From Candidatus Saccharimonadales bacterium (GTDB lineage: Bacteria > Patescibacteriota > Saccharimonadia > Saccharimonadales > Saccharimonadaceae): DNA of 49,703 nt. The notes under the pieces are model-generated. The model was given only the letters and a program-made list of their open reading frames with translations. It did not search any database and had not been told where the DNA came from. The translations under genes were made by a program, and so were the position numbers. Shown one piece after another: positions 1 through 49,703 of the stretch. The first letter of the stretch is position 1. Every line of letters begins with the position of its first letter. Location of the stretch: the NCBI GenBank assembly GCA_049291395.1, contig JBATPJ010000050.1, positions 1 through 49,703 on the forward strand, read 5' to 3'.

Positions 1-56
1 TGAAAAATCCGGAGCTGGATATGAAGTAAATTTTTCTGCCATGTCTTTAGTATACG

Positions 57-635
57 CTACCAGACTTTTGCATAGTCAAGTCCGAAGACTCGCGCTAGCA
101 GCCATTGTAGCCCGAACATCCCAACCGCCCATGCCGATACAAATAGCATCACCGTCCAGATGACGGCCGGCTCCAGCGGCACATCAGGAAATGATGAGAA
201 CGTGATCACAATCGGCGGCAGCAAGGCAGCGATAAATTTGAGGATGAGTTGCATTCGGGCCGAGAGCACGAGCAAGCGCTTCTTTGTGGTGTGCTTTGTG
301 TCCACCACCTTTGGCATGATGAAGTCCGATGATACATGTACCGCCCGGCTCGCAGTTTTCGTGATGACACCGGGTAATTTGAGCAGTAGATAGATCGATA
401 GTGCGACAAAAATGATCGTGATGCCGGCAACAATCGCGATATCGATGACCGACGGAGTGTGATACGGCTGTGCGACGACCGGCACCACCTCACGCTCCAT
501 CGGTACAAATATACCGCTACTCAGTAGCGCTGGCATATACAGCACCGCCACCCATAGCCATTCCAGCGCGCAGGCGATATAGCCGATCGCTCCGACTATT
601 TGGATGAGAGTACTTCCATGATGCTTATATTTCAT
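57..635 (-). CDS. hypothetical integral membrane protein
   Basis: 192-aa ORF with ATG start. Several long hydrophobic segments (GAIGYIACALEWLWVAVLYMPALL, IAIVAGITIIFVALSIYLLL, VIWTVMLFVSAWAVGMFGLQWLL). No catalytic motif recognised. Confidence 0.5.
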   Translation of the reverse strand: MKYKHHGSTLIQIVGAIGYIACALEWLWVAVLYMPALLSSGIFVPMEREVVPVVAQPYHTPSVIDIAIVAGITIIFVALSIYLLLKLPGVITKTASRAVHVSSDFIMPKVVDTKHTTKKRLLVLSARMQLILKFIAALLPPIVITFSSFPDVPLEPAVIWTVMLFVSAWAVGMFGLQWLLARVFGLDYAKVW

Positions 636-679
636 ATGTAAATCATATCATCGTACGCCGTCGTACAGTAAGGGGTGGC

Positions 680-2113
680 CTATTTACACCAATTCACTTG
701 CTTATCGTATATCGTTGCGGGCATTGCCCAATCGACGAACAGCTCTCGTTGATAGTACTTTAAGACGGGTGATTTTACGGTTGGATTGTCTGCCCGTGTC
801 ACGCAGGCATCTTTGCTTTTTGAGCGTTTGATCCGCTCAAGAACTACATTCACCTGTTGCTGATGTCGTACCATCATGATCCCAATATCTACAGTGATGA
901 TACTCGTCAGAAGTAGCAACGGCATCGCAGTCATCATAAGCAGTCCCTGCTTGATATTTCCGATCATGAACAGCCTGTTGACAGTAAAAAGAACACTAAC
1001 GACTACACATATATATGCAGGGATCAGGATTCGTGTCATCCCAGTTATATCGATCTGCGAGACAGCAAAAACATGAAGGATAAAAAATAGTAAGGCAACG
1101 ACAGAAAATTTCACACCATCGACCGACTCCCGCCGCTTCGGGATAAGCTTCTTTCGTGCGATGATATACTCTACCAACGCCGCAAAAATCATCATAAGGA
1201 TTGCAGGGGAAACTGATCGAAAATTATGCGCCATATTACCAAGAAGCGCCACCCCACTAGCCGCCGGAGAGGCAATAAGATTCGCGATAGAGACATAGCT
1301 ACTGTTGTATCCGTGCGTATATGACGAGACCCCTGGGCCAAATACGTACATCACCAGCATAGCGAGTAGTATCCCCGCTACGGCAAATATCTGCCACGAG
1401 CGCAAAATCTTATCAAAATCAATGGTACGCTTGAGAGCTATCCGATTATACAAGACGACAAGACCAGTAGTCATGAGAAACACTACTGGAGTAACATTTG
1501 ATGAAAAAGCAAACAAAAATCCCACAACAAACATAAGTAGCTTCATGCGTGGCCGTGGGGCTATAGTTGCCCCGCGTAATTGATAGACGAAAGGCAGAAG
1601 AAATAGGAGGGAAAAAATTGTCAATAACAAATAATTATGTATGTGCGAGAAGCCACTAATCAGTGACCTGCTATAGTCCGAAAGGAAAACGGCGAGAAAG
1701 GACAGGCAGAAAATCAAGGTGTCTTTCACCTCGAACCGAGGGCGTCGATCTAATATCAATCTCGTCATTATTAAAAATATGCCGATAGCGAGGATGACAT
1801 CCAATGCACGAAAAATCGTATCTATACCGAACCGATATGTATAATCAAAAAAATTAATGACAGACCATGCATACATATCACCGAATCGAGCGCTCCAATG
1901 AAAAGCAGCGATGGCATCATGGATGACCGCGGGAGATTGCCCCGCCCCCTGATAGATATCCTCACTACTAACTGATTGCAAGAAATATACGACGATAAAA
2001 AATAAAGTTGGTAGTGCAAATAGTGCTGCTGTCGTAGCTGCCGGTAGGGCACTCCGTATCTTCATTACAGTTATTGTAACAGGTCTCTCGGTCAAACTCC
2101 ATGAGTCTGACAA
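680..2113 (-). CDS. large polytopic membrane protein, family not recognised (possibly a GT-C-like transferase)
   Basis: 477-aa ORF with more than 10 hydrophobic helices and a short soluble C-terminal tail. Visibly AT-richer than its neighbours. The true start may be the internal ATG at 2065 (MKIRSALP...). Confidence 0.45.
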   Translation of the reverse strand: MSDSWSLTERPVTITVMKIRSALPAATTAALFALPTLFFIVVYFLQSVSSEDIYQGAGQSPAVIHDAIAAFHWSARFGDMYAWSVINFFDYTYRFGIDTIFRALDVILAIGIFLIMTRLILDRRPRFEVKDTLIFCLSFLAVFLSDYSRSLISGFSHIHNYLLLTIFSLLFLLPFVYQLRGATIAPRPRMKLLMFVVGFLFAFSSNVTPVVFLMTTGLVVLYNRIALKRTIDFDKILRSWQIFAVAGILLAMLVMYVFGPGVSSYTHGYNSSYVSIANLIASPAASGVALLGNMAHNFRSVSPAILMMIFAALVEYIIARKKLIPKRRESVDGVKFSVVALLFFILHVFAVSQIDITGMTRILIPAYICVVVSVLFTVNRLFMIGNIKQGLLMMTAMPLLLLTSIITVDIGIMMVRHQQQVNVVLERIKRSKSKDACVTRADNPTVKSPVLKYYQRELFVDWAMPATIYDKQVNWCK

Positions 2114-2161
2114 TAGCTACTTGGTGCAAGTCATGCCAACAGAATAGCGACTAAAGACCAC

Positions 2162-2192
2162 AAAAAATGGTCAGGACGAGCCTGACCATTTT
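2162..2192 (-). terminator. intrinsic terminator downstream of tRNA-Pro (bidirectional hairpin)
   Basis: 9-bp stem atggtcagg/cctgaccat with loop acgag. It is flanked by an A-run on one side and a T-run on the other, so a U-tract follows on either strand. Confidence 0.7.
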
Positions 2193-2195
2193 ACT

Positions 2196-2271
<76 letters not shown>

Positions 2272-2373
2272 TAGCAACAGAGAAGATTGTAACAGAAATC
2301 GCACACGATGGCTAGGGGCGATGTTTACGTGGTGATACAACCCCGCTCACTTGAGAACACAGAGATGGCGGTA

Positions 2374-3879
2374 CTACTTCGCGAATTCAATCGCGCGGGT
2401 TTCGCGGATGACGTTGACTTTGATCGTACCCGGATACTGCATGGTACTTTCAATCTTGATGGCGATATCACGGGCTAGTTTGATAGCGCTCAGATCATCG
2501 ACATTTTGCGGCTTGACGATGACGCGGACTTCACGACCGGCACTGATAGCGTAGGCTTTGTCGATACCTTCGAAACTTGTCGCGACGTTTTCAAGATCGC
2601 GCATACGCTCGATGAAGTTCTCGGCACTGATGTTGCGAGCTCCAGGGCGCGCAGCCGAAGCGGCGTCGCAGACACGAACGATAATTGCTTCAGGCGTCGT
2701 CGCCTCGATGTCGTCATGGTGAGCTTCGATGGCATGAACGATGTCATCACTCATGCCGTATTTGCGAGCCAGCTCGGCACCGATATGGTGATGCTTGCCT
2801 TCGATCTTGTGCGTCACAGCCTTGCCGACGTCGTGAAGCAGTGTCGCTGTCTTGGTGACGCGGACATTGGCACCGATCTCTTCGGCGATCAGCCCGGCCA
2901 TATGTGCCATCTCTGTCGAGTGTTTGAGCACGTTTTGGCCATAGCTGGTACGGAATTTCAGCTCACCAAGCAGACGAATCATCTCAGTCGGGATGCCGAC
3001 GACACCAACTTCGCGAGCGGCGTCTTCACCAGCCCGCGTGATCTCTTTGTCGATCTCTTTTTGGGCCTTCTCGACGACTTCTTCGATACGGGCTGGGTGG
3101 ATACGACCGTCTTTCATCAGCATCTCGAGCGCAGCCCGAGCTACCTGGCGACGAATCGGGTCAAAGCTACTAAGGATAATCATACCCGGGGTATCGTCGA
3201 CCAATATGTCGACACCAGTGGCACGCTGCAAAGCCTGGATATTGCGACCTTCTTTGCCGATGATGCGGCCTTTCATCTCCTCGTCGGTCAGCTTGACGGC
3301 GGTGACGGTACGCTCAGCGGTCACGTCTGAGCTCATGCGCTCCATGGCGCTCACCAGGATCGTCTGGGCTCGCTCTTCGGCGTCTTGCATGGCGTCTTTT
3401 TGCAGCTTATCGATGAGTCCGAGCAGGTCTTGTTTGATGTCGCGCTCGGTCATCTGCATCAGCTTGTCTGCAGCGTCTTTTTTGGTCAGCTTGGCAATCT
3501 TTTCGAGCTTGTCCTGCTGCTTGGTACGGATCTCACGGATCTCGTTCTTGAGCGACTCCACCTCATCTTCTTGGCGACGTAGTTTCTCGCCGCGCGTGTC
3601 GAGCTCTTCGAGCTTGCGGTCAAGATTGGTCTCACGATCAGCCACGCGATTTTCAGCTTTTTTGAGTTCACGACGGTGCTCGTCTTGATCTTTCTTCGCT
3701 TCTTCAGCGGCCTTCAGCGCTTCATCTTTGGCCTTCAGCAATATATCACCAGCTTTGTTCTTCGCTTGGTTGATCAGCTTATCAGCCTCAGCCCCAGCAC
3801 TTACGCCGCGTTTTTGGTTGTAGGCGTATGTTCCGCCAGCACCGACAACAACTCCAATAATTGCGAGGAGTATTTCCAT
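2374..3879 (-). CDS. rny: ribonuclease Y
   Basis: 501 aa with an N-terminal TM helix (ILLAIIGVVVGAGG) and a long Lys/Glu-rich coiled coil. KH domain (GKEGRNIQALQRATG) and HD domain (LLHDVGK ... EAHHDD). Confidence 0.93.
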   Translation of the reverse strand: MEILLAIIGVVVGAGGTYAYNQKRGVSAGAEADKLINQAKNKAGDILLKAKDEALKAAEEAKKDQDEHRRELKKAENRVADRETNLDRKLEELDTRGEKLRRQEDEVESLKNEIREIRTKQQDKLEKIAKLTKKDAADKLMQMTERDIKQDLLGLIDKLQKDAMQDAEERAQTILVSAMERMSSDVTAERTVTAVKLTDEEMKGRIIGKEGRNIQALQRATGVDILVDDTPGMIILSSFDPIRRQVARAALEMLMKDGRIHPARIEEVVEKAQKEIDKEITRAGEDAAREVGVVGIPTEMIRLLGELKFRTSYGQNVLKHSTEMAHMAGLIAEEIGANVRVTKTATLLHDVGKAVTHKIEGKHHHIGAELARKYGMSDDIVHAIEAHHDDIEATTPEAIIVRVCDAASAARPGARNISAENFIERMRDLENVATSFEGIDKAYAISAGREVRVIVKPQNVDDLSAIKLARDIAIKIESTMQYPGTIKVNVIRETRAIEFAK

Positions 3880-4045
3880 AGTAGATCCTTTCGTTTATCG
3901 ACGATCTTTTCACAGATTATTCGACATTGCTATCAGGTCTCTAGTCGGTATCAAAAGATGGTCTTGGTTCAGTAAATTTCACAACGCATCGGCATAATAC
4001 TATACACCGATACTCTCTAAACTATAATGACTCAAGGCAAAATGG

Positions 4046-5029
4046 TCAAATCGCGACAGCAAACACCATAGTGCGACTATCAAATTGGTTCGTGCTTGCA
4101 TTAAATGAACCCCCACAAGTGATAAGGTTGAGTCCTTGTTTGCCCGCCTCATATGGTACCATCAGCTTGTTCATATCGAGATCACTCACTTTGACAGTCT
4201 CGACTCGGCGTACCACATAGGTAAATTTCTGCCCATCGCCACGTTCGATGATGATCTGCTGATCATTCTTAATATTTTTGAGATGATAGAATACGCCATG
4301 AGCCGTCGGACCCGACACGTGCCCGTTTATCACCACCGCACCAGCCTGACCTGGTAGATTACTGCCGTTATACCATGCCGCATCATGAACATTTGCCGGT
4401 ACACGCATCGTGTTGTTATTGTCGACGCCGACCTGCATCACTCTTGCCGAAACACCGAGTGAAGGAATGCTGATAATTTTCGGCAGATTTGGTGCTACGA
4501 CATAGCGACTAGTGTCGGCTGGTGGTTTTTCTTCGCTGGGCGGCGACTCACCCGAACTGGACCCATCACTCGCTACATTGTTCTCGATCGCAAGCACTTG
4601 TTGCTCGGCTTTTTTAGTCGTCATAAAACTGTATGCACTGACCGATAGACCGGCGCAAAATATCAAGCCAGCCATGGCATAGATCAGGAGCGCGCTTCGT
4701 GAACGTTGTGCCCGTGGATAGGTAAAGCCATCTATGATTATCTCATCAATACTACGGTACACCTTCTTGGGTGCGTGGGTATGGTGCGCCACCGGAGATG
4801 ATGCAACCCGTGAGACAGTTCGATGATGCTGCGAGGGAAGAATATCCATCACTTGTTTTGGCGAACTGATCTTGCTTGGCGCGCTCACTGACAATTTTTC
4901 CGTAGGAATGATATCGGCAATCGGACGACCTACTAGCCGCGCACCTCGTTTGTGCACCACAACATGGGGCCTGCGATACTGCGCCGCATACCTTTGGCTC
5001 ACTATGTCGTGATATAACCGACGGTCCAC
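4046..5029 (-). CDS. sortase-family transpeptidase with long N-terminal cytoplasmic region and TM anchor
   Basis: GTG start preceded by AAGGAG with a 7-nt spacer. TM segment LLIYAMAGLIFCAGLSVSAY. Catalytic-type motifs VINGHV, LNLITCGG (TLxTC-like) and a C-terminal Arg (SRTMVF). Confidence 0.8.
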   Translation of the reverse strand: MDRRLYHDIVSQRYAAQYRRPHVVVHKRGARLVGRPIADIIPTEKLSVSAPSKISSPKQVMDILPSQHHRTVSRVASSPVAHHTHAPKKVYRSIDEIIIDGFTYPRAQRSRSALLIYAMAGLIFCAGLSVSAYSFMTTKKAEQQVLAIENNVASDGSSSGESPPSEEKPPADTSRYVVAPNLPKIISIPSLGVSARVMQVGVDNNNTMRVPANVHDAAWYNGSNLPGQAGAVVINGHVSGPTAHGVFYHLKNIKNDQQIIIERGDGQKFTYVVRRVETVKVSDLDMNKLMVPYEAGKQGLNLITCGGSFNASTNQFDSRTMVFAVAI

Positions 5030-5113
5030 TGAGGGACTCCTTCCTACTTGTCTCTGTTTGTTTTTACTTTTCTCTCACATTCTATTATAGCAATGCCTCT
5101 TATTGAGTCAAGC

Positions 5114-5145
5114 AAAATGCCCTCTCGAGGATGAGAGGGCATTTT
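5114..5145 (-). terminator. intrinsic terminator after the surface-protein gene
   Basis: Perfect 13-bp stem aaaatgccctctc/gagagggcatttt with loop gaggat. A U-tract follows on the minus strand. Confidence 0.8.
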
Positions 5146-5160
5146 ATCATTCTGGCTATC

Positions 5161-6714
5161 TTAGTGTCGGTGCAATTGGAGCTTGCGTCCAACGACAATC
5201 AGCATGAGAGCTGCAAAGCTAGCGGCAATTGCTGTCAATACTGGGTTCGTACGAATAAGTTCAAATCCAGTGTTTGGAATACCTGGAGTATCCAGGACAG
5301 TCAGAACAACATCATTGCCATCACCACCCGTATAGGTGATCTTGAAGAGTACACCATTTTGCGTAAAGGTTGCCCCTTCAACGAGTCCTTTGAAGGTTCC
5401 TTGGACTGGTTGTGAGCCGGCAACGCTAATGATCGTGTACGTCTGATCTTTTTTAGGGATAAATTTGTTATAGAGTGACGTTGAAAGTACTGCTTCGGTA
5501 CCGAGGATCACTGTCGGTGACGACTGAGTAGTGTTTGTAACTTGGATTTGATCGTATCCAGTGCATGGGTCTACGCCGCCAAGTTCAAATATGTATTCGC
5601 CACCTAGTGAGAGTGTGCCAGTTATATGACAGCCAGGGCTATTTCCGGGTGATAGTTTGCCGCCCTGTTCGATAATTGTTGCACCTAGAACAGTTCCATT
5701 ACCCTTCAGTGTACCGCCGTCCAAGACTACTACCCTGCTCCTGACAGCATCTGCTGCCATGATGGCGGTTTCTAAGACACCGACACCAACCATTCCTGTC
5801 TCATTTTTGCCCGTTATATCAGTCGTCTTTGCAGTTATCTGCTGAGTCGTGTTACCAACGATGAGTGCGCCAAGAGAAACACTGCTTTTTACAAGCTTCG
5901 CTGGGTCGGCCCCGCTTCCCACGAACGAGACTGAAGATCCATCATATACAGTAACCTGCACTGGAGACGAGCTGTTTATTGTCAGTGGGCTTGTCACGCT
6001 CCAACTCGCCCCATCGCCAAAACTTACACCCCCAAAACCAAGCATAGCGCCATCGTTTAGTGTCATGGGCGTGGATAATGTCTGAGTTGAGCTTCCGGCT
6101 CCAAATGTGACCCTCTTAGCGATCAAAAGGCTCCCAGCCGTATTGGTGACGACGTTGTAGCCTATGTCATAATCAGAACTGTTTGCATCCAAACTCAACA
6201 TACCGTCTACAGAGAGACCCTTGAAGTTATACCCAAACATAATATTATTAGTTAGATGATAATCCCCCCTGACGACAATGTCAGCAAGATTATCTATATC
6301 TGGGTTGCTGGTAGGCGTACCGATCTTAATGTATGAGCTAGTCCCCGTCGTCTCAACCAAACCGCTCCCGGCTAGCGTCAATTGGCTCAAATATAAGGTT
6401 TTACCTGAGTTAATATTGCTGTTATTAAAGGTTACCTTCGATAGCTGTGGGTTTGTGTCGTTTGTGATGACCCCCTTCGGCGCTGGATCCGGAGCAACGG
6501 TCGCAGAGTCAAATACTGCAATATCCCCGTTTTGTGGCACCCCACCTCCACAACCCGACCAGTTCGTAGCCGTACTGAATATGTTGTCACCTGCAGTGCC
6601 GACCCATGTACAGCTCTGCGTGAGCGCGCTGGCAGGAAGACTGCTGAGTGACGACAGAAGTGACGACCCCGTGACAACCGCAGCGACTAACAGGCGCGAA
6701 TGTTTTATTTTCAT
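5161..6714 (-). CDS. secreted cell-wall-anchored beta-repeat surface protein (sortase substrate, IPNTG sorting signal)
   Basis: Signal peptide MKIKHSRLLVAAVVTGSSLLSSLSSLPASA and a Gly/Thr/Ser-rich beta-type body. One stretch, GKLSPGNSPG...LSLGG, resembles autotransporter-associated beta-strand repeats. The C-terminus has IPNTG (5266-5280), then a hydrophobic helix, then the basic tail RKLQLHRH. Confidence 0.75.
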   Translation of the reverse strand: MKIKHSRLLVAAVVTGSSLLSSLSSLPASALTQSCTWVGTAGDNIFSTATNWSGCGGGVPQNGDIAVFDSATVAPDPAPKGVITNDTNPQLSKVTFNNSNINSGKTLYLSQLTLAGSGLVETTGTSSYIKIGTPTSNPDIDNLADIVVRGDYHLTNNIMFGYNFKGLSVDGMLSLDANSSDYDIGYNVVTNTAGSLLIAKRVTFGAGSSTQTLSTPMTLNDGAMLGFGGVSFGDGASWSVTSPLTINSSSPVQVTVYDGSSVSFVGSGADPAKLVKSSVSLGALIVGNTTQQITAKTTDITGKNETGMVGVGVLETAIMAADAVRSRVVVLDGGTLKGNGTVLGATIIEQGGKLSPGNSPGCHITGTLSLGGEYIFELGGVDPCTGYDQIQVTNTTQSSPTVILGTEAVLSTSLYNKFIPKKDQTYTIISVAGSQPVQGTFKGLVEGATFTQNGVLFKITYTGGDGNDVVLTVLDTPGIPNTGFELIRTNPVLTAIAASFAALMLIVVGRKLQLHRH

Positions 6715-6751
6715 ATTATTCCTTTTTTTGTTTTTGTACTTTATGAGTTTG

Positions 6752-6780
6752 ATTATTCAGGATGCTTACGGTAATGTCAA
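6752..6780 (-). promoter_or_regulatory. sigma70-like promoter for the surface-protein gene
   Basis: On the minus strand: TTGACA (6775-6780), a 17-nt spacer, then AATAAT (6752-6757). An AAGGA Shine-Dalgarno lies ahead of the ATG at 6714. Confidence 0.5.
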
Positions 6781-6793
6781 GAGAATTAACAAA

Positions 6794-7168
6794 TCATTTT
6801 TGAGGAGAGGTAATTCGTGGCTCGGCGCCGTAGTCGGGTAGAACGCTCGTATCATTTTCACCGCGTTGCAGTCGCTCCAAACCGTCGGCCGCCCAGTCAT
6901 CACCCGAGATACCGACGATCGGGATAGACTGACTATAAGCCATCGTGTTCGCCACCGTACAGCCGATGCGCAGACCGGTGAAACTGCCTGGTCCTTTGTA
7001 GATCATGACGCCTTCAAGTAAATCCACATCGACGAGCTCGATACACTCACGTAACAGGTCACGCGCCAGCGTCCGATGCGCCTCCCAGACTTTCTGAGCG
7101 ACAAGATTACCATCGTCATAGATATACAACTCAGCCGTCGGGCTATCGGTTCGGATAGCGAGGATCAT
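6794..7168 (-). CDS. tsaB: tRNA t6A37 biosynthesis protein TsaB (unusually short, N-terminal domain only)
   Basis: 124 aa with the GPGSFTGLRIG signature. Overlaps the tsaE stop by 4 nt. Confidence 0.75.
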   Translation of the reverse strand: MILAIRTDSPTAELYIYDDGNLVAQKVWEAHRTLARDLLRECIELVDVDLLEGVMIYKGPGSFTGLRIGCTVANTMAYSQSIPIVGISGDDWAADGLERLQRGENDTSVLPDYGAEPRITSPQK

Positions 7169-7611
7169 TGGGCCGCCTCCAGATAGTCATGACTGGCCGG
7201 AATCGTCATCGAGACGTCGCGCCCTTCATCATCAGCTCGATAAGCAAGCGTGATCGTCACGCGGTCATCCGGCAGCACCGCACCGATCGTTTCACCCCAT
7301 TCGACGACCGTGATTGTATAAGGGTCAGCCAGCGACTCAGCCAGCTCATAGCTCAGCACACCGGCTTTGTGCAGCCGATAAAAATCATAATGCGCCAGCG
7401 TCAAGCCATCCCGCGCCGCATATTCTCGGCTCAGTGTAAAGCTCGGGCTCTGCACATCCTCATCGATCACTAAACCCTCGGCAACACCCTTCACAAGCGT
7501 CGTCTTGCCAGCACCGACGTCACCGAGCAGCTCGATACATTCACCGCCGCGCAGAAGATGCCCGAGACGACTACCGAGTTTTTTCATCTCTTGATCAGAA
7601 TGCACAATCAT
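7165..7611 (-). CDS. tsaE: tRNA t6A37 biosynthesis ATPase TsaE
   Basis: Start moved to the internal ATG at 7611 (MIVHSDQEMKKLGSRLG...). Motifs: P-loop GDVGAGKTTLVKG, HYDFYRL, VVEWGE. The longer tracked ORF (to 8085) would run antisense into pilB. Confidence 0.85.
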   Translation of the reverse strand: MIVHSDQEMKKLGSRLGHLLRGGECIELLGDVGAGKTTLVKGVAEGLVIDEDVQSPSFTLSREYAARDGLTLAHYDFYRLHKAGVLSYELAESLADPYTITVVEWGETIGAVLPDDRVTITLAYRADDEGRDVSMTIPASHDYLEAAQ

Positions 7612-7749
7612 ACGCTCACAGTATAAACCACTCCTCTTTATATCTATACAACTTGTGCTTATCTCGGTATGATAGAGGGTAGCCAATATGGGTGGAAAAC
7701 GTGACACTATCGTAGCTCGCTGGAGAGCAAACATCTCAGGGGTAATCTC

Positions 7750-9540
7750 ATGAGACTTGCTGATAATGTCCTCGAGCGACTGCTGCTCAGCAAGCAGAAG
7801 GTGAAGCCCGACCAGCTGACAAATATCAAAGAAGAGGCCAAATCTACCGGCAAGACTCTCCAAGAAGTCATCACCTCTCGCAACGTCATCTCGGACGATG
7901 AGCTGACGAAAATCTACGCTGAGCATATCGGTATCCCTTTTATATCCGTCAACCCCAAAGACGTCACCAAAGAAATTATCTCCGCCCTTCCTGAGCGCAT
8001 CGCCCGCCAATACATGGTACTCGTCTTCAAGATCGACGAAGATGGGACGCATCATCTGGCAATGACCGATCCTGATGACCTCCAATCGATCGATTTTATC
8101 CAGAAATACACCGGGACAAAAGTCGTCATCTATGCCGCTTCACAGGACAATATCCTCACCTGTCTCCAGGCCTACCGCGAAGGCTCCGAGGAGGAGATCA
8201 GCAAGACCATCCAGGTCGAAGGCGAAGAACAAGACCAGGCCGACGACGATGTCAAAGCATCTGATATTGCCGAAGACTCGCCGATCGCCCAGACGGTCAA
8301 CCTCGTCCTGGAATTTGCCATCCGCGCTGGTGCCAGCGATATCCATATCGAGCCTCGCGATGACTACGTCAGTATCCGGTATCGCATCGACGGCGTCCTC
8401 CGAGAAGCTAACAAACTCCCCAAAAACGTCCATGGTGCTCTCGTCAGTCGTATCAAAATCCTCAGCAACCTCAAGATCGATGAACGCCGCGCCCCGCAAG
8501 ACGGTCGGTTCAAGATCAATCTCGGCGGCAAAGCCTACGCCTTCCGTGTCAGCACGCTCCCGATCACGACCGGCGAGAAGGTCGTCATGCGTATCCTGAA
8601 CGAAGGCAGCAAAGCGCTCACTCTCGAACAGCTTGGCTACTGGGGCAAGGCCAAAGAACGCATCCTCGACGCCATCAAGCAACCTCACGGTATGATCCTC
8701 GTCACTGGCCCGACAGGATCGGGTAAATCAACCAGCCTCTTCAGCATCCTTAGTATGCTCAACGACCCGAAGGTCAACATCAGTACCGTCGAAGACCCTG
8801 TCGAATACAAGATACCCGGCACCAACCAAACCCAGGTCAACCCAACGGCTGGCATGACATTCGTGAACGGCCTCCGAGCACTCCTCCGGCAAGACCCAAA
8901 TATCATCATGGTCGGAGAGATTCGCGACGGCGAGACGGCCGACCTCGCCGTCCAGGCCGCACTGACCGGGCACCTCGTCTTCAGCACGCTTCACACAAAT
9001 AACGCGGCAACCTGTCTCCCCCGTCTGCTTGATATGCATATCGAACCATTCCTGATCGCCAGCACCGTCCGGGCCGTCGTCGGTCAGCGACTTGTACGCA
9101 TGCTTTGTCATGAGTGCCGTGAAGAGTACGTACCCGACGACCAAGAGCTCGACACTATCAAGCGCATGTTTGCGATTGATGACGATAAGATGTCTCATCT
9201 CTATGAGCTTGAGCAGCAGGCAGCCACGGAAGGCATCGGTGGCAACACAAAAGACCAGCCGCTATCGACCACCGAGACGGCCATCACGAAATTATACCGT
9301 GAGCATGCCGGTGGCTGTGACGAATGCAATGGCATCGGCTATACCGGACGACGCGGTATCTATGAGGTACTCGCCAATACTAACGAGCTGCAAAAACTCA
9401 TCGTAGCGAACGGTACCAGCAACGATATCCAGACAAAAGCCATCGACGAAGGTATGATCACGATGCAGCTTGATGGTCTCATCAAAGCGTTTCGTGGCGT
9501 GACAAGCATCGAGGAAATCCTCAGAGTCACGAGGGAATAA
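7750..9540 (+). CDS. pilB: type IV pilus assembly ATPase (GspE/PilB family)
   Basis: 596 aa. N-terminal T2SSE_N-like domain, Walker A GPTGSGKST, Walker B IIMVGEIRD, His box TGHLVFSTLHTN. Tetracysteine motif CHEC...CDEC. Confidence 0.93.
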   Translation: MRLADNVLERLLLSKQKVKPDQLTNIKEEAKSTGKTLQEVITSRNVISDDELTKIYAEHIGIPFISVNPKDVTKEIISALPERIARQYMVLVFKIDEDGTHHLAMTDPDDLQSIDFIQKYTGTKVVIYAASQDNILTCLQAYREGSEEEISKTIQVEGEEQDQADDDVKASDIAEDSPIAQTVNLVLEFAIRAGASDIHIEPRDDYVSIRYRIDGVLREANKLPKNVHGALVSRIKILSNLKIDERRAPQDGRFKINLGGKAYAFRVSTLPITTGEKVVMRILNEGSKALTLEQLGYWGKAKERILDAIKQPHGMILVTGPTGSGKSTSLFSILSMLNDPKVNISTVEDPVEYKIPGTNQTQVNPTAGMTFVNGLRALLRQDPNIIMVGEIRDGETADLAVQAALTGHLVFSTLHTNNAATCLPRLLDMHIEPFLIASTVRAVVGQRLVRMLCHECREEYVPDDQELDTIKRMFAIDDDKMSHLYELEQQAATEGIGGNTKDQPLSTTETAITKLYREHAGGCDECNGIGYTGRRGIYEVLANTNELQKLIVANGTSNDIQTKAIDEGMITMQLDGLIKAFRGVTSIEEILRVTRE

Positions 9541-10754
9541 TGCCTGTTTTTTCATTTACCGCAACAAGCAAAGAGGGCGCCATCATCAATGGCCACGTCG
9601 AAGCGATCTCACGGGAAGCTGCGACAAATGCCATCATCAAGCAAGGGCATCGACCCATATCTATCACGGCAAGTAGTGAGAGCAGGGATTTGCTGTCGTT
9701 CCTAAAGCCCAAGATCAAATCGACCGATCTCGTCATCTTCACCAGGCAGCTCAGCACGATGGTAAGCGCCGGCGTGCCACTACTGCGTGCGCTGACAACG
9801 CTCAGTGAACAGGCGGCCAACAAAACATTCCGCGATATCCTCCAGGCGGTCACAAAAGACGTCCAAGCCGGCACCTCGCTCGGCGACGCTTTTTCGAAGC
9901 ACCCGAAAGCATTTAGCGATATCTACGTCAACATGGTTCGCGCTGGTGAGGCCGGTGGTATCCTCGACGATATCCTCAAACGTCTTGCCATCCAACAAGA
10001 GAAAAACGATTCCATGAAGAAAAAGGTGAAAAGTGCCATGACGTATCCGATGGTGCTCGTCGTCATCACGATCGGCGCATTTTTTGGCCTCATGTTCTTC
10101 GTTATCCCGCAAATCGGCAAGATTCTCTACGACCTTGCCGGACCAGACGCACAGTTGCCGGTCGTTACCCAGATCATGCTCAACCTCAGCAAATGGATGC
10201 TTGATTATTGGTATGCGGTCATCGGGCTTACCTTTGGGGCCATCGCCGGAGGCAAAATGTTCCTCGCAACCCCCAAAGGCAAACGCATGCTCCACTACAC
10301 TATCATCAAGCTCCCCAAAATCGGCGACCTCATCAAAAAGATAGCCACCGCACGATTCGCCCGCACCTTCTCCGCGCTGATCGGTGCCGGGGTTAGTGTA
10401 CTCGAGACACTACGCGTAACCGGCAATGCTGTTGGTAATGATGCGTTTCGCGATGAGTTGATCCGCGGAGCTGACGCCGTCACGGCGGGCCAGCAACTCT
10501 CTGAAGCGCTCTCAAAAGGAGGACTATTCCCAGGCATCGTCCCCCAGATGCTCGCCGTCGGCGAAGAAACCGGTAAGACAGCGGAGATCCTCATCAAAGT
10601 CGCCGATTTCTACGAAGAAGAGGTGGACAATACCATCGCTAGCCTGAGCTCGATCATCGAGCCTGTCATGATCGTCTTCATGGGCGGTATGGTCGGACTC
10701 GTCGCAGTTAGTGTCATGGGACCGATCGCGAGTCTCTCACAAAACATCAAGTAG
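9540..10754 (+). CDS. pilC: type IV pilus platform protein (GspF/PilC family)
   Basis: 404 aa with a duplicated GspF-type repeat and three TM segments. Its ATG overlaps the pilB stop by 1 nt. Confidence 0.9.
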   Translation: MPVFSFTATSKEGAIINGHVEAISREAATNAIIKQGHRPISITASSESRDLLSFLKPKIKSTDLVIFTRQLSTMVSAGVPLLRALTTLSEQAANKTFRDILQAVTKDVQAGTSLGDAFSKHPKAFSDIYVNMVRAGEAGGILDDILKRLAIQQEKNDSMKKKVKSAMTYPMVLVVITIGAFFGLMFFVIPQIGKILYDLAGPDAQLPVVTQIMLNLSKWMLDYWYAVIGLTFGAIAGGKMFLATPKGKRMLHYTIIKLPKIGDLIKKIATARFARTFSALIGAGVSVLETLRVTGNAVGNDAFRDELIRGADAVTAGQQLSEALSKGGLFPGIVPQMLAVGEETGKTAEILIKVADFYEEEVDNTIASLSSIIEPVMIVFMGGMVGLVAVSVMGPIASLSQNIK

Positions 10755-10758
10755 CGCT

Positions 10759-11232
10759 ATGAATACATCCCCCAAACAACACGGATTCACAATGGTAGAG
10801 ATCCTCGTCGTCATCGTGGTCATCTCTCTCATCATGAGCATCATCTTCGTATTTATCCCCGATGCACGCCGACAATCGCGCGACAAAGAGCGACAGAGCG
10901 ATATCGATACTATCCATGGACGACTTGAAGAATACTACCAGGACAAAGGAGCCTATCCGTCATCGATAACCGTAGCACTCTTCCCGCGGATCGACCCAGC
11001 GGCGCTGATCTCCCCGAACGGTGACTCTATCCGCAACGACACACCTGTCGCAGACGAATATACCGCCCGCGGTAGTGTTGATCCTGGCATAAGCGGCGCT
11101 CAATACTCCTATACCGCCTACCCTACTAGTTGCACTGACAACTGCGTGGGCTATATCCTAAAAGCCGTCATCGAAAGTCCCTCGACCGAATTCCCAAACC
11201 CATATCTCCAGGGAGGATTAAACAACAACTGA
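10759..11232 (+). CDS. prepilin-type N-terminal cleavage/methylation domain protein (minor pilin-like)
   Basis: Start set at ATG 10759. Class III signal MNTSPKQHG|FTMVEILVVIVVISL with Glu at +5. Confidence 0.8.
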   Translation: MNTSPKQHGFTMVEILVVIVVISLIMSIIFVFIPDARRQSRDKERQSDIDTIHGRLEEYYQDKGAYPSSITVALFPRIDPAALISPNGDSIRNDTPVADEYTARGSVDPGISGAQYSYTAYPTSCTDNCVGYILKAVIESPSTEFPNPYLQGGLNNN

Positions 11233-11654
11233 TGCGCACCGACACTCATCGACAATCCGGATTTACTATCGTCGAGCTCATCGTTACGATACTCCTGATC
11301 GGCGTACTGCTCCCGACTATCGTGACGTTCCTCAACGCCATCACAAATATGAATGGTCGTGCCAGCACCATCAGCACCGTTAATGCCTACGTCGAAAATC
11401 GCATCGAGTCATTTCGGAGTGCCGGCTACAAATCTGTCCCGATCACGACCGGTGACGTTAACTTCACCGGAGCAGAAGCGTTGCCCGCAAATCTGCCACA
11501 ACCGCACTCTGCAACATACAACGTCGCACTACTCGACCCCGCAAACCCCACGCTGAAAAAGATCACTATCACAGTCAACTTTCGAAGCTTCGACAGCACT
11601 GAGACCCGTACATACATAACATACTTAGGAGAACTCGGTGTCGGACAATACTAG
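11232..11654 (+). CDS. prepilin-type protein (minor pilin-like)
   Basis: Class III signal MRTDTHRQSG|FTIVELIVTILLIGVL. ATG overlaps the previous stop (TGATG). Confidence 0.8.
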   Translation: MRTDTHRQSGFTIVELIVTILLIGVLLPTIVTFLNAITNMNGRASTISTVNAYVENRIESFRSAGYKSVPITTGDVNFTGAEALPANLPQPHSATYNVALLDPANPTLKKITITVNFRSFDSTETRTYITYLGELGVGQY

Positions 11655-12333
11655 CCATACGCGCCAGTTAGGCTATACGCTGGCGGAGCTGCTTATATCG
11701 CTGTTTATTATCGGTATACTCGCGGTGACGCTCGCGAGTCTCTACACTATATTTTTCGACAATACACTCCGCAACAACTACCAAGCCCGGCTGGCCGTCG
11801 AGTCTCAAGGTATCTTACGCTCGATCGTCGAAGAACTCCGTATCAGCTCAGGGATCCATGCAACGAGCATGCCCGATAGCAATGTCGTTGGTGGTGGCGC
11901 CAACTGGTCGACGAGCAACGCAAATTTAGTACTCATCATCGCAACGCCCGCAGTCGATAGCACCAACACTATCCTCTTCAATACCAATGACGGAAAACCG
12001 TATCTCAACGAACTTGTCTATTATGCTTCCGGGGCTAGGCTATACAAACGATACCTCGTCGATCCACTCGCCATCAATAACCGCTATCAGACAAGCTGTC
12101 CACCAAACCTGGCGTCGAGTACTTGTCCGGGTGACGTCCTGCTCAGTGATCATTTCAAAAACATGACATTTGATTTTTACGATCAGGACAATGCCGTGAT
12201 TGATCAATCCTCTGGCGATATCACGAGAGCACGCTCCATTCAGCTCAATATCGACATGGAGCACAAGACATTTGGCCAAGTCGTAACGTACAATAACAAG
12301 ATCCGCATGACAATGCGCAACAACCAACTATGA
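11638..12333 (+). CDS. prepilin-type protein (minor pilin-like, PilW-sized)
   Basis: GTG start. Class III signal ...HTRQLG|YTLAELLISLFIIGIL. Overlaps the preceding gene by 17 nt. Confidence 0.75.
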   Translation: MSDNTSHTRQLGYTLAELLISLFIIGILAVTLASLYTIFFDNTLRNNYQARLAVESQGILRSIVEELRISSGIHATSMPDSNVVGGGANWSTSNANLVLIIATPAVDSTNTILFNTNDGKPYLNELVYYASGARLYKRYLVDPLAINNRYQTSCPPNLASSTCPGDVLLSDHFKNMTFDFYDQDNAVIDQSSGDITRARSIQLNIDMEHKTFGQVVTYNNKIRMTMRNNQL

Positions 12334-13760
12334 TACAGCCCCAGACTCACCCCCGCATCACACAGACAGAGAATACATCTGGTGGGTTTGTGTTGATCGC
12401 GGTCATGATACTAACGTTCTTTGTGATTGCTGCCGGCACAGTTACCGCCCAGCTCGCATCAAGTAATCTCCGCGCTGCAAACATAGAGACATACCGCGTC
12501 AACGCTCAGTTTGCCGTAGATGCTGGCGCCGATGAATCAGTCTACGAAGTCAACAAGGCACTTATCAACAATACGTCGTGGACCGGCACAGGCACAGAAA
12601 AAACCGTCTCTGATCAACCAAGTTTTAAGACCACCTATATCGCCGACGTCGATGACGTCATCATCAACGGCGAAGATCGAAAGATCCTCACCGTTACCGG
12701 CAAGACATACAGCCCTAAGACTGCCTCCACTCCCATATCATCACGCACCTACACCGTCACTCTTCGACCTATCGAGGCAGGTGACTTTTCTGTCGTCACG
12801 GGAGTTGGTGGTCTTGTCATGGAAAACAGTGCCAGGATCGTCGGCGGGAGCGTCTTCGTCAATGGAACCATCACCATGAGTAACTCATCACAGATTGGCC
12901 TCAGCAACGCCCCTGTTGACGTGTTTGCCGCCCATCAGAGCTGCCCACTCGGTGGCGGATCGGGATACCCCACGCAGTGTGGTAGCGGCAATGGTGAGCC
13001 AATCAGTATCAGCAACCCGGCATGGATATACGGGGATGTCAGCGCCCAAAACCAGACAAACGGCAGTCGCATGTCAAATGGAGGACTAATCCCAAACCAA
13101 TCAGTCGCGCCCAAAGCGCTCCCAGTTCATGACCGAAGTGCCCAAAAAGCCGCCGTTATCAACGACGCCGCACATCAGCTAACTGGAGCCAGTGCAAGCT
13201 GTACAACCAACGGCGGGACAAAGACATGGCTTGCGAACACTAAGATAACTGGCAATGTCACTATCAGCAAATCATGTACCGTCACTGTAGAAGGTGACAT
13301 CTGGATAACAGGTGGGGTGACCATGGCTCAATCTGGCACTCTGAAGGTCAAAAACGGCCTGACAGTACCACCCGTTATCATGGTGGATAGTACAGTCAAT
13401 GCCAACAACTCCGCTACTTTTGCGTCAAACAATGGCAGCCCAAAGATTGGCTTTCGTGTCATCACCTACAAAAACAGCCTCGACAATCCCGATGTAGTCC
13501 CGACAGGCTCTGATCTCTATAGCAGCAGTTCTCTCGAGACGGTCAACCTCGCGCAGACATCGTCAGGTCCAAACACGGAGTTCTATGCCAAATGGTCTCT
13601 TGTAAATATCGGCAACAGTGGCGGTATCGGTGCCGTCACAGGGCAGACCATCAAACTCAATAATTCCGCCGCCATCACGTTCGGCACCAAGATCGTCGGG
13701 CTCCCCAGTATCATGGCGTGGGTTATCGAATCGTACCGCCGTGACTACACCCCCCTGTAA
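12330..13760 (+). CDS. PilX-N-like pilus-associated protein with large beta-rich C-terminal domain
   Basis: 476 aa with ATGA overlap to the preceding gene. N-terminal hydrophobic segment GGFVLIAVMILTFFVIAAGTV lacks the +5 Glu, followed by the amphipathic AQLASSNLRAANIETYRVNAQFAVDAGADE. The remainder is Gly/Ser/Thr/Asn-rich with repeat-like beta segments. Confidence 0.6.
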   Translation: MIQPQTHPRITQTENTSGGFVLIAVMILTFFVIAAGTVTAQLASSNLRAANIETYRVNAQFAVDAGADESVYEVNKALINNTSWTGTGTEKTVSDQPSFKTTYIADVDDVIINGEDRKILTVTGKTYSPKTASTPISSRTYTVTLRPIEAGDFSVVTGVGGLVMENSARIVGGSVFVNGTITMSNSSQIGLSNAPVDVFAAHQSCPLGGGSGYPTQCGSGNGEPISISNPAWIYGDVSAQNQTNGSRMSNGGLIPNQSVAPKALPVHDRSAQKAAVINDAAHQLTGASASCTTNGGTKTWLANTKITGNVTISKSCTVTVEGDIWITGGVTMAQSGTLKVKNGLTVPPVIMVDSTVNANNSATFASNNGSPKIGFRVITYKNSLDNPDVVPTGSDLYSSSSLETVNLAQTSSGPNTEFYAKWSLVNIGNSGGIGAVTGQTIKLNNSAAITFGTKIVGLPSIMAWVIESYRRDYTPL

Positions 13761-13827
13761 AGACCAATCTAGATACCGGATCATCTGCCGAGCCTACCTT
13801 GCATAGTACGGGCCATGTCCCGAGGGC

Positions 13828-13855
13828 TTGACTCTCATGAAACAACCATTATACT
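13828..13855 (+). promoter_or_regulatory. sigma70-like promoter for the major pilin gene
   Basis: TTGACT (13828-13833), a 16-nt spacer, then TATACT (13850-13855). A strong SD (AAAGGGGGG, 13901-13909) precedes the ATG at 13915. Confidence 0.55.
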
Positions 13856-13914
13856 TATGCTTAAGATCCCATAATAACCATATGGATCAGCATCAATCTA
13901 AAAGGGGGGCATCT

Positions 13915-14373
13915 ATGCTCAAAAAATATTCACAAAAAGGTTTCACGATCGTCGAGCTCTTGATCGTTATCGTGGTCATCGGTATTCTCGCCGCTCTGGT
14001 CCTCAACACGTTCTCGGGCGTCCAGAAACGTGCTCGTGACACTCAGCGTCAGACAGACGTCAACGCAATCGCAACACAACTTGAGGTCTACTACAACGAC
14101 AATGGTACATATCCACTTGCGGCAGGCGTGACCGTGCCGAACTTCAAGGGTATTGATGCTGGTGCGCTTCAACCACCGCAAAGTACTCAGACAGCCCTTA
14201 AGGACACTGCTGCTGCACCAACAGCTGCTGCAGACTTCGGCGTCGGTACTGCTGAGCAATACCTCTACCAGTGTGAGTCAGGCAACGGTACAAGCTGTGG
14301 AGCATACACCCTGTACTGGTGGAACGAGGACAAGGCTCAGGTTCGTAAGAAAGAAAGTCTTAACCGCCCATAA
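13915..14373 (+). CDS. type IV major pilin candidate
   Basis: Start set at ATG 13915, behind the SD. Class III signal MLKKYSQKG|FTIVELLIVIVVIGILAALVLNTF. It has its own promoter and a strong terminator and is the shortest pilin in the locus (152 aa). Confidence 0.8.
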   Translation: MLKKYSQKGFTIVELLIVIVVIGILAALVLNTFSGVQKRARDTQRQTDVNAIATQLEVYYNDNGTYPLAAGVTVPNFKGIDAGALQPPQSTQTALKDTAAAPTAAADFGVGTAEQYLYQCESGNGTSCGAYTLYWWNEDKAQVRKKESLNRP

Positions 14374-14392
14374 TTTCTACTGGCAAATCATC

Positions 14393-14427
14393 GAAAACCC
14401 CTTCGTCAAAAAAGGGGTTTTCTTTAT
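14393..14427 (+). terminator. intrinsic terminator after the major pilin gene
   Basis: Stem gaaaacccctt/aaggggttttc around an 8-nt loop, followed by tctttat. Confidence 0.7.
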
Positions 14428-14464
14428 ATATCAATGATATAATAGGCATAAGTACTACTATAGG

Positions 14465-15526
14465 ATGGGCATGCAACAAACACTTTTTCTCCACCATCGG
14501 CCACTCGTGGGTATTGATATCAGTCACACCTACGTCAAGCTAATGTCTCTGACCCCTTCCAAATGGGATGTGACCAGCTATGGCTCGATCAATGCCGACC
14601 CCGTCAAGCTACGGAGCAGCCTCACTGGCTCACCGGATTATCTGGTCGAGCTCTTAAAAGGTCTCGTCGAGAAAAACATCGTCGGCAAGCTACCAAGTGA
14701 ACAAGTAATCATCAGTATCCCGACCAACCTCACCTATAGCCGTAGCGTCTCGCTCCCGAAGGCCGCGATCAAAAAGCTCGATGATGCGATCTCCCTCGAG
14801 GCAGGTCAGTATATCCCTGTCGCATTGTCCGAGCTCAATCTGTCATATGAGATACTCGCGGAGAACGACGACACGATCGAAGTCCTGATGTCGGCAGCGC
14901 CGAAGGTAATCATCCAAAACGTCATGACCGCGTGTCGCGCAGTCGGTCTCGTACCGCTCGTCATCCAGCCGAGCATTAATTCCGTCGCACGGCTCATCAC
15001 GCTTACCGAGCAAGGGCACCTCCCGACAGTCATCGTCGATATCGGCGCTGCCGATACAGATCTTTCCATCTTGAACGACCGTATCCGTGCAAATGCAAGC
15101 GTCCAAGTCGGCAGCAACACACTCACCTATGCCATCTCCGAAAAACTCGGCGTCAGCCTCGAAAATGCCCACCAGCTCAAGGTGCTTCATGGCCTCTCAT
15201 ATGGGACGAAACAGAAAAAGATCCTTGAAGCTGTTGATACTCCCTTATCCCAAGTCGTTAATGAGATCCATAAAATCATCCGATACTACAACGATCGTAT
15301 CGACGCATCGACGCATATCGAGCAGATCATCATCGTTGGTAGCGGCTCGGACATCCCTGGTCTCGGTGAATACTTTACCGACAAGCTTGTCATGCCAGCA
15401 CGTGTTGCAAGTCCGTGGCTTGCCCTTAATTTCGGTAGTCTCCCCCAGCCCGCCAAGCAATTTCGCCCGCGCTATATCACTGTCATCGGTCTCGCAGCCA
15501 CCAAGTATAAGGAGATCAGCCTATGA
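14465..15526 (+). CDS. pilM: type IV pilus assembly protein PilM (actin-like ATPase fold)
   Basis: 353 aa. Motifs VGIDISHTYVKLM and VIVDIGAADTDLSIL, plus a C-terminal IIIVGSGSDIPGL typical of PilM/FtsA-like proteins. Confidence 0.8.
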   Translation: MGMQQTLFLHHRPLVGIDISHTYVKLMSLTPSKWDVTSYGSINADPVKLRSSLTGSPDYLVELLKGLVEKNIVGKLPSEQVIISIPTNLTYSRSVSLPKAAIKKLDDAISLEAGQYIPVALSELNLSYEILAENDDTIEVLMSAAPKVIIQNVMTACRAVGLVPLVIQPSINSVARLITLTEQGHLPTVIVDIGAADTDLSILNDRIRANASVQVGSNTLTYAISEKLGVSLENAHQLKVLHGLSYGTKQKKILEAVDTPLSQVVNEIHKIIRYYNDRIDASTHIEQIIIVGSGSDIPGLGEYFTDKLVMPARVASPWLALNFGSLPQPAKQFRPRYITVIGLAATKYKEISL

Positions 15527-16095
15527 TCAACCTTATCGGCCATAAGTACCGCGCAGAGCTCGCCGCAGCAAAGCGTAATGTAATCCTGCGCAAATATGTC
15601 TCGACCTTGATCCTTCTGATCGTTGGTATCGCTGCCTGTTACGGGGTAGGGTACATGATGCTCGACAACCAACAGCGTGAATACGAAAAGCAAATTGCAA
15701 CCTACGCCCCTCAGCGCGAATGGTTCAACGCAACCGTTGATGATGCCCGAGTGTTCAATAAAAACTTGGCGGTAGCAAAATCAATCCTGAGTAACGAGGT
15801 CATCTATAGCTATCTTGTGCTAACCATCACGTCACAACTTCCTCCTGGTGCGGTGCTTGCAAATCTCAGTCTACGCACCAAAGATCTAGCCCAGCCAATC
15901 CCACTCACGATCGTTGCCAAGACACCAAATGATGCCGTCGCCACCAAAAACGCCTTCGATCAGAGTACGGTATTTAAAGACACCAAGCTCAAAACAGTTG
16001 ATAAGACCCTCAATGATGAATATCCCTACACTGCCGTACTCATCACGACAATCGACATGGAATTATACCTCAAGCGGCAAGGGGCGATCCAATGA
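15523..16095 (+). CDS. pilN: PilN-like bitopic pilus assembly protein
   Basis: 190 aa with ATGA overlap to pilM. Short basic N-terminus, a single TM (LILLIVGIAACYGVGYMML), then a periplasm-type domain. The call rests on size, topology and synteny. Confidence 0.6.
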   Translation: MINLIGHKYRAELAAAKRNVILRKYVSTLILLIVGIAACYGVGYMMLDNQQREYEKQIATYAPQREWFNATVDDARVFNKNLAVAKSILSNEVIYSYLVLTITSQLPPGAVLANLSLRTKDLAQPIPLTIVAKTPNDAVATKNAFDQSTVFKDTKLKTVDKTLNDEYPYTAVLITTIDMELYLKRQGAIQ

Positions 16096-16688
16096 AGCCC
16101 ATGAAGCTGACGTTTAACGCCATCGTCATGCAGTACCTCCTACTCGGTACCTGTTTCGTAATTATCGGTGGAATCGTATGGATATCAATCGCCGCCAACG
16201 ATCTGCTGACGGCAAAAGCCATGGAGGTTGATCACAGACGTACCGATGCCGAGCTCGCCCAAGAAGAGTTAGTTGGACTTGACAACCTAAGGAATAATCT
16301 CGACGATAACGCTGATGTCGTCAATAAGACCAAAGAGATCGTTGCCACCGCCGAACAATACCACTTCCAGGATCAAGTTATCCAGGATTTAACCGTCTAT
16401 GCCAAGCAAGCGAAGATCGAAATCATCGGCTATGATTTTGGTTCGTCACCCGGCGCAAAAGTTGCCCCGACCAAAGGTGTCGCAACCCCCTCCAATGTCC
16501 CGCCCAAGACACTCGTCACGGTACGCCTGCAAAATGACATCCCCTATACATCATTCCTGCGATTCCTGATGTCGATCGAGCAAAACGTCACGAAGATGCA
16601 ACTCACCGGACTTACTCTCCAGCCAGTTGATAAATCACCGACAAATGTACAGGGCCCGATCATCGAGCTGGAGGTATTCATCCAATGA
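16092..16688 (+). CDS. pilO: PilO-like bitopic pilus assembly protein
   Basis: 198 aa, overlaps pilN. Single TM (LLLGTCFVIIGGIVWISIAA), then a coiled-coil segment. Called on topology and synteny. Confidence 0.5.
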   Translation: MKPMKLTFNAIVMQYLLLGTCFVIIGGIVWISIAANDLLTAKAMEVDHRRTDAELAQEELVGLDNLRNNLDDNADVVNKTKEIVATAEQYHFQDQVIQDLTVYAKQAKIEIIGYDFGSSPGAKVAPTKGVATPSNVPPKTLVTVRLQNDIPYTSFLRFLMSIEQNVTKMQLTGLTLQPVDKSPTNVQGPIIELEVFIQ

Positions 16689-16996
16689 AACTTGACACTG
16701 CGCAGCTGAAACAACTAAGTGCAGCACTCAAGCGTGTCGGTGGTCATTTTAAGATCATTTCATTTGTACTGGCGATGGGTACGCTGATCTACTGCGTCTA
16801 CTCTATCCAGCAAGTCTTCAATCTCCCTGTCGACCAAGGCTACTACGATCAGCAACAAGTCAAAAACACACGCTCGTCATTCGACAAGACAACGATCGAC
16901 AAAGTTCGCCAGCTTCACACCATCGATGATTCGACGGTCACGCTTCCCGTCGGTCGCATCAATCCATTTACCCAAACCAGGAATACTACCCCCTAA
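16685..16996 (+). CDS. small bitopic membrane protein coupled to pilMNO
   Basis: 103 aa with ATGA overlap to pilO. One TM (IISFVLAMGTLIYCVYSI). No family recognised. Confidence 0.5.
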   Translation: MKLDTAQLKQLSAALKRVGGHFKIISFVLAMGTLIYCVYSIQQVFNLPVDQGYYDQQQVKNTRSSFDKTTIDKVRQLHTIDDSTVTLPVGRINPFTQTRNTTP

Positions 16997-17030
16997 ACCC
17001 TCACGTTTTTTGCTACACTAAGTAGGACAT

Positions 17031-17624
17031 ATGTTATTACTATCCGACAAACTCACTAGTGTCCCGGTCATGAGCCTACAAACTGGCGGAGAATTAGCCC
17101 GCACCTCCGGCGTCATCATCGACCCGCGCACGATGTCTATCCCGGCACTTCGCGTCACCGGACCCCAACTTGACTCAGCTCACACCGTACTCCACACCGA
17201 AGACATCAGAGAGTCAGGCAGTCTTGGTTTTATCATCGATGACAGTACAAAGCTGATGAGTCTTGAGGGACTTGTACGCCTGCAAGAAGTGATCGATTTT
17301 CATTTCACTATCACCGCCTGTGACGTGTTCGACCAGACAGGGAAAAAGCTCGGTCGGGTTTCTGACTTTAGTTTTGATCCCACGACGTTCACCATACAGC
17401 AGATATACATTAAGCAGCGTTTCTTACAGAGCCTGACGTCAACATCCCATATCATCAGTCGTTCTCAGATAGTGACAGTGACGCCGACGCGTATCGTCGT
17501 TGAGACGCCAACAGTTACCGAGTCAAATCGCGATCAAGACGCAGAGACTTCGGGCTTCACTAATCCCTTTCGAACCGGATCCGTCGCACAGCCCGATCAG
17601 GCCGACTCTTCTTCATCCGGCTGA
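17031..17624 (+). CDS. PRC-barrel-like domain protein (two tandem barrels?)
   Basis: 197 aa. The patterns LSDKLTSVPVMSLQTGGELARTSGVIIDP and CDVFDQTGKKLGRVSDFSFDP resemble PRC-barrel N-terminal strands. Acidic, Ser-rich tail. Confidence 0.4.
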   Translation: MLLLSDKLTSVPVMSLQTGGELARTSGVIIDPRTMSIPALRVTGPQLDSAHTVLHTEDIRESGSLGFIIDDSTKLMSLEGLVRLQEVIDFHFTITACDVFDQTGKKLGRVSDFSFDPTTFTIQQIYIKQRFLQSLTSTSHIISRSQIVTVTPTRIVVETPTVTESNRDQDAETSGFTNPFRTGSVAQPDQADSSSSG

Positions 17625-18397
17625 TTATTCATAACATTACGAACATCATCATAACTGAAGCCTTGGCGCATCAGATATTGCATCAGCTTCTTTGGGTCAT
17701 CGTAGCGCTTGGCTTTTTTCATAATAATTTTTTGTAGCTCGCTACTATCACTACGAGTAGAGGAGGGAAGCAGGGCATCGATAATTCCCTGTTCGATTCC
17801 CTTGCTCCGTAGCTCCGCGATGAGTTTGCGTTGGCTGGTGCCTTTACGAAGATTCCGATTCTCCAGCCAAAACCGGACGAACTTCTCATCGTCAATGTAG
17901 CCCTTTTCAACCAGTCGCTCATACACCCGATCAGCAATCTCCCGCGCCACACCAGGCTTCTCAATTACTGTCACCGAGGTACGAGGTACGAGGTACGAGG
18001 TACGATTGTCATTATCATCTCTCGCACTCTTCTTCTTATATGTGATACCTTTCGTGACTCGTGACTCGTGACTCGTGACTCGCTGCTTCCTCGTCAACGT
18101 CTTACGCCACAAATAATCCCGAATCTCTTTCGCACTATGCGGCCGGATCATAGTGTACTCGAGCGCCCGACCGTACAGCTTGCCAAAGGTGCTCTCTGCT
18201 TCCCACTCGGCGATCTGCTCGTCACTCACCTCCGCCCCATTTTTGACACCCAGCTCGGTCAGCTGATAGATATCGAGACTCAGCCGATACTTCCCATCGA
18301 TCGATATATTCACTCGATCAGGATTCCGCACCTGCACTGAGATACTAGTGATTTTCACCTTGGTTTGCCGCCGCCTCTTCGGCCAGGACAGCCGCAT
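17597..18397 (-). CDS. recX: RecA regulator RecX, with an inserted linker carrying two heptanucleotide arrays
   Basis: ITSISVQVRNPDRVNISIDGKYRLSLDIYQLTELGVKNGAEVSD aligns with RecX N-termini as I remember them. Repeated three-helix units follow (YGRALEY..., VYERLVEKGYIDDEKF, IIMKKAKRY...LMRQGFSYDDV). The gene lies downstream of recA. The start could instead be GTG at 18358. Confidence 0.8.
   Translation of the reverse strand: MRLSWPKRRRQTKVKITSISVQVRNPDRVNISIDGKYRLSLDIYQLTELGVKNGAEVSDEQIAEWEAESTFGKLYGRALEYTMIRPHSAKEIRDYLWRKTLTRKQRVTSHESRVTKGITYKKKSARDDNDNRTSYLVPRTSVTVIEKPGVAREIADRVYERLVEKGYIDDEKFVRFWLENRNLRKGTSQRKLIAELRSKGIEQGIIDALLPSSTRSDSSELQKIIMKKAKRYDDPKKLMQYLMRQGFSYDDVRNVMNNQPDEEESA
17975..18005. 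repeat. perfect heptanucleotide tandem repeat (CGAGGTA) x4.4 inside recX
   Basis: The sequence cgaggta cgaggta cgaggta cgaggta cga is read directly. There are no mismatches. Confidence 0.95.
18053..18082. repeat. perfect heptanucleotide tandem repeat (CGTGACT) x4.3 inside recX
   Basis: The sequence cgtgact cgtgact cgtgact cgtgact cg is read directly. It lies 47 nt from the first array. Confidence 0.95.
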
Positions 18398-18539
18398 TGA
18401 GTGAGCGAGTAGGCACTATTGTTCTTATCTCACTACCGTCAGGGGTCTTAACCATGACCACCGCGCCACCGCCAATTTTTCTGCGCCTCCTGCGCAGGAC
18501 CTTACTGTATTCTTCCGACTCGGAAATTTCAGGTGACAT
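18345..18539 (-). CDS. small Arg-rich hypothetical protein between recA and recX
   Basis: 64-aa ORF starting 4 nt after the recA stop. Contains RRRRRKIGGG. It overlaps the recX 5' end by 14-53 nt, so coding status is uncertain. Confidence 0.3.
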   Translation of the reverse strand: MSPEISESEEYSKVLRRRRRKIGGGAVVMVKTPDGSEIRTIVPTRSLNAAVLAEEAAANQGENH

Positions 18540-18542
18540 ACC

Positions 18543-19583
<1,041 letters not shown>

Positions 19584-19625
19584 AGGTTCCTCCGTGTGTT
19601 TATCTCTCTATTATACCTCTTGCAG

Positions 19626-19634
19626 TGGTATAAT
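19626..19634 (+). promoter_or_regulatory. extended -10 promoter element (TGgTATAAT) for the orphan pilin gene
   Basis: The sequence tggtataat ends 9 nt before the ATG at 19644 and there is no SD, which implies a leaderless or near-leaderless mRNA. A minus-strand TATAAT (19610-19615) serves recA back-to-back. Confidence 0.45.
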
Positions 19635-19643
19635 TGTACCTAT

Positions 19644-20033
19644 ATGAAGAAACAATCTGGCTTTACTGTTGTCGAAATCCTCGTTGCTATCGTACTCATA
19701 ATCGCCGCGGGAGTACTCTTCTTGCAGCAAAAAAGTCAAATCGAACGCGTCGACCGTGATCGAGAACGCAAGATTGCCATAAATGCCATGTATTACAGCC
19801 TGGAAGAAGTCTACTACACGGCAAACAAATCCTACCCGAGCAAACTGACCGCGGACAATCTTAAAAGCATGGATCCAGCCCTCCTCAAAGACCCAGACGG
19901 CATCAAGATCGGTGATCAAGGGTCTAACTATCGTTACGACCCGACGGGTTGCGATGGCAATGCCTGCAAGAACTTCACACTTCGAGCAACACTCGAAGCT
20001 GAAGCTGACTTCGTCAAAAAATCAAACCGCTAG
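19644..20033 (+). CDS. prepilin-type protein (orphan pilin, divergent from recA)
   Basis: Start set at ATG 19644. Class III signal MKKQSG|FTVVEILVAIVLIIAAGVLF. 129 aa. Confidence 0.8.
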   Translation: MKKQSGFTVVEILVAIVLIIAAGVLFLQQKSQIERVDRDRERKIAINAMYYSLEEVYYTANKSYPSKLTADNLKSMDPALLKDPDGIKIGDQGSNYRYDPTGCDGNACKNFTLRATLEAEADFVKKSNR

Positions 20034-20034
20034 T

Positions 20035-20811
20035 CTAATTATTATCACCGATCGGGCGACCGTTTTTGAACGATTCAACGGCATCGTTTAGTACTGCGAC
20101 CTGATGCCCGGGATCGCTGACGAAGCTAAAACGGTACGTCGTCTCATCACCCTGCGTCGATAGCCGAAGCGTGCCGTAGTTGAGTAGCGTCTGTATGATA
20201 CCACTCTGTCGGAAGCTTGCGTCTTCGATGTTGATGAGACTAATTGTCTGTTCCTTCCGAGAAAATGGGCTTATCTGGATGTGCTGCGTCACGCTTTCGT
20301 TCGTCAAGAAAAATCGATTACTCTCATATACCATCGTCGCGATGACGCCACCGAGAAACACGAGTACGATCAGGCCCAAAAATATCATTGTAAGCCACGG
20401 TGAACTCTCAATCGGCATCAAACTCGACCTCGCCGTATTGTCACCCACCGCAAGAAAGACACCTACAGCAAGCAGCGACATCGCAACCAACACCACTACC
20501 CATATCTGGAGAATACCGATGGGATGCCGTCGAACTGCACTTATCACATACTCGCCTTCGCTAAGGTTGAGAGATGGGTACTGCCTCTTCGACTGCTCAT
20601 GTTTTTTCATGACATCGTCGGAGATCGGCTGCTTCATCGGCTCGTGCGGCCTTGTCATGTAGACAACCTGTGACGCATTGGCCGTCTGATCGACAACCGG
20701 TTGCGTCGACCTCACCGATGCAGCAAACTGCTTAGCATCAACCGAGATCGGATTGCCATGTGCATCATAGACAGTACTAGTATCGCTTGCTTGCTGTTTC
20801 ATAGGATTCAT
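20035..20811 (-). CDS. membrane protein with bacterial PH (bPH_2, YdbS/YdbT-like) domain
   Basis: 258 aa. Two TM helices are followed by NRFFLTNESVTQHIQISPFSRKEQTISLINIEDASFRQSGIIQTLLNYGTLRLSTQG, the bPH_2-type pattern. The start overlaps the ruvB stop (TAATG). Confidence 0.55.
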   Translation of the reverse strand: MNPMKQQASDTSTVYDAHGNPISVDAKQFAASVRSTQPVVDQTANASQVVYMTRPHEPMKQPISDDVMKKHEQSKRQYPSLNLSEGEYVISAVRRHPIGILQIWVVVLVAMSLLAVGVFLAVGDNTARSSLMPIESSPWLTMIFLGLIVLVFLGGVIATMVYESNRFFLTNESVTQHIQISPFSRKEQTISLINIEDASFRQSGIIQTLLNYGTLRLSTQGDETTYRFSFVSDPGHQVAVLNDAVESFKNGRPIGDNN

Positions 20812-21824
20812 TATACTCCCTTAGACTTCTTTTCTAGATGCCTTACGGCACGCTCTGTGACGCGGCGACCACGAGGCGTTCTCTCGATAAACCCTATCTG
20901 CAAGAGATACGGCTCGTAGAAATCTTCGATAGTACTCATCTCGTCACCGGTTAGTGCAGCGATAGTGTTGAGCCCGACAGCGCGATCACCATATTTGTCG
21001 ATGATGCTACTGAGCAGCGATCGATCTGCCGGATCAAGTCCGAGCTCATCAATCTCCATCATACTGAGCGCTTTGGATGTGATGACGGTATCGATGATCC
21101 CGTCGCCATTGACGTCGGCATAGTCCCGAACCCGCTTCAGTAAACGGTTTGCAATACGCGGCGTGAGACGAGCCCGAGTCGAGATAGTCTCAGCGGATTG
21201 ATCCCGCAAAGCCGTCCCAAGTATCCCCGCAGAACGCGTGATAATCTGAGCAATTTCTTCAGGTGTATAAAACTCCAGGCGGTAGATGTGACCAAACCGA
21301 TCACGCAGCGGCGCCGCAAGGCTGCCCGTCCGTGTCGTCGCACCGATGACCGTAAATTTCGGCAGATCGAGTCGGATACTCCGCGCCGCCGGACCTTTGC
21401 CGATCACGATATCGAGCTTGAAATCTTCCATCGCACTATAGAGTACCTCCTCGACAGTACGACTAAGACGGTGGATCTCATCGATGAAGAGAATGTCGCC
21501 ATCAGCAAGATTAGTCAGGATGCTCGCGAGGTCGCCAGCTCGTTCGATCGCCGGACCAGCCGTTACCCTGAGGCCCACACCCATCTCATTCGCGATCACC
21601 GTCGCCATAGTTGTCTTGCCGAGTCCCGGTGGGCCATAGAGCAGTACATGATCGATCGGTTCACTTCGTTTTTTGGCTGCGGCGATGGCTAGCTTGAGAT
21701 TTTTCTTCAGACGCTCCTGGCCGATATATTCATCAAACCGCTGTGGACGCAGCGTCACCTCGATGATCTGCTCATCGGTATCATTATCATGCACACCAGT
21801 ATCTATGATCCGTTCAATCGCCAT
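20811..21824 (-). CDS. ruvB: Holliday junction branch migration helicase RuvB
   Basis: Motifs: Walker [10 protein letters not shown], Walker [10 protein letters not shown], sensor residues TTRTG. Start set at ATG 21824 (MAIERII...) rather than the upstream TTG at 21851. Confidence 0.95.
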
Positions 21825-21878
21825 ATCTATAGTGTATCGCAATCGACCCAAGTATGCATGATAAAGATCGTAGCAGTT

Positions 21879-22772
21879 CTAGTATCCACTACCAAATCGA
21901 CTAAACGCCATAACCATGCTTATCAGCGGCCATACAAAAAAGACGAAGAGTAGTAACGCAACAACAATCTTCCCCGTCGGACTACTATGATGAGCCTGCT
22001 CTTGCTGTTTGAGCTCTGGGTGCTTCTGTGTATACAGTCGATGCATAACTGCGATTACCATACTGAGTGTGACATCAACGATAGCGCTTGCCCCAAGCAG
22101 ACGGCCATAAAAGCCGTCCAGCATACCCCAGCTGTTATCAACATACACAAGACCAAGGATTAATATCGCAACAAGAACCATAAATGCATAATTTGCATAG
22201 ACATACGGCTTCACTTTGTTATACACGACCTCGACGTCTATCAATGTCTTAGCGTGGAGTACCATGAAAAGTACTAGGGCATAGGTCGCGTATAGTCTGA
22301 AAGGAAGCGCACCGGTCATGATATCCCACATAGCAAAGATCGATGTGAAGAAACTAAGTATCGTGATAACGATCGATGTGTTGACGACGAAATCATTTGA
22401 TTTTTGGAGTAACGGGTTCCGATCAGACGTCATCGACAAGACAGCAAACAGGATGCCGATATGTATGATTGCGGAGATGATCGTATTGATCGCCTTCCAG
22501 GCAACATCACCCATCGAGCCCGCCAGGATAGCAAGTACGGCGACAGATGCCGCCGCGATGAGGCAGGCGAGCATTATCTTGATCAACAAACTTTTGAGCT
22601 GTGCACTCCGCGAATTGTCCACGGCCTTATCTTGACTACCAAAATCCTGAGAGACCGAGGCAACGGCGGGGATTACTGGCTCGGTGATTGCTGACGGAGG
22701 AGTTTGATTACTATCACTGCTTGGTACATTTATCGGATCGGGTGGAGTACTGGATTGTTCTTCATTATTCAT
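21879..22772 (-). CDS. hypothetical polytopic membrane protein
   Basis: 297 aa. Pro/Ser-rich N-terminus followed by about 7 hydrophobic helices. Sits between ruvA and ruvB. Confidence 0.5.
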   Translation of the reverse strand: MNNEEQSSTPPDPINVPSSDSNQTPPSAITEPVIPAVASVSQDFGSQDKAVDNSRSAQLKSLLIKIMLACLIAAASVAVLAILAGSMGDVAWKAINTIISAIIHIGILFAVLSMTSDRNPLLQKSNDFVVNTSIVITILSFFTSIFAMWDIMTGALPFRLYATYALVLFMVLHAKTLIDVEVVYNKVKPYVYANYAFMVLVAILILGLVYVDNSWGMLDGFYGRLLGASAIVDVTLSMVIAVMHRLYTQKHPELKQQEQAHHSSPTGKIVVALLLFVFFVWPLISMVMAFSRFGSGY

Positions 22773-22806
22773 GGCTAAAGTATACCATAAGCACGAGCGC
22801 GATTCT

Positions 22807-23382
22807 CTAGGATCGTTTCAGCGCATCACGGACACGTATCGACGTCGACAGTTTCGTGTCGATTCCCTCAAGTGCCTTACTCGCGTCGGCCAGCGTATAG
22901 CCAAGCGCGATCAGTGCTTCGAGTGCTTCATCTGTCATATCGATCTCCGTCTGCACTGGCGTCGCATGACCATAGGCTGTCGCGAGGCCGACCTTGTCGT
23001 GGAGATCGACCACGACACGTTCAGCAGTCTTTTTGCCGACGCCACTCGCGCCAGTGATATAGGCTGAGTCAGAGTTAGCGATCGCATTGCGCACCTGTTC
23101 GGCCGAACCCAGACTCAGGATTGCGAGAGCCGCCTTTGGACCGACGCCCTGCACTGTGATAAGCATCTCAAATAATTTCTTTGCGGCCAGTGTCGAAAAT
23201 CCATAGAGTTCTTCAGCTTGTTCGCGAACGTGATGGTAGGTGTAAAATTTTGCCTGTGAGTTGAGCGATGCATTGTCAAAATCAGTGAGCGCCGTCAGGA
23301 CTTCATAGCCAACACCAGCCACGTCGACGATGACCGCTCCGTTGAATTTTTCGGCAACCGTGCCGATGACATGCGCTATCAT
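22807..23382 (-). CDS. ruvA: Holliday junction DNA-binding protein RuvA
   Basis: 191 aa. N-terminal OB-type MIAHVIGTV...GVGYEV and two HhH motifs (VQGVGPKAALAIL, ASGVGKKTAERVV). Confidence 0.92.
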   Translation of the reverse strand: MIAHVIGTVAEKFNGAVIVDVAGVGYEVLTALTDFDNASLNSQAKFYTYHHVREQAEELYGFSTLAAKKLFEMLITVQGVGPKAALAILSLGSAEQVRNAIANSDSAYITGASGVGKKTAERVVVDLHDKVGLATAYGHATPVQTEIDMTDEALEALIALGYTLADASKALEGIDTKLSTSIRVRDALKRS

Positions 23383-23389
23383 ACAGCTA

Positions 23390-23863
23390 TTATACCCTGC
23401 TCATCATACTATCGGTAATTGCGGCGGCGAGAGCATCGGCGGCATCATCCGGCTTCGGGATCGATTGCAAGCCGAGTTGCAGCCGCACCATCTCCTGTAT
23501 TTGTTTTTTATCAGCTTTGCCGTAGCCGGTCAGAGTCTGTTTGATTTGGAGTGGCGTATATTCACGGATCGTCAGTCCGGCTTTTTTGCCAGCCAGCATC
23601 GCCACGCCCCGTGCATGCGAGACACTCATCGCCGTCGTCACATTGCGCGCAAAGAATAATTTTTCGATCGACATGATCGTCGGCTGCGTCTCGGCAATAA
23701 TCTCCACTAGGCCATCATAAATCTCAACTAGTCGCTCATCGAGCGGCGTGTGTGCGGGCGTACGGATCACCCCCGCGGTCACGAGCGTCATCTTGCCACT
23801 GACGATATCGACAACGCCAAATCCCAATATGCCCGTGCCAGGATCAATCCCAATAATTCTCAT
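23390..23863 (-). CDS. ruvC: crossover junction endodeoxyribonuclease RuvC
   Basis: 157 aa. Motifs MRIIGIDPGT, MSIEKLFF, YTPLQIKQTLTGYGKADKKQ and DAADALAAAI. Confidence 0.93.
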   Translation of the reverse strand: MRIIGIDPGTGILGFGVVDIVSGKMTLVTAGVIRTPAHTPLDERLVEIYDGLVEIIAETQPTIMSIEKLFFARNVTTAMSVSHARGVAMLAGKKAGLTIREYTPLQIKQTLTGYGKADKKQIQEMVRLQLGLQSIPKPDDAADALAAAITDSMMSRV

Positions 23864-23879
23864 ATAGTTATAGTATACG

Positions 23880-25412
23880 TCACTTTTTGCCGAGCTTCGT
23901 AGCTAGTCGCTTGTACCCGTCTCTCACTTCGCTGCGCCATTCATAGAGTGCGTATCCTACACCGCCCGCCACCACGACAGCGACGATAGCATACGGATTT
24001 GTCAGCCATGATGCTGTCGACGTATCAGCTTCTGCCGGCTGAGCAAGACTCGATGTGACAGTGGAGGCGCCAACAACTTTTTTGCATCGGTTAGTTGCAG
24101 GATTTCGTTCATAACCCTCATCACATGGCAGCAATTCTGCGACGGCGCTGGCAATACTACGACAGCGATTAGTCGTTGGATTACGCTCCTGACCTTCACC
24201 GCATGGCACGAGCGTTGTCGAAGCGCCAAGTACCGATGATCGACAGCGATTAGTCGCCGGGTTACGTTCTTGACCTTCAGGACAACTCGTCAGCGCATTG
24301 ACTACTTCTTCGATCGCCCGACAACGATTTGTCTCAGGGTTACGATACTGACCAGCGGGACACGACTTCGGTGCTTCGATGACGATTTCTGGTAGCGTTA
24401 TTTTGTTCACCATATCTGGTTGCGGCGTCATGGTCCATTGCCATGTGCCTTCACTATCGCTGACCCACGACCAGCCTTGATGGTCGCTCGATGCACTGTC
24501 GTATTTCGTCATCGAGGCTTCATATATTGTGTTGTATTTATCTGCCAGCCAGACGTAGCCACCCGAATTTGTCAGGCTTATCCGCGCCCCATCGTCAGTT
24601 AGAAAAATCGTCCGGTAGGCTCCTGGCATGATCCCACCGCTAAGACTAAATGTATTTGAACTTGTCGAACTTGTCGAGCTACTATCGCTCCGCAGCACGA
24701 GGTCGTCGAGAAATTGCACAGTATTAGTTGGGTTGTATAGCTTCACATAGTCGCCGCACAGCACACTCGTATCGATCGGCGAACAATCACTGGCGTATGG
24801 ATAAATCTCATCGATGATGATGGCTGGAGTTGGCGGTGCTGTATATAGCCAATCATTCATGAGCGTCAACTGCGCCAGCGACGTCGAGCCGATTTCATCA
24901 AACGCAGCGGCGGCCGTACTATAGCCAGTCGTCGTCATGCGTCGCAGCCACGTATCATTTGGATTTGTCGATTTCGTAGCCTGGATGACCTCGCTCGTTT
25001 TGTACGAGCTACCCACAGGCGGGATTATCTTGATGCTATCGGTGCTCACGATCACACGGTTGAGAGCAATGACGGGCGGCATGTCGTCACCGGACATGAC
25101 CGCATCGTTATAGCTCGCGATGACATGATGTTTTGCTTCGAGCAGCCCATCGAGATGCGGCAGTAATCCAGTGCTATCCGAAGACGTGGCGATCGTCCAA
25201 TCGTTTAGATCAATTGGACTCGAACTCGTATTGTACAGTTGTAAAAATGAGCGGGTATTGACGCCTGTCGTACGCTGAAAAGCCGATACAATGATCGGCG
25301 AATCATACAAAAATTGTGTTTCGACAGTCGTGATCGCAGAGGCTTGAGATGTAGCCATGGCCGAACCAATGGCTAACCCCACCCACAGTATTACCCTCAC
25401 TGTGGCTTTCAT
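23880..25412 (-). CDS. secreted, C-terminally membrane-anchored protein with two lamin-tail-like domains and four Cys-bracketed repeats
   Basis: Signal peptide MKATVRVILWVGLAIGSAMATSQASA. LTD-type strands (LQLYNTSSSPIDLNDWTI; YVKLYNPTNTVQFLDDLVLRSD). Four copies of C-x-x-G-x-x-RNP-x-TNRC (aa 351-443, nt 24084-24362). C-terminal TM AIVAVVVAGGVGYALY plus a basic tail. Confidence 0.6.
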   Translation of the reverse strand: MKATVRVILWVGLAIGSAMATSQASAITTVETQFLYDSPIIVSAFQRTTGVNTRSFLQLYNTSSSPIDLNDWTIATSSDSTGLLPHLDGLLEAKHHVIASYNDAVMSGDDMPPVIALNRVIVSTDSIKIIPPVGSSYKTSEVIQATKSTNPNDTWLRRMTTTGYSTAAAAFDEIGSTSLAQLTLMNDWLYTAPPTPAIIIDEIYPYASDCSPIDTSVLCGDYVKLYNPTNTVQFLDDLVLRSDSSSTSSTSSNTFSLSGGIMPGAYRTIFLTDDGARISLTNSGGYVWLADKYNTIYEASMTKYDSASSDHQGWSWVSDSEGTWQWTMTPQPDMVNKITLPEIVIEAPKSCPAGQYRNPETNRCRAIEEVVNALTSCPEGQERNPATNRCRSSVLGASTTLVPCGEGQERNPTTNRCRSIASAVAELLPCDEGYERNPATNRCKKVVGASTVTSSLAQPAEADTSTASWLTNPYAIVAVVVAGGVGYALYEWRSEVRDGYKRLATKLGKK

Positions 25413-25456
25413 TCTTCACTGAGAATAGACCGAAACACATGCAGCGTCAATGAATA

Positions 25457-26176
25457 TTAGTCAGAAAATGTTGCGTTATTGTAAACGTTTGTCACATCAT
25501 CGAGGTCATCAAGCGTTTCGAGCAATCGGAATAATTTGTCTTCAGTTTCTTTGTCGTCGACTGGTACCGTCGAACTCGCAACGTACTGCAATTCTGCATC
25601 ATTGACCGTCATGCCTGCATCCACGAGCGCCTTACGGACAGTATGCATATCTTTCATGTCAGTATAGACAAGCATCTCATCGCCATCGACGAGAGCATCC
25701 TCGGCACCGGCATCGAGTACTTCGAGAAGTAACTCGTCGCTATCGCCCTTCACGGCGAGAGTGATGACCCCGCGGTGCGCAAACTGGAACATCACGCTGC
25801 CTGGCTCGGCCACCGCACCACCGCCTTTGCTGAAGGCGTGTTTGACTTCAGGATAAGTACGGTTTTTGTTGTCAGTAGCCGCTTCGACGATGATTGCGAT
25901 ACCGCCAGGACCATAGCCCTCATAAATAATCTCTTCGAGTTGGGCGGCTGATTTGTCGGACACGCGGTCGATAGCCCGCTGGATGTTGTTCATCGGCATG
26001 TTTGCGCTCTTGGCCTTTTCGATCGCGAGAGCTAGCGAAGAATTCAATGTCGGATCAGCCCCGCCGCGCGCCGCGATAGCGATCTGATTGCCGAGCTTGG
26101 TGAAGACGGCGCCGCGTTTGGCGTCTTTGGCGCCTTTTTCGCGCTTGATGGTTGACCATTTACTGTGACCTGACAT
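25457..26176 (-). CDS. yebC: YebC/PmpR-family DNA-binding regulator
   Basis: 239 aa with the canonical N-terminus MSGHSKWSTIKREKGAKDAKRGAVFTKL. Confidence 0.93.
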   Translation of the reverse strand: MSGHSKWSTIKREKGAKDAKRGAVFTKLGNQIAIAARGGADPTLNSSLALAIEKAKSANMPMNNIQRAIDRVSDKSAAQLEEIIYEGYGPGGIAIIVEAATDNKNRTYPEVKHAFSKGGGAVAEPGSVMFQFAHRGVITLAVKGDSDELLLEVLDAGAEDALVDGDEMLVYTDMKDMHTVRKALVDAGMTVNDAELQYVASSTVPVDDKETEDKLFRLLETLDDLDDVTNVYNNATFSD

Positions 26177-26191
26177 ATTGCTCCATTATAC

Positions 26192-27643
26192 CTATTCGAT
26201 GATATTTTGTGAACGAAAGTTAAACTTTGTGTGTCGCCATATGACAAGAAATGCTGCGATCAACATGAGATACACCGCCACCATCACATCTGCCGATATC
26301 GTCAGTAACTGCTGCGCCCATGACGGCGAAGCAAGCCATCGGACGATCGCAACGAAGTAGCTCAGTAGTATCTCCGCCGGTAGTCCAACGATTGTTGCCA
26401 GCGCCGGTACAATCATCGCGCCAATCCCTGCGATAAATGTTAGTAACATTACAAATGGGATAAGCGGCGCCGTCAGTACATTTGCGACGATCGCAAGGAC
26501 GGGTAGATTTCCAAATACCATCAGGATGATAGGCAGCGTCATTATTTGCGCCGCAATTGTCTCGACCACAATCTGCACGATACCGGATAGTTTGCGCTCA
26601 CGCATGATCAGCCGCGTCATGAGTGGTGCGATGATCAAGATACCTGCAAACGCAAGAAACGACAACCACCAGCCGACGTCCGCCCATAGATACATCGGGT
26701 TGATCATGGCCGTCGCAGCGGCGACATACACCAGCAGCAAGAATGGATGAAAGGCCCTCCCGAAATACCACGCCAGCAAGCTCAGTCCGGCGACAATACC
26801 CGCACGATTCATCGATGGGCTAGCACCAGAAATCGCGATAAACCCGACGATCAATATCGACGAGCTAAACGCCACCAAATATTTCGATCGTTTTTCGAAC
26901 AAGCGTTTGGCGGCACGTACCAAGATCGTGAGATTGTACCCACTAGCCACGATAAGATGTGTCAGGCCGACGATACGTAGCTGCTCTTCGAGCGTCGGCG
27001 GTAGTGCCGTCTTCTGCCCGACAACGAATCCTACGCCGAGACTCGCAGCTGGTTCGACGACGGCCGTTCGTACCGCTCTCACGAACTGATCACGAAACGC
27101 AACCATCGGATCACCTGATGCGACGTGGGATACGAGTGTCGGATACAACATGGTCAGTTGATATGACCCGAAGCCCGGCTTGGTCGTGCCGTTAAGAGTG
27201 ATACTATCGCCTCGCGATATGTCAGTATGCTCACCGCGAAGTGTCAGCCAGATATCGCCATCCATCGCCTCATCATTGATCGCAATATGCGTCAGGCTAA
27301 TCCGTGTATCACCACGCGGAGAGATCTCCGGATCTTCGGATAGCACGCCCCGCACCAGCACTTGCTTATCCTGCATGGACTGGATAGTCGATAGATCGTG
27401 CTGCGTAGCCGTTCCCCTCATCATGCCGATCACAACCGCTATGCACGTAATACCAAGCAGCGCATACCATCGCCGACTTGCAAATGGCGCCGCCATGACG
27501 ATACACATGACACCCATGATCCAAGCATCCACCGGCATATATATCAGCCTTGATAGGCCAAGTCCGACGAGCAGCCCAGTACACATCCACCCAATCGCAT
27601 ATGACGAATGGAACTGTTTATAGAGCCAGCTATGGTGGTTCAT
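26192..27643 (-). CDS. comEC: DNA internalisation channel ComEC/Rec2 (no C-terminal metallo-beta-lactamase domain)
   Basis: 483 aa. N-terminal TM helices and an OB-like insert (DUF4131-type region VLVRGVLSEDPEI...ITLNG). This is followed by the polytopic competence domain (GLTHLIVASGYNLTIL). The protein ends shortly after the last TM. Confidence 0.75.
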   Translation of the reverse strand: MNHHSWLYKQFHSSYAIGWMCTGLLVGLGLSRLIYMPVDAWIMGVMCIVMAAPFASRRWYALLGITCIAVVIGMMRGTATQHDLSTIQSMQDKQVLVRGVLSEDPEISPRGDTRISLTHIAINDEAMDGDIWLTLRGEHTDISRGDSITLNGTTKPGFGSYQLTMLYPTLVSHVASGDPMVAFRDQFVRAVRTAVVEPAASLGVGFVVGQKTALPPTLEEQLRIVGLTHLIVASGYNLTILVRAAKRLFEKRSKYLVAFSSSILIVGFIAISGASPSMNRAGIVAGLSLLAWYFGRAFHPFLLLVYVAAATAMINPMYLWADVGWWLSFLAFAGILIIAPLMTRLIMRERKLSGIVQIVVETIAAQIMTLPIILMVFGNLPVLAIVANVLTAPLIPFVMLLTFIAGIGAMIVPALATIVGLPAEILLSYFVAIVRWLASPSWAQQLLTISADVMVAVYLMLIAAFLVIWRHTKFNFRSQNIIE

Positions 27644-27735
27644 TGTCCTTTACTATAGCATCACTTTTTCGCACTTGTCGCCTCTATAAAACTGTTGTGC
27701 TTTTTATTACATGGTAAATATTGTATGATAGCAGT

Positions 27736-28617
27736 ATGAAATCAGTGCGTGCGTTGATTGCACTCCCGTTTCTCAACAGACACATGGACAAGATGCTAAC
27801 GATGAGCCTCCGCGAGGCTCGTCAGTATTTTGAAAAAATATCAAAGCCACGAATCACGACGAAGATACGTCATGTGGTCGATGATGCGGTCGGAGAGATC
27901 CCTATCCGCGTCTACCAGCACCGTGCTCCCGCCGATCGGGGCGTGATGATTTTCTTTCACGGTGGCGGCTTTTCACTTGGTAGTATCAACACGCACGATA
28001 GCCTGGCTCGCCTCCTCAGCAAGCGCGCACAAGTCACCGTCATCTCAGTCGGATACAGCCTCGCCCCTGAGCACACTCATCCGACACCTATTCTCGAGGC
28101 ACTGCACATCATCGAAATGCTGCCAGAACTCGCCAAGAAATACAACTTTGATGCGAAAAATATCATCCTCGCTGGCGACAGCGCCGGTGGTTTCATCGCA
28201 CTGCATACCGCCCTGCGCTCCAACGACACGATTAGCTCGCTGATCCTACTCTATCCATCGATCGAGCCCGGTGCCGAGACCAAATCAATGCAGCAGTTTG
28301 CGACGCGGCATTTCCTGACCGCATCAAACATCCGAGCATTTTGGAAGCAATATCTAAAAGGTGAAAGCATCACCCCACTAACTCCTCACACTGTCGATAC
28401 ACTACCCCCGACACTCATCATTACCGCCGAATACGACGTGCTTCGTGATGAAGCTAAAGATTTCTACGCCCAGATGCGCAACCTCGGCAAAGCGTGCCAA
28501 TACGAAGAGATCAAAGGCACCTGGCACGGCTTCATGCATAGCCCTAGCATGATAAGTGGACGGTCAAAAATCTTCCCGATCATCGCAAAATTCATCACCA
28601 TGCATCAAATCCGGTAA
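27736..28617 (+). CDS. alpha/beta hydrolase, hormone-sensitive-lipase-type esterase
   Basis: Oxyanion HGGGF, nucleophile elbow GDSAGG, and a later Asp/His region (EYDVLRDE ... WHGF). Start set at the first in-frame ATG (27736). Confidence 0.85.
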   Translation: MKSVRALIALPFLNRHMDKMLTMSLREARQYFEKISKPRITTKIRHVVDDAVGEIPIRVYQHRAPADRGVMIFFHGGGFSLGSINTHDSLARLLSKRAQVTVISVGYSLAPEHTHPTPILEALHIIEMLPELAKKYNFDAKNIILAGDSAGGFIALHTALRSNDTISSLILLYPSIEPGAETKSMQQFATRHFLTASNIRAFWKQYLKGESITPLTPHTVDTLPPTLIITAEYDVLRDEAKDFYAQMRNLGKACQYEEIKGTWHGFMHSPSMISGRSKIFPIIAKFITMHQIR

Positions 28618-28635
28618 TGTCCCGGTGCGATAACA

Positions 28636-28665
28636 TTGACAATAACAGATACAAAGTGCTATATT
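28636..28665 (+). promoter_or_regulatory. sigma70-like promoter upstream of the tRNA-Lys leader
   Basis: TTGACA (28636-28641), an 18-nt spacer, then TATATT (28660-28665). This implies a leader of about 170 nt ahead of the tRNA. Confidence 0.5.
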
Positions 28666-28703
28666 ATTGCGGTTAGTCTTGTACTCACGGTCGAATATGA
28701 CGT

Positions 28704-28720
28704 GGGTCCGTAGCTCAGCT
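28704..28720 (+). repeat. 17-nt direct copy of tRNA-Lys positions 1-17
   Basis: The sequence gggtccgtagctcagct is identical to 28841-28857. Confidence 0.95.
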
Positions 28721-28769
28721 CGCACCAGGCGGCGATAACCCCTTGTGCAGATGAATTATCGAGCACCTC

Positions 28770-28786
28770 GGTGCTCTAACCAGCTG
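28770..28786 (+). repeat. 17-nt perfect inverted copy of the tRNA-Lys D-arm region
   Basis: The sequence ggtgctctaaccagctg is the exact reverse complement of 28853-28869 (cagctggttagagcacc). Confidence 0.95.
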
Positions 28787-28840
28787 GATCATAGTTACGA
28801 TGACCGCATGTACCTTCCACTCCACATTTTACCCAATTAC

Positions 28841-28917
28841 GGGTCCGTAGCTCAGCTGGTTAGAGCACCTGCCTTTTAAGCAGGGTGTCATGGGTTCAAG
28901 CCCCATCGGACCCTCCA
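28841..28917 (+). tRNA. tRNA-Lys (anticodon TTT), CCA encoded
   Basis: 77-nt cloverleaf: gggtccg/cggaccc acceptor, gctc-agctggtta-gagc D arm, cctgc-ct-TTT-aa-gcagg anticodon arm, atggg-ttcaagc-cccat T arm, discriminator t plus cca. Confidence 0.93.
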
Positions 28918-28925
28918 CGAATAAA

Positions 28926-28954
28926 GTTCTGTCCGAATAGGATAGGACTTTTTT
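28926..28954 (+). terminator. intrinsic terminator after tRNA-Lys
   Basis: Stem gttctgtcc/ggataggac (9 bp, two G-U pairs), loop gaata, then TTTTTT (28949-28954). Confidence 0.65.
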
Positions 28955-28971
28955 CGTGGCTGCGATCCCGA

Positions 28972-28995
28972 ATGGGGCTTGAACCCATGACACCC
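28972..28995 (+). repeat. 24-nt perfect inverted copy of the tRNA-Lys variable/T-arm region
   Basis: The sequence atggggcttgaacccatgacaccc is the exact reverse complement of 28883-28906. Confidence 0.95.
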
Positions 28996-29108
28996 GAAGG
29001 TTGGAATGGGTGAAGATTGCCAGTGGCAATCTGCAAGAGAACCTTTCAGCATAGCAACTTGTTGCTAGCTTGAAAGTTCTGGGGCCGCGGAACGTGGCCA
29101 AGCCCCAT
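28972..29108. other. unassigned highly structured intergenic element (candidate ncRNA or 3' UTR structure)
   Basis: A 9-bp closing helix (atggggctt 28972-28980 with aagccccat 29100-29108) encloses four local hairpins: acccat...atgggt, agattgcc-agt-ggcaatct, cctttcagc..tagcaac-tt-gttgcta..gcttgaaagt, and ggcc-gcggaacgt-ggcc. The transcribed strand is unknown. Confidence 0.3.
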
Positions 29109-29120
29109 CTGTTCTAAATT

Positions 29121-29609
29121 CTATTTCTTATCCTTATGATACCGTCGCCCGACGGCACCATGCACCATATACGTATCAATCAACGCAAAGACGAGCGCGG
29201 CGATGATGACATAGTTTTGCAAACGCGCCATGATCGTTAGCGTATCCCGCACGATCGGATTATCCGTCGGCAACACACTCGATAATGGCCCCAGGACAAA
29301 GAAAAGCCCGAGCAGCGCAAACCCCGTTGCCCCGATGATAGCCGCTCGCCGCGTCCGATACGTCGGGCCACCCGCCAGCAAGACAAGAGACGGTGTCATG
29401 ACGAGAAGGATACTGGCCAAACTTTCGTACGACATGCCCGGCAAAGTTAGCTCATAATTCTTCAGAGCGTCACCGAGATACCCACTGGCATATTGAGCCA
29501 GCACTGCCCCTGCGGCAAGTGACAATCCAAGCACACCAAATCGCCTCTGCGTCACAAAGGCGATCATGAACAGGATCACGGTGATAGCGATGATAACCAC
29601 TAGCGTCAT
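29121..29609 (-). CDS. hypothetical membrane protein
   Basis: 162 aa with 4-5 hydrophobic helices. It is immediately downstream of rimK and may be co-transcribed with it. Confidence 0.5.
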   Translation of the reverse strand: MTLVVIIAITVILFMIAFVTQRRFGVLGLSLAAGAVLAQYASGYLGDALKNYELTLPGMSYESLASILLVMTPSLVLLAGGPTYRTRRAAIIGATGFALLGLFFVLGPLSSVLPTDNPIVRDTLTIMARLQNYVIIAALVFALIDTYMVHGAVGRRYHKDKK

Positions 29610-29642
29610 ATCACTATCATACCACGAGGCACGACCAGAAAA

Positions 29643-30548
29643 TTACGCGCCGATTTTGTCTTTTTTGTGACTACGGCCAGCATTCATCTCGACGTAGTCG
29701 ATGATTTTGGAAGCCACGTCGCGACCAGTGATCAGCTCAGGCGTCTTGATACTAGCAGATGAGTTCACTTCGAGAACGAGAGGACCACGATCACTACGCA
29801 TCATGTCGACACCACACATCGTCAGACCCATGGCCTTTGCGGCCTTGAGCGCTGTTCGTTTCTCCTCGTCGGTCAATGTGACCGCAGCACCTTCACCGCC
29901 TTGATGGGTGTTGCTACGAAAATCGCCATCCAGACTTTGGCGCTTGATCCCAGCGACGACTCGGCCGCCGATCACCAGCACTCGTATGTCGGTTCCGGCC
30001 GATTCTTTGACAAATTCCTGGACGAGGAAGCTCACACTCTCGACATAAAACGCCTGCATTACAGCTTTGGCAGCTTTGGCTGTCTCGGCAAGCACCACGC
30101 CGTTACCGTGAGTACCGCTCGCGACTTTGATGATTAGCGGCGCACCACCAGCCAACTCGATGACATCTTCAAAACTCGCCGTCTCGCGGGCAAAGACAGT
30201 CTTCGGGATGGCCACGCCCGCCTTCGCAAGCACCTGGTAGGCGCGTAGTTTATCACGCGATCGATTGATCGCGATTGAGCTCGCTGTCGTGAAGCTCCCT
30301 TGGGCCTCAAACTGCCGCACCATCGCCGTACCGTACTTAGTGTACTTCTGTGCAATCCGTGGGATGATGGCATCGAATTTCTCGAGCGTCTCGCCCTTGT
30401 AGCGGATAACCGGCTTGTCTTTCTCGACAGCGACATAACACTTGGTATAACTAACGATCCTGACCTCGTGACCACGTGCGCGTGCTACTTCTTTGAGCCG
30501 CTTCGTCGTATAATTTGCTGAACCGTTCGACAGTATTGCGATCCTCAT
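29643..30548 (-). CDS. rimK: RimK-family ATP-grasp alpha-L-glutamate ligase
   Basis: 301 aa. Motifs MRIAILS..., PLIIKVASGTHGNGVVL, DIRVLVIGGRVV, FRSNTHQGG and CGVDMMRSDRGPLVLEVNSS. Confidence 0.85.
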   Translation of the reverse strand: MRIAILSNGSANYTTKRLKEVARARGHEVRIVSYTKCYVAVEKDKPVIRYKGETLEKFDAIIPRIAQKYTKYGTAMVRQFEAQGSFTTASSIAINRSRDKLRAYQVLAKAGVAIPKTVFARETASFEDVIELAGGAPLIIKVASGTHGNGVVLAETAKAAKAVMQAFYVESVSFLVQEFVKESAGTDIRVLVIGGRVVAGIKRQSLDGDFRSNTHQGGEGAAVTLTDEEKRTALKAAKAMGLTMCGVDMMRSDRGPLVLEVNSSASIKTPELITGRDVASKIIDYVEMNAGRSHKKDKIGA

Positions 30549-31069
30549 AATGATATATCTCCTCTTTCATTGGTGGCGTGGTATTTTTCAAAAAATGCTT
30601 CTGGGTCCCGCGATAGTTCATCGTTCAATGCCGTTGGCTTTTCCCTAGAGATCACACCTTTTGACACGTCGACAAGAAACTTCTTATTGAGCAGCGTACA
30701 TCCTATCAGAACAGGATAGGTGTTTAACGACCGATCTGCAAGCGTGAAAGAGCCTCGCAAGCGACGCCCCGCGATCACGATAGGGAGTCGTACGCGATAT
30801 CTCACCTGACGATGACCACTCGAGCTACGAACGAGATTGACAGTAAAAGATTTCGTGCGATGCTGCACCCCAGTATAATATGGCGAGCCTTTTGCAAATA
30901 ATACGAAATGTAAATAATGATCCTTATCGATAGATAACTCTGACGCCCATATCGACGACGAATCAGCTCCAGTGTCGATCTTGACCGGTACCTGTCTCAT
31001 GCCATCACTAGGAAACAACGCCTTGGCAGTTCTGCCGATAACAGTGAGTTGTTCTTGTCGTTCTTTCAT
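30545..31069 (-). CDS. retropepsin-like aspartic peptidase (the 'ATP-dependent zinc protease'/RimB-like family usually found with RimK)
   Basis: 174 aa. Motifs VPVKIDTGADSSS (D-T-G-A) and YPVLIGCTLLNKKFLVDVS. 4-nt overlaps with both neighbouring genes. Confidence 0.75.
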   Translation of the reverse strand: MKERQEQLTVIGRTAKALFPSDGMRQVPVKIDTGADSSSIWASELSIDKDHYLHFVLFAKGSPYYTGVQHRTKSFTVNLVRSSSGHRQVRYRVRLPIVIAGRRLRGSFTLADRSLNTYPVLIGCTLLNKKFLVDVSKGVISREKPTALNDELSRDPEAFFEKYHATNERGDISL

Positions 31070-32040
31070 AGCTTATTTAGATTATACTTCTTTAGCAATT
31101 TATCGACATACAATTTCGGCAAGTTATTGATTGGTTGCCCTTCAGACGGCATCATATGCAATCCGAAACTTGGCGAGGCATTGATCTCGAGCAAGTACCA
31201 TGTACGACTCGATGCATCGTACAGGAAATCCACCCCCGCAATAAATGCACCACACACGTTAGATATCTTTATCGCTTGATCTATCAGTGCCTCTGGTACT
31301 ATACCATAACACTCCACCGATCGCCCTCCGGTGCCGATATTCGCAGTGCCCACTACTTGAAAAATCTCCCCAATACCTGGGACATACGATAGTTGCGAGG
31401 CAGACAGGAATCGCATCACCGCATCAATATCGATCTTATTCATCTTTTTGGTGTAGGGTGTCTCACCGCGATCGGAGTTATGCATATTCTCATGCTCGAT
31501 AAGTTCTAGCACGGTGCTCTCGCCGTCGCCAACGACCCGGGCGGGCTCACGACTAACGACGCCGACACATTCATTATCTATCACCAACACCCTGAGATCA
31601 GTCCCATCAATCTGTTTTTGGAGTAGAATCTTTTCCGACTCACTACGCGAGAGTGCCGCTTCTACCGCTTGCTCAATTTGACGCGGCTTCGTGATGTTTG
31701 TCGTTACGCCGTTACCGTGTGCACCATCCACTGGTTTAATAACTATCCGTTTATTGACTTTTAAAAACTCTTCAGCCTGTGACACACTCTCAAAGGTCTC
31801 CGTCTCGGGAACGCTCGTCATACCGTGTTTCTTGACTACCTCATAGGTAAAATTTTTATTTTGTGCAATCGTAGAAAAAGACGCGTTTGCTATATCTGGG
31901 TTAGAACCCACGATAACACGCATCTTTCCGGCATAGTTAAAAACCATCGCTTGCGTCAAATTTAGTCTTACGATACTAACATCGATTCCTCGTTCGGTAA
32001 GCTCCTGGTAGATTGATTGCGCGGTGATCTTAAGATTCAT
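31066..32040 (-). CDS. second ATP-grasp ligase (cyanophycin-synthetase / glutathione-synthetase-like ATP-grasp domain)
   Basis: 324 aa. Motifs IVIKPVDGAHGNGV, DLRVLVIDNECVGVVSREPARVVGDG, ANIGTGG and GVDFLYDASSRTWYLLEINASPSFG. Confidence 0.75.
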   Translation of the reverse strand: MNLKITAQSIYQELTERGIDVSIVRLNLTQAMVFNYAGKMRVIVGSNPDIANASFSTIAQNKNFTYEVVKKHGMTSVPETETFESVSQAEEFLKVNKRIVIKPVDGAHGNGVTTNITKPRQIEQAVEAALSRSESEKILLQKQIDGTDLRVLVIDNECVGVVSREPARVVGDGESTVLELIEHENMHNSDRGETPYTKKMNKIDIDAVMRFLSASQLSYVPGIGEIFQVVGTANIGTGGRSVECYGIVPEALIDQAIKISNVCGAFIAGVDFLYDASSRTWYLLEINASPSFGLHMMPSEGQPINNLPKLYVDKLLKKYNLNKL

Positions 32041-32050
32041 AGGTAGATAC

Positions 32051-33622
32051 CTAGGCCGCTATCTCAAGCCCAAGACTTGAATTAAATTCACGGTGAATTG
32101 AATTCGTTGGGTCGGTCTTTGTCTTTGTCGAATTCATGAAGCTTACACGGTCATCGCGATGCGCCCACATGGACAGCACAGGGAGTACTTTACGACGACC
32201 ACGTACATAGGCAAGATCCTTGGCGAAGAACAATGCAGGAATTTCTGCCGGTAGATCACTGGGTATACTTCGCTTAATTCTAGAGAATGAGCCTGCCTGG
32301 ATCTTTTTTTCCTTTGCTATCTTATCCGCTGTTGGCTCTTCACCATCCTTAAGCTTCGTGAGCAAACCAAGACGCCATCCTATCTCCTGTGCTTCTCTCT
32401 GGGACCTATTTTCAAACTGCATCAAACCAAGATTTAGATGATGCCTCATGTTCGTTATTGTCCATTGGCTTGACCCGTCTGCTTTTATCGTGCCTTTCAT
32501 TGTCGCTTGCAGCAATGCACCTAGCCCCTCCTCGAACGTAAGATAGTCTGAGTTTTCACCTTCTAGCAGATCAGTATATATGCCAAAACCGGCAACAGGA
32601 GCATCTGTCTTCAACCCGTGGACAGTTCTTCCTGCATGGATGATAAACTCATGTATCGCAATGGCGAACAGATCATCAACCGTGTCAATAGTTTCGGCAC
32701 GTTCCGCTATCCCAACTCGTAATTCTAACGTCGATGGATCAAAGGAAATATTCGAGGCATCAGGCCTGGCGACGATACGTACTCCAGATGATCGGTCCGG
32801 GTCTATGATCGAAAGGAGACTTTCAAATATCGGAATGACGTCCCTTTTGTTATCAATAAATGGATCAATATTTTCAGCCATAGATCTCGGGAGGATGACA
32901 TGATCCCAATACTTCTGTATGACGTCACGAAACTCTTTGAAATGTTCCATGATTACTTCTCGCGTCCAATCGATAGTGAGCTGATCCATCGCTGGCAGTC
33001 GTTTATCACTTGGAGCAAAGCCTTCGACACATTGATCACCATAATTAAACCCATTGATCAGCTCGTCACGAATTATCTCGGCGCTAGGATGCAATTTCTT
33101 CGAATCAATAATTGCCCATATCTCGCCCCGGACCTCATCATGCTCGTCCTCCTGTATCTCACCATACAGTTCTTTATTCATTTCGCGATATATTTCAGCA
33201 GTAGCAGCGATATCTTCGATCGGTGCGCCATCCTCAACCTGACGATTGAGGCGACATGCTGTTTTGATAAAATACAATTCCGCCAGTCGAAAAGCAGCGG
33301 TAGAATACGTCACGTCTCGCTCTAATAGATCTTCAATCTCATCAGTGCGTCGTATCACTTCGTTGAGTGAAATAATCATCGTATCAACAGCTACTTCATC
33401 ATACAGCTTCTCCTTATATTGGAAGACAATGTAAGGTATCTCACCAACCACAAAACGGTCACGGGATGCTTCTCTCTTCGCTCCATCCGACTCGAAATAT
33501 TCATACGTTTGTACGCCAAGTGCGGGTGTTTTCTGCGGGTTCAATAGTACATCTAACGGAACTTTCCTCTCTCGAGTTAGTGCGGCTGGTTGTTCGGAGA
33601 CTGCTTCAGCATTTTGGGTCAT
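32051..33622 (-). CDS. DUF1704 / MATCAP-like metallocarboxypeptidase-family protein
   Basis: 523 aa. HEFIIH (HExxxH type, nt 32636-32653) is followed about 35 aa later by FEEGLGALLQ (QEGLA-like motif). Visibly AT-richer than flanking core genes. Confidence 0.6.
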   Translation of the reverse strand: MTQNAEAVSEQPAALTRERKVPLDVLLNPQKTPALGVQTYEYFESDGAKREASRDRFVVGEIPYIVFQYKEKLYDEVAVDTMIISLNEVIRRTDEIEDLLERDVTYSTAAFRLAELYFIKTACRLNRQVEDGAPIEDIAATAEIYREMNKELYGEIQEDEHDEVRGEIWAIIDSKKLHPSAEIIRDELINGFNYGDQCVEGFAPSDKRLPAMDQLTIDWTREVIMEHFKEFRDVIQKYWDHVILPRSMAENIDPFIDNKRDVIPIFESLLSIIDPDRSSGVRIVARPDASNISFDPSTLELRVGIAERAETIDTVDDLFAIAIHEFIIHAGRTVHGLKTDAPVAGFGIYTDLLEGENSDYLTFEEGLGALLQATMKGTIKADGSSQWTITNMRHHLNLGLMQFENRSQREAQEIGWRLGLLTKLKDGEEPTADKIAKEKKIQAGSFSRIKRSIPSDLPAEIPALFFAKDLAYVRGRRKVLPVLSMWAHRDDRVSFMNSTKTKTDPTNSIHREFNSSLGLEIAA

Positions 33623-33635
33623 AATATTATGATAT

Positions 33636-33664
33636 ATATTAACATATATGGACTATATGGTCAA
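33636..33664 (-). promoter_or_regulatory. sigma70-like promoter for the peptidase/ATP-grasp operon
   Basis: On the minus strand: TTGACC (33659-33664), a 17-nt spacer, then TAATAT (33636-33641). The -10 ends 13 nt before the ATG at 33622 and no SD is visible, so the leader is very short. Confidence 0.5.
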
Positions 33665-33717
33665 TACTAGTCGCGAACAACGCTCATTGTAAGGACCTAC
33701 TTGGCGTAGATAACATA

Positions 33718-34827
33718 TCAAAATATGCTTTTGGGTGATTTCTGAAAATCGGCTAGGATTTCCTTCTGCCTCTTACTCAATTTCGTCGGCGTATCGACGA
33801 CAATGCTCACGATATGCGCGCCTCGGGAGCTGCCGCGGAGATGTGGTACACCGTGACTGCTGAGTTTGAAGTCAGTGCCACTCTGCGTGCCGGCGGGGAC
33901 TTTCATACGCACCTCGCCATCGACAGTAGATACGTCGATCTCGGTGCCGAGTGCGGCGTCGACCATACTGACGTGCTCTTCACTCAGGATGAGGTCGCCT
34001 TCGCGGGTGAAATGCTTGTGTGGTTTGACACGGAGATTGACGTAGAGATCACCTTTGGCGCCACGAGCAATCGCTTCACCGCGTTCGCGCAGGCGAATCG
34101 TCGCACCATCGTCGACACCAGCTGGAACCTTGATCGTGATCTCTTGTTTGCGTCGCTCAGTACCACTGCCATGGCAGACAGTGCAGACCTTTTCAGGCAC
34201 CTTGCCTCGCCCGTGACAGGTCTCACAGGTAACGGCTTGCTGGATAGCGCCAAACATCGTGTTCATGACCCGCGTCCGCTGGCCAGCACCTTTGCAGGTC
34301 TCACAGGTTTTCATGTCGTAGCCTGGCTCGACTGTCGTGCCGTGACAGTGCGAACATTCATCATCGAGCGAGATTGATATCTTTTTCTCAGTACCGAAGA
34401 CCGCTTCTTCAAATGTCAAATCGAGGTGCGTCTCGACATCCCGGCCGCGTGCCGGCTGTCGTTGTTGCTGGCCGCCACCCCCGAAAAATGAGCCGAAGAT
34501 ATCTCCGAGACCACCATCACCAAAGTTAAACTCATAGCCTTGACCGTTGCCGCCAAAGCCCTGGAAGCCTTCAAACGGATTGCTACCGCCTGCACCGCCA
34601 CCAGCCGCGCCCCCGACACCAGCATGGCCGAATTGGTCGTAGCGCTGACGTTTTTGCTTGTCTTTGAGTACTTCGTAGGCTTCGTTGAGCTCTTTGAACT
34701 TCGCCTCATCACCGCCTTCTTTGTCCGGGTGATGTTTGACGGCCTGTTTGCGAAACGCCTTTTTGATCTCATCATCACTGGCGGTTTTGCCGATGCCTAA
34801 TATTTCGTAATAATCACGTTTTGTCAT
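33718..34827 (-). CDS. dnaJ: chaperone DnaJ
   Basis: J domain with HPD (KHHPDK), a G/F-rich linker and four CxxCxGxG zinc-finger motifs ([32 protein letters not shown]). Confidence 0.96.
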
Positions 34828-34845
34828 TACTACTAGTATAAAAAA

Positions 34846-34872
34846 TTAGCACTCATTATTCAAGAGTGCTAA
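34846..34872 (-). promoter_or_regulatory. CIRCE operator (HrcA site) upstream of dnaJ
   Basis: Perfect TTAGCACTC-N9-GAGTGCTAA inverted repeat, 19 nt upstream of the dnaJ start. Confidence 0.9.
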
Positions 34873-34895
34873 TTATCTAGTGACGCCAAACTACC

Positions 34896-35669
34896 CTAGA
34901 CGCGTTTGGTAACTTTTTTGATCTGGAAATATTTGACGACTGATTGTACGAACAGGAAGAGCCCGAAGACGATGAGCCCCCACATGATCGTGTATGAGCC
35001 ACCATTTTCAGCCATGGCATAGGTCACGTAGGTGATCAGTGCACCAGCAAGAGGCCACAGTGAGCTGATCGCAATTGATCGCTGAGCCGCCTGAAGTGCT
35101 GGATTGCTGTCTTTTTTCATGAACGCCCAGCCAAATGATGCAGCAGCGAGCAGTCCTGTCGCAATTGCACTGAGAAGATAGAGTCCACCTGTCTGCTTGT
35201 CCTCATTTTCAGCTACGGCATTTTGTGTGTCAACTGATTTGTTGAATGAGTCGTGACTCGTGAAAAATGCCGTCTCGGCAGTGTTATAGGCATCCATCTT
35301 TGCCTCTACTAGTGTAGTATCATCGCCCTCCATCGCAGCGACAAACTCGTTCATCGCCGTCTTGAGCGCAGTCGCTTTTGTCTTGAGCTCTTCCGCTGCA
35401 GCGGTGTAGCCTGAGCCTAGCTCAGTGACAAATGTGTGCGTGCTCAGTATATCGAGCTTTGCTGAAGCGGTCTCGGCCTTTTGTTTGATGACATCGATAG
35501 TGGAGTTTTCGTTGCTACCCTCTTTGTCAAAGTCATCTATCGCAGCAGTCGCCGCATCAATCACGTTGATATCCGCATCATTGACATACTGCTGAGCTGC
35601 GCCAACCTGATGCACAGGCGCAACCGCGAGGCCGATCATGACCAACGCAGCGATGATACATTGTTTCAT
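34896..35669 (-). CDS. secreted/membrane-anchored helical hypothetical protein
   Basis: Start set at ATG 35669 (MKQCIIAALVMIGLAVAPVHQVGAAQ signal peptide). Ala/Glu/Lys-rich helical region, then three C-terminal TM helices. The longer tracked ORF would overlap the FKBP gene. Confidence 0.55.
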   Translation of the reverse strand: MKQCIIAALVMIGLAVAPVHQVGAAQQYVNDADINVIDAATAAIDDFDKEGSNENSTIDVIKQKAETASAKLDILSTHTFVTELGSGYTAAAEELKTKATALKTAMNEFVAAMEGDDTTLVEAKMDAYNTAETAFFTSHDSFNKSVDTQNAVAENEDKQTGGLYLLSAIATGLLAAASFGWAFMKKDSNPALQAAQRSIAISSLWPLAGALITYVTYAMAENGGSYTIMWGLIVFGLFLFVQSVVKYFQIKKVTKRV

Positions 35670-35729
35670 GCTGTCACTGTAGCGTGCTGAAGGGCGGCTG
35701 AAAAGGAGTAAATATCGTATACTAGTACT

Positions 35730-36104
35730 ATGACAAAATACGAAGGAACCAAACTCAGCAAATTTGAACCAATCGACCACGTCGATACACTGCAGATCAC
35801 CGATATCGAAGTTGGTACCGGCGCCGAAGTCCAGCCTGGCGCAACTATCTCTGCTCATTATACTGGTGCGTTATGCAAAAATGGCGTTATCTTCCAAAGC
35901 AGCCATGACTTCGGAAATCCGATAACATTTGGCCTCGACCAAGTGATCCGCGGCTGGACTGATGGCGTTCCTGGCATGCGCGTCGGCGGTTGGCGTCGGC
36001 TGGTCATCCCAGCTGCTCAGGCGTATGGCGATCGCAGCCCGTCACCAAATATCCCTGCTGGCAGCGATCTCGTCTTTGATATCGAGCTCATGGCTATCGT
36101 GTAG
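35730..36104 (+). CDS. FKBP-type peptidyl-prolyl cis-trans isomerase
   Basis: 124 aa. Motifs ISAHYTGAL..NGVIFQSS and FGLDQVIRGWTDGVPGMRVGGWRRLVIPAAQAYG. Confidence 0.9.
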   Translation: MTKYEGTKLSKFEPIDHVDTLQITDIEVGTGAEVQPGATISAHYTGALCKNGVIFQSSHDFGNPITFGLDQVIRGWTDGVPGMRVGGWRRLVIPAAQAYGDRSPSPNIPAGSDLVFDIELMAIV

Positions 36105-36144
36105 TTTGTAGTAATATCTGTTGGCCATCTGGTACACTGAAGGC

Positions 36145-36900
36145 ATGAAGAAAATTGTTTCAGTACGTGACCTCGCCAAGGTCTACGACGGCAAACGAGT
36201 CGTCGATGGCATTAGTTTTGACGTCGAACAAGGCGAAATATTTGGTATCTTGGGGCCAAACGGCGCCGGCAAGACGACAACGCTCGAAATGCTCGAGACA
36301 CTTCGTTCTATCGACGAGGGGAGCGCTACTGTCTCGGATGTCGATGTCGAGAAACACCCAGAGAAGATCAAGCGCCTGATCGGCGTCCAGCCTCAAAGTC
36401 CAGCCTTTCAGGACAAGACAAAAGTCCATGAAGTCATCGAACTGTTCGCCGCCGCCTATGGCAAGCGTGTCGACGCTATGAAATTTTTGCGCGACGTCGA
36501 CCTCGAGGGTAAAGCAAATGCCTACGTCGAACAGTTATCTGGTGGTCAGAAACAACGCCTTAGTATCACCACCGCGCTTGTCCACGGGCCAAAAGTCTTT
36601 TTCCTCGATGAGCCAACTACCGGCCTCGACCCGCAAGCTCGTCGTCACCTCTGGGATCTTATCAAAGAGGTGCGTGACCGCGGCGTCAGCGTCATTATGA
36701 CGACACACTATATGGACGAAGCTGAGATCCTGTGCGATCGTATCGCCGTCATGGACGAGGGACGTATCGTGGCACTTGATACACCGAAAAATCTGGTCAA
36801 ATCACTACTCAAACGTGGTTTTACGAAAAAGCAGCATGTCGAACAGGCCAACCTCGAAGACGTGTTTATCGACCTAACCGGAAAGGCCTTAAGGGACTAA
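36145..36900 (+). CDS. ABC transporter ATP-binding protein (ABC-2 exporter type)
   Basis: Walker A GPNGAGKTT, signature LSGGQKQRL, Walker B FFLDEPTTGLD. Start set at ATG 36145. Confidence 0.92.
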   Translation: MKKIVSVRDLAKVYDGKRVVDGISFDVEQGEIFGILGPNGAGKTTTLEMLETLRSIDEGSATVSDVDVEKHPEKIKRLIGVQPQSPAFQDKTKVHEVIELFAAAYGKRVDAMKFLRDVDLEGKANAYVEQLSGGQKQRLSITTALVHGPKVFFLDEPTTGLDPQARRHLWDLIKEVRDRGVSVIMTTHYMDEAEILCDRIAVMDEGRIVALDTPKNLVKSLLKRGFTKKQHVEQANLEDVFIDLTGKALRD

Positions 36901-36901
36901 T

Positions 36902-38008
36902 ATGCCGACATCACTCTATACCATACTGACATTTGCTCGCATCAATACCAAGCGATTTTTCCGCGACAAGGTGTCGATATTTTTCGGCGTCTTGTTCCCT
37001 CTCATCTTCTTGTTCATCTTTGGTGGTATCTTCGGCGGCGACAGTGGACCAAACTTCCATATCTCCCTGATCAACCAGTCATCATCACCATTCGCCAAGC
37101 AGTTTGTTGAGAAACTCCAAGAAAACTCTGGCTTCAAACTCGAGCTGACCGACAAGAGCCTCGATGATGCCCGTGAGAAGATGGTTCGCTCGCAGATAGA
37201 TGCTACCGTCATCCTGCCAGAAGACTTCGGTGCAGTAGACGCAAACGGCGTGCCGACAGGACAAGCCACCGTCTACTATACCCAAAACGGCGAGCAATCC
37301 GGCCGGGCACTTCAGGCAATTTTTGGCGGCATCTTCCAAGATATCAACCGCGGCATCACCAAAGCCGACGAGCCTTTCGGAGTCAAGGGTGAGCAGCTCA
37401 ACGTCAAATCACTGACGAATTTTGACTATACCTTCGCTGGCATGCTCGGGTTCGCCCTGCTCGGTATCGGTATCTTTGGTCCGGTCAATGTCTTCCCCGA
37501 GCTCAAAAAACAGGGCATCCTCCGTCGACTCAGCACTACACCTCTCAAAGTCTGGCAGTATTTCTGCGCCATTGTCATCTCACAAATAGCTGTCGGCATC
37601 ATCTCGATCATTGTGATGTTTATCGTCGCACTACTCGTCTTCGATCTCAATGTCGTCGGCAATATGTTCATTCTCATCCCCTACCTCATCTTGAGTATCA
37701 TGCTACTACTCGGCATCGGCCTCGCGATCGGCGGCTGGGCAAGCAACGAACGCCAAGCGGCACCACTCAGCAACATCGTAGTCTTTCCGATGATGTTTCT
37801 CAGTGGTACGTTTTTCCCTCGCTTCCTCATGCCGGACTGGCTACAGCAAATCTCAGCCTTCTTGCCGCTGACGCCTATCATCGACGGTCTCCGCTATATC
37901 GTCAACGAAGGTTACACCGTCGCCCAACTCGTGCCACAGCTCGGCCTCATGGCCGCTTGGATCGTCGTCATCTATCTCATCGCCTTTCGTGTCTTCCGCT
38001 GGGAATAG
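36902..38008 (+). CDS. ABC-2-type transporter permease
   Basis: 368 aa. N-terminal TM, a large extracytoplasmic loop, then 5 C-terminal TM helices. Starts 2 nt after the ATPase gene. Confidence 0.8.
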   Translation: MPTSLYTILTFARINTKRFFRDKVSIFFGVLFPLIFLFIFGGIFGGDSGPNFHISLINQSSSPFAKQFVEKLQENSGFKLELTDKSLDDAREKMVRSQIDATVILPEDFGAVDANGVPTGQATVYYTQNGEQSGRALQAIFGGIFQDINRGITKADEPFGVKGEQLNVKSLTNFDYTFAGMLGFALLGIGIFGPVNVFPELKKQGILRRLSTTPLKVWQYFCAIVISQIAVGIISIIVMFIVALLVFDLNVVGNMFILIPYLILSIMLLLGIGLAIGGWASNERQAAPLSNIVVFPMMFLSGTFFPRFLMPDWLQQISAFLPLTPIIDGLRYIVNEGYTVAQLVPQLGLMAAWIVVIYLIAFRVFRWE

Positions 38009-38011
38009 ACG

Positions 38012-38803
38012 CTAGGACTTTTCTTGTATGATCATCAGTCGCGTACGATGATGAGCCGTATCGAAGACGGTCGCGCCGAAGCTAATAAGCCGCTGTGTGT
38101 CTTCGGCAAGTGTCTGGTTCACGTCAAATAGCGAGTCGGGATCAGTCGATGACACGACCGTGACGGTGAAGACCGGCATGCCGATACAGCGGGCAAATAC
38201 CCGCTCGGTCTGCGCACCCAGCGATTTATCAGGATCGATTAGTCGAACCATTCGTTTCATAGGATTGATACGAAACTCTTTCTCGTAGAGCGTCGCAAAT
38301 GTCGCCCCCATCGTAAAATACTCCTGAGCGCGTTTCTCTGGATCGACATGAGAATTAAATCGCATCAGATCCACCCCTGCGTGTTCCAGCGCGATACGAT
38401 GACGAGTACGTATGACATCGATATCACTATCATCATCCAGTTCGAGACCGCCAATCACCATCAACCAAAACTCCAAATATTCTGACTGCTTCCAGCCAGT
38501 ATAGCCAAGCATGTATGGCTCGATAGAACTCTCTGGGACTATTTGGTTATCATCCACAAGTTGCGTTGTCAGTAGGATAGCCGACGTCGTATTGCGCTCG
38601 ATCACGTCCTCGATCTTTTTATTGTGAGGATCATAGAGATGCCCGCCACTCGTGATCACGGTGCTTAGATACGTCCGTCGCTCAAGACCGAGCGACCGCT
38701 CGATATGCAGAAAATATCGATAGGCTTCATACGGATCCCATTGCTCACGCAAGGCCTTTGCGGTCAGATCTCGGAGCAGTGGACGATACGAAAATTTCGA
38801 CAT
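38012..38803 (-). CDS. hypothetical cytoplasmic protein
   Basis: Open frame of 263 aa from ATG 38803 (the tracked TTG start at 38842 is also possible). No signal peptide, no TM and no motif I can assign. Confidence 0.45.
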   Translation of the reverse strand: MSKFSYRPLLRDLTAKALREQWDPYEAYRYFLHIERSLGLERRTYLSTVITSGGHLYDPHNKKIEDVIERNTTSAILLTTQLVDDNQIVPESSIEPYMLGYTGWKQSEYLEFWLMVIGGLELDDDSDIDVIRTRHRIALEHAGVDLMRFNSHVDPEKRAQEYFTMGATFATLYEKEFRINPMKRMVRLIDPDKSLGAQTERVFARCIGMPVFTVTVVSSTDPDSLFDVNQTLAEDTQRLISFGATVFDTAHHRTRLMIIQEKS

Positions 38804-38959
38804 ACTACTATTGTATAGCCCTGTTACGTCTACCTCAAGCAATAGCGTTTAGATTGATACTCGGGGTAGTATCCACCACCCACAAAACCAAACTCGCCAT
38901 CTTCATATCTATCATTGCGATTTGCGAGAGATTATTTTCAAAGTTTTATCTACAATGAA

Positions 38960-39604
38960 TTATGCAACCACTTTCTTAAGTGTTTTTAGTTTACTTACTA
39001 TACTATCCAGCTGGTATATCGCCTTTAGAATCTCTTTGGTTAGCTCGATTGCAACCTCAAGTTCGTCCTCGCCGATCTCATCAAATTCTTTTAACTCAAG
39101 GTGTGCGGCATCATTACCTAGTAGACGTAAGTTATCCATGGCATCAAACAGTGCGTCTGGCAACGTAACTTGATTCCTTAGGGCTTTGATTCTTGCAACC
39201 AAGTTTGAGCCATTTGCTCCTCTATCATCGCAAATCATTTCGAGTGTTTTTCGAACCATAATTGCCGACGCTATATAGCATTCATTTGCCTCACACAATA
39301 GAGCTTCTTCGAAATTTTGAGATATTGGCTCAGGAATTGAATCATTATTAAAGTCAATCATTATTCTAGGATAGGTCACCAGTCGATTATCTATTTCTTG
39401 TATGAGTAGTTGGCCCTGGCAATCCGGCCGAGGGCATTTTCTCACACCTAGTCGAAATCTAACAACGTCCTGACCCACAATGTCGTAGTCATTTTGCCCT
39501 GTTCCTACAAAGCCAACCATGTACTTACAGTGCGGACATCGGGCATCAACAATTGTTTGAGACCCGTGGCTATTGTTTATAACTCTAATTTTTTGAATAG
39601 TCAT
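38960..39604 (-). CDS. zinc-ribbon + DUF4145-like domain protein
   Basis: 214 aa. CPHC...CPRPDC zinc ribbon. The C-terminal helical region EEALLCEANECYIASAIMVRKTLEMICDD...LRLLGNDAAHLE matches my memory of the DUF4145 pattern. Clearly AT-richer than its neighbours. Confidence 0.55.
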   Translation of the reverse strand: MTIQKIRVINNSHGSQTIVDARCPHCKYMVGFVGTGQNDYDIVGQDVVRFRLGVRKCPRPDCQGQLLIQEIDNRLVTYPRIMIDFNNDSIPEPISQNFEEALLCEANECYIASAIMVRKTLEMICDDRGANGSNLVARIKALRNQVTLPDALFDAMDNLRLLGNDAAHLELKEFDEIGEDELEVAIELTKEILKAIYQLDSIVSKLKTLKKVVA

Positions 39605-39620
39605 TTATGCTCCCTGTAGT

Positions 39621-39646
39621 AAAAGTGCCGCTTGCGCGGCACTTTT
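39621..39646 (-). terminator. intrinsic terminator after dnaK
   Basis: Stem aaaagtgccgc/gcggcactttt around loop ttgc, 10 nt after the dnaK stop. Confidence 0.8.
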
Positions 39647-39655
39647 CTTTAATAT

Positions 39656-41563
<1,908 letters not shown>

Positions 41564-41612
41564 TGTTGTTCTCCCTTGCTTGTTATTTATAATGTCTAAA
41601 TATTGCTTGTGA

Positions 41613-41639
41613 TTAGCACTCCTCGCAGGTCAGTGCCAA
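41613..41639 (-). promoter_or_regulatory. degenerate CIRCE-like element upstream of dnaK
   Basis: TTAGCACTC-N9-CAGTGCCAA. The left arm is perfect; the right arm has 2 mismatches. Confidence 0.5.
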
Positions 41640-41660
41640 TTATACTTCTATTGTAAGCAA

Positions 41661-41687
41661 CTAGCACTCTCGTGTCAAGAGTGCTAG
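41661..41687 (-). promoter_or_regulatory. CIRCE operator variant between grpE and dnaK
   Basis: CTAGCACTC-N9-GAGTGCTAG, a perfect 9-bp inverted repeat. Confidence 0.8.
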
Positions 41688-41708
41688 TACAGGGGTAAGG
41701 TTGAATAA

Positions 41709-42170
41709 TTATTGTTTGGTAACTCTAACCATGCTAGGTCGGAGAACGTCAGCGCCAAATAGATAGCCGGTCTGGAGCTCTTCGGCGATGACCTCGTGCT
41801 CGCCTTCGACGTCGTCAAACTGTACCGCCTCATGATATGCCGGGTCAAATGCCGTACCAGGTGTTGCGACGATCTGTGTCAGCCCGAGTGATTCGAGAGA
41901 TTTTTCGAGATTTTTGACCAGTCCACCGACACCTTGTGCCCAGGCATTATCTTGCAGATCATCTGGCATATGAGTAATCGCTCGCTCGATAGTATCGATG
42001 ACAGGCAGTAGCTGCATGATGGCCGACATCTTGCCGGTCGCGCGAGCCATTTCTTTCTCGGTATCGACTCGTTTGCGATAGTTCTCAAAATCCGCCCTCA
42101 CCCGCTGAAGATCCTGGGTCAGCTCGCCGATTTGTTGTTCGTACTCATTGTCTTTCTTTGCCTTTGCCAT
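41709..42170 (-). CDS. grpE: nucleotide exchange factor GrpE
   Basis: 153 aa. Coiled-coil N-terminus with DFENYRKR and a C-terminal beta domain (GYLFGADVLRPSMVRV). Lies between hrcA and dnaK. Confidence 0.9.
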   Translation of the reverse strand: MAKAKKDNEYEQQIGELTQDLQRVRADFENYRKRVDTEKEMARATGKMSAIMQLLPVIDTIERAITHMPDDLQDNAWAQGVGGLVKNLEKSLESLGLTQIVATPGTAFDPAYHEAVQFDDVEGEHEVIAEELQTGYLFGADVLRPSMVRVTKQ

Positions 42171-42196
42171 ATTCTATATTCCAAATTCCATATTTT

Positions 42197-42907
42197 TTAT
42201 AAAACCTCCTCAAGCATTGCTCCAGTATGACGCACCAGGCGCATGACACGGGCATAATCCTGCCTGGTCGGACCAAGCACACCGATGTAGCTGCGGTCAC
42301 TGTACGGTGAGCGAAAACGGCTGATGATCAGGCTTGCCTCGGAGCTCTTGCCGACAGGATTTTCGGCACCGATGTAGACATTGAGCGGCTCGTTCGGAGC
42401 GGCTTCGCGAAGCCATGGTTCGAGATTGTCGAGGAGACGTGCGACTTGCTGGACGTTATGGCTGCTGCCGACAAATTCCGGTTGCGAGAAAAGATTAGCC
42501 ATACCGCTCATATAGAGTTGGTCGCCGATAGTCGCGAGACCGAGATTGTGTGTCAGCTCAACGAGACTATCGACAGCGCTTCGGATCGCACGATCAGAGC
42601 GATCTGCATGCGTCGCCACGCGAGCATCGAGCGCCCGTGCACCGCGATCAAGTAGCGGCGACTCATCCAGTGGCGCATCGGTGATTTGATTCACGTAAAG
42701 ACGGTAGCCCTTGTCGGTCGGCACGCGACCAGCGCTGGTATGTGGCTGGGCGATATAACCAGCAAGTTCAAGCTGCACCATGTCACTACGAATCGTGGCG
42801 CTACTGACACCAAAAAGTTTCGCTAGCGTGACACTACCGACCGGCTCGGCGATCTCAGCATATTGCTCGATGATAGCAGTAAGTAGTTTTATCTGGCGCT
42901 CTGTCAT
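42197..42907 (-). CDS. hrcA: heat-inducible transcription repressor HrcA (short form)
   Basis: Start set at ATG 42907 (MTERQIKLLTAIIEQYAEIAEPVGS...SSATIRSDMVQLELAGYI, winged-helix type). 236 aa, shorter than the roughly 340 aa I expect for this family. Confidence 0.85.
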   Translation of the reverse strand: MTERQIKLLTAIIEQYAEIAEPVGSVTLAKLFGVSSATIRSDMVQLELAGYIAQPHTSAGRVPTDKGYRLYVNQITDAPLDESPLLDRGARALDARVATHADRSDRAIRSAVDSLVELTHNLGLATIGDQLYMSGMANLFSQPEFVGSSHNVQQVARLLDNLEPWLREAAPNEPLNVYIGAENPVGKSSEASLIISRFRSPYSDRSYIGVLGPTRQDYARVMRLVRHTGAMLEEVL

Positions 42908-42926
42908 AAGATCATTATAGCCTACG

Positions 42927-42953
42927 CTGGCACTCAGCGTCAATGAGTGCTAG
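42927..42953 (-). promoter_or_regulatory. CIRCE-like operator upstream of hrcA
   Basis: CTGGCACTC-N9-GAGTGCTAG. It overlaps the stop codon of the upstream kinase-like gene. Confidence 0.65.
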
Positions 42954-43657
42954 GCGCTGTCTCTAAGCCGCTCAAGGATTGCTTCGGCCTGTGGTCGCCC
43001 GCCCGTGCTGGTCGTATCGCCATCGATAATCTGCGTCACTGACCTGACCGTCTCAGCGAGGTCGTCGTTCATGACGATGCGACAAAGATCAGTTGACAGT
43101 GCCCATTCTAGCTCGCGAATTGCACTCTCGCGCCGCTTTGGCCAAGCTGCTAGAAAATCAGTGTCAGTGTCATAGCGTCGTTTGAGACGCTCCATCCACA
43201 CCTCGAAGCTCGGCGGTATAAGGAAGATCGCGAGGGTTGAGGGAGAATGTTTCTTGTAGTACTGGACGCCCTGGTAGTCGACATCACCGATAGCAGTTTT
43301 GCCAGCATCATGGATGCGCTGGATCTCTTGCACTGTTGCGCCATTTATCTGACCATGCACCAGGGCGACTTCGAAGTACTCTTCGTTGGCGATTTTTCGC
43401 AGCGCTTGATCACGGGTGAAAAAATAATATTCCCGGCCATCTTGCTCCATGACACCATCATTTTCGCGTGGCGTCCTGGTCGTACTAGTGATGATTCGGG
43501 CGAACCGATCGGTCTTTGACAGTTCATCCTGCACTCGGTCTTTGCCGGCACCGGTGATACCACAAAATAGTACGATATGCGCCCGCTCCAATAGTTCGAC
43601 CGCGTCAGCTGACGGAGCGTAATTTTGTATGAGTGATTGTTCGTCTCGTGATTCCAT
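42950..43657 (-). CDS. guanylate kinase-family protein (divergent P-loop)
   Basis: 235 aa. Motifs GITGAGKD, TSTTRTPRENDGVMEQDGREYYF, DVDYQGV, IFLIPPS and VMNDDL. The P-loop has Asp where Ser/Thr is usual. Confidence 0.65.
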   Translation of the reverse strand: MESRDEQSLIQNYAPSADAVELLERAHIVLFCGITGAGKDRVQDELSKTDRFARIITSTTRTPRENDGVMEQDGREYYFFTRDQALRKIANEEYFEVALVHGQINGATVQEIQRIHDAGKTAIGDVDYQGVQYYKKHSPSTLAIFLIPPSFEVWMERLKRRYDTDTDFLAAWPKRRESAIRELEWALSTDLCRIVMNDDLAETVRSVTQIIDGDTTSTGGRPQAEAILERLRDSA

Positions 43658-43692
43658 TTACCTATGATAGCGTGTTCATGCACAGATAACCA

Positions 43693-44607
43693 CTAAATCG
43701 GTACGCCCCAGCCGCGAAATGGCAGCAATGCATTGCTCACAAGCACCTCAGCATAGACAAGCTCAGCCCGAACGAGTGGCGAACCTCCAGCAAGTACCTC
43801 AGCATAGACGGTTTCAGTCTGCACGAGCGGCGAGCCCGCGGCAAGTACTTCCGCGTAGACACTCTCTGTTTGCATAACTGGATTATTGTACATAACCTCG
43901 AGATAATTAGCTTCGATCCGTGCGTTCTGGTTAATGGATCCACCCGCATCGAAATGCGCCGTAACACGGGCCGCGCTGAGACAGGTAGAATAGTACGCGA
44001 CCTCATCGGTCGTCCCGTTATACGCGAAAAAACCTGCCATCTTGCCGATATAAAAAGGTAAGGTTGCCGAACTCGCAATCGTAAAACTTGCCGCAGTAGA
44101 TGCTGCAACTTGCCCATCAACATACAGTGTGGCCGTCGAGCCATCCCAAGTTCCGACGACATGGTGTCTCAAACCATCTGAGTATGCTGATGTCGTCTGG
44201 AGGGTAAACGCTGGTTGCCATACACTCGTGAAGACCTGAAATATGAGCTGTCCGCTATTGAGATATATACGAGCCGTGTTGGTATTGGCGCTGCCAAAAG
44301 CGCCAGCGTTAGTTCGTCCAACAAGGCCAAGCGTGCCCGATGTCGTTGTGCTGAACCAGCACTCTATTGATAACGCGCTCCCGACGTTCATCCATGATGC
44401 GGCCGCGATACTACCAATGCCAGCGGTCGTCGAGACAGCCGTATCGCTATCACCACCGAGAAGGCCTGACGCTCCGAGCGTATAGGACCCGGCATACGTG
44501 CCATCCCTGCTGTTGCCCGATGAGTCAACGATAGTCGAACCACTCGACTCACCAAGCCTCCAGTAAGCGAGTGGCGAGTCAGCTAAAACCTCTGTGCTAT
44601 ATGACAT
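43693..44607 (-). CDS. LamG/concanavalin-A-like jelly-roll protein with three C-terminal 17-aa repeats; no signal peptide
   Basis: LamG-type pattern: SPLAYWRLGESSGSTIVDSSGNSRDGTY, SIECWF, HHVVGTWDGSTATLYVDG, TDEVAYYSTCLSAARV. The C-terminus carries three copies of xxE(S/T/L)VYAEVLxxxxxLV. The start abuts the upstream stop (TAGATG). Confidence 0.7.
   Translation of the reverse strand: MSYSTEVLADSPLAYWRLGESSGSTIVDSSGNSRDGTYAGSYTLGASGLLGGDSDTAVSTTAGIGSIAAASWMNVGSALSIECWFSTTTSGTLGLVGRTNAGAFGSANTNTARIYLNSGQLIFQVFTSVWQPAFTLQTTSAYSDGLRHHVVGTWDGSTATLYVDGQVAASTAASFTIASSATLPFYIGKMAGFFAYNGTTDEVAYYSTCLSAARVTAHFDAGGSINQNARIEANYLEVMYNNPVMQTESVYAEVLAAGSPLVQTETVYAEVLAGGSPLVRAELVYAEVLVSNALLPFRGWGVPI
43720..43872 (-). 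repeat. three tandem 51-nt (17-aa) imperfect repeats at the 3' end of the LamG-like gene
   Basis: The three units are QTESVYAEVLAAGSPLV, QTETVYAEVLAGGSPLV and RAELVYAEVLVSNALLP. Confidence 0.85.
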
Positions 44608-45606
44608 CTATGCTACCTCGAAACCAGCTTCTAACGCGTTCACACCCGATTGCGTCCATGCTGCCGATGTATTTGGATCTACGATATGGATATTACGTAT
44701 GATCGAATCAGCCGTCGTGAGCGCTGTCGTTGTCCCGTAGTATACGGTTGCCCCTGATTTGACTGCTGGCTTCAACGAGATCGATGAAACATCAGTTTTC
44801 TTGGCAATGATACTATTCTGGACACCGAATATTGTCGTTGTACTACCAACATCCGAGAACGTATAGGTATCTCGATGTCCGGACGTCGTATCCTGCACGT
44901 AGTCGGTCGTCGAATACGGCAACTCGTCAACCGTCGTATAGTTCGCACCACTCGAGGGTGTAAACTGCGTTGATGAACCAGCACCATTCGGTGACAAGGT
45001 ACTTATCCGAACCTCACCAAGAAACGTGTTGTATGGCGCTGAACCAGTTGAATCACAGAGGTACAAATCGTCAAAATAGCAAACTTGGTTATATGCTCCA
45101 TAGTCACCGATCGCAACTGCATCGATCGTCGTATTTGTACCGCCGTTTTTCGTGTCACCGGTGAAATTGATGACCGTTACGCCGTTCACTCGTACGATAC
45201 ATTGTCCTACGGTATCGTCGATACTGGCGCTTACTTCAAAATAATTACCCCACGCGGTACGCTGCGTCACTGTAGCTGAAGCCAGTGTCGTGCCACCACG
45301 CGCGACAGTGAGTGTCGTTGTATTCGTGAATTGCACCGTAAGATGACTCGTCGCAGAGTTGTCACCAAGAATCGTCAGAAATGCTTGATTTGGTGTCGGT
45401 GAAGCATCCTGAAACATCGCAAATCCGACGAAGACTTGCGAAACGGGTGCGAATACTTTTTTAAGATATCCCCCAGCGGCATACATATAGACGGATCTTC
45501 CTACGCTAAAATTCGTACTCGTCGACGAGCCATACGTGCCCGTACCTGGCGACCATTTTATCAAGTAATCGGCCGCGTCAAAGCCGTCCATAAAAAGCAG
45601 TGCCAT
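44608..45606 (-). CDS. beta-rich hypothetical protein, paralogue A (MALLFMDGFDA family); no signal peptide
   Basis: 332 aa, exactly the same length as the upstream paralogue. By eye it appears more than half identical to it. Confidence 0.7.
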   Translation of the reverse strand: MALLFMDGFDAADYLIKWSPGTGTYGSSTSTNFSVGRSVYMYAAGGYLKKVFAPVSQVFVGFAMFQDASPTPNQAFLTILGDNSATSHLTVQFTNTTTLTVARGGTTLASATVTQRTAWGNYFEVSASIDDTVGQCIVRVNGVTVINFTGDTKNGGTNTTIDAVAIGDYGAYNQVCYFDDLYLCDSTGSAPYNTFLGEVRISTLSPNGAGSSTQFTPSSGANYTTVDELPYSTTDYVQDTTSGHRDTYTFSDVGSTTTIFGVQNSIIAKKTDVSSISLKPAVKSGATVYYGTTTALTTADSIIRNIHIVDPNTSAAWTQSGVNALEAGFEVA

Positions 45607-46604
45607 TACACTGCTCCGATACCTATCTCGATCGCATTGACACCACTAGATGTCCAGGCAGTTGACGTATTTGGATCGACTTGACGTGTATCCGTGATCG
45701 TCGTATCACTCGTTCCGGTCGCAGTTGTCGTGCCATAGTAGGTCGTTGAGCCAGATTTGATCGCTGTTTTGCCAGATATATTTCCGGCATCGGTCTTTTT
45801 CACCATAGCATTGGTCTGGACACCATAGATCGTACCCGCTCCACCGGGTAGATCACTCGTCGCATAAAGATCCGTCTGGCCTGACGTCCCCGAAACATAA
45901 TCAGCCGTCGAGTATGGTAACTCGTCAACCGTCGTATAGTTCGCACCACTCGAGGGGGTCATCTGTGTCAATGAGCCGGCTGCATTTGGTACAAGTGTGT
46001 GGACTCGCACATCACCGAGAAACGTGTTGTGTGGCGCTGAACCAGTTGAATCACAGAGGTACAAATCATCGATAAATAAAGCTGGGGTGAAACCGGTAAA
46101 CTTGCCGAGTGATATCGCATCAATATTTGTGCTCGTGCCAGCATTTCTAGTATCACCGGTAAAGTTAATCACTGTCGTGCCATTAACCTTCACGACACAG
46201 GTACCCCCAGAGTCAGCAATGGTCGCCGATACTTCAATATATGCACCCCAAGCCAGAGGAGCACCGACTGAGGCAGAGGTGATAACCGTACTTGTACCAC
46301 GCAGTATATCCAATGTCGTTGAGCTGCTGAACTGCAATGACAAATGTGTTGTTGTGCCCGTATCGCTCCTAATGTCAAGGAATCGAGCCGAACCAGATGG
46401 AGTAGTGCCGAATTTTAACGCTAGTCCAATGAACAGCTGACTCGAAGCTGGAATTGTTCTTGTAACATTGTCTCCACTAGTCGCCATATACCACGATCTT
46501 CCAGTGGAAAACCGCGTATCGGTATTTGATGATCCACCACTCGAACTGGTCCATTTCGGTCCAGCATCACCCGCATCAAACCCATCCATAAACAAAAGCG
46601 CCAT
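45606..46604 (-). CDS. beta-rich hypothetical protein, paralogue B (MALLFMDGFDA family); no signal peptide
   Basis: 332 aa. Its stop overlaps the paralogue A start by 1 nt (TAATG). Confidence 0.7.
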   Translation of the reverse strand: MALLFMDGFDAGDAGPKWTSSSGGSSNTDTRFSTGRSWYMATSGDNVTRTIPASSQLFIGLALKFGTTPSGSARFLDIRSDTGTTTHLSLQFSSSTTLDILRGTSTVITSASVGAPLAWGAYIEVSATIADSGGTCVVKVNGTTVINFTGDTRNAGTSTNIDAISLGKFTGFTPALFIDDLYLCDSTGSAPHNTFLGDVRVHTLVPNAAGSLTQMTPSSGANYTTVDELPYSTADYVSGTSGQTDLYATSDLPGGAGTIYGVQTNAMVKKTDAGNISGKTAIKSGSTTYYGTTTATGTSDTTITDTRQVDPNTSTAWTSSGVNAIEIGIGAV

Positions 46605-46608
46605 AGTA

Positions 46609-47058
46609 TTATTTTACCCCAATCTGTACAGTTAAGTCACTTCCGGCAACGGTGCTACCAACTTGATCGATGTCGACAGTCATATAGCTACCGTTTGCGA
46701 CGGTGGTAGTGTTCATATTTGATACCAGGCCTGATGTGTTTGTGCTGACAGCAATCGTCGGGCGGTTGGCCTGCGTGCTAAAAATCGTCGTGCCATCGAC
46801 GTTGATATCGATGATAGCGCTGGAGCCAGTCGGTGCCGTGCCGACGCTAGCGCGGACATTTTGGATCGTCCAGGTATTGCCGCTGTCGTTGTAGAGCCGA
46901 AATGTCCCGGTCGTTACGGACAGACTACCTCCATACGAGTACGGAAGGATGGTGCTGATTTTCTGCGTCCCATCAGAATTGTGCGCGACAGATAAATAGT
47001 CGTTGAGGACGGTACCCCAAGAGTTATCATCTGATCCGACAACGGGTAGTCGAGACAC
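46609..47058 (-). CDS. small beta-rich protein with tail-fibre-like N-terminal motif; no signal peptide
   Basis: GTG start with AAGGAG 11 nt upstream. The N-terminus is MSRLPVVGSDDNSWGTVLNDYLSVAHNSDGTQK. 149 aa. Confidence 0.65.
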   Translation of the reverse strand: MSRLPVVGSDDNSWGTVLNDYLSVAHNSDGTQKISTILPYSYGGSLSVTTGTFRLYNDSGNTWTIQNVRASVGTAPTGSSAIIDINVDGTTIFSTQANRPTIAVSTNTSGLVSNMNTTTVANGSYMTVDIDQVGSTVAGSDLTVQIGVK

Positions 47059-47144
47059 GCGGCGGGACGCTCCTTAGAAAAACTTACAATTATCACCTAT
47101 AAGTTTATCATAACCACGATACTACCATCACCCCATATAGGTTA

Positions 47145-47741
47145 TCAATTCGTCATAGCAGTATAGACCACATCACGACTGTATGTATCAACCGCCTTCG
47201 TCGTATCAGCACAGGCTCCATACCAAATATCAGTTACTTCGGCACTCGCGGCCGCTGAGGTCGTGAGGAGTGTCGTCGGTGATGCATTAACAGGTATCGT
47301 GGCAAATGATAGCCCAGGGATGCTAGTATTCGTCGCTGCACTGGTCGGACCAGCACCAAAACCACCCTTGCCATCGACGCGATAGCCCCATGTATTGACC
47401 GCAAGTGACGCTGGACTCGCAAATGACCCACCGTTGCCCGGGATCGTACCAGCAAAGTTCACACCGAGGAGATTTGTCGATGATGAAGTCGAGGCAAGTT
47501 GCAGCGTATAGCCTGTCGTCGCACCGGTCGTCACCTGCACGACGTCGTTATTGATCGTGCATGTCGCTGAGCCGGTCGGCGTAATCGCAAGGTTCACCGT
47601 GCCAGATGATGTGATCGTGATGCCACACGAGCCATACTGACATTTGCCATACTGCCCTGCACCGTAGTTCAGCGCCGATACTGGACCAAACCAACTCATC
47701 GCTATAATACCTGCGACAAATACCGCTATGAGTCGTTTCAT
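47145..47741 (-). CDS. secreted Gly/Thr/Ser-rich beta protein (WxL-like?)
   Basis: Signal peptide MKRLIAVFVAGIIAMSWFGPVSA. The mature N-terminus is NYGAGQYGKCQYGSCG. Trp-containing segments NTWGYRV and DIWYGAC are present. ATGA overlap with the upstream gene. Confidence 0.6.
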   Translation of the reverse strand: MKRLIAVFVAGIIAMSWFGPVSALNYGAGQYGKCQYGSCGITITSSGTVNLAITPTGSATCTINNDVVQVTTGATTGYTLQLASTSSSTNLLGVNFAGTIPGNGGSFASPASLAVNTWGYRVDGKGGFGAGPTSAATNTSIPGLSFATIPVNASPTTLLTTSAAASAEVTDIWYGACADTTKAVDTYSRDVVYTAMTN

Positions 47742-48712
47742 GATGATCTCATCTTAGCATGAGCGGCTTGTGACCGTCGACGCAGCCGCCACCACAGGGA
47801 TATCGCGATACCAAAGAGCGCCCCACCCAGCAGCAATGGGTGGATGATCAGTATCCACATATCGGGAAGCGTCCGAGTCGCACCATAAAATCTAGCCTCA
47901 CGATTGACGCGGTATACACCAAACACCGTATCGGCACGCCACGTGAGATCGATACGACGCTCGGTTCGCGGTAGTACGTAGCGCTGCAGTGCCTGACTAT
48001 CCACAGATCGTCCAAAGATGTCATGAACTTCCATAGAGATATCGGCGAGATAGTGCACGCCTCCATCGTTGCGAAGGGTACTCTCCATATCGATTTGGCC
48101 ACCGAATGAGAACCAGGGACTTGACCGAGCCGTGTAGTCCCCTGATCGCGTAACGTCACCTGGGACCGTGATATAGATGATATGTACCAGCTGATGATGT
48201 ATCGTCACTCCACCCGCTGCGATACGAGGCACAGCATCAGCGGTAATCGCCGCATAGTACCCCCCGGGCTTCGCAGCACTCGGTATAGACACAGAGTACA
48301 TCACTTCAACCATCGCCCCAGCACGTAGCTCGCTCGACACTTCAGCACCAATCGTGACCCAGCGTGAGGGGTCATCCTGAGCTGAAATCGGCTGGAGATC
48401 CGGGGTGTACTGATCCCCCGAGACACTGTACGGACTCACTTTGAGACTAAGCGTGACTGGCTGAGAGCCTTGGTTCACGAGCGTGATGCGTTGCTGGACG
48501 GTGCCGCCCGCCACGACGTCGACATCAGCAGTACTCGGAGACAGCGTGAGTTTCTGCACAGGAGCTGCCACTACTACCGCAGTTGATAGCAACCCTATAA
48601 ACAACGCATAAAGGGCGCTAACCGCCGTACGTACGATTGCCGTATGACTTGGCCGAGTCTTTAAGGCCTGTCTGCCCGGCACCTGAAATAAATTGCGAGA
48701 TAAGTCCACCAC
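47738..48712 (-). CDS. membrane-anchored double beta-sandwich surface protein (DUF916/DUF3324-like architecture)
   Basis: GTG start (48712, or 48682). N-terminal signal/anchor ALYALFIGLLSTAVVVAAP and two beta-rich halves (VVAGGTVQQRITLVNQGSQPVTLSLKV ...). C-terminal TM LLLGGALFGIAISLWW plus RLRRR. Confidence 0.55.
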   Translation of the reverse strand: MVDLSRNLFQVPGRQALKTRPSHTAIVRTAVSALYALFIGLLSTAVVVAAPVQKLTLSPSTADVDVVAGGTVQQRITLVNQGSQPVTLSLKVSPYSVSGDQYTPDLQPISAQDDPSRWVTIGAEVSSELRAGAMVEVMYSVSIPSAAKPGGYYAAITADAVPRIAAGGVTIHHQLVHIIYITVPGDVTRSGDYTARSSPWFSFGGQIDMESTLRNDGGVHYLADISMEVHDIFGRSVDSQALQRYVLPRTERRIDLTWRADTVFGVYRVNREARFYGATRTLPDMWILIIHPLLLGGALFGIAISLWWRLRRRSQAAHAKMRSS

Positions 48713-48803
48713 TCAATAATAGCAAAATACCAACACCGATGTGCTGTAAGAATTCTCCTCGCGACATCTCGCGATCTAGAATAGCTGGTGGACGAATTGT
48801 CAT
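48618..48803 (-). CDS. small ORF with Tat-signal-like N-terminus
   Basis: 61 aa (49 aa from the second Met). MSRGEFLQHIGVGILLLLSGG resembles an S-R-R-x-F-L-K signal with one Arg replaced. It ends in YGNRTYGG. It overlaps the 5' end of the next gene out of frame, so coding status is uncertain. Confidence 0.3.
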   Translation of the reverse strand: MTIRPPAILDREMSRGEFLQHIGVGILLLLSGGLISQFISGAGQTGLKDSAKSYGNRTYGG

Positions 48804-48872
48804 GTTGATATGTTTGTTTTTATATAGTATGCAGTTACTAATATACTGTAGCCGCTACAAAAAGCAAGAGCA

Positions 48873-49703
48873 TTATCCGTTAAACGGACTGACTGGCTGA
48901 TAAAACCCATCGATGGAGCGACGACGGAGCGACGGCGCGAGTCCACGATACGCTACCGCAGGATGCTGCCTCGGTGGCACATGCACCCGCTTCCTTATCG
49001 TGATGAGCCCATCCATACTTCGTACCTGACCAGGCTGCTTGCGCTCGATGCTCGGCGTAGTGCGCATATCTTGTAGGCTACCGTTCAGTTGGCGTGATTG
49101 CTGCTCGATAAATGTAGTCAGGACAGCTGGCATTTCCGCCGGTTGAGATAATTGCGATACTGCAGGTACGACGATAGCTTGGTGCTGCGGTCGTCGGGAA
49201 CGGCTCCTAGCCCATATGAGTACGATACCGAGCTGATACATGACTACCATCGGCGACGCGAGTAGTGTCTGGTTCCACGCATCGGGAGTCGGAGATATAA
49301 CAGCCGCGACGACGAATGATCCGACAACGACATGGCTCTGATACTGCATGAGTCTCCGCGGTGTCAGAGGAGTGATGGTATCGATGATGAGCATCACAAG
49401 CGGCAGCTGGAACAAGATCGCACCAGCTAGCAGATACGTCATGACAAATGAGAGATACGAGTCGATGGTCAGCATCGCGCTGATATTTTGCAGATTAAAG
49501 CTTGTTAAGAAATATAATGCCGCTGGTAGACTGACGACATACGCGAAGACGACCCCTACCATAGCAAGCACTATCGATGATATCGTGTAGATGATCGCAC
49601 CTTGACGACGCGCCTTCGGTATCGCGGGCAAGATAAACCGGTAGAACTGATGGACGATGACCGGTAACGCACCGATAATACCGATATACATGCAGACCTG
49701 GAT
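48873..49703 (-). CDS. tatC: Sec-independent translocase TatC (5' end outside the window) with long basic C-terminal extension
   Basis: The frame is open to the window edge. GALPVIVHQFYRFILPAIPKARRQ and the following TM helices match the central and C-terminal TatC pattern. About 110 extra Arg/Pro/Gln-rich residues follow the last TM. Confidence 0.8.
   Translation of the reverse strand: MQVCMYIGIIGALPVIVHQFYRFILPAIPKARRQGAIIYTISSIVLAMVGVVFAYVVSLPAALYFLTSFNLQNISAMLTIDSYLSFVMTYLLAGAILFQLPLVMLIIDTITPLTPRRLMQYQSHVVVGSFVVAAVISPTPDAWNQTLLASPMVVMYQLGIVLIWARSRSRRPQHQAIVVPAVSQLSQPAEMPAVLTTFIEQQSRQLNGSLQDMRTTPSIERKQPGQVRSMDGLITIRKRVHVPPRQHPAVAYRGLAPSLRRRSIDGFYQPVSPFNG

What the first reader, a model, noticed from the sequence alone, without database searches (positions are those of the whole stretch)
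29643..33664. Operon pairing two ATP-grasp amide ligases with two peptidases: a candidate C-terminal tail writer/eraser system
Seen in sequence: the minus-strand genes run in the order DUF1704/MATCAP-like HExxxH protein (HEFIIH + EEGLG), cyanophycin-synthetase-like ATP-grasp, D-T-G-A retropepsin-like peptidase, then RimK. The junctions are a 10-nt gap and two 4-nt overlaps. A TTGACC-N17-TAATAT promoter leaves an almost leaderless first gene. Established knowledge: RimK adds glutamates to the C-terminus of ribosomal protein S6. The retropepsin-like ('Zn_protease') family commonly accompanies RimK (RimB in Pseudomonas). MATCAP-family enzymes are carboxypeptidases that trim C-terminal residues of tubulin. 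Inference: with two ligases and two peptidases, the locus could add and remove amino-acid tails on one or more protein C-termini, or build and degrade a small peptide polymer. A streamlined genome retaining four such genes suggests an important target. The two upstream genes look AT-richer, so they may have been acquired together.
Basis: partly seen in the sequence, partly recalled or inferred. Interest (0 to 1): 0.65.

Follow-up and report, generated by a model that had tools for sequence, protein, structure and literature searches.

The report
RimK operon with MATCAP-like peptidase
A tiny-genome Saccharibacteria bacterium keeps one operon with two amino-acid ligases (RimK and a cyanophycin-synthetase-type enzyme) and two peptidases (RimB-like and a distant cousin of the tubulin-trimming enzyme MATCAP); it most likely adds and trims acidic tails on a protein end such as ribosomal protein S6, but no activity has been measured.

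Summary
Four minus-strand genes (523, 324, 174 and 301 aa) are joined by a 10-nt gap and two ATGA overlaps.

- **Gene identities.** The 301-aa protein is a RimK-family ligase and the 174-aa protein a RimB-like retropepsin with D-T-G-A. The 324-aa protein is an intact ATP-grasp most like the cyanophycin synthetase G domain, and it is not Ddl. The 523-aa protein hits no library directly. Profile searches, hhalign (probability 100%) and a confident model whose top PDB matches are human MATCAP place it in MATCAP/DUF1704. HExxxH and EEG are invariant.
- **Conservation.** In 151 genomes of the same order, RimK is in 128, RimB-like in 122, the MATCAP-like gene in 29 and the second ligase in 19. Both accessories lie beside rimB-rimK. 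Extra ligases number 0-2 and are sometimes fused to RimB.
- **Reading.** The locus is an expanded rimBK system, not two writer/eraser pairs.
- **Target.** This genome's S6 ends in REEE, but across the order S6 tails do not track RimK presence, so the target is unproven.
- **Acquisition.** Low GC of the three upstream genes is family-wide, so it does not show recent joint acquisition.

Verdict: a new variant of a known kind, of moderate to good interest.

The parts
32051..33622 (-). 523-aa divergent MATCAP/DUF1704-family (PF08014) putative zinc metallocarboxypeptidase ('M'). It has an N-terminal helical domain and a C-terminal catalytic domain (about aa 200-523).
   Evidence: - ORF; no direct Pfam, NCBIfam or PDB hit.
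- 2 of 5 and 6 of 10 relatives pass the PF08014 cut-off.
- hhalign against the canonical PF08014-positive clade gives probability 100%, E = 1e-83.
- AF2 model: pLDDT 92.5.
- The C-terminal domain model has human MATCAP as its top three PDB matches, probability 0.94-0.97, TM 0.43-0.45.
32636..32653 (-). HEFIIH (H324, E325, H329): the HExxxH zinc-binding and catalytic motif of M.
   Evidence: Invariant in 30 aligned homologues. It aligns with HElGVH of the canonical clade. The same motif type is described for TMCP1/MATCAP (PMC10499314).
32519..32533 (-). EEGLG (E364-G368), inside the invariant DYLTFEE block: the 'EEG' motif that supplies the presumed third metal ligand.
   Evidence: D359-E365 are invariant. 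An EEG motif is described as the third ligand in TMCPs (PMC10499314). It lies 39-40 residues after the HExxxH glutamate. In TMCP2 the two residues whose mutation inactivates the enzyme (E329, E364) are 35 apart; assigning them to the two motifs is my inference.
31066..32040 (-). 324-aa stand-alone ATP-grasp ligase ('G2'), of the cyanophycin-synthetase G-domain, GshAB or NAGGN-synthetase type.
   Evidence: - TIGR02068 positions 160-472, E = 1.3e-54; GshAB 1.7e-39; TIGR03103 2.1e-38.
- The best PDB sequence hits are CphA1 chains.
- Catalytic and ATP-binding residues K102, H108, G109, R150, N234, G238, G239, D271, E285 and N287 are invariant in 66 homologues.
30545..31069 (-). 174-aa RimB-like retropepsin-type aspartic peptidase, with D-T-G-A at residues 32-35 (30976-30965).
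   Evidence: PF05618 scores 51 bits against a cut-off of 27. The NF052261 RimB model scores 53 bits, below its equivalog cut-off of 200. There is no N-terminal hydrophobic signal (sequence).
29643..30548 (-). 301-aa RimK-family alpha-L-glutamate ligase (RimK_N pre-ATP-grasp domain plus RimK ATP-grasp domain).
   Evidence: PF18030 119 bits; PF08443 194 bits; TIGR00768 244.5 bits (cut-off 143.4). NF007764 'S6--L-glutamate ligase' scores 319.5 bits, just under its cut-off of 331.
33636..33664 (-). Sigma-70-like consensus match TTGACC-N17-TAATAT upstream of M. The dnaJ stop codon is at 33718-33720, and the scan called no terminator between dnaJ and M.
   Evidence: The match is not above shuffle expectation. 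The RNA contig 33524-33684 crosses it.
29121..29609 (-). 162-aa membrane protein immediately downstream. It is weakly conserved in the same position in many relatives, and its membership of the module is uncertain.
   Evidence: ORF; no Pfam or NCBIfam family. Positional homologues are seen in 19 loci. The RNA contig 29585-29804 crosses the rimK to downstream-gene spacer.

Best explanation
This is an expanded rimB-rimK locus, and all four products are predicted to be cytoplasmic.

- **RimK** uses ATP to add alpha-linked glutamates to a protein C-terminus that already ends in Glu. In this genome the obvious acceptor is ribosomal protein S6 (...AEKREEE).
- **The RimB-like retropepsin** cuts long poly-Glu tails, as Pseudomonas RimB does.
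- **The 523-aa protein** is a divergent MATCAP/DUF1704 zinc carboxypeptidase (HEFIIH plus EEG). I propose that it trims the tail one residue at a time from the free end. That would cover short Glu tails, or non-Glu terminal residues, which an endopeptidase needing at least 5-6 consecutive Glu cannot handle.
- **The 324-aa protein** is a catalytically intact ligase of the cyanophycin-synthetase G-domain type. This chemistry joins an amino acid to a peptide's C-terminal alpha-carboxylate. I propose that it adds a second kind of residue (a primer, cap or alternative tail) to the same substrate, working with RimB.

**Shown:** gene structure, family membership, intact catalytic motifs, conserved linkage to rimB-rimK, gene fusions and the Glu-ending S6.

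**Inferred:** every activity, the substrate, and the division of labour between the two peptidases.
For: - **Family assignments:**
- **Linkage of M to rimB-rimK.**
  - 24 of 31 Saccharibacteria loci found by the DYLTFEE motif have RimK within the locus, usually as dnaJ-M-[0-2 ATP-grasp]-RimB-RimK.
  - In a sample of 151 genomes of the order, 18 of 29 genomes with an M-like gene have it within 6 kb of rimK.
  - All six loci examined for the canonical PF08014-positive clade sit in the same slot.
- **Selection for proximity.** Gene order is permuted in L002/L045 and in L019/L033/L046 while the genes stay together.
- **Linkage of G2 to the core.** G2-like genes lie within 5 kb of rimK in all 12 genomes that have both. 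G2-RimB fusions occur in 7 of 71 homologues and in L032 and L067; L021 and L035 carry fusions of a different ATP-grasp to RimB.
- **More distant Patescibacteria.** M-like genes again sit beside ATP-grasp/retropepsin fusions in L053, L055 and L056, and beside a RimK-like ligase in L062.
- **Acceptor.** S6 ends REEE. Only about 6 of about 850 ORFs in the genome end in EE (the count missed S6 itself), and none has an internal run of 5 or more Glu.
- **Known biochemistry.** RimB removes Glu from polyglutamylated RpsF and needs at least 5-6 contiguous Glu (PMC11957791). TMCP/MATCAP enzymes are carboxypeptidases that also deglutamylate (PMC10499314).
- **Expression.** Wastewater metatranscriptome contigs with no mismatches to the window cover parts of all four genes and span the G2/RimB junction.
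Against: - No enzymatic, proteomic or genetic data exist for any of these proteins.
- Across the order, S6 ending in EE is not significantly commoner in RimK+ genomes (28/56) than in RimK- genomes (7/19; p = 0.43). About 36% of RimK+ genomes (20 of 56) have an S6 that does not end in Glu at all. S6 may therefore not be the target, or not the only one.
- M is found in only 19% and G2 in only 13% of the order, so neither is needed for the core function.
- Seven genomes have a G2-like gene but no RimK hit. Seven of the 31 motif-found M loci show no RimK within the fetched stretch (about 6 kb a side, less on short contigs).
- The structural match to MATCAP is specific but weak by E-value (0.036-0.12; TM 0.43-0.45).
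- RNA evidence comes from assembled contigs that may include DNA.
Confidence: 0.5

Rival explanations
1. The module makes and recycles a free peptide or poly-amino acid rather than modifying a protein. RimK, stimulated by RimB, would polymerise free glutamate into poly-alpha-L-glutamate. G2 (with a GNAT in sister loci) would make or extend a small, possibly N-acetylated, peptide, as NAGGN synthetase or the CphA G domain do. M and RimB would degrade the products. The role could be storage, osmoprotection or glutamate buffering in a cell that cannot make most amino acids.
For: - RimK makes free poly-alpha-Glu, and RimB stimulates this (PMC11957791).
- G2's best matches are enzymes that act on free peptides: CphA1 G domain, GshAB and the TIGR03103 NAGGN synthetase.
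- Sister loci insert a GNAT next to the MATCAP-like gene, echoing the GNAT-ATP-grasp fusion of TIGR03103.
- S6 tails do not track RimK presence.
Against: - RimK here is nearly an equivalog of the S6 ligase (319.5 bits against 331), and S6 ends in EEE.
- The characterised MATCAP-family members act on protein tails.
- The GNAT's best match is RimI, a ribosomal-protein acetyltransferase, although it is below the cut-off.
- There is no exporter, cyanophycinase or Mur-ligase-type M domain in the operon.
Confidence: 0.25
2. The same add-and-trim chemistry is used, but the acceptor is a protein other than S6. In this lineage the RimK-type ligases would have a different or broader set of Glu-ending substrates. 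Candidates are another Glu-ending protein or the conserved downstream membrane protein, as proposed for Rlo-like systems.
For: - About 36% of RimK+ genomes in the order have an S6 that does not end in Glu.
- A membrane protein is conserved just downstream.
- At least five other ORFs in this genome end in EE.
- Earlier notes from this scan report CPR loci in which a membrane protein with a Glu-ending tail accompanies the ligase and a MATCAP-like gene (unchecked here).
Against: - The 162-aa downstream protein here ends ...YHKDKK, not in Glu.
- There is no RloB-type 7TM/transglutaminase gene.
- S6 is the only -EEE terminus noticed in this genome.
Confidence: 0.17
3. M is merely a neighbour. It would be a housekeeping peptidase that sits between dnaJ and rimB by descent and has no functional tie to the ligases.
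For: M is absent from about 80% of RimK+ genomes. It is sometimes encoded elsewhere, for example G509 at 328 kb, G494 at 15 kb and G305 at 38 kb from rimK. Seven motif-found loci lack RimK nearby.
Against: - Linkage survives gene-order permutation.
- It survives divergence so deep that Pfam no longer recognises the protein.
- It recurs in other Patescibacteria classes next to ATP-grasp/retropepsin fusions.
Confidence: 0.08

Closest known systems
Pseudomonas rimBK / rimABK system (RimK glutamate ligase, RimB retropepsin-like endopeptidase, RpsF/S6 target; PMC4741518, PMC7343187, PMC11957791)
   Same: - rimB lies immediately upstream of rimK and overlaps it.
- RimK has the RimK_N and RimK domains.
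- RimB has a D-T-G catalytic motif and no signal peptide.
- S6 ends in Glu.
- Ligase-RimB fusions occur in relatives, as in the published RimBK hybrids.
   Different: - There is no RimA (EAL) gene.
- Two extra enzymes are present: a MATCAP-family metallopeptidase and a CphA-G-type ligase.
- The fusions here join RimB to the extra ligases rather than to RimK.
- RimB is only 53 bits on the RimB equivalog model (cut-off 200).
- The host is a roughly 0.86-Mb Saccharibacteria genome.
Human MATCAP/TMCP1 and TMCP2 (KIAA0895L/KIAA0895), tubulin C-terminal carboxypeptidases (PDB 7Z5G, 7Z6S; PMC10499314)
   Same: - HExxxH plus a downstream EEG motif.
- The same fold by Foldseek (top three hits, probability 0.94-0.97).
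- Pfam family PF08014 through intermediates.
- Genomic partnership with ATP-grasp ligases that write acidic C-terminal tails, which parallels TTL/TTLL.
   Different: - About 13% identity over the structural alignment, and no direct sequence or Pfam hit.
- An extra N-terminal helical domain of about 200 aa.
- A bacterial, cytoplasmic protein, with no tubulin substrate.
- The activity is untested.
Cyanophycin synthetase CphA1 G domain (PDB 7LG5 and others) and related GshAB / NAGGN-synthetase ATP-grasp modules
   Same: It aligns over CphA1 residues 160-472 with all ATP-grasp catalytic motifs (VIKP, HGxG, TANxxTGG, GxD, ExN). That domain adds an amino acid to a peptide's C-terminal carboxylate.
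   Different: - Only 324 aa, with no N domain and no Mur-ligase-like M domain.
- It scores 185.6 bits against the 850-bit cut-off.
- It is embedded in a rimBK operon and is often fused to RimB.
- Its substrate is unknown.
rloABC operon of Pseudomonas aeruginosa (secreted retropepsin RloA, 7TM/inactive-transglutaminase RloB, ATP-grasp RloC; PMC12239564)
   Same: It pairs an ATP-grasp ligase with a retropepsin-like peptidase that cleaves poly-Glu. The physiological substrate is unknown.
   Different: There is no RloB-type gene and no signal peptide on the retropepsin. The ligase here is a true RimK-type enzyme with the RimK_N domain.
Bacterial DUF1704 proteins annotated 'flavohemoglobin expression-modulating QEGLA motif protein' (TIGR02421)
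   Same: Canonical Saccharibacteria relatives of M match this model weakly (E = 1e-8 to 1e-14). They share HExxxH and the xEGLx motif.
   Different: All scores are far below the cut-off (33-51 bits against 338.65). The window protein gives no hit at all. No function has been tested for that family either.

Membership tests
RimK family alpha-L-glutamate ligase | RimK_N pre-ATP-grasp domain plus RimK ATP-grasp domain; passes the TIGR00768 subfamily cut-off | tested here: met
   PF18030 119.2 bits; PF08443 193.9 bits; TIGR00768 244.5 bits against 143.4.
RimK family alpha-L-glutamate ligase | Equivalog-level match to the 30S ribosomal protein S6--L-glutamate ligase (NF007764) | tested here: inconclusive
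   319.5 bits against a cut-off of 331, over the full length 1-293.
RimK family alpha-L-glutamate ligase | An acceptor S6 whose encoded C-terminus ends in Glu(-Glu) | tested here: met
   S6 of this genome ends ...AEKREEE. Across the order the feature does not correlate with RimK presence.
RimK family alpha-L-glutamate ligase | Glutamate ligation to S6 demonstrated | not testable with these tools
   This needs biochemistry or intact-mass proteomics.
RimB / retropepsin-like aspartic peptidase (PF05618) | Pfam PF05618 domain with a catalytic Asp-Thr/Ser-Gly | tested here: met
   51 bits against a cut-off of 27. D32-T-G-A35 is present in the sequence.
RimB / retropepsin-like aspartic peptidase (PF05618) | Equivalog to Pseudomonas RimB (NF052261) | tested here: not met
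   53.2 bits against a cut-off of 200. It is RimB-like by position (immediately upstream of and overlapping rimK), not a strict ortholog.
MATCAP / DUF1704 (PF08014) | Passes the Pfam gathering threshold | tested here: not met
   The window protein gives no hit even at E <= 10.
MATCAP / DUF1704 (PF08014) | Homology to bona fide PF08014 members | tested here: met
   - 2 of 5 and 6 of 10 relatives pass the cut-off.
- The A1 profile retrieves PF08014-positive proteins at E = 1e-25 to 1e-37.
- hhalign against the PF08014-positive clade gives probability 100%, E = 1e-83 over 433 columns.
MATCAP / DUF1704 (PF08014) | HExxxH motif plus a downstream EEG third-ligand motif | tested here: met
   H324, E325, H329 and E364-E365-G366 are invariant or nearly so in 30 sequences. 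The motif definition comes from PMC10499314.
MATCAP / DUF1704 (PF08014) | MATCAP-like fold | tested here: inconclusive
   The C-terminal domain model (pLDDT 90.9) has 7z6s_C, 7z5g_A and 7z5g_B as its top three hits, with probability 0.94-0.97. However, E = 0.036-0.12 and TM = 0.43-0.45, and the next hit has probability 0.08. The full-length model did not retrieve MATCAP.
MATCAP / DUF1704 (PF08014) | C-terminal carboxypeptidase activity | not testable with these tools
   An enzyme assay is required.
Cyanophycin synthetase (CphA1) | Full N-G-M domain architecture; passes TIGR02068 | tested here: not met
   Only the G-domain region (model positions 160-472) is matched. The score is 185.6 bits against 850, and the protein is 324 aa against a model of 862 positions.
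D-alanine--D-alanine ligase | Passes the Ddl models | tested here: not met
   38.4 bits against 243. The genome has a separate Ddl-like gene on C1 that scores 200.8 bits.
RloABC system | RloB (7TM plus inactive transglutaminase) in the operon, and a signal peptide on the retropepsin | tested here: not met
   The neighbouring genes are dnaJ and a 162-aa membrane protein with no Pfam family. The N-terminus of the retropepsin, MKERQEQLTVIGR..., is not hydrophobic.

The most novel reading that the evidence does not exclude
The bacterial MATCAP/DUF1704 family is, at its root, the exopeptidase 'eraser' for C-terminal tails written by ATP-grasp ligases. In Saccharibacteria it would trim RimK-made (and second-ligase-made) tails on ribosomal protein S6. 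Together with a RimB endopeptidase and a variable set of ligases, that would give a small 'tail code' on the ribosome. The eukaryotic tubulin cycle (TTL/TTLL ligases against MATCAP/TMCP carboxypeptidases) would then descend from, or closely parallel, such a prokaryotic ligase-peptidase operon.
Probability: 0.3. Interest if true: 0.8.

Novelty: new variant of a known kind. Interest (0 to 1): 0.55.

Why it matters
- **A core system in reduced genomes.** Genomes of 0.6-1.1 Mb in this order keep rimB-rimK in more than 80% of cases. Some add a MATCAP-type carboxypeptidase and further ligases.
- **First testable role for bacterial DUF1704.** If the metallopeptidase trims ligase-made tails, this would be the first functional context for these proteins.
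- **Parallel with tubulin.** It would give a prokaryotic counterpart of the tubulin tyrosination and glutamylation cycle.
- **Translation control.** It would point to ribosome (S6) tail editing as a regulatory layer in ultra-small epibiotic bacteria. The locus sits directly behind dnaJ, which may link it to stress.
- **Literature.** No paper in the searchable library links MATCAP/DUF1704 to RimK or to ATP-grasp ligases. Other windows of this scan have repeatedly flagged the same theme.

Tried and rejected
1. **Direct searches with the 523-aa protein.** Pfam, NCBIfam and PDB sequence searches at E <= 10 gave nothing. Profiles of 5 and 30 sequences against PDB sequences also gave nothing.
2. **Foldseek with the full-length model.** No MATCAP hit appeared. 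The top match was 3u24, a Shewanella lipoprotein of unknown function (TM 0.30), followed by weak ACE/ACE2 matches. Only the C-terminal domain alone retrieved MATCAP.
3. **S6-tail correlation test.** There was no significant difference between RimK+ and RimK- genomes, or between M+ and M- genomes. This neither supports nor excludes S6.
4. **Horizontal co-acquisition of the AT-rich genes.** Rejected, because the same GC depression is seen in nearly all related loci.
5. **G2 as Ddl or as a cyanophycin synthetase.** Rejected.
Rejected here, because all catalytic motifs are intact and invariant.
7. **Reaching proteobacterial QEGLA proteins to test a general DUF1704/ATP-grasp link.** The last word-indexed search stayed inside Saccharibacteria, so this question is still open.
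8. **Literature searches for a described link.** None was found.

Full report
**1. The observation**

The window carries four consecutive minus-strand ORFs: 33622-32051 (523 aa, called M here), 32040-31066 (324 aa, G2), 31069-30545 (174 aa) and 30548-29643 (301 aa).

M ends in TAG, a 10-nt gap follows, then the G2 ATG. The other two junctions are ATGA overlaps, and the second is preceded by GAGGAG.

The TTGACC-N17-TAATAT match at 33664-33636 lies 13 nt before the ATG. It is one of 9 consensus matches in 5.1 kb, against 6.4 +/- 3.0 in shuffles. No terminator was predicted between dnaJ (stop codon 33718-33720) and M. A metatranscriptome contig (33524-33684) extends upstream of the -35 box. The promoter and the 'leaderless' start are therefore unproven, and read-through from dnaJ is possible.

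**2. What the four proteins are**

- **RimK (301 aa).** It has the RimK_N and RimK domains. It passes TIGR00768 (244.5 bits against 143.4) and narrowly misses the S6--L-glutamate ligase equivalog (319.5 against 331).
- **RimB-like (174 aa).** It is a PF05618 retropepsin-like peptidase (51 bits against 27) with D-T-G-A at residues 32-35. It scores only 53 bits on the RimB equivalog model (cut-off 200).
- **G2 (324 aa).**
  - It matches the G domain of cyanophycin synthetase (model positions 160-472, E = 1.3e-54). The ATP-grasp halves of GshAB and NAGGN synthetase come next. CphA1 chains are the best solved relatives.
  - It is a single domain and scores far below the CphA cut-off (185.6 against 850).
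  - It is not Ddl: 38 bits and 28.9 bits against 243. A separate Ddl-like gene on contig C1 scores 200.8 bits.
  - Its ATP-grasp catalytic positions (K102, H108-G109, R150, N234, G238-G239, D271, E285, N287) are invariant in 66 homologues. It looks active.
- **M (523 aa).**
  - It has no direct hit in Pfam, NCBIfam or PDB sequences.
  - Its relatives are 27-37% identical. Two of five pass PF08014, now named MATCAP.
  - A profile search of 1.84 billion representatives finds 937 clusters. Six of ten sampled clusters pass PF08014.
  - hhalign of the window's clade against the canonical PF08014-positive Saccharibacteria clade gives probability 100% and E = 1e-83 over 433 columns. HEFIIH aligns on HElGVH, and FEEGLG on EEGla.
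  - H324, E325, H329 and D359-E365 are invariant in 30 sequences.
  - The AF2 model is confident (pLDDT 92.5, pTM 0.89). The full-length model did not retrieve MATCAP. The C-terminal domain model (pLDDT 90.9) has human MATCAP chains as its top three PDB hits (probability 0.94-0.97, TM 0.43-0.45, E = 0.036-0.12), and the next hit has probability 0.08.
  - The HExxxH plus EEG arrangement is the one described for TMCP1/MATCAP (PMC10499314).

M is therefore a divergent MATCAP/DUF1704 member. Its activity is inferred.

**3. Organism**

The genome is 855 kb in 54 contigs. All close loci are titled Candidatus Saccharibacteria. The locus is found with every sampled word present in wastewater, bioreactor and freshwater metagenomes from at least nine studies.

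**4. Conservation and anatomy of the locus**

Gene context:
- Relatives 27-37% identical keep the same gene set. L003, L004 and L042 have dnaJ-M-G2-RimB-RimK. L002 and L045 have G2 before M.
- Of 31 Saccharibacteria loci found through the DYLTFEE motif, 24 have RimK within the locus. The usual layout is dnaJ-M-[0-2 extra ATP-grasp]-RimB-RimK-small membrane protein.
- The extra ligases vary. G2-type and RimK/TTL-like types both occur.
- G2 is fused to RimB in L032. A different ATP-grasp is fused to RimB in L021 and L035. G2 is split, probably a pseudogene, in the oral taxon 488 lineage (L020, L022, L023).
- Seven of 71 G2 homologues are fusions of about 480-490 aa with PF05618.
- The canonical PF08014-positive clade occupies the same slot, often with a GNAT: dnaJ-[GNAT]-MATCAP-[ATP-grasp]-RimB-RimK. 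The GNAT's best match is RimI, below the cut-off.

Frequencies in 151 genomes of the order:

| Gene | Genomes |
|---|---|
| RimK | 128 |
| RimB-like (about 15 as fusions with a ligase) | 122 |
| M-like | 29 |
| G2-like | 19 |

- 18 of the 29 M-like genes lie within 6 kb of rimK.
- All 12 genomes that have both G2 and RimK hold them within 5 kb.
- Only 4 genomes have M and G2 in one cluster.
- 7 genomes have a G2-like gene but no RimK hit.

In other Patescibacteria classes, M-like genes sometimes sit beside ATP-grasp/retropepsin fusions or RimK-like ligases (L053, L055, L056, L062) and sometimes do not.

The conclusion is that rimB-rimK is a near-universal core, and that M and G2 are independent optional accessories.

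**5. The target**

S6 of this genome ends ...AEKREEE. Roughly 6 of about 850 ORFs end in EE (the approximate gene list missed S6 itself), and none has an internal run of five or more Glu.

Across the order, however, S6 ends in EE in 28/56 RimK+ genomes against 7/19 RimK- genomes (p = 0.43). About 36% of RimK+ genomes (20 of 56) have an S6 that does not end in Glu. S6 is thus the best candidate here, but comparative data do not establish it. Missing RimK calls in incomplete MAGs are a further caveat.

**6. Composition and expression**

- M, G2 and RimB have GC of 0.455-0.461, in the bottom 5% or so of long ORFs. RimK has 0.543 and the genome 0.522.
- The same direction holds in 27/28 (M), 10/11 (G2) and 26/26 (RimB) related loci. 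This is a property of these faster-evolving genes, not evidence of recent joint acquisition.
- Wastewater metatranscriptome contigs with no mismatches to the window cover parts of all four genes. One (31046-31422) spans the G2/RimB junction. DNA carry-over cannot be excluded.

**7. Mechanism proposed**

- Pseudomonas RimB is an endopeptidase that removes Glu from polyglutamylated RpsF. It needs at least 5-6 contiguous Glu, and it stimulates poly-Glu synthesis by RimK. RimB-RimK hybrids exist (PMC11957791).
- MATCAP/TMCP enzymes remove C-terminal residues one at a time and also deglutamylate (PMC10499314).
- The CphA G domain adds an amino acid to a peptide's C-terminal carboxylate. This last point rests on established knowledge of the family; the homology is shown.

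The most economical reading is a single tail-editing system:
1. RimK writes Glu tails.
2. RimB resets long tails.
3. M trims from the end: short tails, or non-Glu termini.
4. G2, which is physically coupled to RimB in fusions, adds a second residue type.

Rivals are free-peptide metabolism and a non-S6 acceptor.

**8. Comparison and novelty**

The rimBK core is known. The Rlo system (PMC12239564) is a cousin, but it lacks RimK_N and has RloB and a secreted protease; none of that applies here.

The consistent recruitment of a MATCAP-family carboxypeptidase, and of a variable set of further ligases, into rimBK loci was not found in the searchable literature. NCBI already names some relatives 'tyrosine/phenylalanine carboxypeptidase domain-containing protein'. 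Other windows of this scan have noted the same theme. I file it as a new variant of a known kind.

Noticed in passing
order-level sample; window 29643-31069: rimB-rimK is close to a core gene pair in this order of Saccharibacteria. RimK (52-83% identical among full-length matches) is in 128 of 151 genomes and a RimB-like gene in 122 of 151, although the genomes are only 0.6-1.1 Mb. No paper in the library mentions RimK in Saccharibacteria.
   Followed up: partly
L071-L145 (S6 loci of 75 genomes): About 36% of RimK+ genomes (20 of 56) encode an S6 that does not end in Glu (for example ...DAR, ...DGA, ...KRR, ...DAK). Many tails are E/D-rich with a single non-acidic last residue (...DEK, ...EEA, ...KEG). 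It is unclear whether a peptidase exposes a Glu first or RimK has another acceptor.
   Followed up: partly
L020 7522-8504; L022 7510-8116; L023 7507-8501: In the oral taxon 488 lineage (including the complete genome CP128407.1) the G2-type ligase is broken into two ORFs of about 120 aa, while M, RimB and RimK stay intact. This is probably a pseudogene.
   Followed up: no
L032 5000-6490; L044 5983-7485: In these two loci the MATCAP-like gene is split into two ORFs, by a frameshift, a stop codon or an assembly error.
   Followed up: no
L021 4993-6393; L035 1336-2739; L032 7532-9031; L053 7411-10173; rows with open frames of 440-490 aa: ATP-grasp ligases fused to the RimB-like retropepsin domain are common: about 15 of 122 genomes in the order. 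One 921-aa protein in another Patescibacteria class combines ATPgrasp_ST, a retropepsin and ATP-grasp_3.
   Followed up: partly
L067 4346-4852; L069 4421-4933; L146 3908-4468; L147 4130-4468: Sister loci carry a small GNAT acetyltransferase next to the MATCAP-like gene. Its best NCBIfam match is RimI, the S18 acetyltransferase (33-49 bits, below the cut-off of 86). The window itself has no GNAT in the operon.
   Followed up: partly
window 33623-34827: The operon follows dnaJ in the same orientation in most relatives, with a 95-nt spacer here and no predicted terminator. Another first-reader note reports a CIRCE element before dnaJ. Heat-shock co-regulation of the tail-editing genes is possible but untested.
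   Followed up: no
G426, G186, G448, G449, G484, G497, G500: Seven genomes have a G2-like ligase but no RimK hit at E <= 1e-40. The G2-type ligase may act alone or replace RimK there, or the assemblies may be incomplete.
   Followed up: no
window 32051-33622 (full-length model): The best PDB match of the full-length M model is 3u24, a Shewanella oneidensis 'putative lipoprotein of unknown function' (probability 0.97, TM 0.30). It may be a distant relative of the whole two-domain architecture.
   Followed up: no

What the first reader, a model, noticed from the sequence alone, without database searches (positions are those of the whole stretch)
43693..47058. Translationally coupled four-gene module of signal-less jelly-roll / tail-fibre-like proteins, embedded between core genes
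Seen in sequence: four minus-strand genes (149, 332, 332 and 304 aa) are joined by a 4-nt gap, a 1-nt overlap (TAATG) and a 0-nt junction (TAGATG). They follow an 86-nt gap and have their own AAGGAG SD. None has a signal peptide or TM segment. The first opens with GSDDNSWGTVLNDYLSVAHNSDGT, a motif I associate from memory (unverified) with the N-termini of phage tail-fibre or minor-tail proteins. The two 332-aa proteins are tandem paralogues starting MALLFMDGFDA. The last is a LamG/ConA-like jelly roll ending in three 17-aa repeats. No capsid, portal, terminase, tape-measure, sheath or integrase gene is in the window, and both flanks are housekeeping genes (guanylate-kinase-like/hrcA on one side, tatC on the other). 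Inference: this is either a domesticated phage receptor-binding module or an unrecognised surface or adhesion apparatus. If the organism is an epibiont, that would be a plausible host-recognition device. How signal-less proteins would be exported is unexplained.
Basis: partly seen in the sequence, partly recalled or inferred. Interest (0 to 1): 0.7.

Follow-up and report, generated by a model that had tools for sequence, protein, structure and literature searches.

The report
Orphan phage tail-fibre cassette in Saccharibacteria
Four tightly linked genes in a tiny epibiotic bacterium encode the receptor-binding end of a phage tail, kept without the rest of the phage next to cell-surface genes; it may help the cell recognise its bacterial host, but that role is not proven.

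Summary
Four coupled minus-strand genes (149, 332, 332 and 304 aa) sit between tatC plus two surface-protein genes and gmk-hrcA-grpE-dnaK in a Saccharibacteria genome.

All four are phage receptor-binding parts:
- g1 is a shaft-less tail fibre: a 37-aa N-terminal adaptor plus a C-terminal knob (phrog_27064).
- g2 and g3 belong to a very large family with no Pfam model (phrog_2448, here 'F330'). It has a hypervariable ConA-like head and a conserved hinge and C-domain. In phages its genes follow the fibre gene, and members were detected in virions.
- g4 is a LamG protein with 17-aa repeats and a C-terminal GWGVP motif.

The order fibre, F330 copies, terminal repeat protein recurs with no other phage genes in at least eight Patescibacteria lineages. 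In six it lies at the same lepA–hrcA locus. Non-synonymous change is well below synonymous change.

The cassette is accessory. It is absent from a relative with 95% identical HrcA, reduced to a relic in another, and single copies are frameshifted.

The closest phage copies lie on high-GC contigs, one of them actinophage-like.

Best reading (about 0.4): an exapted adhesion or host-recognition cassette. Export is unexplained. Rivals are phage debris, an intracellular anti-phage decoy, or parts for a particle encoded elsewhere.

The parts
47119..47148 (-). Promoter-like site (TTGATA, 18 nt, TAGTAT, with TG) in the 86-nt gap upstream of g1
   Evidence: This is a consensus match only, and such sites are not enriched over shuffled sequence.
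47070..47075 (-). AAGGAG Shine-Dalgarno sequence for g1
46609..47058 (-). g1, a shaft-less tail fibre of 149 aa. Residues 1-37 (nt 46948-47058) are the N-terminal adaptor motif; residues about 40-149 are the C-terminal beta-sandwich knob.
   Evidence: phrog_27064, E = 3e-27. The knob matches the C-terminus of the Synechococcus phage S-CRM01 tail fibre and a Rhodobacteraceae phage virion protein, and at least 432 viral-contig matches. The adaptor matches N-termini of Streptomyces phage BRock and Alone3 proteins. Relatives carry a 100-300 aa collagen-like or DUF5907 shaft between the two parts. AF2 model: helix 13-25 plus a beta-sandwich, pLDDT 75.
45606..46604 (-). g2, F330 paralogue 1 (332 aa): ConA-like jelly roll, conserved hinge, C-terminal beta-sandwich
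   Evidence: phrog_2448 over the full length, E = 2e-29. Groups with the first F330 copy of L075 (bootstrap 77%).
44608..45606 (-). g3, F330 paralogue 2 (332 aa)
   Evidence: phrog_2448, E = 1.5e-37. AF2 pLDDT 88.6. Full-length Foldseek matches to phage proteins with TM 0.80-0.88, including the virion protein AchV4_0026. PDB matches are only ConA-like lectins and glycanases.
44902..45096 (-). Hinge of g3 (aa 171-235). The matching stretch in g2 is 45900-46094. It holds two tracts that are nearly identical in DNA between g2 and g3, suggesting gene conversion.
   Evidence: Codon identity among conserved residues is 0.9 and 0.78 here, against 0.2-0.5 elsewhere. This is the most conserved part of the family.
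43693..44607 (-). g4, the terminal protein (304 aa): LamG domain (aa 74-215, nt 43963-44388), 17-aa repeats (aa 229-296, nt 43720-43923) and a C-terminal FRGWGVPI
   Evidence: Pfam Laminin_G_3, E = 4.9e-16. Tandem repeat finder and protein sequence. In relatives the repeats plus GWG(V/L)P tail are the constant part, while the N-domain varies: LamG, F5/8C or none.
47145..47741 (-). up198, a secreted 198-aa protein. Its link to the module is possible but not shown.
   Evidence: Signal peptide. Conserved directly upstream of the module in L075 and L078. A YGxxxYGxCxY motif follows the signal and is shared with the 634-aa secreted protein upstream of the L020 module.
47738..48712 (-). up324, a protein with a signal, beta-sandwich regions and a C-terminal membrane helix. 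Its link to the module is possible but not shown, and its true start is probably about 30 codons downstream.
   Evidence: Its topology resembles the membrane-anchored PapD-like chaperones PamC and PamD. Homology was not tested.

Best explanation
What it is (confidence about 0.9). The module is a stand-alone copy of the distal, receptor-binding end of a siphophage tail operon, resident in a Saccharibacteria chromosome.
- g1 is a minimal fibre: an N-terminal adaptor fused directly to a C-terminal knob, with no shaft.
- g2 and g3 are two members of a very large virion-protein family (F330, phrog_2448). Each carries a hypervariable ConA-like lectin head on a conserved hinge and C-domain.
- g4 is a LamG lectin-type terminal protein with a conserved repeat tail ending in GWGVP.

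How it most likely works (inferred, about 0.4). The cassette was captured from the phage gene pool. Its closest phage relatives are on high-GC, partly actinophage-like contigs. It has since been kept as an accessory, fast-diversifying adhesion or host-recognition complex. In this reading the four products, made from one translationally coupled transcript, assemble as they would on a phage tail: a trimeric knob fibre decorated with alternative lectin heads. They would then bind cell-wall glycans of the actinobacterial host. Changes in F330 copy number (1-7), shaft length and repeat number would tune specificity.

Shown: homology, folds, gene order, synteny, purifying selection, patchy distribution.
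Inferred: assembly, glycan binding, surface display and the target.
Unexplained: the export route. One lead is the recurrent neighbourhood of tatC, a small Tat-signal peptide and secreted Pam-like proteins.
For: Homology of every gene to phage tail and virion parts:
- PHROG matches for all four genes.
- Full-length fold matches of g3 to phage proteins, TM 0.80-0.88.
- In Achromobacter phage AchV4, genes 0025-0027 directly after the 'tail fiber' gene 0024 all match the F330 profile. AchV4_0025 and AchV4_0026 were detected in virions by LC-MS/MS (PMC7996906).

The same gene order occurs in real phage tail operons:
- L012: tape measure, minor tail proteins, collagen fibre with the knob, an F330-LamG fusion, F330, then LamG-F5/8C.
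- L103: fibre with knob, F330, F330, LamG.
- Brevundimonas, Sphingomonas and Mesorhizobium phages.

Stand-alone cassettes with cellular neighbours:
- They occur in L004, L013, L018, L020, L021, L010 and L075 as well as the window.
- Six lineages have the cassette between lepA and (gmk)-hrcA-grpE-dnaK. Their HrcA proteins are 71-88% identical to the window's.

Long residence and selection:
- Module GC is 0.504 against 0.507 for the window.
- pN/pS against L075 is 0.20-0.38 for g1-g4, compared with 0.12 for hrcA and 0.36 for grpE.
- Paralogue groups show weak positional correspondence across genomes.

Where variation falls:
- It is concentrated in the ConA-like head (entropy 2.0 bits), not the hinge (1.0 bits) or C-domain (1.3 bits).

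Link to high-GC and actinobacterial phages:
- L012 has 67% GC. Its minor tail protein matches 134 phage records, all of them actinophages. Its F330 copies are 51-52% identical to g3 and to the L018 copy, and one groups with L018 at 86% bootstrap.
- The knob is 60-66% identical to proteins in prophage-like regions of Streptosporangiaceae.
- Among isolated phages the adaptor matches only Streptomyces phages.
- 16 of the 20 phage records matching the g4 LamG region are Streptomyces phages.

Neighbourhood:
- Secreted and membrane proteins lie directly upstream.
- tatC plus a small Tat-signal peptide lies within about 4 kb in three different arrangements.
- A 2026 preprint reports a 'tail fibre-like protein' gene consistently co-localised with CPR-specific Pam pilus operons.
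- Orphan tailspike-like genes with a DUF5907 shaft and a beta-helix sit between grpE and dnaK in L163 and L161; the L163 protein carries the same adaptor motif as g1, the L161 protein does not.
Against: - None of the four proteins has a signal peptide or membrane segment, and no export route is shown.
- The cassette is dispensable. It is absent from a relative with 95% identical HrcA (L161) and from L163. In L162 only a 125-aa repeat protein remains.
- Single genes are broken. The middle F330 of L075-L077 is frameshifted in three independent assemblies. The L004 fibre is split into two ORFs.
- dS is saturated, so selection is measured only as pN/pS.
- Deep nodes of the F330 tree are unresolved, with bootstrap below 50%.
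- The adaptor and the knob also occur in viral contigs across the whole GC range, so the actinophage link is a tendency and not exclusive.
- Only L012 has an inferred host, from one protein plus GC content.
- No expression, localisation or binding data exist.
- No hit was found in any cultivated Saccharibacterium.
Confidence: 0.42

Rival explanations
1. Cryptic phage debris. The cassette is the last surviving piece of prophages that integrated at a variable hot spot. It has no cellular role. At most it is a reservoir from which infecting phages pick up new fibre genes by recombination, like the stf/tfa genes of cryptic E. coli prophages (comparison from own knowledge).
For: - Patchy distribution: absent in L161 (95% HrcA identity) and L163, and a relic in L162.
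- Frameshifted copies.
- A possible chimeric g2/g3 gene in L078, and conversion tracts in the hinge.
- The lepA-hrcA and grpE-dnaK gaps are variable islands.
- Phage and chromosomal F330 copies are interleaved in the tree.
Against: - No integrase, att-like tRNA or any other phage gene lies beside any of the eight or more chromosomal cassettes.
- Always the same sub-set of genes survives, in the same order.
- GC content is fully matched to the genome.
- pN/pS is 0.20-0.38, similar to grpE.
- Translational coupling and Shine-Dalgarno sites are intact.
- The cassette is retained across lineages that differ by 12-29% in HrcA, in genomes of under 1 Mb.
Confidence: 0.25
2. Intracellular anti-phage decoy. 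The signal-less fibre parts stay in the cytoplasm. During infection they compete with the phage's own receptor-binding proteins for the adaptor docking site, so progeny carry stub or wrong fibres and cannot infect sister cells.
For: - It explains the missing signal peptides.
- It explains the strict conservation of the 37-aa adaptor in all chromosomal copies.
- It fits the shaft-less 'stub' form of g1.
- It fits a patchy, island-like and fast-changing distribution typical of defence genes.
- Phages carrying the same adaptor exist.
Against: - No match to any PADLOC defence model.
- No precedent known to me.
- No phage that infects these organisms and carries this adaptor has been identified.
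- Short adaptor-plus-knob proteins of 150-170 aa also occur on viral contigs, so the short form is not a host invention.
- It does not explain the hypervariable lectin heads or the LamG terminal protein.
Confidence: 0.12
3. Parts supplied in trans. The cassette supplies fibres to a prophage, tailocin or gene-transfer-agent-like particle encoded elsewhere in the genome, as the tail-fibre and head-spike genes of the Rhodobacter capsulatus GTA lie apart from the main cluster (comparison from own knowledge).
For: - The adaptor implies a docking partner that is not encoded in the module.
- No signal peptide would be needed, because release would be by lysis.
- Only about 20 kb around each cassette could be inspected.
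Against: - The 49.7-kb window and the 20-kb flanks in eight lineages hold no tail, capsid or lysis gene.
- These genomes are under 1 Mb.
- The cassette comes and goes between close relatives without linked changes.
Confidence: 0.1
4. Ordinary cytoplasmic glycan-active enzymes that only resemble phage proteins in fold.
For: The top PDB fold matches of g3 are ConA-like glycoside hydrolases, polysaccharide lyases and lectins.
Against: - Those matches cover only the N-domain (query TM 0.3-0.43, identity 9-18%), whereas phage proteins match over the full length at TM 0.8-0.88.
- Sequence profiles are phage families.
- There are no Pfam or NCBIfam enzyme hits.
- Gene order is that of tail operons.
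Confidence: 0.03

Closest known systems
Distal tail-fibre modules of siphophages. Examples: Achromobacter phage vB_AchrS_AchV4 genes 0024-0027, the metagenomic phage contigs L012 and L103, Brevundimonas phage Delta genes 31-32, and Mesorhizobium phage Cp1R7A-A1 genes 113-116.
   Same: The same protein families appear in the same order: fibre, then tandem F330 copies, then a LamG-containing protein. Tandem F330 arrays of 2-8 copies are common in viral contigs. AchV4 F330 members are physically present in virions.
   Different: Here there is no tape measure, tube, baseplate, capsid or lysis gene. Flanks are housekeeping and surface-protein genes. The fibre has lost its shaft. The terminal protein is small (304 aa, against 1,000-1,670 aa in the high-GC phages). 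GC content is matched to the host genome.
Mosaic adhesive trimer (MAT) fibres of Bdellovibrio bacteriovorus (PMC10769870)
   Same: [quoted passage not shown] This is the nearest functional analogue of the proposed role.
   Different: All 21 MATs have a signal peptide followed by a conserved N-terminal domain of about 130 aa, and they are long single-chain trimers. Here there are no signal peptides, the adaptor is a different 37-aa motif, and the system is multi-gene (fibre, F330 copies, terminal protein). There is no sequence relationship. The cassette is not a member of this family.
Side-tail-fibre and assembly genes (stf/tfa) left in cryptic prophages of E. coli (own knowledge)
   Same: Tail-fibre genes that outlive the rest of a prophage and can recombine with incoming phages.
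   Different: Those sit inside recognisable prophage remnants with integrases, invertases and other phage genes. Here the same cassette recurs alone, at one housekeeping locus, across species-level lineages and under purifying selection.
Pam pilus operon of CPR bacteria with its co-localised 'tail fibre-like protein' (bioRxiv 10.64898/2026.03.03.709456)
   Same: CPR-specific surface-filament genes (signal-bearing pilins and PapD-like chaperones with a C-terminal membrane helix) are reported to sit consistently beside a tail-fibre-like gene. In the window, a secreted 198-aa protein and a 324-aa beta-sandwich protein with a C-terminal membrane helix sit directly upstream of the fibre cassette.
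   Different: Homology of up198 and up324 to Pam proteins was not tested. It is not known whether the preprint's tail-fibre-like protein belongs to the g1 or F330 families. The ATP-synthase neighbourhood described there is not seen here.
Modular N-terminal adaptors of phage receptor-binding proteins, for example Streptomyces phage Alone3 gp41 and BRock gp186
   Same: The first 34-36 residues are 59-67% identical to the consensus of the adaptor motif built from the chromosomal fibres (g1 and its relatives). The adaptor is followed by interchangeable receptor-binding domains: a beta-helix in Alone3 and another fold in BRock.
   Different: In those phages the gene is part of a complete virus. In Saccharibacteria the adaptor heads orphan genes: knob fibres, and a beta-helix spike in L163.

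Membership tests
F330 / phrog_2448 phage virion-protein family (g2, g3) | Full-length profile match | tested here: met
   phrog_2448 matched over residues 1-331 of 335, E = 2e-29 and 1.5e-37. The family holds 21,087 clusters at 50% identity and has no Pfam model.
F330 / phrog_2448 phage virion-protein family (g2, g3) | Two-domain fold (ConA-like jelly roll plus C-terminal beta-sandwich) shared with phage members | tested here: met
   AF2 pLDDT 88.6. BFVD matches with TM 0.80-0.88 over the full length.
F330 / phrog_2448 phage virion-protein family (g2, g3) | Gene lies directly downstream of a tail-fibre gene, often in tandem copies | tested here: met
   Window. AchV4, Mesorhizobium phage, L012, L103 and 11 of 79 knob-bearing viral loci.
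F330 / phrog_2448 phage virion-protein family (g2, g3) | Physical component of a particle | not testable with these tools
   Shown only for the phage proteins AchV4_0025 and AchV4_0026, by LC-MS/MS.
Phage tail fibre (g1) | N-terminal adaptor shared with phage receptor-binding proteins | tested here: met
Phage tail fibre (g1) | C-terminal receptor-binding knob domain | tested here: met
   phrog_27064, E = 3e-27. Matches the C-terminus of the S-CRM01 tail fibre. At least 432 viral-contig matches. The fold search gave only weak hits (lambda gpJ C-terminus, Pgp3, CBM36; all E > 0.01).
Phage tail fibre (g1) | Repetitive shaft | tested here: not met
   In the window the adaptor is fused directly to the knob. 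Relatives have collagen-like or DUF5907 shafts. Shaft-less proteins of 150-170 aa also occur on viral contigs.
Phage tail fibre (g1) | Trimer docked on a baseplate or tail tip | not testable with these tools
   No baseplate or tail gene is in the window. No multimer modelling was available.
Concanavalin A-like lectin / LamG (g4) | Pfam PF13385 match above the gathering score | tested here: met
   59.7 bits against a cut-off of 27.6.
Prophage (complete or recognisable remnant) | Integrase, terminase, portal, capsid, tape measure or lysis genes nearby | tested here: not met
   None in the 49.7-kb window. None in the 10-kb flanks of L004, L013, L075, L020 or L021.
Tailocin / contractile injection system / gene transfer agent | Tube, sheath or tape-measure and baseplate genes | tested here: inconclusive
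   Absent from the window and flanks. The rest of the genome could not be read.
Bdellovibrio MAT fibres | Signal peptide plus a conserved N-terminal beta-rich domain of about 130 aa | tested here: not met
   No hydrophobic N-terminus in g1-g4. MAT features are taken from PMC10769870.
Known anti-phage defence systems (PADLOC-DB 2.0) | Match to any defence-protein model | tested here: not met
   No hits at E <= 1 for g1-g4, up198 or up324.
Pam pilus operon (up198, up324) | PapD/FimC-like chaperone with a C-terminal membrane helix, and signal-bearing Ig-like pilins | tested here: inconclusive
   The topology fits: signal, beta-sandwich matches (NPCBM_assoc, choice-of-anchor D, both weak), and a C-terminal membrane helix. 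No PDB sequence hit.
Tat substrates (g1-g4) | Twin-arginine signal peptide | tested here: not met
   The N-termini MSRLPVVG, MALLFMDG and MSYSTEVL have no RR motif or hydrophobic region. Only the neighbouring 61-aa ORF family has one.

The most novel reading that the evidence does not exclude
Environmental Saccharibacteria have repeatedly taken receptor-binding cassettes from phages that infect their own actinobacterial hosts. These include knob fibres, arrays of F330 lectin heads, LamG caps and beta-helix spikes, several of them (the knob fibres and the L163 spike) on one shared 37-aa adaptor. In this reading the cells display them on a cell-surface platform, either a Pam-like filament or another envelope structure, by a non-classical route such as Tat hitch-hiking. 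The epibiont's host range would then be set by exapted phage host-range determinants.
Probability: 0.2. Interest if true: 0.85.

Novelty: new variant of a known kind. Interest (0 to 1): 0.58.

Why it matters
How ultrasmall CPR epibionts pick their hosts is an open question. So far only type IV pili and the new Pam pili have been implicated, and no specificity determinant is known.

This cassette offers a concrete, testable candidate. It is a modular set of phage-derived lectin-type binders whose copy number and heads differ between close relatives.

It also flags three other things:
- A protein family of more than 20,000 clusters (F330) that has no Pfam model, although members are detected in phage virions.
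- A portable 37-aa adaptor shared by phage and Saccharibacteria fibre genes.
- A possible route of gene flow from phages of the host into a naturally competent epibiont.

If the cassette is instead debris or a decoy, it would still show that tail-fibre genes can persist alone under purifying selection in genomes of under 1 Mb.

Tried and rejected
- PDB sequence searches with profiles of F330 and g1, and with g4, gave nothing useful.
- The Foldseek PDB search of the g1 model gave only weak, mixed beta-sandwich hits. I do not claim a specific knob fold.
- NCBIfam and PADLOC gave no usable matches.
- A defence-system reading therefore has no database support.
- dN/dS proper could not be computed because dS is saturated against the nearest relative for which I had DNA. 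I report pN/pS only.
- The first neighbour-joining bootstrap run timed out. The faster rerun showed that deep nodes are unresolved, so I dropped the claim of a single monophyletic domestication.
- I first took L012, L043, L044 and similar contigs for CPR phages. GC content (67-68%) and actinophage-only hits for the L012 minor tail protein argue against that for L012 and L043. L044, L046 and L085 (47-49% GC) remain possible CPR phages.
- Host inference for L200 failed, with one uninformative hit. A second L012 protein had no hits.
- The idea that the adaptor is specific to actinophages was rejected. IMG/VR contigs carrying it span 34-70% GC.
- The single chimeric F330 in L078 may be an assembly artefact, given 0.6x coverage and identical 36-38-nt tracts, so I do not count it as evidence.
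- Literature searches found no description of this cassette in Saccharibacteria.
- The Pam preprint's supplement holds nothing on its 'tail fibre-like protein'.

Full report
**Observation.** The four minus-strand ORFs, their junctions (a 4-nt gap, TAATG, TAGATG), the 86-nt upstream gap and the AAGGAG site are exactly as described. g2 and g3 are 56% identical paralogues. g4 is a LamG protein (Pfam E = 4.9e-16). It ends in 17-aa repeats, three clear and one degenerate, seen in DNA as a 51-nt period. None of the four has a hydrophobic segment, unlike the two genes upstream. Pfam scans of 46 ORFs across the window show a type IV pilus cluster, recA, ruvABC, comEC, dnaJ/K, grpE, hrcA and gmk. No phage structural, integrase or lysis gene was found. 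The organism is a member of the Saccharibacteria (order Saccharimonadales). Its HrcA and module proteins have their closest named relatives in 'Candidatus Saccharibacteria/Saccharimonadales' MAGs.

**What the genes are: g1.** g1 has two parts. Residues 1-37 form a conserved N-terminal motif, MxRLPxPGxDDxxWGxxLNDFLxVxHNxDG. Residues about 40-149 form a beta-sandwich knob that matches phrog_27064 (E = 3e-27). The knob also matches the C-terminus of a Synechococcus phage tail fibre and a Rhodobacteraceae phage virion protein. In relatives the same two parts are separated by 100-300 residues of collagen-like or DUF5907 shaft. The window copy is therefore a shaft-less fibre.

**What the genes are: g2 and g3.** Both match phrog_2448 over their full length. 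A confident AF2 model (pLDDT 88.6) shows an N-terminal ConA-like jelly roll, an extended hinge and a C-terminal beta-sandwich. PDB matches are only generic lectin and glycanase folds covering the N-domain. Against predicted viral structures the whole protein matches phage proteins of 320-365 aa at TM 0.80-0.88. One of these is AchV4_0026. In that phage, genes 0025-0027 directly after the 'tail fiber' gene all match my F330 profile, and 0025 and 0026 were found in virions by LC-MS/MS. In other phages the family sits after the tape measure or the fibre genes, often in tandem. The family is very large, with 21,087 clusters at 50% identity, and has no Pfam model.

**Gene order in phages.** The order fibre with knob, F330 copies, LamG protein occurs in bona fide phage tail operons. 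L012 has a tape measure, phrog_838 and phrog_837 minor tail proteins, a collagen fibre with the knob, an F330-LamG fusion, F330, LamG-F5/8C and an M23 endolysin. L103 has fibre, F330, F330, LamG.

**Distribution in Patescibacteria.** The cassette recurs with cellular neighbours only. It consists of a fibre, 1-7 F330 copies and a terminal protein. The constant part of the terminal protein is the repeat tail ending in GWG(V/L)P. In the window/L006, L078, L075-77/L016, L010-11, L020 and L021 it lies between lepA (sometimes with tatA-tatC and secreted proteins) and (gmk)-hrcA-grpE-dnaK. HrcA identity to the window across these is 71-88%. In L004/L017, L013-15 and L018 it lies elsewhere. Module GC equals genome GC. 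Against L075, pN/pS is 0.20 (g1), 0.35 (g2), 0.38 (g3) and 0.25 (g4), compared with 0.12 for hrcA and 0.36 for grpE. dS is saturated. Within F330, variation is concentrated in the jelly roll (2.0 bits) and not the hinge (1.0) or C-domain (1.3). The hinge of g2 and g3 holds two near-identical DNA tracts suggestive of gene conversion.

**The cassette is accessory.** I sampled the locus through HrcA homologues rather than through the module. A relative with 95% identical HrcA has lepA-gmk-hrcA with nothing in between (L161). An 82% relative has three unrelated secreted proteins there (L163). An 86% relative keeps only a 125-aa repeat protein (L162). One F330 copy is frameshifted in three independent assemblies of the L075 species. 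The L004 fibre is split into two ORFs. L163 and L161 also carry orphan proteins with a DUF5907 shaft and a beta-helix between grpE and dnaK, and the L163 protein has the g1 adaptor motif at its N-terminus. This is the same design as Streptomyces phage Alone3 gp41. This lineage thus holds a changing repertoire of orphan phage receptor-binding genes in two variable gaps of the hrcA-dnaK region.

**Where it came from.**
- The phage F330 copies most similar to g2 and g3 (43-52% identity) lie on contigs of 65-68% GC, most of them about 70-78 kb long (L012, L043, L199-L201).
- The L012 minor tail protein matches 134 phage records, all actinophages. One L012 F330 groups with the Patescibacteria L018 copy at 86% bootstrap. 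Deeper nodes are unresolved.
- The knob is 60-66% identical to 162-aa proteins in prophage-like regions of Streptosporangiaceae, and the top viral knob hits are mostly high-GC.
- Among 50,697 isolated phages the adaptor matches only six Streptomyces phage records.
- 16 of the 20 phage records matching the g4 LamG region are Streptomyces phages.
- However, both adaptor and knob also occur on viral contigs of 34-70% GC with many partner domains. They are general modular phage parts, and the actinophage link is a tendency.
- Cultivated Saccharibacteria grow on Actinobacteria and are naturally competent (PMC10633639), and comEC is in this window. That gives a plausible route of capture, but it is an inference.

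**Mechanism.** The shown facts fit an exapted receptor-binding cassette. I think the most likely use (about 0.4) is adhesion or host recognition. A knob fibre would carry alternative lectin heads and a LamG cap that bind host cell-wall glycans, and copy-number and head variation would tune specificity.

Support from context:
- A secreted 198-aa protein and a 324-aa beta-sandwich protein with a C-terminal membrane helix lie directly upstream here and in L075 and L078.
- tatC with a small conserved Tat-signal peptide lies within about 4 kb in three different arrangements.
- A 2026 preprint notes a 'tail fibre-like protein' gene consistently beside CPR-specific Pam pilus operons.

The main weakness is that no export signal or route is known. 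Bdellovibrio MAT fibres, the nearest functional analogue, all have signal peptides.

Rivals:
- Phage debris at a hot spot (0.25). Patchiness and frameshifts favour it. Selection, matched GC content and the always-identical gene subset argue against it.
- An intracellular decoy that poisons fibre attachment of infecting phages (0.12). It explains the missing signals and the conserved adaptor, but has no database support or precedent.
- Parts for a particle encoded elsewhere (0.1). This could not be tested beyond 20-50 kb.
- Cytoplasmic enzymes (0.03).

**Novelty and score.** Orphan or exapted tail-fibre genes are a known kind of feature: cryptic-prophage stf genes and MAT fibres. What is new here:
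- The setting, a CPR epibiont.
- The multi-gene architecture with F330 arrays on a common adaptor and knob.
- The signal-less proteins.
- The syntenic but accessory island.
- The similarity to high-GC, partly actinophage-like phage genes.

I found no prior description. I rate it a new variant of a known kind, with interest 0.58.

Noticed in passing
window 48618-48803 (-); L020 6886-7044; L013 2243-2410; L018 13351-13554: A small ORF of 55-70 aa sits directly beside tatC. It has a Tat-type signal (MDRREFLQHIGVG) and a C-terminal GYGxSxYG motif, and it is conserved in four lineages. In the window the RR has degenerated to RG. It overlaps the annotated 5' end of the 324-aa ORF, whose real start is probably about 30 codons further downstream.
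   Followed up: partly
window 47145-47741 and 47738-48712 (-): A secreted 198-aa protein (YGAGQYGKCQYGSCG right after the signal) and a 324-aa beta-sandwich protein with a C-terminal membrane helix. In topology they resemble a pilin and a membrane-anchored PapD-like chaperone of the newly described CPR Pam pilus, or a WxL/Csc-type surface cluster. The pair is conserved upstream of the module in L075 and L078. Homology was not tested.
   Followed up: partly
L163 11466-13574; L161 12715-14112: Orphan tailspike-like genes lie between grpE and dnaK in relatives that lack the cassette. The L163 gene has the same 37-aa adaptor, a DUF5907 shaft, a weak BppL_N match and a right-handed beta-helix. The L161 gene has the shaft and beta-helix but not the adaptor. 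The design matches Streptomyces phage Alone3 gp41.
   Followed up: partly
L078 1731-2729: A single F330 gene whose N-terminal ~190 residues equal g2 and whose C-terminal ~140 residues equal g3, in an otherwise identical strain. It is either a recombinational deletion between the tandem paralogues or an assembly artefact (0.6x coverage, with identical 36-38-nt tracts in the hinge).
   Followed up: partly
L075 11443-12472 (also L076, L077): The middle of three F330 copies is split into 161-aa and 194-aa ORFs by a frameshift seen in three independent assemblies. One paralogue has become a pseudogene while the rest stay intact.
   Followed up: partly
L010 1-9913: The largest array seen: seven F330 copies in two sub-arrays. 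Each sub-array is closed by a protein carrying the 17-aa repeat tail: a 501-aa protein with F5/8 type C, and a 182-aa protein that is repeats only. A 166-aa repeat protein precedes the array, at the start of the contig.
   Followed up: no
L040 and L042 (Planobispora and Microbispora genomes), gene at 10001-10489: 162-aa proteins with the g1 knob (60-62% identical) but a different N-terminus (MPKFxSALxLPEQASPxNP). They sit in prophage-like regions with Amidase_2, DnaB and SSB, and Pfam recognises no tailed-phage structural genes there.
   Followed up: no
L030-L033 (Bdellovibrionales MAGs): Tandem F330 copies (2-3) also occur in chromosomes of predatory Bdellovibrionales. I did not check whether they lie in prophages.
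   Followed up: no
window 7750-17000 (+), 19596-20033 (+): A type IV pilus cluster: PilB-like T2SSE, PilC-like T2SSF, four pilin-like genes with an N-methylation motif, PilM, and a further pilin-like gene near recA. The 596-aa PilB ORF start overlaps the tsaE gene on the other strand by 335 nt, so its true start is probably downstream.
   Followed up: no
window 4046-5029, 5161-6714, 23880-25412, 26192-27643: A sortase next to a 517-aa protein with no Pfam match, a 510-aa lamin-tail-domain protein, and ComEC (natural competence).
   Followed up: no
L004 6230-8009: The fibre gene of the 729,692-bp Saccharibacteria contig is split into 176-aa and 421-aa ORFs. This is a frameshift or an assembly error; I could not tell which.
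   Followed up: no
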